59,830 nt of DNA from an uncultured Deinococcales bacterium (GTDB taxonomy: Bacteria; Deinococcota; Deinococci; Deinococcales; JAAFIG01): positions 1 to 59,830 of the forward strand of contig CAXTKV010000003.1 of NCBI GenBank assembly GCA_964244895.1. The letters are read 5' to 3'. Shown here one piece after another: positions 1-59,830 of the stretch. The translations under genes and the position numbers were made by a program. How positions within the stretch are numbered: the stretch's first letter is position 1; the number at the start of each line of letters is the position of its first letter. Below the pieces are notes generated by a model that ran no database searches, was not told the origin of the DNA, and was given only the letters and a program-made list of their open reading frames with translations.

Positions 1-775
1 TGGACTTGCCGTTGCCCGGAGGGCCGTGCAGCAAGTACCCGCGACGCCACGGCACGCCCGCGCCGCCGTACCAGTCCTCGTCGGCGAAGAAGCGTCTCGC
101 GTCCTCGATCAGGCGCTCCAGCGTGCCATCGGCGTAGACCAACGACGAGAGCGCGCGCGGCTTGCGGCGTTCCAGGCAACGCCAGTATTCGCCGTTCGGC
201 ACGTGAATGCTCACGCGGCGCTCCTCGGGGCGCACGGTCGCGCGGTACGCCTCGCGCACCAGCTCGAGCAGCGCGCCCCGGTTCCAGGCGAAGGTGCGGA
301 TCGTCATGGTGTGGTGAAACCCGATCAGCATGCCGTTGTTCTGCTTTTCCTCGCGGTTCGCACCGATCAAAAATCGCGCGCCGCGATGGCGCACCCACTG
401 CTGACCCGCGATCGGCGTCAGCATCGCGCGGGCGGAACCGGACTCGCTGCGCGGGGCGTCCATCAGGTCGAAGCCGCCCGTCTCCTCGTCCTCGCGGCTC
501 GAGAGCTCGAGGTAACGCAAGCGCGCGGACACCGGGTGGCGCGCCAGCCAGACGCGGAACCATTCGAAGGCGTCGTCGCGCGAGTTGACCTCGACGGTCA
601 GCACGACCTGACGGTAGACCCACTGGTAGGCGCGCCCCGGCACGGCCCGCAACCAGGCCGCCAGCCCACCGATGACCATCAGCACGAAGCCGCCCGACAG
701 AAAATCGTTGTGGGTCATAGCGCGCTGCACCTGCGATACGGCTGCGCCAAAAATGTTGTGAAGCTCGAGCATCAT
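1..775 (-). CDS. BCS1-family AAA ATPase (N-terminal TM, BCS1_N, start of AAA domain), truncated by window edge
   Basis: Manual translation from ATG 775: MMLELHN...NDFLSGGFVLMVIGGLAAWLR...LTVEVNSRDDAFEWFRVWL...RKPRALSSLVY...IEDARRFFADEDWYGGAGVPWRRGYLLHGPPGNGKS; Walker A at about 2-25. Not in the ORF track. Confidence 0.85.
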   Translation of the reverse strand, partial: MMLELHNIFGAAVSQVQRAMTHNDFLSGGFVLMVIGGLAAWLRAVPGRAYQWVYRQVVLTVEVNSRDDAFEWFRVWLARHPVSARLRYLELSSREDEETGGFDLMDAPRSESGSARAMLTPIAGQQWVRHRGARFLIGANREEKQNNGMLIGFHHTMTIRTFAWNRGALLELVREAYRATVRPEERRVSIHVPNGEYWRCLERRKPRALSSLVYADGTLERLIEDARRFFADEDWYGGAGVPWRRGYLLHGPPGNGKS

Positions 776-1433
776 GGTTATCCCGCTCGAGCTTGACGCG
801 CTCGGGCACACGAAGAGAAGGAATCTGGAACGCGGGACGATTTCCCGCCGCTCAACGAATGAGAACTCTAGGGGATCGTCTGACACGCTGTCTATCCGCA
901 CGCTGGCCTAAGCCCGAAGCTCAAGGGACGCTCAAGTGCGCCCCTCGCTCGAGATCGCAGCGAGGCCATTTCTCGAGATTCCGCGCTTGAACCGCGTCCC
1001 CGACGCGCACCAGGAATGCCGTCCGGGACGGTGTTCTCGGTTGAAACCCGCGCGGGCTCGGCTTTGAAACTCGGGCAGTGCGTTTCGCGCTCGATCTCGA
1101 GGAATCGTTGCGCTGCGACGAGTGCGCGCGAGCCCGATTGAAAACACACGCGAGGCCACCCGAGCCGCTCGAGCGAAACGGATTTTCGCGAGACATTCAT
1201 CGCGTTTTTGTCCGCGCGAGAAAATCTGAGTTGTCCAGCACGCAATAACTCGACCAGACCCGGCCTACATCGGATCGGTTCGATCTTCGTTAAAATTGAC
1301 TTCGTGTCAGACGGCATCGGTAAGTTTGCGCCTTAGCTCACTTTTTGATATACAGTGGCTTTACCCGCGTACCGTTTGATGGCCTCAGCACACGGCGAGC
1401 CGTGCGCGGTGAGAAAGAACAGGGAGGGGCAAC

Positions 1434-2552
1434 ATGAATTTACTCGATCTGGTCAAAGGTCAACTTACCGACGAGGTACTCGGAAAACTGGGCAGCGCAG
1501 TCAACCTGCCCGTTGGCGACGTATCCAAAGCCATGAGCGCAATCGTGCCGACCCAACTGAGCGGGCTGGTTCAGCAGGGCAGCAACCCGCAGGGCGCACA
1601 GAAGCTGCTGGAAATGGCCGGAAATTTTGGCAACATGGGCAATTTCGCCAGCGCGCTCGGCGGCACGAGCGGCATCGGCAGCGTCATGAAGATGGGCGAA
1701 TCCTTGTTGCCGAGCTTGTTCGGCAACCAACTCTCCGGCGTGATCGGCAGCATCGCCAAGGCCACCGGGTTGTCCTCAGGGCCGATCGGGGGGCTGATGT
1801 CGCTGGCCGGGCCGCTGGTGATGGGACAATTGGGGAACCTGATCAAAACCCAGGGCTTGAACGCCGGAGGTCTAACATCCTTGCTGGGCGGTCTGAAAGG
1901 GCCATTGGCGAGCATGTTGCCCGCCGGCGTCGGCGATCTTCTCGGATCGCTCGGCGGTGCGGGCGCGGCGATGGGTGCGGTCTCCGGCGCGGCGGGACAG
2001 GCCGCCCAGAGCGTCGGCGGCGCAGTCGGCGGCGTGGCCGGACAGGTCAGTAACGCTGCGGGCGGGGTGGCTGGTCAGGCCGCAGCGCGCGGCGGGCTTC
2101 CGGGCTGGTTGTTGCCCGTGGTCGGCGTGATCGCGCTGGCGGGCATCGGTTGGGCTTTGTTGGGACGCGGTGGCTCGAGCACCACGACGGCGGCCACACC
2201 GCCCGCAGCGACCTCGACCGACACGACCGCGACACCTCCGGCCACCTCGACCGCCTCGACTGACACCATGGCCGCGAGCTGCACCAAAACCTTCAGCCTC
2301 GGCGTCAAGGATGGCGATACCGTCACCAACGGCTTCCAGTTCGGTGGTTCCGGCGAAGGCAAGGGCTACGAAGTCACCGTCACGCGCGGCGACGGTCGAA
2401 CCATCGGCACCAAGCAACTGCCGCTCGACAAGGATTGCGCCTTCGGTTACGAGTCCAAACCCGGCGTGGGCAAGATCAAGTACGACATCCGCCCGCTCGG
2501 TGCAGCCTTGAGCATTGCGCCCACCCAGACGCTGACGCTCATCGTCAAGTAA
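1434..2552 (+). CDS. DUF937-like N-terminal domain membrane protein with small C-terminal extracytoplasmic domain
   Basis: MNLLDLVKGQLTDEVLGKLGSAV start typical of DUF937; Gly-rich helices, TM segment WLLPVVGVIALAGIGWALL, Thr/Pro linker, Cys pair; GGAGG RBS. Confidence 0.7.
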   Translation: MNLLDLVKGQLTDEVLGKLGSAVNLPVGDVSKAMSAIVPTQLSGLVQQGSNPQGAQKLLEMAGNFGNMGNFASALGGTSGIGSVMKMGESLLPSLFGNQLSGVIGSIAKATGLSSGPIGGLMSLAGPLVMGQLGNLIKTQGLNAGGLTSLLGGLKGPLASMLPAGVGDLLGSLGGAGAAMGAVSGAAGQAAQSVGGAVGGVAGQVSNAAGGVAGQAAARGGLPGWLLPVVGVIALAGIGWALLGRGGSSTTTAATPPAATSTDTTATPPATSTASTDTMAASCTKTFSLGVKDGDTVTNGFQFGGSGEGKGYEVTVTRGDGRTIGTKQLPLDKDCAFGYESKPGVGKIKYDIRPLGAALSIAPTQTLTLIVK

Positions 2553-2568
2553 ACCTTTTCGCTCGAGC

Positions 2569-2600
2569 ACCCGGACGCGTCAACGTCCGGGTTTTTTGTT
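2569..2600 (+). terminator. Rho-independent terminator
   Basis: ACCCGGACG-cgtcaa-CGTCCGGGT followed by a T tract just after the stop at 2552. Confidence 0.75.
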
Positions 2601-2630
2601 GGTCGAATATCGAGCTATCACGTTCAACTC

Positions 2631-2760
2631 AGATCAAATCCGTTTTGATTTGATCTGTATGTTGATCAAATCAAAACCGCGCTGTGGCGCGTAGGATGCG
2701 AATGAAATCGTCCGGAACTGAAGGGGCGAAGCCGCGCAAGTGAAAGACGATTTCATATCA
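2631..2760. mobile_element. MITE-like repeat, copy 1
   Basis: About 130 bp homologous to 18027-18157; internal inverted repeats GTTTTGATTTGATC/GATCAAATCAAAAC and ATGAAATCGTC/GACGATTTCAT. Confidence 0.6.
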
Positions 2761-2890
2761 AGCATTCCGGATGGCTCGAGTCTCGATATTCGACCTCTCG
2801 AGAAAGCCTGCGAGACTGATTCTCGAGGGAAGGATAACCGCGTTGCGTCTCGCACGAGCGTGGCTGTTACCCTTACAGGACAGGGTTTTT

Positions 2891-2916
2891 GTAGGGGTAG
2901 GGCTTGTCCCTACCCT
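2891..2916 (+). repeat. GTAG-type REP-like hairpin
   Basis: GTAG tetranucleotide then GGGTAGGG-cttgt-CCCTACCC palindrome; single copy in window. Confidence 0.4.
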
Positions 2917-3190
2917 GGCCAACCAACACGTCTGATGATTTTAGCGATCCATTCGGGGTCGTTGACGTGCGAGCGCGAACAGGCTGTTCGCGCTCGCACG
3001 TCTTGGTCTGGCGACCTCGAGCCACGGCTCGAGATCAGCGCGACCACACGAGAACACCGTTCTTGCTCGCAAGACAGCGCTTGACGGGCTACTCGCGCTC
3101 CAGCACGCATATCAAAAATCGCGTCCTGGACGATGTTTCCTCGTTGCGTCTCCCGTGTCGAAACGTTTAGGCTCGAGCCAGCGCCCCGAC

Positions 3191-4879
<1,689 letters not shown>

Positions 4880-5149
4880 GTCGTTAGATTATGCCCCCCG
4901 AATGCGTCAAGCTCGATCCCTGGGCACAGTTGCGGTTCGATAGGGACGCGCATCGAAGCGCTCGAATCGGAAGCTCGCGGTTCCGACGCGCATGCTCCAC
5001 ACCCACCAGCACGCTTTTCTCGTTCGAGGTTTTACGCGCCTCGAAGTTCACCGCGAAACGATTCCTGATCGAATCAGCCTGCGGCTCCGCGTCGTGCGCC
5101 GGTTCTGACCCCTGAGGGTTGAGGTAGCCTGAATCTCGGAGGGCGCACC

Positions 5150-6196
5150 GTGCTGGAATCCGAACCTCAGTCGTTGATCGCTTCACCCGTGGACGCCTGT
5201 CCGAAACGCATGACCTACGGCCCGTGCGCCGGAGTCACCCCACAGGGCGAGTGCGAGATTCCCGGCGTGCCCTGTCCGTTCGTTCACGGCAACGTGCCCG
5301 TCTGGGACGGTCAGACTGCCCGAACCGATCGGGTCACGCCCGCCGGACGCGCCTTTTTGAATCTGATCGAACGCCGAGCCGCAATCGTGACGGATATGCC
5401 GGGCGCACCGATGGATGCCGATTCGATCCGCACCGTCGCGGACGCGCTGGCCGGGTCAGCGGACGCGGTGCTGCTGGGCGATCACGGTGGGGCGCGCGTG
5501 CAATTCCCACCCGCTTACCGCGCCATGCTGGTGCGTCAGGCTGGGCTGGAACCGTGGATCGGACTGAACTGCCGCGACCGCAACCGCGTGGCGCTCGAGG
5601 GAGAGCTGGCCGCACTCGAGCACGCGAACGCGGCGGGCGTTCACGCCATCACGGGCGATCATCCCGTCAGCGGACACCGACCGGACGCGATGCCCGTGTT
5701 CGACCTCGATTCGACCCGACTGGCGGCGCTCGCGCGGCGTTCCGGGATGCTGGTTTCGGTCGCGGAGAGCCCGACCGTCAACCCCGTCTCGGAGCGTCCG
5801 CACCGGCTGGCGCAGAAGGTGCGGGCCGGGGCGCAGGTGTGCTTCGTTAACCACGCGGGTTCTGCCCAGGCCGTCGGCGATTTCATCGCTCGATCCAAAG
5901 CCCTCGGTGCGGACGTGCCCTTCATCGCGGGCGTGGCGGTCATCACCAGCTTTGAAGGGGCGCGATTGATCTCGGAGTTTCGCAATTTCGTGCTGCCCGA
6001 AGGCTACCTGGAAGGCATCCTGAACGCGCGCGATCCCCGGCGGGCTGGGATCGCGGCAGCGATAGACCTGGGCGAGAGAATGCTTTTGCAGCCCGGCGTG
6101 CGCGGCCTGAACCTCTCGAGCGTGCCCGCACCGGGCCGCGAACCGGAACTGGCTCGAGATCTCGCGGAGGTCGCGCGGGCATTCATGACGCACTGA
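5150..6196 (+). CDS. Methylenetetrahydrofolate reductase-like protein with N-terminal Cys-rich domain
   Basis: CPKRMTYGPC..CE..CPF Cys cluster; LNCRDRNRVALEGEL, ITGDHP and KVRAGA MetF motifs. Confidence 0.8.
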   Translation: MLESEPQSLIASPVDACPKRMTYGPCAGVTPQGECEIPGVPCPFVHGNVPVWDGQTARTDRVTPAGRAFLNLIERRAAIVTDMPGAPMDADSIRTVADALAGSADAVLLGDHGGARVQFPPAYRAMLVRQAGLEPWIGLNCRDRNRVALEGELAALEHANAAGVHAITGDHPVSGHRPDAMPVFDLDSTRLAALARRSGMLVSVAESPTVNPVSERPHRLAQKVRAGAQVCFVNHAGSAQAVGDFIARSKALGADVPFIAGVAVITSFEGARLISEFRNFVLPEGYLEGILNARDPRRAGIAAAIDLGERMLLQPGVRGLNLSSVPAPGREPELARDLAEVARAFMTH

Positions 6197-6286
6197 GAGA
6201 AACCCGAGCGATCCACCCGCAAAGGATCTCTAGCTTCGAGTGGAAAATAACCAGCCTCGCTTCGAGTTCAAAACTACCCTGATGGC

Positions 6287-6568
6287 ATGGATTTGCGCCC
6301 GCTCGGAATCGCTATCGCCCTGCTCGGATTGGGTTCGAGCATCGTCCTGACCGAACTCCAGGTCGAAGCGGAAGGCATGAACCCCGCGCAGACCACTGCG
6401 GCCCCGATGGTCGTGACCTTGAAGCCATCGAAGCCGACCGACACAGTCTCTACGGGCTCCGGTTGCGATGCCGTGCGCGCTGAAAAAGCCTCAACATGCG
6501 CGGCATCGCAGAAGCCCGCGCCAACCGTCACTGCGCCACCATCCAGAACCAAAGTCTTGACCCAGTAA
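6287..6568 (+). CDS. Small secreted or membrane-anchored hypothetical protein
   Basis: N-terminal hydrophobic segment, Cys pair, followed by strong hairpin. Confidence 0.5.
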   Translation: MDLRPLGIAIALLGLGSSIVLTELQVEAEGMNPAQTTAAPMVVTLKPSKPTDTVSTGSGCDAVRAEKASTCAASQKPAPTVTAPPSRTKVLTQ

Positions 6569-6577
6569 ACCTGTTCT

Positions 6578-6624
6578 CGAGACGTGAAGGGGAAGCGGTC
6601 AGGCCGCTTCCCCTTCACGTCTCG
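6578..6624. terminator. 21-bp perfect hairpin between convergent genes (likely bidirectional terminator)
   Basis: CGAGACGTGAAGGGGAAGCGG-tcagg-CCGCTTCCCCTTCACGTCTCG. Confidence 0.65.
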
Positions 6625-6645
6625 CGCAAGTCCGATCGGCGCTTT

Positions 6646-7251
6646 TCAGACCCGAGCCAGCAGCTCCGACTTTTTCGCCTCGAACTCCTCGCCGGAGAGC
6701 ACGCCCGCGTCTCGCAACTCACCGAGCGAGCGCAACTGCGAAAAGACCTCGTTCTGGACTGGATTCGGCGCGACCTGCGCGTGAAGCGGGGTGCTCTGGG
6801 CCGGTGCGGCATGCACCGAGGCCGTACCCGCGTTCGGCAGCGCGTCATTGAGCTTGCCCAGAGCCTGATCCGGCAGGGTGTTGTTCAGGTACGGGTACAA
6901 GCCCGCGGAAGCGACCGGAGCGACCAGGAGCGCCAACGGCCCCAGAAACAAGAGTCCGATGGCCACACCCAGCACGCCCTGAATCCCGACGTTGCTCAAG
7001 ACCGCGTTCTGTGCGGGATTGATGTCGATGTGCGCCACGGTCTGATCCTCGCCGACCTGCTCGAGTTCGACCTTCCCCTCGAGCTTGATTTTCATGAAGC
7101 TCGTCCAGAGCGAAGAGGAATTCATGGTGAAGCAGAGCGCTCGCGGAGCTTGCTGGGCGGTAATTTCCGCCTTGTTGTTCATCAAGGACTGCGCGATCTG
7201 GGCGAAGGCGGTGTCGATGTCGGTCTTCAATGCGATCACTTTGGTGGCCAT
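6646..7251 (-). CDS. SHOCT domain-containing membrane protein
   Basis: C-terminal QLRSLGELRDAGVLSGEEFEAKKSELL SHOCT motif; central hydrophobic segments; GGAGG RBS. Confidence 0.8.
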   Translation of the reverse strand: MATKVIALKTDIDTAFAQIAQSLMNNKAEITAQQAPRALCFTMNSSSLWTSFMKIKLEGKVELEQVGEDQTVAHIDINPAQNAVLSNVGIQGVLGVAIGLLFLGPLALLVAPVASAGLYPYLNNTLPDQALGKLNDALPNAGTASVHAAPAQSTPLHAQVAPNPVQNEVFSQLRSLGELRDAGVLSGEEFEAKKSELLARV

Positions 7252-7611
7252 GGTCTTCCCTCCGTTGGGTGGTCTCGATTGCGGTGGCTGGGTGGCTTTT
7301 GAAGGGTGCGTTCCCTTGCTGTTTGAAGTTTCGCGCAGCGGGCATTAACCGCGACTTAAGCACCGACGCTTCGGGTGGTGGGTTCTCGAGTGATGCGTTC
7401 TCGAACTGAACGAACCGCGCGTTCTCGAGCGGTGCATTCTCGAGACGGGGACGCACGGGAACACCTTCCCAGACGATGTTTTCATGCATGCAAAAAAGAC
7501 CGTCCAGGACGGTCTTCTCGAAACGACTCGCGCCCAGAACCTCGAGAAGCGTGAGCCTTCTCGAGTGCGGACTGACCCTTTCGCCCGCGAACCACCACAT
7601 AAAATGGGCAG

Positions 7612-9198
7612 GTGAGAAAAGCATTTCTGCTCCGAGCGATCACCATCGCTGCGATGACCTTCGCACCCGCTGGAACGGTGGTTTTGCAAGCGGCCTTCGC
7701 ACAGGCTTCAAACCTTGCGCAGACCGATACGCCGACTTCTCCAGTGTTATTCACCGTCAACGATCGTCCCGTCACCGAAGACGACTATGAAAGGCTCAGA
7801 CGCGGGAGCGCCATTTTCTCGTTCAAGTCAAAAGGTGTGACCAGAGAAGATCTGGAGAACCTGCTGATGAATCAGGCGATCCTGATCAACGCGGCTCAGG
7901 CGGACGCGCTGGACGAAACCGTGACCGACGACCGCGTGGAAAAATTTGTGATCGACCTGCGCGATCAGCAAGGATTGACCAGCGATGAAGATTACGAGCA
8001 GCGCATCCGCCAGTTCGGGTACTCGCCCGAGACGTTCCGCGAAGCGGTGCGGACGCAACTGATGCTCAACCAGCGCATCGAGTCGCTCACCAACAGCGTC
8101 CGGCTCGAGCCCGAAGAACTCGGGCTGTACATCGAACTTCACCGCGAAGAAATGCCCAAAAAATCCAGGTATCAACTCGCCAAAGACGCACTCAAAGCCA
8201 AGCAGGACGAATTCATCGAAGCCTGGGTCGAGGGCTTGCAGCGCAGCGCATTCCTGGACTTTCCGCCAGACTCGAGCCTGGAACTTTACGATCCCGTCGT
8301 GGCGCAGGTCGGCGAACACGAAATTCTGCTTTCCGAACTGAACCGCAACGTTTACCTCAACCCGCAGGTCGCCGGATTCATCAGCTCCGGAAGTTCCCTC
8401 AGCCTGGGATTGATTCAAACCTTTTTCAAACCTCAGGTGCTCGAGAACCTGATCCACCAGGAAATCTCGTTTCAGTACGCGACGCGCTCTGGTTTGCCAT
8501 TCATCGGCACGAAAGCGGAGTTGTTGGAGCAGGTTCAGCGCTTCGTGACCAGAAATCTGACGGTCACTGAAACGGACGCGAAAACCTATTACCGCAATCA
8601 CATCAGCGCCTATACCGCGCCTGCCAGCGCCGAGATCATCGAGGTGAAATTTGCGCGCCGCAGGGACGCACTCGCCTTTCGCTCGAAGCTGTTGCGCTCG
8701 GGCGGCGATCCGATCAAACTCGCACCGCGTTACCGAGGAACGGCCAGTGAATCTCGGCGAGTTACCCGCCAGGGCCTTCCAGCCACGTTTGCAAAAGCCG
8801 TGTTCGATCAACCGTTGAAGCCGAGCCAGCGCGGTCAGGTCACGACCTTGATCAGCAATCAAAAGGGCGCGACCGTGCTGATTGCGCGCAACTTCAAGGC
8901 CGCGCGCAAGTACGCTTTCGCCGAAGTTAGGGGCAGCATCACGTCCGAAGCGCTGGCTGAAAAACGGGCGAGCGCTGGTCAGAAGTGGCTCGAGGTGGAG
9001 CGCAAAAAATCCAGTGTGGCAAGCTTCCTCAAGCAGGTGAACGCGGATCTCGAAGAACGATCCAAACGAAAACCGATGACGGCCCCGAAACCTTCAAATC
9101 CGATCGCACCGGCCCCAACCCCACCTGCCGAACCTGCACCAGCAGAACCCGCCCCAAGCGAACCCTCGCCGCCTAAACCAGTTTCGCCACCGCTTTGA
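7612..9198 (+). CDS. SurA/PrsA-like peptidyl-prolyl isomerase chaperone
   Basis: Signal peptide, two SurA_N-like repeats (VNDRPVT, VGEHEI), parvulin-like C-terminus, Pro-rich tail. Confidence 0.75.
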   Translation: MRKAFLLRAITIAAMTFAPAGTVVLQAAFAQASNLAQTDTPTSPVLFTVNDRPVTEDDYERLRRGSAIFSFKSKGVTREDLENLLMNQAILINAAQADALDETVTDDRVEKFVIDLRDQQGLTSDEDYEQRIRQFGYSPETFREAVRTQLMLNQRIESLTNSVRLEPEELGLYIELHREEMPKKSRYQLAKDALKAKQDEFIEAWVEGLQRSAFLDFPPDSSLELYDPVVAQVGEHEILLSELNRNVYLNPQVAGFISSGSSLSLGLIQTFFKPQVLENLIHQEISFQYATRSGLPFIGTKAELLEQVQRFVTRNLTVTETDAKTYYRNHISAYTAPASAEIIEVKFARRRDALAFRSKLLRSGGDPIKLAPRYRGTASESRRVTRQGLPATFAKAVFDQPLKPSQRGQVTTLISNQKGATVLIARNFKAARKYAFAEVRGSITSEALAEKRASAGQKWLEVERKKSSVASFLKQVNADLEERSKRKPMTAPKPSNPIAPAPTPPAEPAPAEPAPSEPSPPKPVSPPL

Positions 9199-9273
9199 GG
9201 CTCGAGGTGAACGCTCAGCGAGCCGAACGATACCCGCTCGAGAACATCGTTCTACAGGTTGTGCTCTCGAGAT

Positions 9274-9302
9274 AAAAAAGACCGTCCTGGACGGTCTTTT
9301 TT
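9274..9302. repeat. REP-family perfect palindrome between convergent genes, probable bidirectional terminator
   Basis: AAAAAAGACCGTCC-T-GGACGGTCTTTTTT. Confidence 0.7.
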
Positions 9303-9316
9303 GGATCAAGTCGGGT

Positions 9317-9874
9317 TTAGCGGGTCAGGTCAAAAATGGGCAATTCCTGCACGGTCACGACATCGATCTTCGGTTTGCCCTGCGTGAAGACCGCTAATCT
9401 TCCGGCGACCGTGCCGCCCGCGCGCGCGATCAGTTTTTCCAGCGCCTGAATCGTGCCGCCGGACGACACCACGTCCAGCACGACCGCGACTTGCTTACCG
9501 TTCAAGCGCGCCGCGTGGCTCGAGGCCAGCCAGAGCGTCTCGCCGACGCCCATGGTCATGCTGGCCACGTCCTGAATCAACGGGTCGTCCATGTACGGGC
9601 GGCGGCGCTTTCGGGCGACCTCGTAGGGCAGGGCGCTCATCTCGGAGAGCACGTGAATCAACGGGATGCTCGAGGTTTCGCAGGTGAAGAGCATCTGGGT
9701 GCCTTCCGGCAGGCGCTGCTCGATTTCTCGCGCGGCGGCGCGGGTCAGTTCGACATCGCCCAGGAATTCGACCAGCGGCAAACGCGTGTTCGGGGTGGGT
9801 CGCACCAGCGGCAGCTCGCGCGTGACATCGCCCAGTTTGACCGTGTAGGTTTTCGATTCCGCCGTGATGGTCAC
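9317..9874 (-). CDS. Adenine phosphoribosyltransferase-like protein (possible APRTh-type paralog)
   Basis: PRT motif variant [11 protein letters not shown]; 4-bp overlap with upstream paralog. Confidence 0.75.
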
Positions 9875-10428
9875 GATTTTTCCTCGAGCGCCCGATCATC
9901 CAGGTAAAGCGGCAGGTGTCCGAGCGCGATCACTTCGGGGCGTTCGTCGCCTTCGGTGAAGACGGCCAGCGTGGCCGTGGTGTGCCCGCCGATGTCGTTG
10001 ATCAGGCTGGACAGGGAACGCAGCGTGCCACCCGTGCTGACCACGTCGTCGATGATGGCAATTTTTTTGCCCTTGATTTTTTCGACATCCGCGCCGTCCA
10101 GCACCAGCAGTTGCGGTTTGCCGGTGGTGATCGACATGACTTCTCGGGTGACGGGCGTCTGCATGTAGGGCTTCTGGGTTTTGCGGGCCACGATGTACGG
10201 CTTACCCGAGCACCTCGAGATCACGTGCGCCAACGGCACGGCCTTGACTTCCGGCGTGACCAGCACGTCCACGTCTTTGGGCAGAAGTGAAGCCAGGAGG
10301 CGTCCGGCCTCTTCGGTCAGGGCGGTGTCGCCCAGCAGGTTCAGCAGCGCCACGCTGACGCCCGGCCCGACCTCGATGATCGGCAGTTCGCGGTGTTCTG
10401 AACCGATTTGAATCGCATGGGTTTTCAC
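9871..10428 (-). CDS. Adenine phosphoribosyltransferase family protein
   Basis: Canonical PRPP motif [11 protein letters not shown]; ARK loop. Confidence 0.8.
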
Positions 10429-10531
10429 GATGCCGCCATGCTACACCGCAGCATCGGAATTGTCAGGGCTCGAGACTGTCTGCAACGGCTTCAGCGCGTT
10501 TCGCCCGTTCCGAGTTGGAGCGACTCGAGTT

Positions 10532-10963
10532 TCAGGCTTTCGGCTCGACGGTGTCCTTGACCACGATGGCCACTTCGCGCACGTCGTCGGCCAGCCACCA
10601 GGCGCGCATCGCCAGCGTGCGGGCGTCCACGATCAGGTTCGGCACGTCCCAGGCGGCGCGGGCGATGTCGGTCTCGGATGGGTTGGCGGGGCCGTGCGGG
10701 TGCGAGTGGTAGATGGCGACCAGTTCGAGGCGTTCGCTGCGAATCGAGGCCAGCGCGCGCGCCAGCCCGGCGGGTTCCGCGACGTAGGCGCGCGTGGGGT
10801 CGGTGGCCACGTTTTCCAACGGGTAGACCGCGCTGATCTGCCCCGGTCGCGGCCCGGCCAGCAGCCCGACGATCTCGAGCGGCACGGCTTTGCGGGCCAG
10901 TCGGGTGATCTGGTCGGCCAGCACGCGCGGCAGTTCGAGCTTGTCGATTCCGGTTGGGGTCAC
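10532..10963 (-). CDS. JAB/MPN (M67) metallopeptidase
   Basis: EIVGLL and YHSHPHGPANPSETD JAMM motif. Confidence 0.88.
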   Translation of the reverse strand: MTPTGIDKLELPRVLADQITRLARKAVPLEIVGLLAGPRPGQISAVYPLENVATDPTRAYVAEPAGLARALASIRSERLELVAIYHSHPHGPANPSETDIARAAWDVPNLIVDARTLAMRAWWLADDVREVAIVVKDTVEPKA

Positions 10964-11338
10964 GTCAGTGAGGATAACGCGGGTTTCATCGGCTTCGAGT
11001 GCTGCGTGACCGGGGGGTCAGGGGTCAGAATTCAGGAGTCAGAGGAACACCGTCCTGCACGCATTCTCGAGAATACCGTGCAGAACGGCGTTCTCGAGTA
11101 AAACCAGCTCGGGCTGGGTCGGGAGCGGGTTCCGTCTTGTGGTTATTTGAGCTGGTTTTCGCGTCTGGGACGGTCGTTACTCGCGCGAGGAGACCATCCT
11201 GGACGGCAAATCAATCCCTCATTCCATGGATTTCGGTCTCAGGGCAGCCCACCAGATGTTGTGTTTTTCGTGGCCTGATCGCATCCGGTGGTGGTTTGAC
11301 CATCTTTAAAATGGTGCGGTTGTGTTACAGTGACGCGA

Positions 11339-14300
11339 ATGGCGAAACCCGCATCCAGACGCTCCAGGAGCCCTCGCGGTGAGGTTCAGGAACCCCTGTT
11401 CGGCACCGGCGTCGCGAACTGGTGGGACGGCGAAGCGCTCGGCCTGATTTTGCTCGGCTTCGGCGTGGTGCTTTCCCTGACCATGTACGCACCGGATCGG
11501 TACGCGGGCATTTTAGGGATCCTCAAAGCGACCCTGAAAAACAGCATCGGCTGGAGCGCCTACCTGCTGCCCGCGCTGCCGATCGCCTTCGGCCTGCTGC
11601 TCGTGCTGCGGCGCACGGTGCAATCCGCGCTGCGGGTCGCGGTCGGCGCGCTGATCGTGATCTGTGCGCTTCTGGTGGCCACCGCCATCAGCCGCCCAGA
11701 CTTGGCAGGCGCGATCCCGACGCTGCTGGCTCGAGGTTTGCGCCCCGTCGGGCCGCTCGGGTACCTGCTGGCGGCGCTGGTGGTCAGCCTGGGCGTCGAA
11801 GTCGTGTTCGCCTGGACGCTCACGACGCTGGCGCGCAACCTGGCCAAATTGATCGCGGTGGCGCTGGCGTGGCTGGCGCACACCATCCAGGCGCTGGTGA
11901 GGGCCGCCCAGGAGAACGCGGCGCGCGTGGCGACGATCTCGCGGTTGCGCGCATCGTTGCAGAACCACATCCGCGATATTCAGGGGTTGGAACGCCTGTA
12001 TCCCGGATCGAACGAGCTGGGCGGCTGGAAGATCGATGCGCAGAACACGCTGGTCAACCTGGGTTCGCTGGACGAACGCGGGTTTTCGCTGGTCGAAAAA
12101 GACCTGGCGGGCTGGTCGAAGCTGGTTTCGGGCTTCACCGCGACCCGCGCCAAGGAGCTGGGCGCGCAACTGCCCACCGAGGACGCGGGCTCGAGCCCCG
12201 TGCTGGACGAGGTCAAACGCGTTCTGGGCACGAAAACCGTGCCGGGTTCCGGCCCCGCCGCCAAAGCGCTCGAGGGCGTGCGACGCGCCTTGCAACTCGA
12301 TGCGGACACGCTCCAGGAAACCGCCAAGCGCGAGAAGCGCGACCGGGACGCCGCCGCCAAAGCCCTCGGTTCGGGCATCCGACCCCGAGAACTGGCGTCC
12401 GAACTCGAGCGGCACAGGGCGCGCGTCGAATCCTCGAAGAAATTGCTCGAGCGCGCGGAGGCGCTCTTGGCGCGCGTCCAACCGTACCCCGGCTGGCCGG
12501 AATTCGTGGCCCGGCTCGAGAAACCGGCCTCCGTCAAGGACGTTCACCCGGAATGGCTGGCCTTCACCAACAACCTCGCGCAGACCCTGCGCAACGGTCG
12601 CGCCGACGCCTTGCCGGAACTGATCGACTGGACGAACGATCTGGACGCGCTCGAGGTCAAGATCGCCGAGGAAGCCGCCGCGAAGCTGCTCGAGGCGAAC
12701 GCCATGACAGAAACACCGTCCAGCGCATCGGATTCCGACGCACCCGGAACGTCGTTCCAGACGGTCTTCTCCGCATCCGGCCTGGGAATGCTCGCAACGG
12801 GGCCGTTCACCTCCAACGCGCCCAACTCGAGCGAGCCCGAGGTTTTTGAAGCCGTCTTCGAGATGGACTTCCCCGGCGGCAACCACGTCAGCGCCGAGGA
12901 CATCCACGCGCTGATCGCGGGTACGGGTCGCGATTCCGGCCTCGAGATCACGGATCTCGAGCTCCCCGAAGATACCGATGCCGCGCCCTGGATTTCACCG
13001 TCGGAACGCGCCGCCGCCAAGATTGCGGCAGCCAAAGCGGGCAACCTGCACTCCAAGCCCAAAGCCGAAGGCATCGCAGATTCCAGCGTCGGTGAGCGCC
13101 TGAAAGCCCCGACCGTGCCCACGCAGGGCGGCATCCCGATCCAGATTCCCGGCTTCAGCTTCCTCGACCCCGTGCAGGCCTCGCAGATCGACCTGGCGAC
13201 CTTCGACCGCGACGCGCACAAACGCGCCCGGATCATCGACGAAACCTTCGGTAATTTCGGCATTCAGGCCAAAGTCGTGGATTTCGCGCGCGGCCCGACC
13301 GTCACGCGCTACGAGGTCGAACCCGCCCCCGGCGAGAAGATCGCGCGCGTGCAGAGCGTCCAGAACGACCTGGCCAGGGTGCTGGCGGTCGGCGGCGTGC
13401 GCATCGAAGCGCCCGTGCCAGGCAAGAACGTCATCGGCCTGGAAGTGCCCAACAGCGAACGCGAACCCGTGACCTTCCGCACCGGCATCGAATCGAACGC
13501 CTTCACGGGCCGAAAAGCCAAACTGCCGCTGCTGTTGGGGAAATCCATCGATGGCGAAATGGTCATCGGTGACCTGGCCAAAATGCCGCACCTGTTGATC
13601 GCGGGCAGCACGGGTTCCGGCAAGTCCGTCTGCGTCAACACGCTGATCATGAGCCTGCTGTTCCGTTACCTGCCCACGGAACTTCGCTTCGTGATGGTCG
13701 ATCCCAAGATGGTCGAGTTAACGCCCTACGACGGCATCCCGCACCTGGTGCGACCCGTCGTGACCAACCCGATGGACGCGGCGGGCGTGCTGTTGGGCTG
13801 CGTCGGACACATGGAACGCCGCTACAAGATGATGAGTGAAGTCGGCGCGAAAAATCTGGAGCAGTACAACGAGAAAGCCCGAGCCAGCGGCGACCCCGAA
13901 CTGCCCTACCTGGTGATCATCATCGACGAGCTGGCCGACCTGATGATCACCAGCCCCAAAGAAGTCGAAGCCTCGATCATGCGCCTCGCGCAGATGGCTC
14001 GAGCCACCGGAATGCACCTGATCCTGGCGACGCAACGCCCCAGCGCGGACGTGGTGACGGGCCTGATCAAGGTCAACATCCCCGCCCGAGTCGCGTTTGC
14101 GGTGTCCTCCGGCATCGATTCCCGCACCATCCTGGACAGCACGGGCGCGGAGCGCTTGACGGGCTACGGCGACATGCTCTTTTACCAGCCCGGACTGGTC
14201 AAAAGCGTGCGCTTGCAGGGGCCATACATCTCTGAAGCCGAACTCGCGCGGATCACGGAATTCTTGCGCCGCCAGTTCTTCGACGACGATTTCGGCGAGG

Positions 14301-14584
14301 CTTACGGCACGGACTTCGACGGCGTGTTTGAAACCAGCGGCGCGGTCATCAAGGCCGAAGACATCGATTTCGCCGACCCCCTGATCAAGAAAGCCGCCGA
14401 GGTCGTGATCGAGGAAGGTTACGCCGCCGTCTCGAGGTTGCAGCGCCGTTTGAGCGTCGGTCACGCCCGCGCGGGCAAGCTGATCGATGCGCTCGAGGCG
14501 ATGGGCATCGTCGGGCCGTACAAGGGCAGCAAATCCCGCGAAGTGATCGCCACGCGAGATCAGTTGCCGGATTACTTCGGTTAA
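11339..14584 (+). CDS. ftsK: DNA translocase FtsK
   Basis: N-terminal TMs, [30 protein letters not shown], gamma domain [13 protein letters not shown]; start 11339 or 11330. Confidence 0.93.
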
Positions 14585-14905
14585 AAGAACACCGTCCAGT
14601 ACACATTCTGTAAGTTGTGTGCCAGACGGTGTTCTCGCGGTGATTCGAGTGCGTTTGCTGTCGGGGCGCGATTGATCACGTCGTCTTTAAGGAAACCGGA
14701 TGCCTTCTCGTCAAGCTGCGTTCTCTCGAGCCTTGCGTTCCAATTGGCGCGTTGCATTCGGCTAAACTGAAACCATGACCATGCCCTTCGAGCAAACACA
14801 CGCAACGGGCGAGGCTGAGGACTCGAGCTTCGGCCACGACGATCCCGTACTGCTCGAGCCGGGTTCCACGATTGCGCCGCTCGCGTTTCCGGAAGGGTTG
14901 CTCGA

Positions 14906-15589
14906 GTGGTGGTGAATCGCGCTCGGATTCCGCCGCCCGCCACGCTGGGCTTGCTGGCGCTGTTGGCGGTCGTGTTCATTCTGGAATGCGCGCTGACGGG
15001 CGTGCAGCAGGCGATTGCCAGCAATGTCAGTCTGGACACGCTGGATCGGCTGGGCGGGAATTACTACGCGGCGACCATCGAAGGTGGGCAACTCTGGCGG
15101 TTGGCAGCTGCCATGCTCTTGCACGGCAGCCTGATTCACATCGCATTCAACGCGTACGCGATGTGGAATCTCGGCAGCAACCTGGAGCGCTACGCGGGGC
15201 CTCGGGCGACGGTGATCGCGTTCGTGGTCACGGGTTTGATCGCTTCGCTGGCCTCGAGCTTGCTGGGCAACCGTCAGGCGATCAGCGTCGGCGCATCTGG
15301 CGCGGTCTTCGGCGTGCTGGGGTTCGCGTGCGTGGTCGGCGTGCAGAACCTGGCGCAGTTCTGGTTGCAGTTGCGGCGCAACGCGATGGTGCTGCTGCCG
15401 TCGCTTTTGCTCAGCGCCGTGATTCCGAACGTGGATAATTTTGGTCACGTCGGTGGCGTGGTGGCGGGGCTGGCGCTCGGGTACGTCTACCGCCGTCCGC
15501 CGCGCTCGCTCGAGAACGCGCTGGCGGTCGGGTCAATTGCGGTGCTGGCCTGGGCGCTCATCAGCATGGTGGCGAACGCCTTCAAGTAG
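14906..15589 (+). CDS. Rhomboid family intramembrane serine protease
   Basis: WRL, LHGSLIHIAFN, GASG, DNFGHVGG; start uncertain. Confidence 0.88.
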   Translation: MVVNRARIPPPATLGLLALLAVVFILECALTGVQQAIASNVSLDTLDRLGGNYYAATIEGGQLWRLAAAMLLHGSLIHIAFNAYAMWNLGSNLERYAGPRATVIAFVVTGLIASLASSLLGNRQAISVGASGAVFGVLGFACVVGVQNLAQFWLQLRRNAMVLLPSLLLSAVIPNVDNFGHVGGVVAGLALGYVYRRPPRSLENALAVGSIAVLAWALISMVANAFK

Positions 15590-15680
15590 TGCGCGCGAAG
15601 TGCGTCTCGAGAGCACCGTCCAGCACGCAAATTTTGATGCTCGAGAACGCCGTGCAGGACGGTGTTCCTTCTGGCCCCTG

Positions 15681-15795
15681 ATATCAAATCGCTTTTAGAA
15701 TTGGCGATGTAACCACGAATGATGAGAGCGAGCTTGCCGTTGTGTACGACAATCTCGAGAATCAGGCTCCGACAAAAACAAACACGATTTGATAT
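15681..15795. mobile_element. MITE-like element with 11-bp terminal inverted repeats
   Basis: ATATCAAATCG (15681-15691) and CGATTTGATAT (15785-15795), AT-rich interior, ends resemble the 2631 and 18027 elements. Confidence 0.45.
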
Positions 15796-15810
15796 GACCC
15801 CTGACCACCT

Positions 15811-16620
15811 TCACTGCTCGGGTTTGACCAGCACGCTCGAGCCGGCGTGGAGCGTGAAGCGCATCATGGCGTTGCTGGAAAAAAGCAGGTACGCGCCGAG
15901 GTTCGGCGCGGAAAGGGCGGGAAACACGAACTCGCGCCCGGTTTCTTCGCGCATGCGAATTTTCTTGACGCGCCGTCCGTGCTGGCGCTCCCAGGTTTTG
16001 ATAATCGTGCTGTCCACGGCAGCTTCCAGGCCGAACAGGTCGTGCGATAACCCGATCACCAGCCTGGCCACGCGCGGTTGGCGTTTCTTGACATCGAGAA
16101 GCCCCAGCGCGGTCAACCTGACCAGCACGTCCTGCACCTGAGAGAACGGTTGCGCGCAAGCTTCGGCCAGTTCGGCGGTGCTGCGCCGCCCGTCGATTTG
16201 TTTGACCACGGCGCGTTCCTGGTCTGAAAGTTCCACCGACATCAGGCGCGCCTTGTCGAGCACGCGCGGCACATCGACCTCGTCCGGTCGAGGGGTTTGT
16301 TTTTCCTCGTGGCGCGGGGTGTCGCTGAGTTCGCGCACGGCCTGAAGGAGCAGGTTGTCCAGGCTAGACGTGATGGTTTTCTTGGTTGGCAACTGGTTCG
16401 GGACGAATTCGAAGCTGCCGCGCTCGTCGGTCAACGCGACCCGCAACGCCTCGAGATCGTGCGTACCCGCGAAGCTGGCGTGGGTCAGCTTGCCATCTTC
16501 CAGGTAGAAACGCCCTTCGCCCTGGGCGGGGTGGTGAATGCCCAGGTAGCCGCGAGAGTTGTTCTGGGCCAGCAATTGAATCAGATCCACCAGGTTGAAC
16601 ACACCCAACGATCCACGCAC
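15811..16620 (-). CDS. DUF4388 domain protein
   Basis: MRGSLGVFNLVDLIQLLAQNNSRGYL...GKLTHA...GSFEF; central winged-helix-like segment. Confidence 0.8.
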   Translation of the reverse strand: MRGSLGVFNLVDLIQLLAQNNSRGYLGIHHPAQGEGRFYLEDGKLTHASFAGTHDLEALRVALTDERGSFEFVPNQLPTKKTITSSLDNLLLQAVRELSDTPRHEEKQTPRPDEVDVPRVLDKARLMSVELSDQERAVVKQIDGRRSTAELAEACAQPFSQVQDVLVRLTALGLLDVKKRQPRVARLVIGLSHDLFGLEAAVDSTIIKTWERQHGRRVKKIRMREETGREFVFPALSAPNLGAYLLFSSNAMMRFTLHAGSSVLVKPEQ

Positions 16621-16932
16621 GGAACGAATAGTAGCAGCTTCTGGACGCGAATTCCGGTATTTTGCGGTTCTGAGGTCGGGCGCGCTGGCGAGAACCCCGC
16701 AAAAATAGGGTCCGGACGGGGTGAAATGGCTCGAGCCATCGTCGAGCGCGAGTCGGTATCTCAGGGTTTCTCGAGATTCTCCTCGGCGCTGGAAACGAGT
16801 CCGCCCGAGATCAAAGAAGGTCGTCTCAGATGGTGTTCTCGAGGTTCAAGTCGGTCGGACACGGGTTTTGAGGCGAAGCAAACGCGGATTTCCGACAGTC
16901 TCCATTCGGGCCGGGCGGTTACAGTGAGTCAA

Positions 16933-17889
16933 ATGAAACGAATCACACTTATGCTTCTGTGCGCGCTCGGGTTGCTGACTCAGCACGCCAACGCGACCGA
17001 GATCGAGGTCTTCGGGGCGGCGGGCGCGTTCCCATTCACCATCGGCGCGACCCTGCGCAACCTGGTGGTCGCCAACAACCCGGACATCTCGCTTGAGGCG
17101 ACCGCCACCAACCGGTGGGCGCTGGCCGGAATCGGCGTGGGTCAGGATCTCGGGCCGCTCGGACGGTTTTCGGTGCTGACGCGTTTCGCGTTTGTATACG
17201 CGGGCGGCGTGCGCGTGCGCCTGAACGCGCGCGGCACGTTTGGGCCTGTCGCGGCGGAATTTCAGGGTCTGTACTGGTCGGTGCCACCCGACGCCACCAA
17301 CCCGATGTCCACCTTCGAGAAGGACAGCGACCCGTTCGGCAATTCGGGCTTTCTGGTCAGCAGCGGCTTCACGTACCGGCTTTCCAGGGTGCTGGCGGCC
17401 AGCGTCAACGGGCGTTACAGCACGGCGGGTTCGCGGGTCGGGGCGCGATTGGAATATCGCGAGGGCGAGATCACGATTTACGGTGGGCCGCAGTTCGCGT
17501 TTCAGGACGTGGGCGGCCAGAACCTGGGTGTGACCTACGCGGGCGTGCTGGGCGGCAAGTACGCTCCTGAAACGGACCCGTACACCGTCAGCGGAGAGTT
17601 GCTGCTCGGCTACGGCCCGATCGGTGGCGTGGACGGCATCCTTTACGGCTTGAATCTTAATTTCGACACGGACTTGCCGGACAACGTCGGCACGTTGGGC
17701 GCGTACGTCTCGCTCGAGCCGTGGCGTCTGGACGTGTACCCGTTGCGCTTCGGAGCGGCCTTCAACGCGAACCTGGGGCCCGGACAGGCGTACATCCGGC
17801 TCGGCGGCGGGACGCTCCTGGGCGGGTTGTTCCAGTGGGGCGCGCAGTTGGGTTACGTGCTGTACCTGGACGATTTGCTGGCCAAGTGA
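16933..17889 (+). CDS. Secreted probable outer-membrane beta-barrel protein
   Basis: Signal peptide MKRITLM...HANA; alternating Gly/aromatic strands, terminal WGAQLGYVLY; TACAGT 7 nt upstream of ATG. Confidence 0.65.
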   Translation: MKRITLMLLCALGLLTQHANATEIEVFGAAGAFPFTIGATLRNLVVANNPDISLEATATNRWALAGIGVGQDLGPLGRFSVLTRFAFVYAGGVRVRLNARGTFGPVAAEFQGLYWSVPPDATNPMSTFEKDSDPFGNSGFLVSSGFTYRLSRVLAASVNGRYSTAGSRVGARLEYREGEITIYGGPQFAFQDVGGQNLGVTYAGVLGGKYAPETDPYTVSGELLLGYGPIGGVDGILYGLNLNFDTDLPDNVGTLGAYVSLEPWRLDVYPLRFGAAFNANLGPGQAYIRLGGGTLLGGLFQWGAQLGYVLYLDDLLAK

Positions 17890-18026
17890 CGCGTATCGGG
17901 ATTCTCGAGAACACCGTCCCAAGCGGTGTTCTCTCTTTTGAGCCGCGGCCAAAGACCGTCCGGGACGCAGATTCTGATTTCTCGAGATTCGCGTCCTGGA
18001 CGGTCTCCTCCGGGATTTGGCGCGGT

Positions 18027-18157
18027 GATATCAAATCCGTTTTGATTTGACGAGGTATTTTGATCAAATCAAAACCGCGCCCTGACGCGTTGGATACGAG
18101 TGAAATCGTCTTTCACTTGCGCGGCTTCGCCGCTTCAGTTCCAGACGATTTCACATA
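18027..18157. mobile_element. MITE-like repeat, copy 2
   Basis: Homologous to 2631-2760 with internal 33-bp segment inverted. Confidence 0.6.
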
Positions 18158-18294
18158 CAATCGCGGCTGCGGGTGAAGGTGCGTTTAGCCGCTCCGGGCT
18201 CGTTCTCATGCCGCAGGCGGTATAAACTTCATCAGGTTCGCGCCGTCCCAGTCAACGCTTCTGGCGTACTGCGCGGCGTTCTTCGGAGGCACCC

Positions 18295-18981
18295 GTGAAA
18301 ACAAAGACACTTCTGAGCATCGGCCTGGGATTGATCGCGTCCGCCATCGGCATCGCGCTGGCGCAAAGCCCGAGCGCAGCCGACATCCTCGCCAAGCTCG
18401 AGACCACCCAGAAATCCATCAAGGACTACCGCGCGCGCGTGGCTGGAAGCGCCGAGCAGGGCGACCAGAAACTCAAGCTCGAGATGGACGTGCAGGCCAT
18501 TCCCGCCATGAACCTGGTGCGCGTCAAGTTCAACGCCCCGGATTCGCTGGCGGACAATTTCATCATCATCGATAAAACCACCGTCTACAACTACTTGTTC
18601 TTGACCAACCAGGTCACGATCACGAAGTTGAACGCGGCCAACGTCGGCGGCTTCAACTTCAATTTCTCACAGTTCTCGAGCTTCAGCGATTCGCTGCCCA
18701 AAGACAAGATCAACTTCAAGCCCGTCACCACCGAATCCACGCCCGACGGCAAGGCTTACGTGGTGGATGCCACGCCGAAGCCGGGTTCCAACCTGGAGTT
18801 TTCCCGCGTCAAGGTCTGGGTACTGGACGGCTCGTGGCGACCGCAGCGCATTCAGTATTTCGACGACAAGGGCCTCAATCCAATCGCGGACATCACGGTC
18901 AGCAAGTGGGAGCAGAACGTGGGTTTGAAAGCCACCGACCTGCGCAAACTGCCCAAGGATGCCGAGATCATCAAAAAGTAA
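18295..18981 (+). CDS. LolA-like outer membrane lipoprotein carrier protein
   Basis: Signal peptide, SAADILAKL, RVKFNAPDSLADNFII, YNYLFLTNQ, KLPKDAEII terminus; GGAGG RBS. Confidence 0.72.
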   Translation: MKTKTLLSIGLGLIASAIGIALAQSPSAADILAKLETTQKSIKDYRARVAGSAEQGDQKLKLEMDVQAIPAMNLVRVKFNAPDSLADNFIIIDKTTVYNYLFLTNQVTITKLNAANVGGFNFNFSQFSSFSDSLPKDKINFKPVTTESTPDGKAYVVDATPKPGSNLEFSRVKVWVLDGSWRPQRIQYFDDKGLNPIADITVSKWEQNVGLKATDLRKLPKDAEIIKK

Positions 18982-18994
18982 AGCCATCACGGTC

Positions 18995-19027
18995 GAGAGG
19001 GCGTCCTGAACGCCCTCTTTTCGTTTT
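18995..19027 (+). terminator. Rho-independent terminator
   Basis: GAGAGGGCGT-cctga-ACGCCCTCTT then T-rich tail. Confidence 0.65.
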
Positions 19028-19300
19028 GATGGGCGGGCTGCTGAGGCACAGCCTCACAGACGCTCAGCTTCAAAAACCCGATGCTCGAGCGCACCGGAAA
19101 AGACCGTTTGGGGCGCAGCATCGTCAACGTTCAGGCGGTCGTACCGGGGTGAAGGTCAGAACGCTCAGAACGGTGCTTGTTGCGCACTCGAACTGCTTTT
19201 CATGTCGTGTTCACGCGTTGGGCGCTCAATGCACCTCGGTCGGGTGCGGCGCGGTTCAGGTGCGGCGCGGTTCAGGTACGCCGCACCCAAGGAGAACGAA

Positions 19301-19849
19301 ATGAGGTCTCGGCGAACCAGACTGCCAAATTGGGTGCTGTGGATCGTACTGATCGCGATCGTGATCCGGCTGCTGATGAGCTACCTGCCCCAGCTTCAGG
19401 GCGCGCCGAACGTCAATCCGCCGTCTGCAGGCTCCGCGCGCGTGATTCCGGGCGTGTCCCCCGACCCGAGGCTCTCGCCGGGGGACGTGCTGACCACCAA
19501 CGTGAGCCAGATCTGCACGTCCGGATACACGAAAACCGTGCGAAACGTGCCCTCGGATTTGAAAAAGCAGATCTACCAGGAGTACGGCATCGTCAGCCAC
19601 AAACCCGGCGAGTACGAGATTGACCACATCGTCAGCCTGGAATTGGGCGGGTCAAATTCGGCGCGCAACCTGTTCCCGCAATCCTACAAACTCAAACCCT
19701 TGAACGCCCACGTCAAGGACGAACTCGAGAACAAGCTGCACGAGATGATCTGCACCGGCAAGATCCCGATTCAGACCGCGCAGCAAGAGATCGCGCACGA
19801 CTGGATCGCCGCGTATCAAAAGTACGTCGGGCCGCTACCCACGAACTAG
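19301..19849 (+). CDS. Membrane-anchored HNH-type nuclease-like protein
   Basis: AAGGAG RBS; N-terminal TM; YEIDHIVSLELGGSNSARNLFPQ HNH-like motif; Cys pair. Confidence 0.7.
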   Translation: MRSRRTRLPNWVLWIVLIAIVIRLLMSYLPQLQGAPNVNPPSAGSARVIPGVSPDPRLSPGDVLTTNVSQICTSGYTKTVRNVPSDLKKQIYQEYGIVSHKPGEYEIDHIVSLELGGSNSARNLFPQSYKLKPLNAHVKDELENKLHEMICTGKIPIQTAQQEIAHDWIAAYQKYVGPLPTN

Positions 19850-19943
19850 GAACACCGTCCAGGACGTTCGTACCGTCATCCCAGTAGGCACGGATGAAGA
19901 TTCTCGAGATCGAGTGCGGACGGTATTCTCGAGCGAGGCAAAC

Positions 19944-20432
19944 ATGAACCAAGCCATCAACGCGTCCAACCCCGAAGTCAGCCTCATCAACCCCGATGGC
20001 ACGGCCTCGGGTGACACCCTGACCCCTCGAGAAATCAGTCTCTTCGAGGCCGTAGATCGCAGCCTGCGCGCCGACCCCAAATTCGTCTCGACTTACCCAG
20101 ACGCCGTGCTGGAACGGATCGAATCCTTGCGAGCCATGCCGGAAACCGCGAGCGGACGTTCCTATTTGCGCTACCGTTTCGCCACGGGCGTGACCGAATT
20201 CTGGGGTCGGGTTTCGGGTCGGGCGCGCATCAACTACCGTTCCGGGATCGTGGACGTGATGCTCGAGCCGGACGCAGCCCAGCCCCAGCCAGCCCAGCCC
20301 CAGCGAGCCCAGTCGCAACCAGTACAGCTCCAGTCGCAGTCCGAACCAGTGCAGCCCGCGCCCGTCAAACCCGATGAACCGACCTCGAACGCCACCGAAC
20401 CCGCGCCGCCGACCAGCCGACGCCAACTGTAA
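19944..20432 (+). CDS. Hypothetical protein with Pro/Gln-rich tail
   Basis: GAGG upstream of ATG 19944; coding-like composition. Confidence 0.55.
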   Translation: MNQAINASNPEVSLINPDGTASGDTLTPREISLFEAVDRSLRADPKFVSTYPDAVLERIESLRAMPETASGRSYLRYRFATGVTEFWGRVSGRARINYRSGIVDVMLEPDAAQPQPAQPQRAQSQPVQLQSQSEPVQPAPVKPDEPTSNATEPAPPTSRRQL

Positions 20433-20630
20433 ACCCCATGCTCGAGGACGCGTGATCGAGCGCATCGTCCGGTGCGCACCGTCCAGCGCGCATTCGTGAA
20501 GCGGCACGCTGGACGGTGCCCCCGATCAATAACGTTCAATCCTCAACGAAGCGTGAAGCAAACCGTTACCTTCCGTTCATCCGCACGCGATAGCCTCACC
20601 TCGAGTCCAAAGAACAGGGAGGTTCATCAC

Positions 20631-22658
20631 ATGCGAATCCGCACGAACATGACTGTTGCCGCCGCGCTCGCGGCGCTGCTGGTTTCCTGCCCACAACCGC
20701 CATCGAAACCGTCCGTGACCGTTCAGAGCACGACCGGCATCACGCAGGTGACCGTCTCGAACGGCCTGAATTTGCAAGCCACCACCGCCACACCGCTCGC
20801 GCTCAACTGGAGCGTCAACGGCGTGGCTGGCGGCAACAGCAGCCTCGGTACGGTCAGCCCGACCAGCACACCAGCCAGCACGAACGGCACGATCCAGTAC
20901 TTCGCGCCCGCCAACATCCCGAACCCGCCGACCGTGACGGTGCGCGCCACCAACGCCGCCGACGCCAACGATTACGGCGAGATCAACCTGACGATCATCC
21001 AGACCGGCCAGGGCGGTATCAGCGGCACGATCACCGTACCCAACGGTCTATTGAGCGTCCAGAACGCCCAGAGCAGTCTCGAGGCTCAGGGTCTGCCGCA
21101 AGCTAAACCCTTCCAACCGGACTGGTCGCTGCCGCACGCACCCGGTCAGGTGCTGATTCTTTCAGACGCCAACGCTGGCAACAACCTGCGCGTGGCCAGC
21201 GCACCCAGCTTGCAAAACGCGCGGCTCGAGCGCCTGAACGAGCGCGTCTCGAGGGCCAGCGTTCCGGCGGGCCAGAACGAGCGCGCCTTCGCGGATCGCG
21301 TCGCCCAGGAGACAGGCGCACTGGTGCAACCGAACTACATTTACCGTCCGCTTGAGGCGGCCCCCGTTCCGAACGACCCCAATTACTCCGACAAGCAGTT
21401 TTACCTGACCCAGATTGACGCTCCGGGCGCGTGGTTGACTCAGAAAACCGTGCCGGACGGGTTGATCGCGGTGCTGGACACGGGCGTGGATTTGACCCAT
21501 CCCGACCTGGCGGGCCGAGTCACGGCGGGCCAGGATTTCTGCCCGAACAACAACGGCAGCGTCTGCCAGGGAACGGACGGCGACCCGACGGATATCCCGC
21601 TCTCCGTGTCCGGTGGCGGACACGGAACGCACACCTTCGGCATGATCGCCGCCGCGACCAACAACTCGGTCGGCATCTCGGGCGTGACCTGGGGCGGCAA
21701 GGTGCTGGCCGTCAAGGTCTTCGGGAACTTCAACGGCAGCGCCGCTTCGGACAGCGCCGCGCTCGCCTCGGCGGTTCGCTACGCCGCTGATCAGGGGGCG
21801 AAAGTCATCAACCTCTCGCTCGGATTGCCGACTGCGGATGTGACCAAGAACCCGGACAAGCTCTTCGCCGACGCGATCGCTTACGCGGCGGGGCCTAAGG
21901 ATGTCGTGGTGGTGGCCGCCGCCGGAAATTACCAGCCCAATGTGCCGGACAACCAGAAAATCCTCTTCTACCCGGCCTCGGATGTCAACACGATTCCGGT
22001 CGGCGCGGTGGACTCGAGCAACCAGATCGCGTCCTTTTCCGCGCGCGGTGACACGCGCTTGATCATGGCTCCCGGCATGGGCTCGAGCATCACGACCGGT
22101 CAGGGCATCTGGTCCACGCAGGTCGGCGGTGGCTTCGAGGAGCGCTTCGGCACCTCGGAAGCTGCCCCGCAGGTGGCGGCGGTCGCCGGATTGATTCGCG
22201 CCGCCAACGCTGGCTTGACTGCCTTGCAGACGAGGGGCATTCTTCAAACCACCGCCCGCAACCTCGGCCCGAGTGCCACCTTCGGTTTCGGTCTGTTGCA
22301 GGCGGGAGCGGCGGTCAAGAAAGCCGCGAACCCGTCCAGTCCGCCGCCCGCCCAGACGACCGTCTACGTTTACGCCGATCGTCAGGTCAACGGTTCTTTC
22401 GCACCGAACGACCCGCAGAGCGGTCGAACGGTCGTGATCCTGCCCGGCACGAACGGCACGGTCAACTACTCGATCACGGCGGGCAGGGACGGCAAGTCCC
22501 TTCAGAACGGCACGTACCGCGTCGTGGCCTGCATCAACAAGAACTCGAACGGTACAGCCTGCGACTCGGGCGATCTGGGCGCGTCCAACCCGACGGCGCA
22601 GAATTACACGGGTTCGCCGATCAACAACGTCACCGTCACCGTCGTCGCGATTCCCTGA
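20631..22658 (+). CDS. S8 subtilisin-like serine protease lipoprotein
   Basis: GGAGG RBS, lipobox LLVSC, catalytic triad VLDTG / HGTH / GTSEAAP, AAAGN. Confidence 0.9.
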   Translation: MRIRTNMTVAAALAALLVSCPQPPSKPSVTVQSTTGITQVTVSNGLNLQATTATPLALNWSVNGVAGGNSSLGTVSPTSTPASTNGTIQYFAPANIPNPPTVTVRATNAADANDYGEINLTIIQTGQGGISGTITVPNGLLSVQNAQSSLEAQGLPQAKPFQPDWSLPHAPGQVLILSDANAGNNLRVASAPSLQNARLERLNERVSRASVPAGQNERAFADRVAQETGALVQPNYIYRPLEAAPVPNDPNYSDKQFYLTQIDAPGAWLTQKTVPDGLIAVLDTGVDLTHPDLAGRVTAGQDFCPNNNGSVCQGTDGDPTDIPLSVSGGGHGTHTFGMIAAATNNSVGISGVTWGGKVLAVKVFGNFNGSAASDSAALASAVRYAADQGAKVINLSLGLPTADVTKNPDKLFADAIAYAAGPKDVVVVAAAGNYQPNVPDNQKILFYPASDVNTIPVGAVDSSNQIASFSARGDTRLIMAPGMGSSITTGQGIWSTQVGGGFEERFGTSEAAPQVAAVAGLIRAANAGLTALQTRGILQTTARNLGPSATFGFGLLQAGAAVKKAANPSSPPPAQTTVYVYADRQVNGSFAPNDPQSGRTVVILPGTNGTVNYSITAGRDGKSLQNGTYRVVACINKNSNGTACDSGDLGASNPTAQNYTGSPINNVTVTVVAIP

Positions 22659-22957
22659 TCGAGAAGCCATTCTTTCCCGGCAGTCCTTTCCTTTACAGGG
22701 ACTGCCGGCTTTTGCGCCCGCATCCTGCACGGTTCGTCCGGGACGCGGTGATGCCGCAGCCGAAAGACCGCTCGGGCTGAGTAGAGCGGACGCATCTTGC
22801 TTGCTCGGCGTTCAGACCGTTTTCTTCGAGCGACGTTTGGGCGATGCTTCTCGAGCAGGATGTCTCGAGCGGGTCGGGGTTCCAGAATGCCCGCCCGAGC
22901 CGCAGGTGAATGCATGAACGACTGGCGCGCACGTTGTGAATCGTTGCAAATTTCCGA

Positions 22958-23044
22958 ATGCCCTGGCTGCTGATCGGGATCTGGGCGCTGGTGATGCTGG
23001 TGCTGGCCTGTGCCGTCCTGGCGATTCCTCGAGATCCAGATTGA
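22958..23044 (+). CDS. Candidate 28-aa single-TM small protein
   Basis: MPWLLIGIWALVMLVLACAVLAIPRDPD; mostly G/C-ending codons; below ORF-track cutoff. Confidence 0.35.
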   Translation: MPWLLIGIWALVMLVLACAVLAIPRDPD

Positions 23045-23207
23045 GCCGGGAACGGGATGTTAGGAACCTCGCTGGCGCTTGGCTTGAAAACACTGTCCAG
23101 CACGCGAATTCGCGCTGGATGGTTTCGCCTGAAATCCCCTCGTGCGAGCGACGATACAGACAGATTCGGTGCGCTATGGGTAGCCTCTGCGGGGAACAGG
23201 AGGCAGC

Positions 23208-23849
23208 ATGAACATCGGCATCATCGGTTCAGGGCAGGTCGGGCAGCAACTCGCGAAGGATCTGGCGGGCTTGGGTCATACCATCATGATCGGCACGCGG
23301 GACGCGAGCAAACTGGCGGAATTCACGGGGGCGAATCCTGCGGTCGGGATCGGTACGAACGCTGAAGCAGCTCAGTTCGGGGAGATCGTGCTGCTGGCGA
23401 CGCACTGGGAAGGAACACAGAACGCGCTGGCGCTGGCGGGAACCGAAAACCTGCGCGGCAAGACCGTCGTGGACATCACCAACCCGTTGGATTTTTCATC
23501 CGGCAAACCCGCGCTGGCGCTGGGCTGGAACACCTCGGCAGGCGAACTGGTGCAATCGTGGCTGCCGGATTCGCGGGTCGTCAAGGCGCTCAACATCGTC
23601 ACGGCGGCGGCCATGGCGCACCCGAAAACCTTCATCGGGGCTGACCCGGACATGTTCATCGCGGGCAACGACCCGGGCGCCAAGAAGGCCGTCTCGGACT
23701 TGCTCGAGAGCTTCGGTTGGGGTGTGGTTGACCTGGGCGATATCACCGCGAGCCGCTACATCGAACCGCTGGGGATGATTTGGATCACGCACGCGTTCAA
23801 TTCTGGCTGGAAGAACGTGCGCCACGGCTTCAAGATGATCAACAAGTAA
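23208..23849 (+). CDS. NADPH-dependent F420 reductase-like dinucleotide-binding enzyme
   Basis: IGIIGSGQVG, VVDITNPL, SRVVKALN, VDLG. Confidence 0.8.
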   Translation: MNIGIIGSGQVGQQLAKDLAGLGHTIMIGTRDASKLAEFTGANPAVGIGTNAEAAQFGEIVLLATHWEGTQNALALAGTENLRGKTVVDITNPLDFSSGKPALALGWNTSAGELVQSWLPDSRVVKALNIVTAAAMAHPKTFIGADPDMFIAGNDPGAKKAVSDLLESFGWGVVDLGDITASRYIEPLGMIWITHAFNSGWKNVRHGFKMINK

Positions 23850-23924
23850 CATCGTCCCGGACGGTCTTCTCGAGCAGCGCGCCAGATCAGCGGGCCGCGC
23901 CCGAGGTTCGAGGAAGGAGCATTC

Positions 23925-24590
23925 GTGTCCAACGTGGCTGCAATCGTGGGTGTCGGGCCAGGAATCGGGCTGGCGGTCGGCAGAACATTTGCGCGTGAGG
24001 GTTTTCGGGTGGCGCTGGTGGCGCGCGATCTGGGTAAGGTCGAGGGCTACGCGGCGCAATTTCGAGCCGATGGGCTCGAGGCGCAGGCGTTCAGCGGGGA
24101 CGCATCCGTGCCCGGTTCGCTCGAGGCCGCCATGAAGCAAGTCGAGGCGCAACTCGGCGCGCCGAACGTGCTGGTCTACAATGCCGCCGCGTACAATCCG
24201 GGCGCGCCCTCGAGCCTCAGCCGTCAGGTGCTGCAAGAAGGCTTCACGGTCAACGTCATTGGCGCTCTGGAAGCCACCAACGCCGTGCTGGACGGCATGA
24301 AAAAAAACGCGTCCGGCACGATCTTGTTCACCGGCGGCGGGCTAGCGCTCAACCCGTACAAGGATTACGCGTCGCTGGGGATCGGCAAGGCGGGCATCCG
24401 CAGCCTGGCGTTCGCTTACGCCCAGGAACTCGAGCCGGAAGGCATTCACGTCGCGACCGTGACGGTTGCGGGCAGCGTGAAGGCGGGCACAGCCTTCGAT
24501 CCCGATCGGATCGCGGCGCACTACTGGCGGTTACATACGCAAGAAAAAGGCGCGTGGGAAACCGAACACGTGTACGAGGGTGAAGCATGA
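23925..24590 (+). CDS. Short-chain dehydrogenase/reductase
   Basis: GVGPGIG, VYNAA, FTGG, GIHVATV. Confidence 0.85.
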   Translation: MSNVAAIVGVGPGIGLAVGRTFAREGFRVALVARDLGKVEGYAAQFRADGLEAQAFSGDASVPGSLEAAMKQVEAQLGAPNVLVYNAAAYNPGAPSSLSRQVLQEGFTVNVIGALEATNAVLDGMKKNASGTILFTGGGLALNPYKDYASLGIGKAGIRSLAFAYAQELEPEGIHVATVTVAGSVKAGTAFDPDRIAAHYWRLHTQEKGAWETEHVYEGEA

Positions 24591-25435
24591 GCATGACTGG
24601 AAAAACCGTGCTGGTGACGGGCGCGACGAATGGCATCGGCAAGATCGCGGCCCTGGAACTGGCCCGTCAGGGCGCGAACGTGGCGCTGGTGGCGCGCAAC
24701 CAAGCCAAGGGTCAAGCGACCCTTGAGGAGATCAAAAGCGCGACCGGGAACGCCAACCTGGAACTGTTCCTGGCGGATCTCTCCAGCATGGCGGAAATCC
24801 GAAAGCTCGCGGACGAGTTTAAGGCGAAACACGCCAGCCTGGACGTGCTGGTCAACAACGCGGGCGCATTTTACACGGAGCGCAAGCTCAGCCCGGACGG
24901 TCTGGAAATGACGTTCGCGCTCAATCACGTGGCCTACTTTTTATTGACCAACCTCTTGCTGGACGCGCTCAAAGCCGCACCGAAAGCCCGAATCGTGAGC
25001 GTCTCGAGTGCGGCGCACACGTCCGGCAAGATCAACTTCGATAACCTTCAGGGCGAGAAGAAATGGAGCGGCTGGCAGGCGTACAGCGATTCCAAGCTGG
25101 AAAACGTGCTGTTCACCTTCGAGCTGGCGCGCAGGCTCGGCGGATCGAGCGTGACCGCCAACTGCTTGCATCCGGGCTTCGTCAAGACCGCTTTTGGAAG
25201 CGGCAACACCGGGTTGGTGGCGAGCTTGCTGGGATTGGCCAAGAACCTGATGGCGATCACGCCCGAAGCGGGCGCGGACACGATCATTTACCTCGCCTCG
25301 AGCAGTGACGTGGAGGGCGTGACCGGCAGGTATTTCGAGAAGCGGCAGGTCAAAACTTCGAGCCCCGCGTCGATGGATCAGGGCACGCAAAAACGCTTGT
25401 GGGACGTGAGCGCGAAGCTGGTCGGGCTGGGTTAG
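24587..25435 (+). CDS. Short-chain dehydrogenase/reductase (retinol dehydrogenase-like)
   Basis: TGATNGIG, NNAG, YSDSK, HPGFVKT; ATGA overlap with previous gene. Confidence 0.9.
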   Translation: MSMTGKTVLVTGATNGIGKIAALELARQGANVALVARNQAKGQATLEEIKSATGNANLELFLADLSSMAEIRKLADEFKAKHASLDVLVNNAGAFYTERKLSPDGLEMTFALNHVAYFLLTNLLLDALKAAPKARIVSVSSAAHTSGKINFDNLQGEKKWSGWQAYSDSKLENVLFTFELARRLGGSSVTANCLHPGFVKTAFGSGNTGLVASLLGLAKNLMAITPEAGADTIIYLASSSDVEGVTGRYFEKRQVKTSSPASMDQGTQKRLWDVSAKLVGLG

Positions 25436-25736
25436 GTTCGGGGAACACCGTCCGGCGCGCAAATTTCAAATCTCGAAGAAACGCGTGCAGGACGGTGTTT
25501 TCTCGGGTTGGATCGCGCGGCGCGATTGGTGCGGTCACCCGCGCGTGCGGTTTTTACGCCCACCTGATTTCCCCGTGCCAAGCTGAATACGCGAGCGATC
25601 GTTCGCCTGGGTTCTTGATAACCCGCCCTCCCGACACGTGCAGCCCTGCTGCACTCCGTCTCGAGCGGCGTTCGTCTCTCTGAAAACCAAAAACCTATTC
25701 TCGGGGGCGCTAAGAACGACCCTCGAGCTTTTAATC

Positions 25737-26072
25737 ATGTCTATTTGCTTTTTGATCACATTCAACAATTTACTACTCGCGGCTATTGACAATGGCCGTT
25801 CCCTCACAGCCGAATTTGATGAGCTGATTTCCCACCTTAAAGAACCTGAAATCTTTCAGGAACGGATGCTGGACTTGATAGTCATTTGCAAAAAGCGAAG
25901 TTGTGAGGCCACCTGCGAGCCAGCGTACACAAGGTTGCTTGAAAATCTTATGCGTACGCTGCAAATGTACAACAAGTTATGTGAAACTTCGCTCGACAAT
26001 GCGAAAAGTTTGGCGCATTTCTGGCTCGAGCAAGACAAGAATTTTGCGAAAACAATTTTTTGGGAGGAGTAA
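25737..26072 (+). CDS. AT-rich orphan hypothetical protein
   Basis: 111-aa ORF in a visibly AT-rich patch, followed by a hairpin at about 26077-26111; start uncertain. Confidence 0.4.
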   Translation: MSICFLITFNNLLLAAIDNGRSLTAEFDELISHLKEPEIFQERMLDLIVICKKRSCEATCEPAYTRLLENLMRTLQMYNKLCETSLDNAKSLAHFWLEQDKNFAKTIFWEE

Positions 26073-26203
26073 AACCGAACCGGAACTTGAGTTTGACTCT
26101 CGTTCCGGTTTGTTGTGTTTCTTCAGTTCAGCCAGCAGAACCCTGAACGTGGTTCCACACACAGATCTCTAGTCTCGAGAAATGCGTGTGGGACGGTGTT
26201 TTT

Positions 26204-27319
26204 TTAGATTGTTTCGAGAAAACGAACGACCTGCTCGCCGAGTTGAGCCGTCTCGAGCAGAAAAGCATCGTGACCGTGCGGGCTTTCCAGTTCCCAGTAG
26301 GTCGCGTTCGGGATGGTCTGCGCGACCTCACGCACTTCACCGGGCAGGTACAGGATGTCGCTCGAGATGCCCACGCACAGCACGGGCTGCACAATCCCCG
26401 CGAGCTGCGCGGGCGTCAGATCGAACCAGTCCATCGCCCGAGAAATCGTGATGTAGCTGTTGGCATCGAAGCGTTCCAGGAGTTTCTCGCCCTGATGCTC
26501 CAGGTAGGTTTCTATTCCGAAGCGGGCCGCATCCACCGGGCTGGGGCGGCGACCCTGCGTGATCTGAAACGATTCCGGCGACCTGAAAAACAGCGTCGTG
26601 ATCGCGCGCGCCAGCGCCAGCCCTTTGGGTTGCGCGGCGTAGCGTCCGCCCCGAAAATCCGGGTCGTTCTGAATCGCCATGCGCGCCAGGTGGTTGAAAA
26701 TGATGCCCCACGGCGAATGCCTGGGCGGTGCGCCGATGACCACGCCCGCACCTACGAATTCCGGGTAGAGGCGCAACCACTCCAGCGCCTGCATGCCGCC
26801 CATGCTGCCACCGACCACTGCGCGCACTTTCCTGACGCCCAGGTGATCTGCCAGCGCGCGCTGCACGCGCACCATGTCCTGAATCGTGATTTCCGGGAAG
26901 GTTGGGCCGTAATCCCGATCCGAGTTCGGGTCTGGGCTGGCTGGCCCGGTCGTGCCGTAACACCCGCCCAGCACGTTGGAACAGATCACGAAATCGCGTT
27001 CCGTGTCCAGCATTCTGCCCGGCCCGATCAGGTCAGGCCACCAGCCCGACGCGCCTCCCACGCTCGAGGAGCCCGTCAGGGCGTGGCAGACCACGACCGC
27101 GTTGTCTTTGGCCGCGTTGAGCTTCCCGTAGGTGTTGAACGCCACCCGCACCGGCGCGAGCGTTCCCCCGCGCTCGAGCGAGAGCGGCTTGGCGGCGGTA
27201 AAGACCGTCGCGTAGCGCGTTTCTCTCGCGTCCGGGCGCGGTTCGGGGAACAGCACCCTGGCCTCGTAGTCACCGAGGGTTTCGACGTGCAGATCGCGTT
27301 CTGGTTTCAGCGCTGTCAT
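26204..27319 (-). CDS. metX: Homoserine O-acetyltransferase
   Basis: CHALTG, NVLGGCYGTTGP, GGSMGG, HGHDAFL. Confidence 0.92.
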   Translation of the reverse strand: MTALKPERDLHVETLGDYEARVLFPEPRPDARETRYATVFTAAKPLSLERGGTLAPVRVAFNTYGKLNAAKDNAVVVCHALTGSSSVGGASGWWPDLIGPGRMLDTERDFVICSNVLGGCYGTTGPASPDPNSDRDYGPTFPEITIQDMVRVQRALADHLGVRKVRAVVGGSMGGMQALEWLRLYPEFVGAGVVIGAPPRHSPWGIIFNHLARMAIQNDPDFRGGRYAAQPKGLALARAITTLFFRSPESFQITQGRRPSPVDAARFGIETYLEHQGEKLLERFDANSYITISRAMDWFDLTPAQLAGIVQPVLCVGISSDILYLPGEVREVAQTIPNATYWELESPHGHDAFLLETAQLGEQVVRFLETI

Positions 27320-27442
27320 GTGAGTCTCTCAGTCGTTGCGCGAGATTCGCGGATGCACCTTTCTCGAGCCGCCAGATTCTCGAGAACACCGTCCCACACA
27401 CGAATTAAGGAATGTGTCCACAACAGTGTTCCCGAGGGTTGT

Positions 27443-28825
<1,383 letters not shown>

Positions 28826-29019
28826 CTAGTCACGAGTCACAGGTGAAATTCGGAGCCAGAGGAAACATCGTCCAGAACGCAATTCTGGGGTAAAACGATT
28901 CTCGTGTGTAGGACGGTATTCTCGAGCATGCGAGGGCTGGTCATCCGCCCAGAAGCCTTGGCTCACTTCTGAGTTCTGATCCCTGAGTTCTGACCACGTT
29001 CCTGACCGCGATCGACGTA

Positions 29020-29060
29020 CAAAACACTTCGCCCCTCCTCTCTCGAGAAGGGGCAAAACA
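29020..29060 (-). terminator. Probable riboswitch expression-platform terminator hairpin
   Basis: Minus strand TTTGCCCCTTCTC-gaga-GAGGAGGGGCGAA followed by GTGTTTT just 3' of the SAM-I aptamer. Confidence 0.5.
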
Positions 29061-29075
29061 ATGCGTTCGCGTCCC

Positions 29076-29289
29076 TTCCCCTATCTGCCCACGGCCATCA
29101 ACCTGAGGTTGCGCCGTAGCTGGAGTTAGCACCGAATGGTTCGGAAGAATTCTCGAAACTCAGATGAGAACAGAGCGAACCGTTCGGTCGCTGAACATTC
29201 GCATTCGCATCTGTGATTCGGTCATTCGTTTCCTCGTCGGTTGCTGCGGTTTCACAGGGCCAGTCCCTCCACCGCTCTCGATAAGAGAA
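29076..29289 (-). ncRNA. SAM-I (S-box) riboswitch with extended P3
   Basis: Minus strand CTCTTATCGAGAGCGGTGGAGGGACTGGCCCTGTGAAACCGCAGCAACC...GGTGCTAACTCC...AGATAGGGGA, upstream of metY-metX. Confidence 0.88.
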
Positions 29290-29504
29290 CCTGATTGTCG
29301 AGCCTTTCGGCTCGAGGGTGAGTGTAAGACGGGCGCGGGGTTCTGTCAACGAGCGGAGTCGCGAGCCGCAAGCCTCAAGCCTCAAGGTTTTGCCTTGCGG
29401 CTTGAGGCTTATGGTTCGCGGCCTATTGACCGTCCAGCACGCGATTCCTGACCTCCATGCCGGACGGCATCTTTTTCCTGGGCGCACCTGGGTAGGATGG
29501 GGGC

Positions 29505-29924
29505 ATGGCGGAATTGAACGAACGATTTCTCGAGTCCTTCAGGCGCGGCGAGCGCGACCGCGCGGCGGCCAACGACGCGATCACCAAAGGTTTGGCGCGC
29601 ATCCGAACGAGCCTGGACAAAACCGGGTTGGGTTTGAACATCGAAGCCAGCGATTACGACGGGTTGTTCTTGCGACCCGCCATGCGCGTCGTGCGGCGCG
29701 ACCTGGTGGACAACCGTCCGGGCTGGTGGGCGTACCTGGTGGTCAACACGACCGCGACCGGCTTGTCGTTTTCCGTGCGCGGCGGCTTCGGGCGCAAGAA
29801 CGAGCCGGATACGCTGCGCGACACCCTGCCCGATCAGACCCTGGAAACCGTCGAGGACGCGCTCAGCGCGCTCGAGGGCGTGGTCGAACGCGGCCTGTAT
29901 TACATCGGGACGCTCAAGCGCTGA
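29505..29924 (+). CDS. Hypothetical protein
   Basis: GC3-rich ORF; TAGGAT just upstream of ATG. Confidence 0.65.
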   Translation: MAELNERFLESFRRGERDRAAANDAITKGLARIRTSLDKTGLGLNIEASDYDGLFLRPAMRVVRRDLVDNRPGWWAYLVVNTTATGLSFSVRGGFGRKNEPDTLRDTLPDQTLETVEDALSALEGVVERGLYYIGTLKR

Positions 29925-30162
29925 GGGTGGTCGCGGGTCAGTCGTCAGGGGTCAGAGGAAAACCCGGTTGCTTCGGTTCTCGCCTCGACCTTGACACTCG
30001 AGAACACCGTGCTGGACAGTCTTTTGTGGGTTGAAGCTCAACGTTTGGCTTTCAGAGCGGCCCGAGCCGTTCCTCGAGATGCGCGCTTCAACCCGCCCGA
30101 CCTCTGACTTCTGACCCGTGAGGGCTTTTCCCGGCATAGAATGGCTCGCACCACCACCCCTT

Positions 30163-31359
30163 ATGAGCGATCCCAACACGCCCGATCCGCGCGAGAAAGC
30201 GCCCAAACCCGACCTGTTCGACGAAACCGAGCGCCCGACCTTGCTCGGCCCGGTGATTCTGGCGGACAAGCCGGACCCGCAAGAAGTCCTGCGCGCGCTG
30301 CTGCGTTCCAGGCGCGGCAAGCACAAGATTTACGTCGGGGCCGCGCCGGGCGTCGGCAAGACGTACCGCGCGATTCAGGAATTGATCGAACGAAAATCGC
30401 AGGGTGTAGACGCGATCATCGGTTTTCTGGAAGCGCACGGGCGCGCCGATGTCAAGGCCCTGGCGGGCGACCTGGAAGTTTTTCCGCGCCAGACGCTGGA
30501 ATTCAAGGGCGCCCAGATGACGGAAATGGACTTGAACGGCTTGCTGACCCGCAAGCCGCAACTGGTGCTGGTGGACGAGTTGCAGCACACCAACGCGCCC
30601 GGAGCCAAACACAAGAAGCGTTTCGTGGACGTGGATGAACTGCTGAACGCGGGCATCAGCGTGGTCAGCACGCTGAACATCCAGCACCTCGAGAGCCTGA
30701 TGGATCTGGTCGAACGCATGACGGGCGTGCGCGTCAAGGATCGCGTGCCGGACCGGGTGGTCTTGGAAGCGGACGAACTGGTGCTGGTGGATGTCACGCC
30801 GGAACAGTTGCAGGAGCGCCTGAAGGCGGGCAAGATTTACGCCAACGCCCGCATCGAGACGGCCTTATCCAGCTTTTTCACCGAAGAAAACTTGACGCAC
30901 CTGCGCGAACTGGCCCTGCGTCAGGTGGCGGATGCCGTCGAGGAAGCCCCGCAGCCCGAGGAAATGCTGGCGCGCGGCATGAAGGAACGCATCGCGGTAG
31001 CGCTGGAGGCGAAACCTGAATCGGCGCGCCTGATCCGGCGCGGGGCGCGCGTGGCGCAACGCCTGAAGGCCGAACTGCACGTGGTCTTCGTCGAAACGCG
31101 ATCCGTTTCGGCGTCCGAAAAGCGCACGCTGGAAGGGTTCGAGACGTTGACGCGCGAACTGGACGGCGAATTTCACACGATTCCTTCCAAGAACGTCACG
31201 GACGCCATCGTCAGTTTCACGCGCACCAACGACATCACGCAGATCATCATGGGTGAAACGCACCGCTCCAAATGGCAGGAGTTGCTGGGTGGCAACATCA
31301 TTCACGATGTCATGCGCCGCACGCACGACGTGGACGTGTACGTCATCGCGGATGAATGA
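30163..31359 (+). CDS. KdpD N-terminal sensor domain plus universal stress protein domain (no kinase domain)
   Basis: GAAPGVGKTY, LVDELQHTN, TLNIQHLESL, LRELALR, C-terminal USP. Confidence 0.85.
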   Translation: MSDPNTPDPREKAPKPDLFDETERPTLLGPVILADKPDPQEVLRALLRSRRGKHKIYVGAAPGVGKTYRAIQELIERKSQGVDAIIGFLEAHGRADVKALAGDLEVFPRQTLEFKGAQMTEMDLNGLLTRKPQLVLVDELQHTNAPGAKHKKRFVDVDELLNAGISVVSTLNIQHLESLMDLVERMTGVRVKDRVPDRVVLEADELVLVDVTPEQLQERLKAGKIYANARIETALSSFFTEENLTHLRELALRQVADAVEEAPQPEEMLARGMKERIAVALEAKPESARLIRRGARVAQRLKAELHVVFVETRSVSASEKRTLEGFETLTRELDGEFHTIPSKNVTDAIVSFTRTNDITQIIMGETHRSKWQELLGGNIIHDVMRRTHDVDVYVIADE

Positions 31360-31835
31360 AGGCGGCCCAGGGCGCACCTGAAATTCGAGCGCTCGAGATC
31401 ACAAACCGGGCCGTGGCTGAGCGCGTGCTGGAACTTCAGCGCGCCTCGTACCGCATCGAGGCCGAACTGATCGGTTTCCCTGACCTGCCGCCGTTGCTCG
31501 AGACGTGGCGTGATCTGGCCGAAAGCGGCGAGGTGTTCTTCGGCGCGTTTTCTGGTGATGCCCTGGCCGGAGCCATCTCGTACAAGCTTCATGGCACCGT
31601 GCTGGACGTTCACCGCGTCATGGTTGACCCGGATTTCTTCCGGCGCGGCATCGCGCGTGCGCTGGTGGAATTCGTGGAATCCCAGGAACCCGACGCGAAA
31701 CGCGCGATCGTCTCGACGGGCAAACAGAATGCGCCCGCCGTGAGCCTGTACCTGAAGCTCGGTTTTCGCGCCGTGGGTGATCTCGAGGTCGCGCCGGGCT
31801 TGTGGATCACGCGTTTCGAGAAGCTCTTGCGTTGA
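31356..31835 (+). CDS. GNAT family acetyltransferase
   Basis: VDPDFFRRGIARAL, NAPAVSLYLKLGF; ATGA overlap. Confidence 0.85.
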   Translation: MKAAQGAPEIRALEITNRAVAERVLELQRASYRIEAELIGFPDLPPLLETWRDLAESGEVFFGAFSGDALAGAISYKLHGTVLDVHRVMVDPDFFRRGIARALVEFVESQEPDAKRAIVSTGKQNAPAVSLYLKLGFRAVGDLEVAPGLWITRFEKLLR

Positions 31836-31940
31836 TCCATCCTCGAGAACACCGTCCTGCACGCAATTCGGATCTCACGTGCAGGACGATGTTCTTATCA
31901 TTGACCGCATTCCCTGAACCCGGCGCGTTATCCTCGGGTC

Positions 31941-32240
31941 GTGGTCATCGAATGGCTCAAAGTGCGCGTACCGCGCGACCTCCACGCCGGGTTTCTCGAG
32001 GCGGACGCGCGCATCTGGACGCCCACGCTGGCGGCTCAGCCGGGGTTCGTGAGCAAGCAAAGCTGGCAGGATGAAAATGAACCGGACGCGCTGGTGCTGG
32101 TGATCCACTGGGAGAGCCTGGCGCACTGGAAGGCGATCCCGGCGCAACTGCTGGCGCAGACCGAGCAACATTTCACCGCCGAGATGGGTCGGGCCTTCGC
32201 GTTCCTCGAGACGAAAACCTTCGAGGTCATCGGTGAGTAA
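31941..32240 (+). CDS. ABM-like (TIGR03792-type) dimeric barrel protein
   Basis: MVIEWL, AQPGFVSK, LVIHWESLAHWKAIP; TATCCT 7 nt upstream of GTG. Confidence 0.65.
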   Translation: MVIEWLKVRVPRDLHAGFLEADARIWTPTLAAQPGFVSKQSWQDENEPDALVLVIHWESLAHWKAIPAQLLAQTEQHFTAEMGRAFAFLETKTFEVIGE

Positions 32241-32367
32241 ATCTTCGCGAAGGTACCGTCCAGCACGCGCTTGCCCGTATACTCGAGCATATTGTCCAGT
32301 ACGGTCTTCTTGAAACGCGCGCCGAAGCTGAGAGCCCGCTCATTTGTTGTGCCCTACCCTAAACCTG

Positions 32368-33222
32368 ATGATCGAAGCGCGCACGACGAAACCTTCCAGA
32401 ATCGCGTTCTTCGCGCGGCAAGCCTTCAGCTTCTTGCTTCAGGGCGTGATCTCGAGCCTGTTCCCGGTGGTGATTCTGGTGACGCTGGGCGCGTCCGGGA
32501 TCGCGTACCGGCACGGGTTGGGCGTGCCGGGCGTGGCACGCTACGACCTGATTCTGATCGTGTGTCTGCTGACCCAGTACATCATGTGGCGCACCAAACT
32601 CGAGACGACCGACGAGGTGCGCGTGATCGCGGTTTTTCACCTGCTGGGATTGGCGCTGGAACTGTTCAAGACGGGCATGGGGCGCTGGTCCTACCCGGAA
32701 CCGAGCCTCTTTCGGATCAGCACGGTTCCCCTCTACAGCGGCTTCCTGTACGCGTCCGTGGCCAGTTGTTACTGTCAGGCGTGGCGTCGGATGGACTTGA
32801 AGCTCGAGCATTACCCCGGTTCAAAATGGCCGAGCGCGCTGGCGCTGGCGGTCTACCTGAACTTTTTTTCCAATCTGTTCCTGCCGGACGCGCGCTGGTT
32901 GATCTTCGCGGGCGTGGTCGCCGTGTACTGGCGCACGCGCATTCGTTTCAGCCTGAACCGCGTTGAACACGCCATGCCGTTGTCACTATCGTTCGTGCTG
33001 GTCGGGTTGTTCGTGTACGTCGCGGAGAACATCGGCACGTTCTACAACGGTTGGTTGTACCCGAATCAGCACTCGGGTTGGCGCTTGGTGGACACGGGCA
33101 AATGGAGTTCCTGGAGCTTGCTGGTGATCATCAGTTTCATCGTCGTGGCCGTGCTGAAGGATGTCAAGGCGCGCACCTCGAGCGTGCTCTGGCAGCGCGA
33201 CCAGCCGATCGCGGATGATTGA
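32368..33222 (+). CDS. DUF817 (YoaT-like) membrane protein
   Basis: RYDLIL, LETTDE, FHLLGLALELFK, VPLYSGFLYASV, AENIGTF, WLYPNQ. Confidence 0.8.
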   Translation: MIEARTTKPSRIAFFARQAFSFLLQGVISSLFPVVILVTLGASGIAYRHGLGVPGVARYDLILIVCLLTQYIMWRTKLETTDEVRVIAVFHLLGLALELFKTGMGRWSYPEPSLFRISTVPLYSGFLYASVASCYCQAWRRMDLKLEHYPGSKWPSALALAVYLNFFSNLFLPDARWLIFAGVVAVYWRTRIRFSLNRVEHAMPLSLSFVLVGLFVYVAENIGTFYNGWLYPNQHSGWRLVDTGKWSSWSLLVIISFIVVAVLKDVKARTSSVLWQRDQPIADD

Positions 33223-33449
33223 GGAACACCGTCTAGGACAGTGTTCTTTCGCATCTTAAAAACGCGTCCCCGACGGTATTCTCGAATTGAGTCCTCCGCC
33301 GCGCAGTCAGACACGGTAGCGCTGCGCGCTGTCGGTGGCTCGAGCCTCGCCGGGTTTTGGCCATCTCGAGCCGGAGGGGTTCGTCCAGACCGACCTTTCG
33401 TCATTAAGCAAAAAGCCTCGAGCCTCGATCTGCGTGCGAGACTGTAGGC

Positions 33450-34385
33450 GTGGCAGACCTTGGCTTCCGGGGACGTTTTGCGCCGTCTCCGACGGGTGAA
33501 ATGCACCTGGGGAATGCGCGCACGGCGATGATGGCGTGGTTGCAGGCCAGGGAAGCGGGCGGTGCGCTGATCTTGCGGATCGAGGATCTGGACTTGACGC
33601 GCGTGCGGGCGGGCGCGGAAGAAACCATCCTGCAGGATCTGGCGTGGCTGGGATTGGACTGGGACGAGGGGCCGGACGTGGGCGGGGCGTTCGGGCCGTA
33701 CCGTCAGTCGGAGCGCCTGGGACGCTACCAGGCCGCCGTCTCGAGGCTGCCGACTTACGGCTGCACTTGCACGCGCAAGGAGGTCTCGAGCGCGATCCTG
33801 GCGTCCGCCAGCGCCCCGCACGGTGACGAGCCGCGTTACGCGGGAACCTGCCGCGCGGGGCCGACACATCCGGGGCGTCCCGCCGCGACGCGCGTTCGCG
33901 TGCCGGATGGCGATGTCTGTTTCGATGATGGCCTGCGCGGTCGGGTCTGCCGGGACGTGCAGGGAAGCGTCGGGGATTTCGTGGTGCGCCGCAACGATGG
34001 CGTCTTCGCGTACCAGCTCGCCTGCGCCGTGGACGACCTGGAGATGCGCGTCACGGACGTGCTGCGCGGTCAGGATTTGCTGGAAAGCACGCCGCGACAG
34101 GTGATGCTTTTTGAAATGCTGGGCGCTCGAGCGCCACTTTCGATGCTGGGCGCTCGAGCGCCACGCTACTGCCACGTGCCGTTGATGACGGACTACCGAG
34201 GTGAACGGCTGGCCAAACGCGGCGGCGCACCGTCCATCCGGGCGATGCGCGAGGGCGGCGCGAACCCACAAGAGATCGTGGGCGATCTGGCGCGCAGTCT
34301 GGGCTGGGACGCGCCGCATCCGTGCGCGCCGAAAGACCTGATCGGAGCGTTCAGCCTCTGGCTCGAGCGGTCGCGAGCCGTTTGA
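33450..34385 (+). CDS. gluQ: tRNA glutamyl-Q(34) synthetase
   Basis: GRFAPSPTGEMHLGN, RIEDLD, YQLACAVDD, RGQDL, RLAKR; no anticodon-binding domain. Confidence 0.85.
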   Translation: MADLGFRGRFAPSPTGEMHLGNARTAMMAWLQAREAGGALILRIEDLDLTRVRAGAEETILQDLAWLGLDWDEGPDVGGAFGPYRQSERLGRYQAAVSRLPTYGCTCTRKEVSSAILASASAPHGDEPRYAGTCRAGPTHPGRPAATRVRVPDGDVCFDDGLRGRVCRDVQGSVGDFVVRRNDGVFAYQLACAVDDLEMRVTDVLRGQDLLESTPRQVMLFEMLGARAPLSMLGARAPRYCHVPLMTDYRGERLAKRGGAPSIRAMREGGANPQEIVGDLARSLGWDAPHPCAPKDLIGAFSLWLERSRAV

Positions 34386-34543
34386 TCTTCGGGTCAAAAA
34401 GGCCGTCCATCGGTGACGTGGAATCTCGAGCGCGTGCTCGACGGTCTGAACCAAAAAGACCCGATTCCAATCACACAATTCGCAAGATTCAGTGCTGATT
34501 TTGGACTGCACAGGCGACAAAAAATATCTACAGTGTCGAAGGC

Positions 34544-35341
34544 ATGGTGCAAGATCTCAGAGGTTCACTCCAGGATGGCGCGCTCGCCAACCTCTTGCAG
34601 TAGCTGGCCTTGAACCAGGCGGCGGGTTGCCTGAACGTCGAAGGGCCGCGCGATGGGCTCGGCAAGATTTACCTGGTGCAGGGCAGGGTCGTTCACGCCA
34701 CCACCAGCACGGGCGGTTGGGCGGTGCTGGCGCTGGCGGAAATGATCGGCTGGGCCGACGGCGCGTTTCGCTTCCGCACCGGTGAAGCATCACCGGAAGT
34801 CACGATCAATTTGCCGCTCGAACGCTTGCTGTTGGACGCGTCGTTCAGCGCGGACGAATCCAAACGCGGCAGCCAAGAAAAGCCCGCCCCGGTCAGGGCG
34901 GACACGGTTCTCAAATTGCGCGCGCTCGACCAACTGGATACCTCGATCGAACTGCCCGTGACCGCCGCCGGGTTGCTGTCTGTACTGGACGGGCGGCGCT
35001 CACTCGAGCAGACGTCGCGGATCATCGGGCTACCGATCAATCAGGTGCTGGAGCTCGCGGCGCGCGTGGTTCAACTCGGTCTGGCCGCCCCGGCCAGCGC
35101 GCCGCGCGTGGCGCAAGGCTTCCTGACGGAACTGACGGCCCGCGTGGTGCGAATTCTCGGACCGGTCGGTGCAATCGTCGTCGAGGACGCGCTCGAGGAT
35201 TTGCGGTTGGACGGAACCGAATTGCCTTTCGATGCCATCAATGACCTGGTGAAAACCATCAGCGATCAATTCAGGAGCGACCAGCAACGCACCCAGTTCA
35301 GTTCAGCCAGCCGCGAGTTGCGCGCCAAATACAAGTGTTGA
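34544..35341 (+). pseudogene. DUF4388 domain protein interrupted by in-frame TAG at 34601-34603
   Basis: MVQDLRGSLQDGALANLLQ*LALNQAAGCL...GRVVHA...GAFRF; domain starts before the stop; may be a sequencing error. Confidence 0.65.
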
Positions 35342-35395
35342 TCGGCTCGCCCCGAGCCCAGTGCTCTGGGCGAAAGACCTTCAAGGAGGAAGTCA

Positions 35396-36814
35396 ATGGA
35401 GTTGTTCGTCGTCGAAATCACCGCCGCACCGGAACGCCCGCGCGAGCAAAGCGTGAACCACATGGTCACGGCCTTCAAGGTGGACGAAACCAAAGCCACG
35501 CGCTTGCTCGAGCGGGTCGAACGCCGCGATGGGCCGGTCACGGTCAGCCGTCCGACGCCGGAACGCGATGCGTTGCGCAACGCGCGGAGTTTCCAGGCGA
35601 TCGGCTTCGAGGTTCGGATCCGTCCGTACACGCCGCGCCCGGAACTGGGCGAAGCGCCGAACCCATCCGTCAGCCCGGAAACCCAGGTCGCGGTCGCGCA
35701 GCCTTCGTTCGAGCGCACAGCCGCGCTCGTTCCACCAGCGCCGTCCGAGGTAGCGTCCGAAGGCATGGTGGTGGATGACCCAACGCCCGTACCGCCACCC
35801 GCCCCGGATGGCTTCCTGAGCGAGCAAGCGTCCTTGGCGGCGGGCAACAGCTTCAACCAGCCCACGAGCCGCGAATCGAGGACCGCCGAGGTCGCGCGAC
35901 TGGACGCGCCGCTCGAGTACACGCTCGAGGAGCCCGAAGAACGGGCCGCGATGCCCGATTCGACGATCAAAGCCCCGCGCGCATCCGGGCGCGTCAGTTT
36001 ACGCAGCAAGTTCCTGCTCGCCGCGATCCTGCCGACGCTCCTGACCGTGGCCAGCGCCGTGGCCGCCATTTTGCTGACCGTGCCGGGCGCGCTGCGCGGC
36101 CTGCTGCTGGAATCGGCCCGCAACCCCGCGATTGCCCTGGCGGGCGGCGTGGGCGGCTTGATTCCCGGCAACGCGCTGGACGGGAAAACGATCGGGCAGT
36201 TGCAGAACGCATTGGAGCTTTCCCGCACCACCTTTTCCAATCAGAACGTGCAGTTCGTGATGGTCACGGACGCCATCGGCAACCCGGTGGCGGGCTGGTA
36301 CGGTCAGGAACCCAGTCTGGCCGCCGTGCCATCGCAGGTGCGGGCTTACGTGCAGACCCAAGCGCGCCGCGCCACCGCCCGCGCCTACATGCAGAACAAC
36401 AGCATCCCGTTGGGCACGTACAACCCGCCCAGCCGCCTGGTGGACGCGGCGGGCACGCCCTTAGAGGTGGCCGCCTACCCGATCACCCGCGACGCGAACA
36501 CCATCGGCACGGCGGTCGTCGGCATGTCCAGCCAGGCGATCTCGAGCCGCGTGCAGGGCACGCTGATCACCACGCTGATCGCCAGCACGCTACCGGTGAT
36601 CCTGGCCGTGCTGATCGCCATGCTGCTGGCGCGCAGCATCACCACCAACGTGATTCGGCTGGTCAAGGCCGCCGACCGCATCAGCCTCGGGCAGCTCGAG
36701 GAACCCGTCGGTCTGCGCACCAACGACGAACTGAACGAACTCGGCGAGGCGCTGGAGCGCATGCGCGTCAGCCTTCAGGAGAGCCTGGAACGTCTGCGCC
36801 GCCGCCGCCGATAA
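35396..36814 (+). CDS. HAMP domain membrane protein without cytoplasmic output domain
   Basis: Two TMs around an extracytoplasmic domain; terminal HAMP ADRISLGQLEEPV...DELNELGEALERMRVSL. Confidence 0.8.
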   Translation: MELFVVEITAAPERPREQSVNHMVTAFKVDETKATRLLERVERRDGPVTVSRPTPERDALRNARSFQAIGFEVRIRPYTPRPELGEAPNPSVSPETQVAVAQPSFERTAALVPPAPSEVASEGMVVDDPTPVPPPAPDGFLSEQASLAAGNSFNQPTSRESRTAEVARLDAPLEYTLEEPEERAAMPDSTIKAPRASGRVSLRSKFLLAAILPTLLTVASAVAAILLTVPGALRGLLLESARNPAIALAGGVGGLIPGNALDGKTIGQLQNALELSRTTFSNQNVQFVMVTDAIGNPVAGWYGQEPSLAAVPSQVRAYVQTQARRATARAYMQNNSIPLGTYNPPSRLVDAAGTPLEVAAYPITRDANTIGTAVVGMSSQAISSRVQGTLITTLIASTLPVILAVLIAMLLARSITTNVIRLVKAADRISLGQLEEPVGLRTNDELNELGEALERMRVSLQESLERLRRRRR

Positions 36815-36891
36815 GACCGTCCAGCACACGTTTTAAGCTATGCGTCCAGCACGGTGTTCACCTGATCTCGAGAACCTCAAGGAGCGAAAAG

Positions 36892-38205
36892 ATGTCGAAC
36901 GAAACCAACAAGAAATTCCCGATCATCCCGGCACTGGGCGGTCTGGCCGCGCTCGCCGCCATCGGCGCGGGCGCGTACCTGTTCCTGAACAAAGCCTCCG
37001 CAGGCCCGGTCGAACTGAGTTACGGCTGCGTCGGCAACCCGCAAACGCAAGATACCTGCCGCAAGGTCGTGGCCGATTTCACCGCCCAGACCGGCATCCC
37101 GGCCAAGGTCGTGTCGTTCCCCGACAACTCTTCGTTGTCGCTTTCGATCATTCAGGAAGCCACCCTGACGCGCGCGCCGATCGATGTCTTCGAGATCGAC
37201 GTGGTCTGGCCGGGCATTCTTTCCAACGACGTGCTGGACTTGAAACCGTACTTCACCGACGCCGACCTGCAAGATTTCTTCCCGAGCCTGGTCAAGAACA
37301 ACACCATCGACGGCAAACTGCTGGCGATTCCGTCCCGCACCGACACGGGCGTACTGTTCTACCGCAAGGACCTGCTGGCCAAATACGGTTTTATCAACCC
37401 GCCACAGACCTGGGATGAACTGACCGCGATGGCCACCAAAATTCAGGCCGGCGAGCGCACTGGCGGCAAGAAAGACTTCTGGGGTTACGTCTGGCAGGGC
37501 GCGCAATACGAAGGCCTGACCTGCGACGCGATGGAATGGCTCGGCAGCTTCGGCGCGGGCAGCGTCGTCGAACCCGACGGCACGATCAGCATCAACAACC
37601 CGCGGGCCGTGGCCGCGCTCGAGATGGCTCGAGGCTGGGTCGGCACGATCAGCCCGAAGAACTCCACCGGTCTGCGCGAGGAAAGCGCCCGCGCCATCTG
37701 GCAAGAAGGCCGCGCCGCCTTCATGCGCAACTGGCCTTACGCCTATACGCTCGGCAACCAGGCAAACAGCAAAACCAAAGGCTTGTTCGACACCGCCCCG
37801 TTGCCCAAAGGGCCCGGCGGTCAATCCGCCGCCACGCTCGGCGGTTGGCAACTGGCGGTCAACAAATACTCGCGCTTTCCCAAGGAAGCCGCCGAACTGA
37901 TCCGCTACGCCACCGGCGTGCAGGCGCAAAAATACCGCGCGACCGCCTACGGCGATAACCCGACCCGCCGTTCGTTGTACAACGACCCCCAAGTGCTGGC
38001 CGCCAACCCGTTCTGGAAGAACTTCTCCAAGGTGCTGGACGGCGCCGTCTCGAGGCCATCCGGCGTGACCGCCACCAAGTACGACGTGGTCAGCACCGCG
38101 TTTTACAACACGGTCAACAGCGTCCTGAACGGCAACGTGGAAACCGCCAAGGCGCTCTCGAACCTCCAGGCGAGCCTGACCAGCATCAAGGGCGCGGGCT
38201 GGTAA
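36892..38205 (+). CDS. Sugar ABC transporter substrate-binding protein (trehalose/maltose-like)
   Basis: IDVVWPG, LFYRKDLLAKYG, PPQTWDEL, YEGLTC, FMRNWPYAY, TLGGWQLAVN. Confidence 0.87.
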   Translation: MSNETNKKFPIIPALGGLAALAAIGAGAYLFLNKASAGPVELSYGCVGNPQTQDTCRKVVADFTAQTGIPAKVVSFPDNSSLSLSIIQEATLTRAPIDVFEIDVVWPGILSNDVLDLKPYFTDADLQDFFPSLVKNNTIDGKLLAIPSRTDTGVLFYRKDLLAKYGFINPPQTWDELTAMATKIQAGERTGGKKDFWGYVWQGAQYEGLTCDAMEWLGSFGAGSVVEPDGTISINNPRAVAALEMARGWVGTISPKNSTGLREESARAIWQEGRAAFMRNWPYAYTLGNQANSKTKGLFDTAPLPKGPGGQSAATLGGWQLAVNKYSRFPKEAAELIRYATGVQAQKYRATAYGDNPTRRSLYNDPQVLAANPFWKNFSKVLDGAVSRPSGVTATKYDVVSTAFYNTVNSVLNGNVETAKALSNLQASLTSIKGAGW

Positions 38206-38223
38206 GCCTACAGAACTCAACGC

Positions 38224-38260
38224 GTCGGGCTCGAGGGAATCCCTCGAGCCCGATTTTTGT
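38224..38260 (+). terminator. Rho-independent terminator
   Basis: TCGGGCTCGAGGG-aat-CCCTCGAGCCCGA followed by TTTTT. Confidence 0.75.
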
Positions 38261-38464
38261 CGTGCAGATTCCGGGGCGAAAAGCTTGCAAGTCAACCGGT
38301 TCAGCTCGCGCGTTCACCGTTTCAGCCGAGAACGTTTCGAGGGTGGGATTTCTCGAGCACGACGCTCCAAACCGGACGGTGATGCTCGAATAGATTGCAG
38401 GTCAGCCTCAAAACAAAGCTGAAAGGTGAGTCAAACACACCTTTCAGCTTCACTGCTTTTTGCG

Positions 38465-38650
38465 CTAATGCTTCGCGCAGTACCGTGCAATCACCTGAGG
38501 GCACGATGCCTCAGGTGTCGTTACGATTAACCAGGTGTACCGTCCCGCGATGGACAATGCGGGACCAAACACCAGCAAGAGAAGGCAAAAACCAAAAGTC
38601 CGAAGCACGAGATTCGGCGAACCGGGTTTTGAATCCATTGAACCTGTCAT
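38465..38650 (-). CDS. Possible small membrane protein
   Basis: Hydrophobic LVLRTFGFCLLLLVFGPALSIA, C-terminal Cys pair, downstream hairpin at about 38415-38450; start uncertain. Confidence 0.35.
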   Translation of the reverse strand: MTGSMDSKPGSPNLVLRTFGFCLLLLVFGPALSIAGRYTWLIVTTPEASCPQVIARYCAKH

Positions 38651-38821
38651 GGCAAAATACCTCGAGAAAAAGAGCAAAAGACCTTGCGGTCAAAGCCATT
38701 GTAGGACCTTCAAAAAATGGTCGCGGTGTTGGTCAACATCGAGTTGACCTCAACAAGACATCATCCAGGACGCAAAAAAAGAACACCGTCCAGCACGGTG
38801 TTCTCGAGGCATAACAAGAAT

Positions 38822-40084
38822 TTACTTCGTGCCGATCAACTCGAGCGCGCGCTCGAGCACCAGGTCGCGACCCGTGGCGGCCAGCACGTCCAGGTCATCC
38901 TTGACGATCACGTCGGGCGTGACGCGTTCGGGCAGGGGCGTGCCATCCCGGTGCAGGGACTTGCCGAGCGTCAGGGCCATGGCGCTGCCGTCGCGCAGGT
39001 CGTACTGGGTGGTGACAGTGTTGCCCAGCCCGCCGGTGACTTCTCCGACGACCAGGCCGCGTTTGCCATCCTGGATGGCCTGCGCGAAGTATTCCGCGCC
39101 GGAATACGAGTTCGCGTTGACCAGCACGATGACTTTGCCTTTCCACAAGGCCGCGCCGGGAACCGGGTAGATCTGCCCGATGGGCACGCCGGTCGAATCC
39201 GCCACGAACACGGCGTTGTCCTTCCAGACGCGCGCGGTCGTGCTCTGGCGGGTCTGGACGACGTAAGAAACGTCGCGCACGAAGGCTCCGGCGCTAGCGA
39301 TGAATTCCACGTCGATACCGCCGGGGTTGTCGCGCGCGTCCACGATGATGGCGCGCAGGTTTTGCTGTTGGGCTTTTCTGACCAGGTTGTGAACGGTCGG
39401 CGCGATCCCGCCGTACACGTCGAAGCTGGGAATCCGCAACAGCCCGATGCCGCCCGGCAGGGCGCGCATGGACGGCAGGCGCACCTTCAAAGGTTCGGGG
39501 CGCAGCGTCACCTCGAAGGCCCTGGGGCCGCGCTGAATGCCGAGCTTGTACGGTTGGCCGAGCGCGTTGGCCTTGGCGATGGCGGGTTGCAACCCTTCCG
39601 GGAAGCTGGTCGAAGGCTGAGAATTCAACGACACCAGGCGGTCGCCGCGTTGCACGCCCGCGCGCGAGGCGGGGCTGTCCTCAACAACATCGGTCACCAG
39701 GCGGTCGGTGGAATCCTTGATGGTGGTCGTGATCACGCCGATGCGGGGCGTGGCCGGGCCATCGCCGTTGCGCGACTGGCTGGCTTCGTCGCGATCCTGT
39801 TTTGAGAGAAAGTACGTGTGACCGTCGGAGAGTTCCTCGATCATCTTCTGAATCACGGGCACGGCGGCGTTGTACGGGCACTTCTGAAGCATGTCCTTGC
39901 AGGCCGAATCGATTTCGGGCTGGTATTTGGCGCTGAAATTTTCAAAATCCGCGCTCGAGTATCCGTTGTAGTAGAACGCGATGTAGTACACGGCCTGGTT
40001 AAAGAGATCCTGGGCTGGGCTGGCGAGCGCGCTCGAGAAGCCGATCAGGGCGGTGGCGATGGCGCTCAGTAGAATTTTTTTCAT
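38822..40084 (-). CDS. S41 family peptidase with PDZ domain, paralog 1
   Basis: Start MKKILL at 40084 (ATGA overlap); DGHT, DARDNPGG, SYSGAE, GEVTGGLG. Confidence 0.85.
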   Translation of the reverse strand: MKKILLSAIATALIGFSSALASPAQDLFNQAVYYIAFYYNGYSSADFENFSAKYQPEIDSACKDMLQKCPYNAAVPVIQKMIEELSDGHTYFLSKQDRDEASQSRNGDGPATPRIGVITTTIKDSTDRLVTDVVEDSPASRAGVQRGDRLVSLNSQPSTSFPEGLQPAIAKANALGQPYKLGIQRGPRAFEVTLRPEPLKVRLPSMRALPGGIGLLRIPSFDVYGGIAPTVHNLVRKAQQQNLRAIIVDARDNPGGIDVEFIASAGAFVRDVSYVVQTRQSTTARVWKDNAVFVADSTGVPIGQIYPVPGAALWKGKVIVLVNANSYSGAEYFAQAIQDGKRGLVVGEVTGGLGNTVTTQYDLRDGSAMALTLGKSLHRDGTPLPERVTPDVIVKDDLDVLAATGRDLVLERALELIGTK

Positions 40085-41370
40085 TGGTTCACCGTGTCCA
40101 GCGCGCGCTCGAAAACCTCGTCGCGGCCCGTCTTGATGAAGCCATCGAAGTCGTCGCGCACGAACGTATCCGGCGTGACGCGCTCCGGGTAGGGCGTGCC
40201 GTCGAGCCGGGAAGCCTTCGTGACCGTCACGTACAAGCCTCCGCCGTTGATCAGGTTGAAGCCCCTGGCGCTGGTGTTGCCCAACCCGAACGTGCGTTCC
40301 CCGACGACGCTGCCGCGCTTGGCGAATTGCACGTCGGCGGCGAAGACCTCGGCGCACGAGGCGCTGTCGTGGTTGACCAGCACGGCCAGTTTGCCCTGCC
40401 ACTTGGCGGGCTGCTCGATCTGGTAGGAATCGAGCGCCTCTTTCTGATCGACCTTCGAGAACAGCACGCCGTCGCGGTAGCCCTCGAGCCGGCGTTCGTA
40501 ACGCGATTCGCGCACGCGCACCACGTCCGGCACGAACGCGCTGACACCGGCCAGGCATTCGGTGGCGAAACCGCCGGGGTTGTCGCGCAAATCCACGATA
40601 ATGGCTTTGACGTTCAGCGTCTGCGCGCGGCGCACCAGGGCGTGCAGCTTCTGCGCGACGCGCTGGAAAGTATCGAAGTCCGGCACCACGATCCGTGCGA
40701 TGTTGCCCGCCGAGGTCGGCACGACGTTCATCCACGGCAGGTTGGAAAACTCGAAGCGCCTCGAGATGACGGTCATCTCGAGGCGTTCAGCCGTGCCGCG
40801 CAGCAGGCTCAGGCGCACCGGGCGGCCCGAACCGTCAATCTGCACGAAGGTCTGCCGGGCCTCGTTGCTGTCGCGCGAGAGCGCCTGACCGTTCATGGCC
40901 ACGATCCGATCGCCGCGCCGCAATCCGGCTTCCTCGGCGGAGCCGCCCTCCAGGACTTCAGCCACGCGAATATCGGTTTCGCCCTGCGCGAAAACGGGTG
41001 CGGCCACGAAACCCATGCTGACCTTGGAATCCAATCCGATGTCGCCGGAAGCGCGCGCGCCCTGATCGTCTTGTTCATCGGCGGACACCAGGTAGGTGTG
41101 CTGGTCGCCGACTTCCTCGAGCATGGCTTCGATGACCTTCGAGGCGACCTCGTAGCCGCAGGCTTCGCCCTTGCCCTGGCAGGCCGTCTCGAGGCGCTTC
41201 TGGTACTTCGTCTCGAAGGCGGGTGCATCCAGTCGGCTGAAGCCGTTGTAGTAAAACGTCAGGTAGTACAACGCCTGATCGAACAGATCCTGGGCTGGGC
41301 TGGCGAGGGCGCTCGAGCAGGAAAGCGCGATCACGGCGAGGGTGACACGAAAAGCGCGAGGTCTGTTCAC
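40081..41370 (-). CDS. S41 family peptidase with PDZ domain, paralog 2
   Basis: DQHT, DLRDNPGG, SASCAE, GERTFGLG; start uncertain. Confidence 0.85.
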   Translation of the reverse strand: MNRPRAFRVTLAVIALSCSSALASPAQDLFDQALYYLTFYYNGFSRLDAPAFETKYQKRLETACQGKGEACGYEVASKVIEAMLEEVGDQHTYLVSADEQDDQGARASGDIGLDSKVSMGFVAAPVFAQGETDIRVAEVLEGGSAEEAGLRRGDRIVAMNGQALSRDSNEARQTFVQIDGSGRPVRLSLLRGTAERLEMTVISRRFEFSNLPWMNVVPTSAGNIARIVVPDFDTFQRVAQKLHALVRRAQTLNVKAIIVDLRDNPGGFATECLAGVSAFVPDVVRVRESRYERRLEGYRDGVLFSKVDQKEALDSYQIEQPAKWQGKLAVLVNHDSASCAEVFAADVQFAKRGSVVGERTFGLGNTSARGFNLINGGGLYVTVTKASRLDGTPYPERVTPDTFVRDDFDGFIKTGRDEVFERALDTVNQ

Positions 41371-41731
41371 TCCCTCAGAATAGCGGAACTCGATGAACGC
41401 GAGTGTAAAAACTGGCACCGACGCCGATGGTCAGAATGCACCGTCCCAGACGCGGTTTTTGCGCGCGGGAATACTGCGTCTGGGACGGTGTTCCAAGCAT
41501 TGAGTCTCGGGTGCGCACGAAAGTATCTCGAGTCGGGGCGCGAACTTCCTGCGAAGCCCGAGCTCGTCGAGCCATCCTCAAATTCCCGGCCTGTTCGCCC
41601 CCGAGATGATGCCGCGAGATCGCGATATCCGCCCGAGGCTCGCGCCAGATTTTTCAGTAGATTCAGCGAGCCCGTTCAAAACGCTGCTCGAGACCCAAAG
41701 GAGTCTCGATCAGCGGCACGGTTCGTCGGGA

Positions 41732-43051
41732 TTACGAGGCTTTGAGCGTCTCGAGGGCTTTGTCCAGAACCAGGTCGCGCCCGGTGTCGAACAAGGTGAA
41801 CGCGCCATCTGCAACCACAACGTCCGGTGTGACCTGCGCAGGCAAGGGCGTTCCGCTCGCCCAGATCGTGCGCAAGGTCGGCATCAGGGCTGCACCACCG
41901 TTGATCAGACTGAACGTGCCCCGGTTGGTGTTGCCCACGCCGACGGTCGGTTCACCCAGCACCGGCGCGCGTTTGGCGTGTTGAATACCGCTCGTGACGT
42001 ACTCGCAGGCCGAAGCGCAACCGCTGTCCACCAGCACCGCCAACGGCCCCGTCCAGAGCGCCGGGTTCGGCACGACTTCGGTGCCGCGCTCGTTGCCTTT
42101 CAGATCCCTGGAAATCCAGCGGCCATCCTTGAAGAGTTCCTCGGTGGTCAAGAGATCAGCGTTGTAACGCGGTACGCGGCGGATCGGTTCGGCGTTCTGC
42201 ACGAACGCGCCCAGGGTTTCGCGTTCCTCGTTGGAAAAACCGCCACCGTTGCCGCGCATGTCGAGCACGATGGCTTTGGCGTTCTTGGCTTGGGCTTCGT
42301 GAACCAGTTCGTGAACCCGAATGCCGATACCTTTTTGGAAGAAGGTCGTGACGCGCAGGGTCGCGACGCCATCCGCCGCAATCGTCATCGTGGGCAATTC
42401 CTTCAGGCTGACCAGTTCACCCTTTATGGGAATCTCGAGCTTCTGGCGATCAGCGCCGCGCACGATCGACATCGTGACGGTTTCACTCGCCCTGATCTTC
42501 TGCCCGAAGGTCTGCAAGAAATCCGTGAACGCTTTGTCGTCCTTGAAGCTCGAGAAGGCCGTGCCGTTGAAGCCCGTCCAACGATCCCCGAACCGCAAAC
42601 CCGCTTTTTCGGCGGGGCTGCCCGGCAGGACGTTCAGGATCATGCGGTCGTAACTCAGAAATTTGCCGTCCTTGTCGGTGAAACCCCGGTGGGTCACGCC
42701 GATGCGCGGCGTGGGCGATTGGCCGCCGCTGGCGCTGGCGTTTTCAGCCAGCACCTCTGATGGGCTTTCGTAGCCCGCGTGCGCATCCTGAAGTTCCTCG
42801 AACAGGCTGCTGAGCGCTGGTTCGATCTTCTCGAAGGCGCAGGTGTCCTTCGCGTCCGCGCAGACCTGATCGACTTGCGCCTGGTATTTGGTGATCAGGG
42901 CTTTGATGTCTCCGGTGTACGGCCCGAAGTACTGCGTCTCGAGGTAAAAGGTCGCCTGGTCGTACAAGTCCTGGGCGGGGCTGGCCAGCGCAACTGAGAA
43001 TCCGATCACCAGCGTGGCGGTCAATGCGCGAATCCATCGGGGAGCATTCAT
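41732..43051 (-). CDS. S41 family peptidase with PDZ domain, paralog 3
   Basis: DAHAG, DMRGNGGG, CASACE, GEPTVGVG; TATCTT 6 nt upstream of ATG. Confidence 0.85.
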   Translation of the reverse strand: MNAPRWIRALTATLVIGFSVALASPAQDLYDQATFYLETQYFGPYTGDIKALITKYQAQVDQVCADAKDTCAFEKIEPALSSLFEELQDAHAGYESPSEVLAENASASGGQSPTPRIGVTHRGFTDKDGKFLSYDRMILNVLPGSPAEKAGLRFGDRWTGFNGTAFSSFKDDKAFTDFLQTFGQKIRASETVTMSIVRGADRQKLEIPIKGELVSLKELPTMTIAADGVATLRVTTFFQKGIGIRVHELVHEAQAKNAKAIVLDMRGNGGGFSNEERETLGAFVQNAEPIRRVPRYNADLLTTEELFKDGRWISRDLKGNERGTEVVPNPALWTGPLAVLVDSGCASACEYVTSGIQHAKRAPVLGEPTVGVGNTNRGTFSLINGGAALMPTLRTIWASGTPLPAQVTPDVVVADGAFTLFDTGRDLVLDKALETLKAS

Positions 43052-43252
43052 GGCATCAAGATAACGACATTTCGCCATGAGAAAAGGTGATCTAAACCGT
43101 GCTGGAACCCGTCTCATGCGGCTCACAGACGCGTTTCGTGGGGTCTGGGCTGGCTGAACGCCCGAGATTCAGCTCGTCCTGAACACCCGAGATTCCGTAA
43201 TGAAAACCCGAGACCCAATCCTGCGGGTCTCGAGCATCCGATACGGCCTGAT

Positions 43253-44650
43253 TTACTTGATGTTCAACGCTTCGAGCGCCTTGTCGATCATCGTGTCGCG
43301 TCCCGTCTGAAACAGCTGGAACGTGACATCCGGAATCTCGATGTCGGGCTTGATCGAGGTCGGCAGGGACGTGCCATCCGTCCAGAACGACCGCACCGTC
43401 GGCATGCCCGCCGCGCCACCGTTGATCAGACCGATCCGGGCGGTGTTCGTGTTGCCGACCCCGGCGGTCTCCTCACCGAGCAGCGGACCGCGTTTGGAGC
43501 GCTGAAGGTACGCGGACGTGATCTCGCAGGCTGAGGCGCAACCGCCGTCGATCAGCGTGGCGAGCGGCCCTTTCCAGATCGTCGGGTTCTGAATGGGTGT
43601 CCCGGCGGACTCCTGACCTGCGGCGTTGCGCTGCACGAACTTGCCGTCGCGGAAGAGTTCCTCGACGTAGTTGGTGGTGGCGTTGTAGCGCGGGGTTCGG
43701 CGCAGGGGCTCGGGGTTTTCGATCAGTGCCCCCACGACCGGGTTGCGTTCCGTGTTCAGACCGCCGGGGTTGCCGCGCATGTCCAGGATCAGCGCCTTGA
43801 CGCCTTTGGCTTGCGCGTCGCGGATCAGGTCGTGGGTTTTCTGACCCGTGCCGCCGCTGCTGAAGGTCGGGATGCGCAGCACACCGACGCCGTTGGGCAG
43901 CACCCTGAGGGTCGGCAGGTTGAGCAAGTTGACGATCTCGCCCTTGACTTGCAGGTCAATGCGCTGACGGTCGGCGCCGCGCACGATCATCATCTTGACG
44001 GTTTCACCGCTCTGGACGCGCTTGGTGAAATCCGCGAAGAAGGCCACGAGTTCTGCGACATCGGTGATGCTCGAGAACAGCTTGTCGTTGGCTCCGATCC
44101 AGCGGTCGCCGACCTGAAGACCAGCGCGTTCGCCGGGGCTGTTCGGGTAGACGGCGCGCACCAGACGGTCATTGGAGATCAGTTTGGCCTTGCCGCTCTT
44201 GATCGCGTCCTGGACTTCTGGCGTGAAGGCGCTGAATTCGACGGGTTTGCCGTCAATTTCCAGGAAGCTGGTGTGCTGAAAGCCGATCAGGGGTTTGGGC
44301 GATGGGGCTGCCGCGCCCGAAAAATCGGCCTGTTCCTGGCGCACGTTTTCGGCTGTCAGGTAGTACGTGTGGCCATCCTGAAAGGCATCGAAGAGTTCCG
44401 CGATGACCGGTTCGACCTTCTCGTAGGCGCAGGTGTCCTTTTCGCTGGCGCAAGCCTTGTCGACCTCAAGCTGGTACTTGTCGATCAACGCTTTGATGTC
44501 GCCGGTGAACGGGCCGTAGTAGACCGTCTCGAGGTAAAAGGTCGCCTGGTCGTACAAGTCCTGGGCTGGGCTGGCCAGGGCGCTGGAAAAACCGATGGCG
44601 GCCAGCGCACCGATGGCGATGAACGTCTTGAGTCTCGAGAGGCCGATCAC
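43253..44650 (-). CDS. S41 family peptidase with PDZ domain, paralog 4
   Basis: DGHT, DMRGNPGG, CASACE, GEETAGVG. Confidence 0.85.
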   Translation of the reverse strand: MIGLSRLKTFIAIGALAAIGFSSALASPAQDLYDQATFYLETVYYGPFTGDIKALIDKYQLEVDKACASEKDTCAYEKVEPVIAELFDAFQDGHTYYLTAENVRQEQADFSGAAAPSPKPLIGFQHTSFLEIDGKPVEFSAFTPEVQDAIKSGKAKLISNDRLVRAVYPNSPGERAGLQVGDRWIGANDKLFSSITDVAELVAFFADFTKRVQSGETVKMMIVRGADRQRIDLQVKGEIVNLLNLPTLRVLPNGVGVLRIPTFSSGGTGQKTHDLIRDAQAKGVKALILDMRGNPGGLNTERNPVVGALIENPEPLRRTPRYNATTNYVEELFRDGKFVQRNAAGQESAGTPIQNPTIWKGPLATLIDGGCASACEITSAYLQRSKRGPLLGEETAGVGNTNTARIGLINGGAAGMPTVRSFWTDGTSLPTSIKPDIEIPDVTFQLFQTGRDTMIDKALEALNIK

Positions 44651-44651
44651 C

Positions 44652-45911
44652 TTACTTCACCCCCAGAAGGTCGATGGCCTTGAGCAAGGCAGCGTCCGTT
44701 CCTGCTACCAGCGCGGTCGCATCTTCGGGTACAGCCACGTCCGGCGCGACTTGCATCGGCCAGGGCGTGCCATCTGGGTTCAGAATCCGGTCGGTCGAGA
44801 CGTTGATGAAGTTTCCGTCGATCATTTCGGTGTCGCCGATGCTGACATCCAGGCTCGGCAACCCACCCGAGACGCCCAACTGCCCGGAGCTGGGTTCACC
44901 CACGACCTGGGCGCGCTTGGCGCGTTGCAGCAAGTAGGCCAGCATCTCGCCGTTGTGGGTGGTGTACTTGTTGACCAGCACGGTCACTTGGCCTTTCCAG
45001 GTCTGGAAAGCGCCGCCCTCGAATTGCGCGATGGGCAGGTTGCGGTTCTGCACCTGCTGGGCGATGGCGTTGCCCTGGAGAATGAAGTTGCGTTGACCGC
45101 CCTGGAAACGGTTCTTGTACGAAAACCCGATCTGGTCGGTGAAAGCCCTGGCCGCGAAGATCGATTCGGAATCGAAGCCCCACTCGTCGTCGCGCAAGTC
45201 CAGCACGATGCCCTTGTAGCTGTTGTTGTTGGCCTTGCGCACCAGCTGATGAATTTTCCGGGCGACCTCGCCAGCCCAGTAGTAATCGCTGATGTGAATT
45301 ACCATCACGCCCTTGGGCGCACCGTCCACCTCGGCGGGTTTCTGGCCTTCGTCGGCCACGGTAGCGGTCAGGTTGACGACCTGCGACGCACCCTTGCGCG
45401 AGACCTCGAGCGCGATCGCTTTGGCATTGAGTTCAGCCGCCATCAGGGCTTCCAGGCTGGCGGGTTTGCCGTCGATGGTTTTGATCAGGTCGCCGCGCTG
45501 CAGTTTGCCATCGGCGGGTTCACCGAGCATCACGCGCGCCACCAGCAGACCAGCCGGGGTGGCCCGGGTGAGGGCACCGATGCGCGGGCTGGAAGGCCCC
45601 TGGCCACCGGACAGCCGGTCGAAATCGTTGTTGATGATCTTGACGAACGGATCGCCGACGTTCTTGATGATTTCCTGGACGATCGGGATGGCTTTCTGGT
45701 AGGCGCAGTTGGCGTCTCCGGCGCAGGCCGCGTCGAGCTTGGCCTGGTACTGCTTGCGAAGGTCGCGGTAGTTGGCGACCTTGGCGGGGCCGGAGTAATA
45801 AAAACCGACGTAGAAGGTCGCCTGATTAAACAAGTCTTGCGCGGGGCTCGCCAGGGTGGGAGCCGCCCCGATGGCGGCGATGGCGATTGCAGCGATGATG
45901 GTTCTTCGCAT
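44652..45911 (-). CDS. S41 family pseudo-peptidase, paralog 5 (catalytic residues replaced)
   Basis: DPFV instead of DxH, DLRDDEWG instead of DxRxNPGG, TTHNGE instead of xxSxxE; AAGGAG RBS. Confidence 0.75.
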   Translation of the reverse strand: MRRTIIAAIAIAAIGAAPTLASPAQDLFNQATFYVGFYYSGPAKVANYRDLRKQYQAKLDAACAGDANCAYQKAIPIVQEIIKNVGDPFVKIINNDFDRLSGGQGPSSPRIGALTRATPAGLLVARVMLGEPADGKLQRGDLIKTIDGKPASLEALMAAELNAKAIALEVSRKGASQVVNLTATVADEGQKPAEVDGAPKGVMVIHISDYYWAGEVARKIHQLVRKANNNSYKGIVLDLRDDEWGFDSESIFAARAFTDQIGFSYKNRFQGGQRNFILQGNAIAQQVQNRNLPIAQFEGGAFQTWKGQVTVLVNKYTTHNGEMLAYLLQRAKRAQVVGEPSSGQLGVSGGLPSLDVSIGDTEMIDGNFINVSTDRILNPDGTPWPMQVAPDVAVPEDATALVAGTDAALLKAIDLLGVK

Positions 45912-46241
45912 TCGTTCTCCTTTGCGTGTTCAAGTTCGCCCTACGATAACGCCGGTCAACGAGAGGACTGTGAAAAAACGTCGCAATCGCCCCTCGGAAG
46001 CTCGCCCAGATCCCACCGTGGGCGGTCGGCTGCCAGGTATTTCAGTCGCTCGGGGTGTTCGTTCTCGAGAAGATCGTTCAGAACAGTCTTTTTATAACCA
46101 GAGATTTCGCGTGTGGGACGGTCTTCTCGGGTTCAGGCGCACGGTCTGAGCGCTTTAGGAGGCGATGCGGGGTTCTCGAGCCCACCCGTCGGATGCGGCT
46201 CATGCGAACGCCCTCTGACCCACACCATCCGGGTGACGGAT

Positions 46242-47615
46242 TCAAAAGTGCGCGAACCTGGGGATCTCCTCGCGCTGATGGGATCGGGGCTCGAGGCGGC
46301 TCAGGTTGCGGTTGCCGAGCGCGCGGACGGCGGTCTCGAGCACCAGGTCGCGTCCGGCGGCCAACGCGGCCAGGTCATCTCGGAGGCTCACGTCGGGCGC
46401 GACGCGCTCCGGAAAGGGCGCACCGGAAAGATCCAGGCTGCGGCCCAGACTGACCGCCATGGCGCTGCCGTCCGGCAGGGAGAACAGGCTGTTGGAGGTG
46501 TTGAGCGCCCCGAGCGTCGGCTCACCGAAGACCCTGGCGCGCCCAGCGTGTTGCAGCAGGTACGCCAGGTACTCCGGGGCGCTCTTGGCGACGGCGTTCG
46601 TCAGGATCGCCAGCGGCCCCGTCCAGCGTGCGACCTGCGGCACGACCCCGAATTCGGCCCGCCGACCCTGCGGATCGACCTGCACGAAACGTCCATCCTT
46701 GTATTCAAACAGGTAGCGTCCATCCCTGAATTCGTCCAGCAAGGCTGGGTGATCCATGAATGCGCCCGCCGCGCCCATCATCTCGGAGATCAGCCCGCCC
46801 GCGCTGTCGCGCACGTCCAGGATCAGGCCCCTGGCGTTGGCCTCGATCGCCTGCGCCACCAGCGCGTGAACCCGGCTGGCGACGCCACCGTTGGCCTTGA
46901 ACTGCGAGAGCGCGATGACTGCGATCCCATCGCTTCTCAGCTCGAGCTGCGGCGGCCAGGGTTGCAGCGGCACGGGCGAGATCTCGAGGGTCGAGGCGGA
47001 TTTTCCCGCGCGCCGCACCTGAAAGCGCATCGCTTCCGCCTCGCGCTCCGAGCGGTTGATCGCCTCGAGCGCCGCCTTAAAGGATGCAAACTGTCCGAGC
47101 GGCACGTCGCCCAGCGCCAGGATCGTGTCGCCGCGCCGCACGCCCGCGCGGTAGGCCGGGCCATTTTCCAGAACGCGTTTGACGACCAGCGCGCCCGCGT
47201 CCGGCAGGGCCGCCAACATCATCCCGAAGGACGCATCTTTTGAAACCAGGTTGCTGAAATCCCGGTTGACGGTGATCGACTGATCCGCCAGCAGCCGATA
47301 CGTGTGCGGGTCGTTCAGGCTCGAGACCATGTCCGAGACGATCTGCGAAGCCGCATCGAAGGGGCATTCGGAGCGTCCGGCGCAGATCGTCTCGAGGCGC
47401 GGCAGGAAGCGCGAGCGCAACGCGAGCGCATCGAGCTTCGAATAGCCGTAATAGTTCGTCTGAAGCGTCGTCAGCACCCGGTCGAACAACGATTCGGCGG
47501 GGCTCGGTTGCGTCTGCGAGAGCGCGAACGGCGAACCGAGCGCCACGATCACGACCAGACGCGCAAGACGCACGATCACCACCAGACGCGCCAGACGGGC
47601 GATGAAGGATTTCAT
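46242..47615 (-). CDS. S41 family peptidase with PDZ domain, paralog 6
   Basis: DPHT, DVRDSAGG, AKSAPE, GEPTLGAL. Confidence 0.83.
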   Translation of the reverse strand: MKSFIARLARLVVIVRLARLVVIVALGSPFALSQTQPSPAESLFDRVLTTLQTNYYGYSKLDALALRSRFLPRLETICAGRSECPFDAASQIVSDMVSSLNDPHTYRLLADQSITVNRDFSNLVSKDASFGMMLAALPDAGALVVKRVLENGPAYRAGVRRGDTILALGDVPLGQFASFKAALEAINRSEREAEAMRFQVRRAGKSASTLEISPVPLQPWPPQLELRSDGIAVIALSQFKANGGVASRVHALVAQAIEANARGLILDVRDSAGGLISEMMGAAGAFMDHPALLDEFRDGRYLFEYKDGRFVQVDPQGRRAEFGVVPQVARWTGPLAILTNAVAKSAPEYLAYLLQHAGRARVFGEPTLGALNTSNSLFSLPDGSAMAVSLGRSLDLSGAPFPERVAPDVSLRDDLAALAAGRDLVLETAVRALGNRNLSRLEPRSHQREEIPRFAHF

Positions 47616-47813
47616 CCTTGACAGTCTACCGATTCGGCAGCCCGTGTGCCTGAACGCACCGCACGAGATCCGCAGCCGCGCCCAACCGGGTTCAATTCAG
47701 GAAAGACCGTTCGGAACGGTCTTTCCTGAAATCAAAAACTGCGTGCCAGACGGTGTTTTTGTTGTATAGAGCCCGAAGAACGAGGCTCGAGACAGCGTTT
47801 GATACCGCCCGCC

Positions 47814-48401
47814 TCAGCCGCCCTGCACCAAAAACGCGTGCAGCAGATCGAAGGCCAGCAAAAACGCGCCCTGAACGATCACCGCCGCGCCGGAACCGCG
47901 CCAGGTGTCCTCCGGGCGCGACAGCAAGTACAGGCCGCCAGCCACGTACAGCACGTCCGCGCCCGCGTTGATCAAGAGCGTCGTCCTCAAGCCCGCCGGA
48001 TCGGGTTCCGAACCCAGCAAACCCGCGTACGCGATCCCGGTGTTGATCAAACCCCAGGCCGCGCTCATGCCCCAGAAGCCCTTCCAGTAGGCCTCGTTCG
48101 ATGCCCACAGACCGACAATGCCGACCCCGATCCACGGCAGCGACCAGGTCATCAAACGCAAACTGATCGATTGCCCCGCGTAACCCGGCGTCAACGGCCC
48201 GAACAAGAGCGTCAACGCGCCCGGTTTCTCGAGCGTCAGGCTCTGGCTTCTGGAAGTTTCCAGCACGGTCGGAACCGCGATCAGCGCAGGTGAAAATCCG
48301 AGCGCACCAGATGCGCTGAAGGCCGCCTCGAGGGTCTGCGCACCCGCGCTGGGAAACGCCAGGAACGATGCCAGGGCCACCACCAGCGCGCGGTATCTCA
48401 T
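47814..48401 (-). CDS. DUF6992-like membrane protein
   Basis: LLINAGADVLYVAGGLYL...GSGAAVIVQGAFLLAFD; TAGACT 7 nt upstream of ATG 48401. Confidence 0.55.
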   Translation of the reverse strand: MRYRALVVALASFLAFPSAGAQTLEAAFSASGALGFSPALIAVPTVLETSRSQSLTLEKPGALTLLFGPLTPGYAGQSISLRLMTWSLPWIGVGIVGLWASNEAYWKGFWGMSAAWGLINTGIAYAGLLGSEPDPAGLRTTLLINAGADVLYVAGGLYLLSRPEDTWRGSGAAVIVQGAFLLAFDLLHAFLVQGG

Positions 48402-48538
48402 GCGCTCGAGTCTAAGCCGCCCAGAACGCACAGCCTCGCATCAGGGCACACTGTTCCTCGAGACGACCCGTTTGTCACCCATTGCGACGCTCAGGGTCTT
48501 TCGCCGTTGAGCGGCTTGGAAGATCGACTGAGTAACGG

Positions 48539-48575
48539 CGAGGGATTCTTCGTCGCACCTCCTCAGAATGACGAC
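48539..48575 (-). repeat. GTCATTCTGAG...GAAGAATC-type intergenic repeat, copy 1
   Basis: Reverse complement closely matches 58649-58685. Confidence 0.55.
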
Positions 48576-48622
48576 AAGATGTAGCTCGCGCAGTCTCTCA
48601 GTGCGCAATCTCGCGCAGCCTC

Positions 48623-49882
48623 TCAGTGCGCAATCTCGCGCAACGCCGCCTCCAGCACCGCGTCCCGACCCATCGCGAGGGCGCTCAGGTCATCGCGCAC
48701 GGCCACGTCGGGCGTGATCGCGGCGGGGTGGGGCGCGCCATCCGGCGTGAACGATCGGGCGGAAGTCACGGCCAGCACGGACCCGTCCGGCAGGTTCGTC
48801 AAGGACGTGGCCGTGTTCAGCACGCCCGCCGTGGCTTCCCCGAAGACGCGGGCGCGTTTGGCGCGCTGAAGAAAGAAGGTCATGTATTCGGCGGCGCTGC
48901 GGGCCGTACCGTTGGTCAGTACCGCAAGCGGCCCGTCCCAGCGCGCCGGATCGTTGACCACGCGCGTGGTTTCGGGGCGTCCGGGAAAGGAAACGATGCC
49001 CGCGTTGTACTCGAGGCTGTACTCGCCGTTGCGGGATTGCACGCGCACCCCGAGCGGTTCGGTGAACGCGCCAGCCGCACCCAGGGCTTCGTCGGCCAGA
49101 CCGCCGCCGCTGTGCCGCACGTCCAGGATGATCGCTTTGGCGTCGGCGGTTTTTGCCTGACGCACCAGGTCGTGGACGCGGTTGGCGATTTGCTTGCCGG
49201 TGCGGAACTGGTAGGTCGTGATGATGCCAATTTTGCCGATGCTGGCATCGCGGAGTTCCAGGGTCGGCAACCACGGGCCGCGCAGGTGCGGCATCAGCTT
49301 CACTTCCCTGCGCGCGCCACCTCGGCTCGAGACGCTCAGGCTCAGGGTCGCCGCCTCGAGTTCCTGGGCCTGAATGGCTTCGATGGCGCTGGCCGGGTTG
49401 CCGAATTGCTCGAGCGATTGAGCGTTCAGCGCCCAGACGGTATCGCCGCGCCGCACGCCCGCGTTCCAGCCCGGTTCGCCTTCCAGGGCGCGCGTCACGA
49501 TCAGCGCGGGCGCGTCCGGCAGGGGCGCGAACTTCAAACCCAGGCTGGGCAGTGATGCGCCCGCGAAATCCGCGTCGGAAAGCTTGCGCGCCACGGGCGT
49601 CAATCTGAACGTGTGCCCATCCCCGACGGCGGCGGTCAGTTCGTCGATGACGCGTTCACCGATCTCGAAGCCGCACGGTTTGGCGGTGGCGCACAGTTCG
49701 TTCAGGCGGGCGTTGAACCTGGCGTAGAGCGCGTTCGCGTCCAATGGTTCGTAGCCGAAGTAGGTGGATTCGATCTGGCCGAAGGCCGTTTCAAACAGGT
49801 CTCGCGCCGGGCCGTTCGATTGCGCGACCACCGCGCCGGAAAGCACGCCCGCGATCAAGGCCGCGTGAAGGATGTAACGCAT
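48623..49882 (-). CDS. S41 family peptidase with PDZ domain, paralog 7
   Basis: DGHT, DVRHSGGG, ARSAAE, GEATAGVL. Confidence 0.83.
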   Translation of the reverse strand: MRYILHAALIAGVLSGAVVAQSNGPARDLFETAFGQIESTYFGYEPLDANALYARFNARLNELCATAKPCGFEIGERVIDELTAAVGDGHTFRLTPVARKLSDADFAGASLPSLGLKFAPLPDAPALIVTRALEGEPGWNAGVRRGDTVWALNAQSLEQFGNPASAIEAIQAQELEAATLSLSVSSRGGARREVKLMPHLRGPWLPTLELRDASIGKIGIITTYQFRTGKQIANRVHDLVRQAKTADAKAIILDVRHSGGGLADEALGAAGAFTEPLGVRVQSRNGEYSLEYNAGIVSFPGRPETTRVVNDPARWDGPLAVLTNGTARSAAEYMTFFLQRAKRARVFGEATAGVLNTATSLTNLPDGSVLAVTSARSFTPDGAPHPAAITPDVAVRDDLSALAMGRDAVLEAALREIAH

Positions 49883-50019
49883 GGCGGGAGTCTACGCAGA
49901 TCGGATTTGAGGGACGTGACCGACGCGCCATTTGCAGCGTGTTCTATGACGACACCGTCCCGGACGCGGCTTTAAGAACACCGTCCTGGACGGTGTTCTC
50001 GAGCGTTAGGCCTTCAGGC

Positions 50020-50832
50020 TCACGCGCTGGAACGCTTGCGCTTGAGCTTCAATGGCGGCGGCAAGTCCAGACCCCAGGATTGGATCATCTCCGGCGCGAC
50101 GCCCCAACTGAGCAGGTCGCGCAGATCGTCCGCGCCCAGGCCAGCGCTCGCCAGCACGTCCGGTCGGCGCTCGAGCGTGCGCCTCAGGGCTTGCTGGCGA
50201 CGCCAGCGCGCGACCGCCGCGTGGTTGCCGCCTTTCAGCACGTCCGGCACCGCCATCTCGTTCCAGACGGGCGGGCGGGTGTACTCCGGGTAATCCAGCA
50301 GCCCGCTCGAGCCGGAACCATCGGATAAACCGCTCGAGAAGCTGTCCGCGCGGTGAGAATCCTCGTCATTCAGCACGCCGGGAATCAGGCGGCTGACGGC
50401 TTCTATGACGCACACGGCGGCGGCTTCGCCGCCCATCATCACGAAATCGCCCAGGCTGATTTCTTTCGTGACCAACGATTCGGCGCGCGCGTCGAAGCCC
50501 TCGTAGCGACCGCACAGGAGCGCCACGTGGGGTTTCTTGGAAAGCTCCAGCGCGAGCGCCTGCGTGAATGGCGTCCCGGCGGGCGTCAGCATCACGACCT
50601 CACTGGCGTTCACGCCTTCGAGCGCGCGCGCGATCACGTCCACCCGCAAGACCATGCCCGCGCCGCCACCGTAAGGTGAATCGTCCACGGTGCGGTGCCT
50701 GTCGGTGGTGACGCTGCGGATGTCGCGCAGGTCGAATTCCAGCAAGCCGTTTTGCACGCCCCTGGCGATGATGGCTTCTCGAGTCCAGGGTTCCACCAGT
50801 TGCGGGAACAGCGTCAGCACCGTGAATTTCAC
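50020..50832 (-). CDS. trmD: tRNA (guanine-N1)-methyltransferase
   Basis: [10 protein letters not shown] start (GTG 50832), [42 protein letters not shown]. Confidence 0.95.
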
Positions 50833-51077
50833 GAAAGAAGCATATCTCGAGCGGTGCGAGCCCCGAGAACACCGTCCAGTACACGAGTTTAAGAATGCGT
50901 GCAGGACGGTGCTTCTAGAATCTCGAGGTGAAAGGCCGCCGCTCGAATATCGTGATGCCCGAGTCTTTCGTGATTGCCAATACGGGTCGCCCGAGACCAA
51001 CCCGCCGTATCCGACACGCAAGGCTCGAGACGAAACGAGGTCGAGGAATTCCATCCTCGACCTCGAGCGGTGCGGCT

Positions 51078-52373
51078 TTAAGGAGCCGTCGTGAACGACG
51101 TGGTGTTGGAACGGTACGTCAGGATCGGCGTGGTCGAGTTGATTAAGACCAATTCGATGTTGGCACCGACCGGGTCGGTCAGCGCGTTCGGTGGGAATGA
51201 CGCGTTCTGAAACGAACTGATTCCCCAGTTGTACGTGGCTGAAGCAGCCAACGTCCCGCCCAGAGCGGTGTAATCGGGCAGCGTCAGGGAAGTCAGGTTA
51301 CCGGGAAGGAACATCCTGATGTTCACGCCTGGGCCGCTCAAGGTGAAGAAGTACAGGTCTGCTCCGGTAACTGGTGACCAGGTGAAGGTCGGCAGTTTAC
51401 TGACGCCCGTCGAGCCATCGCTCGGCAGGCTGTTCTTGAGCACCACGGTCGAGGGGAAGGTCACGTTCGTCACGCCACCGCTGACGCCCGGCACGTAGTA
51501 CGCCACACGGTTGTTCGAGGCATCCCTGGCACCGACGCCGAACAGGCTACCTTCGGTCGGCACGCTGACGCTCGTACCGCTGGCGAGATTGCCGCTGCTG
51601 GGCGTGAACGACGCACCGTTGACCCTGACGGCCAACAGTTGCGCGCTTGGCGATGTCGTGTACGCCCCGAGGGTGTAATTGAAGGTGGTCGTACCGGAAG
51701 GAACGGTCGTATCCAGAGGGATGTTCAAACCGGATTGCCCGATCGTGCTCTGCAAGGTCACGCCAGCGCGCTTGCCCGTCTGAAGGTAAGCAAGTGTGGG
51801 CACCGTTCCTGATGTCCGCAGCGCCACCAGATCGGTGGTCTTGGTCGGCCCTCCGCCCCAACTGATGCTGCCCGTGTACGCCCCGGTGGTCGTGTTGCCG
51901 GAGATGCTGCCGAGCGCACCACCGTTGGCCGATACCATCAGGGTATCTCCGGCGGGCAGCGGGAAGGTCGGCCCGGTGATGTTCCCCGAGGCCGTGGTGC
52001 CATACACCGCTCCGGCGCTGCCGCTCGAGTCAATCTGCGGGTCGGCGCGGCTCAGACCACGGTATTCGACGATGGTCGATCCCGTTTTGGCGGTCAGCGT
52101 GTACGGCGTCGTGACGTTCGAGAAGCCGAATTGACCGCTCGCACCCGTCGTCGCGGGCGTGCCCGCGTTGTTCAACTGGACGCTGACGCCGGAAACCGGT
52201 GCGCCCGAACTGGTCACGACCGTTCCGGCCACGGTGATGGTCGCGGGCGGTGGCGGTGGTGCGGGCGGGCCGGGAGGCGGCGGAGGTGGTGGTGTCGGTG
52301 TGGGCGTCGGGCAGGCGGTCAGCACAGCAGCGCTCACCAGGGCCAGAAGACTGAACTTCCACAAGTTCATCAA
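51078..52373 (-). CDS. Pro-linker lipoprotein with carboxypeptidase-regulatory-like domain, paralog A
   Basis: Lipobox VLTAC, poly-Pro linker, [14 protein letters not shown], Ser/Thr/Gly-rich beta domains. Confidence 0.75.
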
Positions 52374-52552
52374 GACAACCTCCTCGAGCTGAAAGTGTTC
52401 AAGTCACAGTGTAGATCAAAGTCGAAACGCGGGGCTCGTGGGGTATCTCGAGCGAGAACACCGTCCTGCGCGCATTCTCAAGTTCGCGTGCAGGACGGTG
52501 TTCTTTGAAGGCTCGAGAAAAAGACGGTGCGATCTCAAGCTTCAGTCAGGTC

Positions 52553-53851
52553 TCAAGGGGCAGTCGTGAAGGTCGTGCTGGCGGAACCGAAGGCTTTGAT
52601 CGGCGTCGTGGAACCGTAAACGGTGAGGAGGATGTTTCCACTCGTCGGATCGGTGAGCGCATTCGGAACGAAGTTGGTATTTTGAATCGACGTGACCCTC
52701 AAGGTATACGCGGTGGAACCGGCCAATGGTGCACCGAGAGCGGTGTAGTCCGGCAAGGTCAAGCTGTTGACGTTGCCCGGCAAGAAGACCGTGTACTCCG
52801 TCGGGCCGCTCAAACCCACGACGTACAGATCCGCACCGGCCACCGGCGACCAGCTCAGCGTGGGGAGCTTGCTGACGCCTGTTGAACCATTGCTTGGAAG
52901 GCTGTTTTTCAAGGCGATCGTGGTTGGGAACGCGACGCTCGTGACGCCAGCTGCGACACCCGGCAGATACCATTCAGCTCGGTTTCCGGAACCATCTTGC
53001 CCTGTCACGGAGAAGAGGCTGCCTTCGTTCGGCACGCTGACCGCCGTTCCGCTGGCGATCGAACCGCCACCAAGCAGAAAAGTGGCGCTGTTGACCCGCA
53101 CCGAAAGCAAGGAAGCGCTCGAAGAAGACGTGTATGCACCCAGCGTGTAATTGAGCGTGGTGGAACCGGACGGAACCGCCGTGTCGAGCGGGATGTTCAG
53201 GCCAGTCTGCCCGATCCCTTTCGTCAGGGTGACGCCCGCCCGTTTGCCGGTCTGAAGGAACGAAAGCGTGGGCGAGGATCCCGATACGCGCAGTGCGACC
53301 AGGTCGGTGGTCTTGGTCGTGCTGCCGCCCCAGATCATGTTTCCCGTGTAGGCGGCGGTGGTGGTATTCGCATTGATCCCGCTCAGCGCACCGTTCGTCC
53401 CGGAGACAACCACGGCGTTTCCTGCGGGCAACGGGAAGGTTGGGCCGGTGATCGTACCCGCGATCGAGGCGGTACTCGTGATGCCGCCGAAACCGTTGCT
53501 CGAGAGCAGCGGGTCAGCGCGGGTCAGACCCCGGTATTCGACGATCGCGGCGGGGCTGGTGAACTTGGCGGTCAGCGTGTACGGCGTCGTCACATTGGAG
53601 AAATTGAACTTGCCCTGAACGTCCGTGGTGGCTGGCGTTCCAGCGTTGTTGAGTTGCACGCTGATCGCGGAAACTGGAGCGCCGGAGCTGTCGAGCACCG
53701 TTCCGGCCACATTAATGGTCGCGGGCGGTGGCGGTGGTGCGGGCGGGCCGGGAGGCGGCGGAGGTGGTGGTGTCGGTGTGGGCGTCGGGCAGGCGGTCAG
53801 CACAGCAGCGCTCACCAGGGCCAGAAGACTGAACTTCCACAGGTTCTTCAA
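52553..53851 (-). CDS. Pro-linker lipoprotein, paralog B
   Basis: Same architecture; shared [32 protein letters not shown]. Confidence 0.75.
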   Translation of the reverse strand: MKNLWKFSLLALVSAAVLTACPTPTPTPPPPPPPGPPAPPPPPATINVAGTVLDSSGAPVSAISVQLNNAGTPATTDVQGKFNFSNVTTPYTLTAKFTSPAAIVEYRGLTRADPLLSSNGFGGITSTASIAGTITGPTFPLPAGNAVVVSGTNGALSGINANTTTAAYTGNMIWGGSTTKTTDLVALRVSGSSPTLSFLQTGKRAGVTLTKGIGQTGLNIPLDTAVPSGSTTLNYTLGAYTSSSSASLLSVRVNSATFLLGGGSIASGTAVSVPNEGSLFSVTGQDGSGNRAEWYLPGVAAGVTSVAFPTTIALKNSLPSNGSTGVSKLPTLSWSPVAGADLYVVGLSGPTEYTVFLPGNVNSLTLPDYTALGAPLAGSTAYTLRVTSIQNTNFVPNALTDPTSGNILLTVYGSTTPIKAFGSASTTFTTAP

Positions 53852-53952
53852 GACAACCTCCTCGAGCTAAAAGTGTTCACGTCACAGTTTAAGCCATAAA
53901 CTGAAAAGAATGAACTTGATCAGTCGTATCTCGAGCGTGCATCAGTCAAACG

Positions 53953-53983
53953 CGAGGTCGGGAGTCTCGTACTCCCGACCTCG
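53953..53983. terminator. Hairpin downstream of paralog C
   Basis: CGAGGTCGGGAGT-ctcgt-ACTCCCGACCTCG. Confidence 0.55.
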
Positions 53984-54000
53984 AGCGCAAGCGTTTGAGT

Positions 54001-55302
54001 TTAAGGAGCGGTCGTGAAGTTGGTGTTGCCCGAATTGAAAGCCGTGATCGCGGTCGGCGTGGTAAAGTACGTCAGGAACAAGCTGCCGCCCGCCGGGTCG
54101 GTCAGGATGTCCGAAGACCCGAGGTTGGCCGCCTGGAACGACGAGACGTTCCAGTTGTACGCCGTGCTACCGACCAGGGCCGCCCCGATACCCGCGTAAT
54201 CGGGCAGCGTCAAGTTGCTGCTGCTAGCGGGCAAGTAAATTCTGTACTGGATGGATGGCCCATTCAGGGTCAGGGAGTACATGTTCGCGCCGGACACGGG
54301 CGACCAGTTAAAGGCGGGGCGCTTGTTGACGTTGGTAGCGGTGTTGCTGGGCAGGCTGTTCTTGAGCACCACCGTGGCTGGCAAGCTGACGTTCGTGGAA
54401 CCACCGACCACACCGGGCAAGATGACGGTCGCACCGTTGCCGGAACCATCGTCACCCGTGACGGCGAAGACGCTGCCCTCGTTGGGCACGTTGAAGCTCG
54501 TACCGCTGGCGAACGACCCACCGAGCCCGAGCAGGAACGGTGCGCCGTTGACGCGGACGTTCAACAAGAACGAGTTGGGCGTGGTGGTGTACGCACCGAG
54601 CGTGTAGGACAGGGTGGTCGTTCCAGACGCGACCGCCGTGTCGAGCGGAATGTTCAGACCGGACTGTCCAATACCCTTGGCCAGCGTGACACCCGCGCGC
54701 TTGCCCGTCTGCAGGTACGTCAGGGTGGGCAACGACCCCGAGGTGCGCAGCGCGACCAGGTCGGTGGTCTTGTTCGGCCCGCCCGTCCAGACGGCTGAGC
54801 CGGTGTAATTGCCGTTGGTGGTGTTGCCGGACATCAGGCTGAATGCGCCGTTGGTGGCGGAAATCACCAGGCTGTTGCCTGCGGGCAGCGGGTAGGTCGG
54901 GCCGGTCACGGTGCCAGCAATGTTGGCGGAGTACCCGATCGAACCGAAGCCGGTGGTCGCAATCTGCGGGTTGGTGCGCGTCAAGCCTCGGTACTCGACG
55001 ACGTAGGTGGTGCCACCGCTCACGGATTTGGCGGTCAGCGTGTACGGCGTCGTGACGCTCGGGAAGCTGAACTGACCCTGCACGTCGGTCGTGGCTGGCG
55101 TACCGGCGTTGTTCAACTGGACGCTGACGCCGGACACGGGTGCCCCTGAACCGTCCACGATGGTACCGGCCACGGTGATGGTCGCGGGCGGTGGCGGCGG
55201 CGCGGGCGGGCCGGGAGGCGGGCTGGGCGGGGTGGGTGAAGGACAAGCGACCAGAGCGACGGTGCTGATCAGCGCGGCGAGACCCAGCTTCCAGTGATTC
55301 AT
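54001..55302 (-). CDS. Pro-linker lipoprotein, paralog C
   Basis: AGGAGG RBS before ATG 55302; lipobox ALVAC; same motifs as A and B. Confidence 0.75.
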   Translation of the reverse strand: MNHWKLGLAALISTVALVACPSPTPPSPPPGPPAPPPPPATITVAGTIVDGSGAPVSGVSVQLNNAGTPATTDVQGQFSFPSVTTPYTLTAKSVSGGTTYVVEYRGLTRTNPQIATTGFGSIGYSANIAGTVTGPTYPLPAGNSLVISATNGAFSLMSGNTTNGNYTGSAVWTGGPNKTTDLVALRTSGSLPTLTYLQTGKRAGVTLAKGIGQSGLNIPLDTAVASGTTTLSYTLGAYTTTPNSFLLNVRVNGAPFLLGLGGSFASGTSFNVPNEGSVFAVTGDDGSGNGATVILPGVVGGSTNVSLPATVVLKNSLPSNTATNVNKRPAFNWSPVSGANMYSLTLNGPSIQYRIYLPASSSNLTLPDYAGIGAALVGSTAYNWNVSSFQAANLGSSDILTDPAGGSLFLTYFTTPTAITAFNSGNTNFTTAP

Positions 55303-55627
55303 GCGACTACCTCCTGAATAACGTTGATTCATGACGGTCTATTCGACGATTGAGAAAAGAGTTGAATCGATGCGATCGGCTGCCTCCTGAACGGGATGAG
55401 TAGGTGTTCTGCAAGGTTCTGAGTGGAGGGCAAAGATTCCTGGTGGCGTCTGCGTGGCGCTTTTTCCCGCGCCCTCAAGGTATCCAAGGCAGGCTGAAAG
55501 CGCCCTGAGAGGCTTTCACGGCCCTGGCCAGCGCCTCTCGAGACAGCAAGAACACCGTCCCGAACGCACTTCTGGCGTTGCGTCCGGGACGGTATGGTTG
55601 GTTGGGGTTGAATCTCGAGCTGAAGCT

Positions 55628-56119
55628 TTAAGCCTCGAACAAGCCGGGAATCGGTTCAATCTCGAGGTGATCCGCCAGGACGCGCACGTAAGGCGCTTGC
55701 AACGGCACGAGCGCGTCGCGCCCATCGTGTTCGATCACCAGGATGTCGTGCGCCCCGGAATCGATCACGTCGCGCACGCGTCCCAGATCCTGACCGCCCG
55801 GTGCGCGCACCGGCAGTCCGATCAGGTCGTGATAGTAGTACGTGCCCGCCTCGAGCTCGAGTTCCGCTTTTTCCGCGCGCAATTCCAGGTCGCGTAGACC
55901 TTCGGCGGCATCCACGGTGATGATCCCCGCCAACTTCAGCACCAGAATGTTGCGGTTGTGAAGGCGGATGTTCTTGACGCGCATCCAGCCGTGGTTCTGC
56001 AGGTGAACGCGTTGCAAGCCCAGCAGCGCCTCCGGTTGCCCGATGGGTTGCAGCCTCACGCTTCCATCGAGCCCCTGCGGAGCGACGATTCTGCCAATCA
56101 GGATCAGGTGTTCAGTCAC
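55628..56119 (-). CDS. rimM: Ribosome maturation factor RimM
   Basis: IGRIVAPQGLDG, YYYHDLIG, GAHDIL, PGLF; downstream of rpsP. Confidence 0.92.
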   Translation of the reverse strand: MTEHLILIGRIVAPQGLDGSVRLQPIGQPEALLGLQRVHLQNHGWMRVKNIRLHNRNILVLKLAGIITVDAAEGLRDLELRAEKAELELEAGTYYYHDLIGLPVRAPGGQDLGRVRDVIDSGAHDILVIEHDGRDALVPLQAPYVRVLADHLEIEPIPGLFEA

Positions 56120-56236
56120 GGCGTCTTTCGTCGGGAACGTTCTGTGGCCAACGCAGCCCAGGCTCGAGAAACGCGTTCTTGGGGTTCAACAGAAATCCCC
56201 CTCTCGAGACGAAAGGGGGACGATCTGAAAGCGCGA

Positions 56237-56500
56237 TCACTCCGGCTGGAACTCGCCCTCTGGGGCGTTCGGGGCGCTCGCCACGTCCACCTGGACGCGT
56301 TCGCGCGGGCCGGCGGCGGCGCGAGCAATCGTGCGAATGGCCTGGATGACGCGACCGCCGCGACCGATGACTCGACCTTCCTCGCCACCCGCCACGTGGA
56401 TCAGGTACGTGGTTTCACGATCCCCGACGGACTCGACGCGCACGCTCGAGGGATCATCCACGACCTTGCGGGCCAGGTACTCGACGAGATCGCGCACCAT
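56237..56500 (-). CDS. khpA: KH domain RNA-binding protein
   Basis: GRVIGRGGRVIQAIRT; between rpsP and rimM. Confidence 0.85.
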   Translation of the reverse strand: MVRDLVEYLARKVVDDPSSVRVESVGDRETTYLIHVAGGEEGRVIGRGGRVIQAIRTIARAAAGPRERVQVDVASAPNAPEGEFQPE

Positions 56501-56797
56501 TCAGGCCTTCTTGGCGGCCCTGGCCACGTTCTTTTCAAAAGTGGTGGGCACGTGCTCCAGAGCGCCAACTTTTTCCAGCAGTTTGCGGGCGCGGTTGGTG
56601 GGCTGAGCGCCCTTGGAGAGCCAGTACTGGGCGCGTTCGACGTTCAGATCCAGCGGGTTGGCGATCTTGCCGCGTGGGTCGTAGTGACCCAGGTTCTCGA
56701 TGTACCCGGCGTCGCGAGCCCTCTTGGAATCGATCACGACGACGCGGTAGTGCGGGTTGTGGGTGGAGCCGGTGCGGGACAGACGAATCTTGACCAT
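56501..56797 (-). CDS. rpsP: 30S ribosomal protein S16
   Basis: [35 protein letters not shown]. Confidence 0.97.
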
Positions 56798-57281
56798 GTT
56801 CTTCCTCTTCCTTGAGGGTCGGGCGCGTCGCTTGGATTTGGCGCACCCTTTTCGTACCCGGCAGACCAGCAGCCACGCGCTGCCGAGGTACTCGCACGTC
56901 CGGTTGACCGGCGTAACCGGAGAAGGATAGCAGACGAAACGCGTGCGGTAAAGGCGAAAGCGCCGGGTTCTCGAGCCTGACGGGTGGAACGGTCGCTTCA
57001 GGCGCGCAGGAATCCGTTCAGACCGCGCTTCTCGAGCAAAACATCTCCCCTGAGGTCGGGTGTTCCAGGAATTCGGGTCGCATCAAGCTCGAGACTTCCT
57101 GTCCGGGACGACGCTCTTCTCGAGCCAGCCGACAACAACTTGGGGAAACGCGATCGTAGATTCAGACGCTCGAAAGGCGCAGTAAGCAGCGCCCTTACAC
57201 CGACATTTTTGAACACTACCGCAATAAAACACCGTCTAGCACGCATATTTCAACTCGCGTACCAGACGGTGTTCTTACAAT

Positions 57282-58430
57282 TCAGGCTCGGGTCACGTCG
57301 AGCGAACGCTCGAAGGTATCCACCAAGCCGCGCACGTTCATGATGCCCTCTAAAGTCTCGAGGAAACGCGCGTAGTGAACGGGGCGGGCAGCTTCACCCA
57401 TCAAGCCCAGACGCCAGATCTTTCCGGCGGTCTGACCCAACCCGCCCGTAACGATCACACCCTTCTCGCGCAACGCGGTGCGGGTCTGAAGATCGTTCAG
57501 GCCCTCGGGCAGCACGACCGCCATGACGGTCGGCAGGCGTTCGGCTTCGGGCACGAAGGCGCTGAAGCCGACCGTTTCCAGAGCGGCCAGCGTGGCCTGC
57601 CCGACAACCCGGACGCGTTCGGCTCGAGCCTCGAGCCCTTCGTCAAGGGCCGCTTTGAGCGCGGCGTCCAGGGCGAAGTGCAGTTGCACGGGCACGGTGT
57701 GGTGGTACTCCTGGCGGTTCCAGTAGGCTTGCAAACCCTCCAGGTCGGCGTACCACAGTGGCACGCGCGTCTTGCGGGATTCCACGGCGGCCTGGGCGCG
57801 CGGGCTGAAAGCCACGGGCGCCACGCCGGGAGGAGCCGAGAGGCACTTCTGCGAGCCCGTGTAGGCGTAGTCGATGCCGTTGTCCTTCATGGAAAAGGGC
57901 ATCATGCCCGCCGTGGTCACGGCGTCCACAGTCACGAGCGCCCCGTGCGCGCTGGCCAGACGCGCCACTTCCAGCGCCGGGTTTAAAACGCCCGTCGAGG
58001 TTTCACCGTGAACCACGGCGACCAACCTGAAGGGCTTGCCCTCGAGTTCCGCGCGTTCAATCGCGTCCTGCACGGCCTGGATCGGCACGGCCCGACCGAT
58101 CGGCGCGCTCACGGTGGTCACGACCGCACCGATTCTCGAGGCCATCTCCGCCATGCGCTCACCGAAGGAACCGTTCGAGAGCACCAGCGTGCGGTCTCCC
58201 GGCTCGAGCAGGTTGGCGAAGCCCGCCTCCATGCCCAACGAGCCCGTGCCCGCCAGCAAGCAAGTGAAGGTGTCCGGCGTCGTGCCGTACATCTCGCGCA
58301 GACCGACCTGGATGCGGGCGTTGGCCTCGAAGACCTCGGGGTCCATGTGGCCGCGCATCGGGTACGACAGGGCGCGTTGCGCGTGCGGTTCGATCGGGGT
58401 GGGGCCGGGCGTCAAAAGAAGCTGATCCAT
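57282..58430 (-). CDS. Alanine-glyoxylate/serine-pyruvate aminotransferase (class V PLP)
   Basis: [36 protein letters not shown]. Confidence 0.88.
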
Positions 58431-58648
58431 GAGGTTCCTTTCCGGTTCCGCCCCACAAAAAAATCTGACCTCGCCATCGGCGACAGCTCAGACCATCCCG
58501 TGTGGGCGGTCATGTGCTATCAAGCTCGCGCGGTCAGAAGCGACATCTGTTTTTGAGTATACACAGTCAATTCGGTTATGCAAGCCAGAAATCGGCAGTT
58601 ACCCCGCAAGGAACGGCAGCGCCATCACCGTTCCTCGAGCCCCATCCA

Positions 58649-58685
58649 GTCGTCATTCTGAGGAGGCACGGCGAAGAATCCTTCG
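58649..58685 (+). repeat. GTCATTCTGAG...GAAGAATC-type intergenic repeat, copy 2
   Basis: GTCGTCATTCTGAGGAGGCACGGCGAAGAATCC. Confidence 0.55.
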
Positions 58686-58822
58686 ATGCCATTCGGGCTC
58701 GAAAGGTCGCGCACGACTGTCTTCTCGAGTTTCTCACGTTGCGGGCTGGCATTCGAAAAGACCGTCCAGGACAGCATTCTTTAATCTCGAGAAAACGCGT
58801 CCAGGACGGTATCCCCGTCAGA

Positions 58823-59647
58823 TCAGGAACCTTTGAGCGCCTCGCCACGGGCCAGCAAGGCGATCCGGATCGCCTTGAGCGCGGAACGGGCGTTGACGTA
58901 ACGCTCACCGGGCGTCTTGGTCAGCAACCGCATCGCGATGCCATCCAACGGGTGCTCCTGGCGGTCGTCGCGCAACTCGCGCGGGTGAACGGCGATTGTG
59001 CCGACGTGATCGCGCACGACCTGCTGCGGGCTGCCATCGAACGGCAACTGCCCGGTGATGCCCCAATACAGCAGCACGCCCGCGCTGTACAGATCCGCCG
59101 ATGGCGTGAGCGGCAAACCGCGCGCCGCCTCGGGCGAGATGTAGCCGACCGTTCCGGGCGCGACGCGCTCGCGGAAGACCTCCCCGGTTGGGCCGGACAA
59201 GTCGTAATCGATCAATTTCACGTCCAGCGCGCCGTTCAATCCGGGCGAGACCATCAGGTTCTCGGGTTTCAGATCGCGGTGCACCAATCCGCGCGCGTGC
59301 AGGTACGCCAGCGCCTCTAAGGTCTGCACGAAGGCCTCCAGGAAGCGTTTCGGGCCGTGGTGCGTCACGAAATCCGACAGGCGCTCACCGGGCGCGAACG
59401 GCACCAGCACGCCCGGTTGACCATCCACCGTGACGCGTTCCAGCACCGGATTCAGGTTCGGGTGGTCCAGGCCGTGCCCGACCAGGTATTCCCGATCGGC
59501 GCGAGAAGCCAGGTGCGGCGGGTACAGCTTGACGGCGTAGGGCGCTCCGTGCGGATCAAAGGCCAGGTACACGACGCTCGAAGCGCCCCGCGCGAAAGGT
59601 CGCACGAGGCGGTACCGCTCGAGCAGAACGGTGCCGGGAATGCCCAC
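58823..59647 (-). CDS. Hanks-type serine/threonine protein kinase
   Basis: YAVK, HRDLKPEN, DYD in place of DFG, GTVGYISPE, DLYSAG; TATGAT 6 nt upstream of GTG 59647. Confidence 0.88.
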   Translation of the reverse strand: MGIPGTVLLERYRLVRPFARGASSVVYLAFDPHGAPYAVKLYPPHLASRADREYLVGHGLDHPNLNPVLERVTVDGQPGVLVPFAPGERLSDFVTHHGPKRFLEAFVQTLEALAYLHARGLVHRDLKPENLMVSPGLNGALDVKLIDYDLSGPTGEVFRERVAPGTVGYISPEAARGLPLTPSADLYSAGVLLYWGITGQLPFDGSPQQVVRDHVGTIAVHPRELRDDRQEHPLDGIAMRLLTKTPGERYVNARSALKAIRIALLARGEALKGS

Positions 59648-59830
59648 GGGTGAATCATAGCAAAGCCTTTCAGGTGATCCAGGCCACGCTTCGCAGCCAA
59701 AATCGACCACCCGGAACCCGAGGATCGAGAAGACCACGGTTGGTTCTCGAGACGATCAGGCTCCAAAGTCCATCAGTTCGCCACGACCGCCATCGGATAT
59801 ACTCCCCCGGTCATGCGGTTCGCCATCTCT

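Follow-up and report, generated by a model that had tools for sequence, protein, structure and literature searches.

By which chemistry would exported S41 peptidases act when none of them carries the lysine of the CtpA-type active site? The question is raised by positions 38,822–49,882 of the window (the whole 59,830-nucleotide stretch of Deinococcales DNA that was analysed), a span filled exactly by seven co-oriented open reading frames on the minus strand, hereafter g1 to g7. The reading favoured here, which we consider moderately probable, is that a lysine-less subfamily of S41 PDZ-proteases has undergone a lineage-specific expansion in tandem and that its live copies use a Ser-His site.

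Organization of the array

All seven proteins match the Pfam model Peptidase_S41 (PF03572; 77–111 bits versus a cut-off of 24). The PDZ model scores above the Pfam cut-off in four of them (g1, g2, g4 and g6) and is sub-threshold in g3, g5 and g7, where the PDZ region aligns with that of the other paralogs. Signal peptides were judged by eye, as a hydrophobic stretch followed by ALA before the SPAQ of the SPAQDLF-like mature start; the P-A..L residues of this start are invariant throughout, as is a cysteine pair (C62 and C69). The Pfam matches and the alignment thus bear out an earlier note on this DNA, which had described seven co-oriented S41 paralogs with a signal peptide, an SPAQDLF-like start, a Cys pair and a PDZ domain. 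The proteins are 419–465 amino acids long, and because the paralogs are only 25–51% identical to one another, duplication in the assembly does not account for the array. On average, pairs of paralogs are least alike in the cap (identity 0.26) and the PDZ domain (0.27), versus 0.35 in the core, which suggests that the paralogs would act on different envelope or extracellular proteins and peptides.

The gene at the low-coordinate end, g1 (38,822–40,084, minus strand, as for all features below), encodes a predicted exported PDZ-S41 peptidase of 420 amino acids (S41 111 bits, PDZ_6 35.9 bits). Its codons for His89 (39,818–39,820), Ser328 (39,101–39,103) and Leu353 at the Lys position (39,026–39,028) were checked. 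The product of g2 (40,081–41,370) is likewise a predicted exported peptidase that keeps the Ser and His and has Leu at Ser+25; its start at 41,370 was picked for the signal-peptide-like N-terminus and a TATTCT at −12, the longest frame beginning at 41,418. The ATG of g1 overlaps the g2 stop as ATGA, and the two genes appear from this arrangement to be translationally coupled. Predicted exported PDZ-S41 peptidases are also encoded by g3 (41,732–43,051; Val at Ser+25, TATCTT at −12 of the ATG at 43,051) and by g4 (43,253–44,650), which has a long insert ahead of its PDZ domain; g3 and g4 are 51% identical. The start of g4 lies 1 nucleotide past the stop of g5 (44,652–45,911), a catalytically dead S41 paralog with AAGGAG before its ATG. 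The array is completed by g6 (46,242–47,615; Ala at Ser+25, TAGACT at −13 of the ATG) and g7 (48,623–49,882; Val at Ser+25, TAGACT at −12 of the ATG), both again predicted to be exported PDZ-S41 peptidases and 44% identical to each other.

Between g6 and g7 lies the one non-protease gene inside the array, for a DUF6992 membrane protein (47,814–48,431; PF22503, 85 bits). A sister genus has a locus in which a 59%-identical gene likewise separates a g6-like from a g7-like gene. Terminator-like hairpins, identified by pattern match only, are found just past g4 (43,206–43,235, 12-bp stem) and past g1 at the array end (38,779–38,805, 11-bp stem and T run); the total count of such sites in the region is not above that in shuffled sequence. 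The array's neighbours are trmD, the DUF6992 gene and a solute-binding protein, and no two-component or ABC resistance genes were seen among them.

The lysine position and conserved residues

The residues at Ser+25 in g1 to g7 are L, L, V, V, Q, A and V, in the contexts GLG, GLG, GVG, GVG, GQL, GAL and GVL, exactly as the earlier note had listed them in reporting that the GxxTxGKG lysine is absent. In a HMMER alignment, Leu353 of g1 stands opposite the catalytic Lys of Pseudomonas aeruginosa CtpA. The same column holds K in all eight canonical controls, namely the genome's own canonical S41 copy (contig C40) and seven of seven CtpA-type loci from outside the phylum. The Gln at Lys+4 is also absent from all seven genes, g1 having Val there. 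Glu occurs at Ser+3 in every copy, and both the nucleophile Ser and the D-x-H motif are kept in six of the seven; as the earlier note implied in crediting six copies with both, there is one exception, g5, which has lost the two together and has His in place of the Ser.

Conservation across the subfamily was assessed on the best 150 cluster representatives at 50% identity. The Lys position is K in one of these, an 812-residue outlier, and the Lys and Gln are missing in the other 149; at Lys+4 the residues are A (46), S (37), G (24), T (15), V (12) and others. Of the 150 clusters, 140 retain Ser328, 133 His89 and all 150 Glu331; the two glycines of the oxyanion motif are present in 142 and 150 (Gly256), while His232 is found in 129 and Asp407 in 148. 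Among 36 live subfamily copies in DNA fetched from related genomes, the His, Ser and Thr are kept in every one and the Asn in 34.

Structural model and comparison with characterized S41 enzymes

The AF2 model of g1 (pLDDT 96.6, pTM 0.92) places His89 between helix 75–85 and a cap helix (95–105), and His232 in the first core helix (227–240). Strands 117–194 occupy the PDZ position and are matched by isolated PDZ structures with Z of about 13. About 40 S41 entries match the model with Z of 15–28, the top one being a putative S41 protein of B. fragilis (3K50; Z 27.7, rmsd 3.9, 344 residues aligned). The PDZ-less Bacteroidales structures 8VCB and 4L8K give Z of about 21.7 (rmsd 3.3–3.6), and all three come from another phylum and share 18–21% identity. 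Their titles give no function, and they are likened to the array here by fold alone.

CtpA and CtpB match with Z of 23–25, and CtpA, D1P and CtpB are the top sequence matches (E 7e-22 with g1 alone, 3.5e-49 with a profile). These enzymes and Prc have their N-terminal helices, PDZ domain and core in the same order as the array proteins, and a PDZ-gated tunnel and dimers formed via terminal helices have been described for CtpB and CtpA. Unlike them, however, the array lacks the Lys and Gln, and it scores far under the cut-offs of all NCBIfam CtpA and prc models: 57.7–108.5 bits versus 218.6 for TIGR00225, and at most 92 bits versus 525–665 for the CtpA, CtpB, CtpC and CtpZ models. The canonical C40 copy, unlike the array, is without the conserved Cys pair and the SPAQDLF start.

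NSR, the nisin resistance protein of Streptococcus agalactiae (PDB 4Y68), is matched with Z 23.4 and rmsd 4.6 over 273 of 287 residues. Its description (PMC4698656) has the proven catalytic residue His98 after N-terminal helix 3 and ahead of the cap helix, with Glu239 (Ser+3), Tyr261 (Ser+25), Thr263 and Asn265 supporting the dyad. All of these features are matched in the array: Ser+3 is Glu, Ser+25 is not Lys, and the polar residues that follow it would hold the His. NSR differs in having three domains and no PDZ, in being membrane-associated and in having a dedicated substrate, nisin, and a resistance operon; identity is about 17%. No indication of lantibiotic action was found for the array genes. 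Since these have a PDZ domain and no nisin-resistance operon context, the resemblance would be one of NSR-like chemistry and not of orthology.

CPAF, for which a water-mediated His105-Ser499-Glu558 triad has been described, is like the array in combining His-based chemistry with a PDZ or PDZ-like insert, and the structural match (Z 20.4) spans the whole model. By aligned ranges, which are not residue-level, His105 falls within about 5 residues of His89. Assignment of the array to CPAF was nevertheless rejected, as its best score with the CPAF model NF033424 is 40.6 bits versus a cut-off of 250 and a Glu at Ser+58 (the spacing from CPAF Ser499/Glu558) is not conserved across the array (E, E, A, T, M, E, A).

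Tricorn is also a Ser-His S41 enzyme, with the His contributed by an N-terminal segment, and it too pairs His-based chemistry with a PDZ or PDZ-like insert. Its match, over chain positions 681–1060 (Z 13.3), spans the whole model; what we take to be its catalytic residue, His746, is within about 5 residues of His89, again by aligned ranges and not at residue level. Unlike tricorn, the array proteins have no beta-propellers or extra domains. No match to Pfam Tricorn_C1 was obtained in 28 members of the subfamily with E allowed up to 10, nor in the 91%-complete genome; with these results and the protein lengths given above, a tricorn core protease (S41B) was rejected as well.

Joint loss of active-site residues in the g5 clade

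In g5, His replaces the Ser (44,955–44,957), Phe replaces the His (45,645–45,647) and Gly-Val replaces Asn-Thr, while the Cys pair and the fold are kept. The same losses are seen in the orthologues at all nine related loci that hold this clade. Counting g5, the ten dead copies in the fetched DNA have all had the His, Ser and Thr356 replaced, and nine of them Asn355; Ser328 is likewise gone from each of the nine clusters in which His89 is Phe. As the losers form one clade, the co-loss is essentially one evolutionary event and not nine.

The candidate active site of the live copies

A Ser-His site in the live copies is plausible, given that His89 is placed as the catalytic His of NSR, that no Lys is conserved and that Ser, His and Asn-Thr were lost jointly in the g5 clade; a His-based site is the best reading of the active site. 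The earlier note had arrived at Ser-His proteases from the D-x-H motif. The proposal survives on the position of His89 and the joint loss, whereas the motif itself is not diagnostic, because it also occurs in true Ser/Lys enzymes: in P. aeruginosa CtpA, whose Ser-Lys-Gln site is proven, the corresponding residues are DPH, and five of seven canonical Lys-bearing CtpAs from other phyla have the His.

In the mechanism proposed, the live copies (g1–g4, g6 and g7) would be exported by means of a Sec-type signal peptide, with cleavage following ALA, and each has a probable C62–C69 disulfide. Their predicted fold is like that of CtpA and NSR, with three N-terminal helices, the cap helix, the PDZ domain and a ClpP-like core. 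Ser328 would be the nucleophile, and the general base would be His89, flanked by helix 3 and the cap helix, a role that His98 plays in NSR; Asn355 and Thr356 would hold the His, Glu331 would position the Ser helix and Gly255-Gly256 would form the oxyanion hole. As in CtpB, the PDZ domain may bind substrate C-termini and gate the tunnel. Should the His-based site prove true, PDZ-gated S41 proteases would comprise two chemistries, Ser-Lys-Gln and Ser-His, the latter dominant in Deinococcota.

Counting against this reading is the behaviour of His232, which could be the base instead of His89: besides its conservation in the best clusters it is subfamily-specific, the C40 copy having Gln instead, and five of nine dead-clade clusters have lost it. 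The live copies might thus be active with His232, a water or a carboxylate (the highly conserved Asp407, or Asp391) as base and with His89 purely structural, as it would be in the Lys-type CtpAs that share the D-x-H. We regard this as unlikely, for His232 sits in the first core helix and is kept in nine of the ten dead copies of the fetched loci, all ten of which have lost His89. NSR and CPAF use a His of the N-terminal segment, as does tricorn, and the aligned ranges bring the CPAF and presumed tricorn residues close to His89.

It is considerably less probable that the array encodes conventional C-terminal processing proteases of the Ser-Lys kind, their site being reached by a Lys from elsewhere in the chain or from a partner subunit. 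Their best sequence matches, domain order and fold are those of CtpA-type enzymes, and K or R is frequent in an AKR motif (K341 in 55 and R342 in 97 of the best 150 clusters). However, even K341, the most conserved Lys in these clusters, stays short of 85%, the Gln four residues beyond the Lys position is missing too, and the NCBIfam scores fall far below their cut-offs. That all seven are non-catalytic S41-fold binding proteins like the modules of IRBP, whose chains are strong matches (profile E 1.9e-48 for 9frx; Z 16–19), is hardly credible: g5 does show that the fold can persist without an active site, but Ser328, the Gly-Gly motif and Glu331 are retained almost throughout the best clusters, and a separate clade has lost exactly the catalytic positions, which are therefore under selection in the other copies.

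Predicted pairing of live and dead copies

At least two Deinococcales families have conserved the dead copy, which always sits directly upstream of a live one. On the sequence evidence, g5 is a pseudo-protease that has been conserved alongside a live partner gene, a feature absent from the earlier note. A complex model of g4 and g5 gave ipSAE of 0.66, 0.70 and 0.68, versus 0.00 for the best of three controls; in calibration, 116 of 157 solved complexes attained the ipSAE mark, as did 2 of 215 mismatched pairs. Between runs the contacts agree by at least 92%, and the partners have a pLDDT of at least 89. Thus g5 is predicted to dimerise with g4, although the score may reflect mere likeness to the solved CtpA and CtpB dimers. 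The interface helix is conserved in all paralogs, so pairing specific to g4 is putative.

In the favoured mechanism, g5 would be a dead subunit co-translated with g4, probably dimerising with a live copy via the mature N-terminal helix that bears the SPAQDLF motif. A broader proposal, which we put forward tentatively and hold to be rather doubtful as a whole, is that the array encodes co-translated heterodimeric pairs, with the ancient g5-type copy as a regulatory or substrate-selecting subunit on its live paralog via that helix and g2-g1 as a live-live heterodimer. In ClpP/ClpR mixed rings, an inactive paralog of a protease of the ClpP-type fold assembles with active paralogs. The analogy is limited to this point, as ClpP/ClpR belongs to another family and forms a cytoplasmic or plastid, ATPase-dependent ring; if the proposal is true, the array would have a similar division of labour, for which no precedent is known among S41 or PDZ proteases. 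Within S41, this conserved pair of a dead and a live gene is a simple case in which a pseudo-protease partner can be tested.

Distribution in Deinococcota

The lysine-less subfamily is widespread in Deinococcota: of 301 genomes sampled from the phylum, 164 have it. All 18 genomes searched from the same family carry 9–17 S41 matches, and tandem runs of 3 to 5 copies are present in 8 of 10 stretches fetched from eight related genomes. The array is real, then, and is a family expansion common to related Deinococcales genomes, not a one-off system; the earlier note's "undescribed system" was overstated, Ser-His S41 enzymes being known besides. Its remark that such an array next to trmD is unusual also went too far, as no trmD homologue lies in the flanks of 10 related loci. 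Expansion to about ten copies in one family would point to heavy investment in envelope or extracellular proteolysis.

In databases, genes of the subfamily are labelled "carboxyl-terminal processing protease". Cultured Meiothermus, Calidithermus and Deinococcus species, named among the matches, carry relatives, and ordinary genetics and biochemistry are therefore feasible.

A tandem array of divergent S41 paralogs

Seven S41 protease genes of 419–465 codons each occupy positions 38822–49882 of the minus strand: g1 (38822–40084), g2 (40081–41370), g3 (41732–43051), g4 (43253–44650), g5 (44652–45911), g6 (46242–47615) and g7 (48623–49882). A gene for a DUF6992 membrane protein (205 codons; 47814–48431, minus strand) lies between g6 and g7, the sixth and seventh protease genes. 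All seven match the Pfam Peptidase_S41 model at 77–111 bits (cut-off 24) and can be aligned over their full length; the PDZ model scores above its cut-off in g1, g2, g4 and g6 but stays under it in g3, g5 and g7. The shared layout runs from a hydrophobic leader ending in ALA or similar through an SPAQDLF-type start, a cysteine pair that is invariant in the seven (C62 and C69; g1 numbering is used for all residues below) and a D-x-H motif to the PDZ region, a D-x-R-x-N-x-G-G motif and the Ser helix. In pairwise comparison the genes are 25–51% identical (51% for g3/g4, 44% for g6/g7 and 40% for g1/g2), which marks them as old paralogs and rules out an assembly artefact as their origin.

The reported triads of Pseudomonas aeruginosa CtpA (Ser302-Lys327-Gln331) and CtpB (Ser309-Lys334-Gln338) place the lysine at Ser+25 and the glutamine four residues further on. 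Leu353 of g1 pairs with the catalytic lysine of P. aeruginosa CtpA in the HMMER alignment, and the Ser+25 residues of g1 to g7 are L, L, V, V, Q, A and V, as the earlier note had read them in claiming that the lysine is missing from the whole array. The same alignment method recovers the lysine in the genome's own canonical CtpA-type gene (contig C40, 27666–29114; SASASE...GKG, with Phe at the D-x-H position) and in seven of seven CtpA-type genes from other phyla, these controls being distant loci rather than relatives and all canonical Lys-type CtpAs in a single-protein scan; the absence in g1–g7 is therefore not an alignment error. Also as first described, six copies retain the serine and D-x-H. 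The exception is g5, which has T-T-H-N-G-E where the serine is expected and D-P-F where the histidine is expected.

A lysine-less subfamily within the phylum

A search of 1.84 billion cluster representatives with a profile of the seven genes returned 1042 clusters at E ≤1e-30, and residues were counted in the best 150 of these (E ≤2e-61). The lysine position is occupied by V in 79, L in 20, I in 20, A in 17, Q in 5, G in 4, E in 2 and R in 1; the one K belongs to an 812-aa outlier, and no column anywhere in the protein holds lysine at 85% in this set. Glu331 and Gly256 are present in 150/150, Asp407 in 148/150 and Ser328 in 140/150. Members from Deinococcales MAGs, Calidithermus, Meiothermus, Truepera and Deinococcus are already in the databases under routine names ('S41 family peptidase', 'carboxyl-terminal processing protease', 'PDZ domain-containing protein'), and the phylum guessed at first reading is confirmed. 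All NCBIfam Ctp, Prc and CPAF models score these genes far under their own cut-offs, and a search of one literature collection for Deinococcus or Deinococcota with S41 or CTP gave no report on them among the papers listed. The genes belong to an uncharacterised, phylum-wide S41 subfamily that is expanded in one family of the Deinococcales.

The window's own genome (328 contigs, 91% complete) contains 11 S41 genes: the array, the canonical copy and three further lysine-less copies with the same cysteine pair and histidine (C74, 1427–2791; C251, 3470–4798; C221, 3449–4888). All 18 genomes searched in the same family give 9–17 matches at E ≤1e-20, a match number that includes the canonical copy and is not a strict copy number; genomes of the order's other four families give 1–4 each. 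A subfamily-grade match (E ≤1e-55) is present in 164 of 301 sampled genomes of the phylum, distributed over the sampled families as 9/9 (f1), 111/112 (f3), 29/62 (f5), 14/103 (f2) and 0/14 (f4); five candidates were scored per genome, and copy numbers from this sample are lower bounds. Ten stretches from eight relatives hold runs of five copies (three loci), runs of four (three loci), a run of three with one copy apart (one locus) or a pair without a triple (three loci). The array is thus a trait of the family, and its proposed standing as an undescribed system gives way to that of one family's expansion of a phylum-wide, routinely named subfamily.

His89 as the candidate general base

The D-x-H motif alone does not prove a histidine base, because Lys-type CtpAs carry histidine there too: the residues of P. 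aeruginosa CtpA that align with it are DPH, and the Lys-type controls have His in five of seven and Tyr in two. An AF2 model of g1 was calculated from an alignment of 145 rows, with 12 of the 150 representatives left out as fragments or outliers (pLDDT 96.6, pTM 0.92). In this model His89 lies between the third N-terminal helix (residues 75–85) and the cap helix (residues 95–105). Structural matches from VIA-align cover the whole model, with the best value for 3k50, a putative S41 protein from B. fragilis (Z 27.7); CtpA and CtpB give Z 23–25. The nisin resistance protein NSR of Streptococcus agalactiae (PDB 4Y68) aligns over 273 of 287 residues with Z 23.4, CPAF gives Z 20.4, and tricorn gives Z 13.3 over chain residues 681–1060. 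The catalytic histidine of tricorn is His746, and that of CPAF is reported as His105; judged from aligned ranges rather than at residue level, both are estimated to lie no more than about five residues away from His89. A phmmer search of the PDB sequences with the N-terminal 93 residues of g1 gave no match at E ≤10. The Pfam model Tricorn_C1 matched none of 28 subfamily members, a weakness of the histidine reading, and nothing in the window's own genome; ESM-Atlas neighbours carrying Tricorn_C1 are a lead only, as is an Atlas pointer to Armatimonadota.

NSR is described as using Ser236 and His98 as a dyad, with Glu239 (Ser+3), Tyr261 (Ser+25), Thr263 and Asn265 in supporting roles (PMC4698656), and its histidine likewise follows the third N-terminal helix and precedes the cap helix. 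Glu331 is the counterpart of Glu239 here; a hydrophobic residue stands at Ser+25 in place of Tyr261, and Asn355-Thr356 follow it. Among the best 150 of the 1042 clusters, Phe stands at position 89 in nine, and all nine also lack Ser328 (N in seven, H in one, W in one), a co-loss that represents a single clade. The base could instead be His232, a second conserved histidine found in 129 of these 150 clusters; His89 is retained in 133, six of the remainder being N-terminally truncated fragments. The model position, the structural matches and the joint loss with the serine support His89 as the general base. The earlier reading of the genes as Ser-His envelope proteases is thus partly supported, by these three lines of evidence and not by the D-x-H motif, by itself undiagnostic. 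The live copies (g1–g4, g6 and g7) are most probably exported PDZ-proteases of the Ser-His type, in which a CtpA-like scaffold carries NSR-like chemistry and most of the diversification lies in the cap and PDZ regions.

A conserved pair of dead and live genes

In a FastTree phylogeny of 47 sequences and 427 columns, with the canonical copy as root and support values not inspected, the copies form orthologous clades common to several genera. The clade of g5, the catalytically dead copy, consists of g5 itself and a single gene from each of nine related loci, two of which are from another family of the order. All ten have Phe for the histidine, His or Asn for the serine and Val, Met or Ile for Thr356, and nine have another residue for Asn355; the cysteine pair, Asp87, Glu331 and Asp407 are retained. 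His, Ser and Thr are present in all 36 other subfamily copies in the comparison, and Asn in 34 of them. A live copy follows the dead gene directly and on the same strand in 10/10 cases, at spacings of −4 to +56 nt that are lower bounds as they derive from longest-ORF starts, and in 8/10 the live partner belongs to the clade of g3 and g4 or to the sister group of that clade. Genomes of genus g13 carry the pair. This conserved pair is the most interesting element of the array. Family f3 was sampled with the dead-clade profile in five genomes; the ten matches that scored best were all live-type, with no dead copy among them.

Several g4-type matches of one genus were flagged as having one TAA inside (G003:C35:94085-95437, G015:C181:27318-28670, G007:C175:9094-10443, G013:C93:4634-5983 and G009:C52:2524-3873). 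In three fetched loci the end of the dead gene and the start of the live gene share a frame with no gap, so that the TAA is the upstream gene's own stop and the live gene is not broken.

The complex of g4 (residues 27–465) and g5 (residues 22–419) was predicted with ipSAE values of 0.66, 0.70 and 0.68 (median 0.68), against 0.00 for the best of three controls; the same mark is attained in 116 of 157 solved complexes and in 2 of 215 mismatched pairs. At least 92% of contacts are common to the runs, with partner pLDDT of at least 89. The modelled interface consists of the mature N-terminal helices (g4 28–42, g5 23–37) and two core loops, and a helix at this place would account for the strong conservation of the SPAQDLF-type start. 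Because all paralogs conserve the interface helix and solved dimers exist for CtpA and CtpB, the model supports dimer formation in general rather than a preference of g5 for g4, and the passing score may come from likeness to the solved dimers.

Possible transcription units and neighbouring genes

The g2 and g1 genes overlap by ATGA, and g5 and g4 are separated by 1 nt. Four related loci also have a pair of g2-like and g1-like genes; the two overlap in three of these loci and are separated by 174 nt in the fourth. A weak TANNNT hexamer stands 12–13 nt upstream of the start codon in g2 (TATTCT, from 41382), g3 (TATCTT, from 43063), g6 (TAGACT, from 47628) and g7 (TAGACT, from 49894), all on the minus strand, and the g5 start is preceded by AAGGAG. 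ORF-adjacent −10 boxes giving leaderless mRNAs are reported as common in this phylum (PMC12340547), and the four hexamers are consistent with such expression. A sigma-70 scan found no promoter-like sites. Terminator-like hairpins were pattern-matched after g4 and after g1, such sites being no more frequent than in shuffled sequence (11 versus a mean of 11.8). As sequence patterns, gene spacing, hexamers and hairpins together suggest the candidate units g7, DUF6992, g6, g5-g4, g3 and g2-g1. Among sequencing runs, one contains a small share (0.16) of the query words, and no RNA run is listed.

The position next to trmD, held to be unusual in the earlier note, is incidental: the flanks of the ten related loci contain no trmD homologue, and the DUF6992 gene is the sole non-protease neighbour shared with any of them, its counterpart being found in one sister genus (59% identical; locus L013, 6687–7262, in the same slot between g6- and g7-type genes). 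The longest ORF of trmD (50020–51054, minus strand) has 344 aa, with the tRNA_m1G_MT match from residue 101. The true start probably lies well downstream of the ORF's first codon, and the gap to the lipoprotein gene upstream would then be longer.

The rimM and trmD genes are usually adjacent. Here three tandem paralogs (51078–55332, minus strand; 431–443 aa, 62–69% identical) sit between rimM (55628–56119) and trmD. Each encodes a lipoprotein-type leader (LTAC or LVAC), a long Pro-rich linker and a CarboxypepD_reg domain, and the conserved C-terminus ends in FTTAP. No homologues of these genes occur in the ten related S41 loci and no link to the array was found; that the lipoproteins might be substrates of the adjoining PDZ-proteases is pure speculation. 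Elsewhere in the window, the 413-aa protein encoded at 30118–31359 (plus strand) comprises only a KdpD N-terminal sensor domain and a Usp domain, its ORF lacking a histidine-kinase domain.
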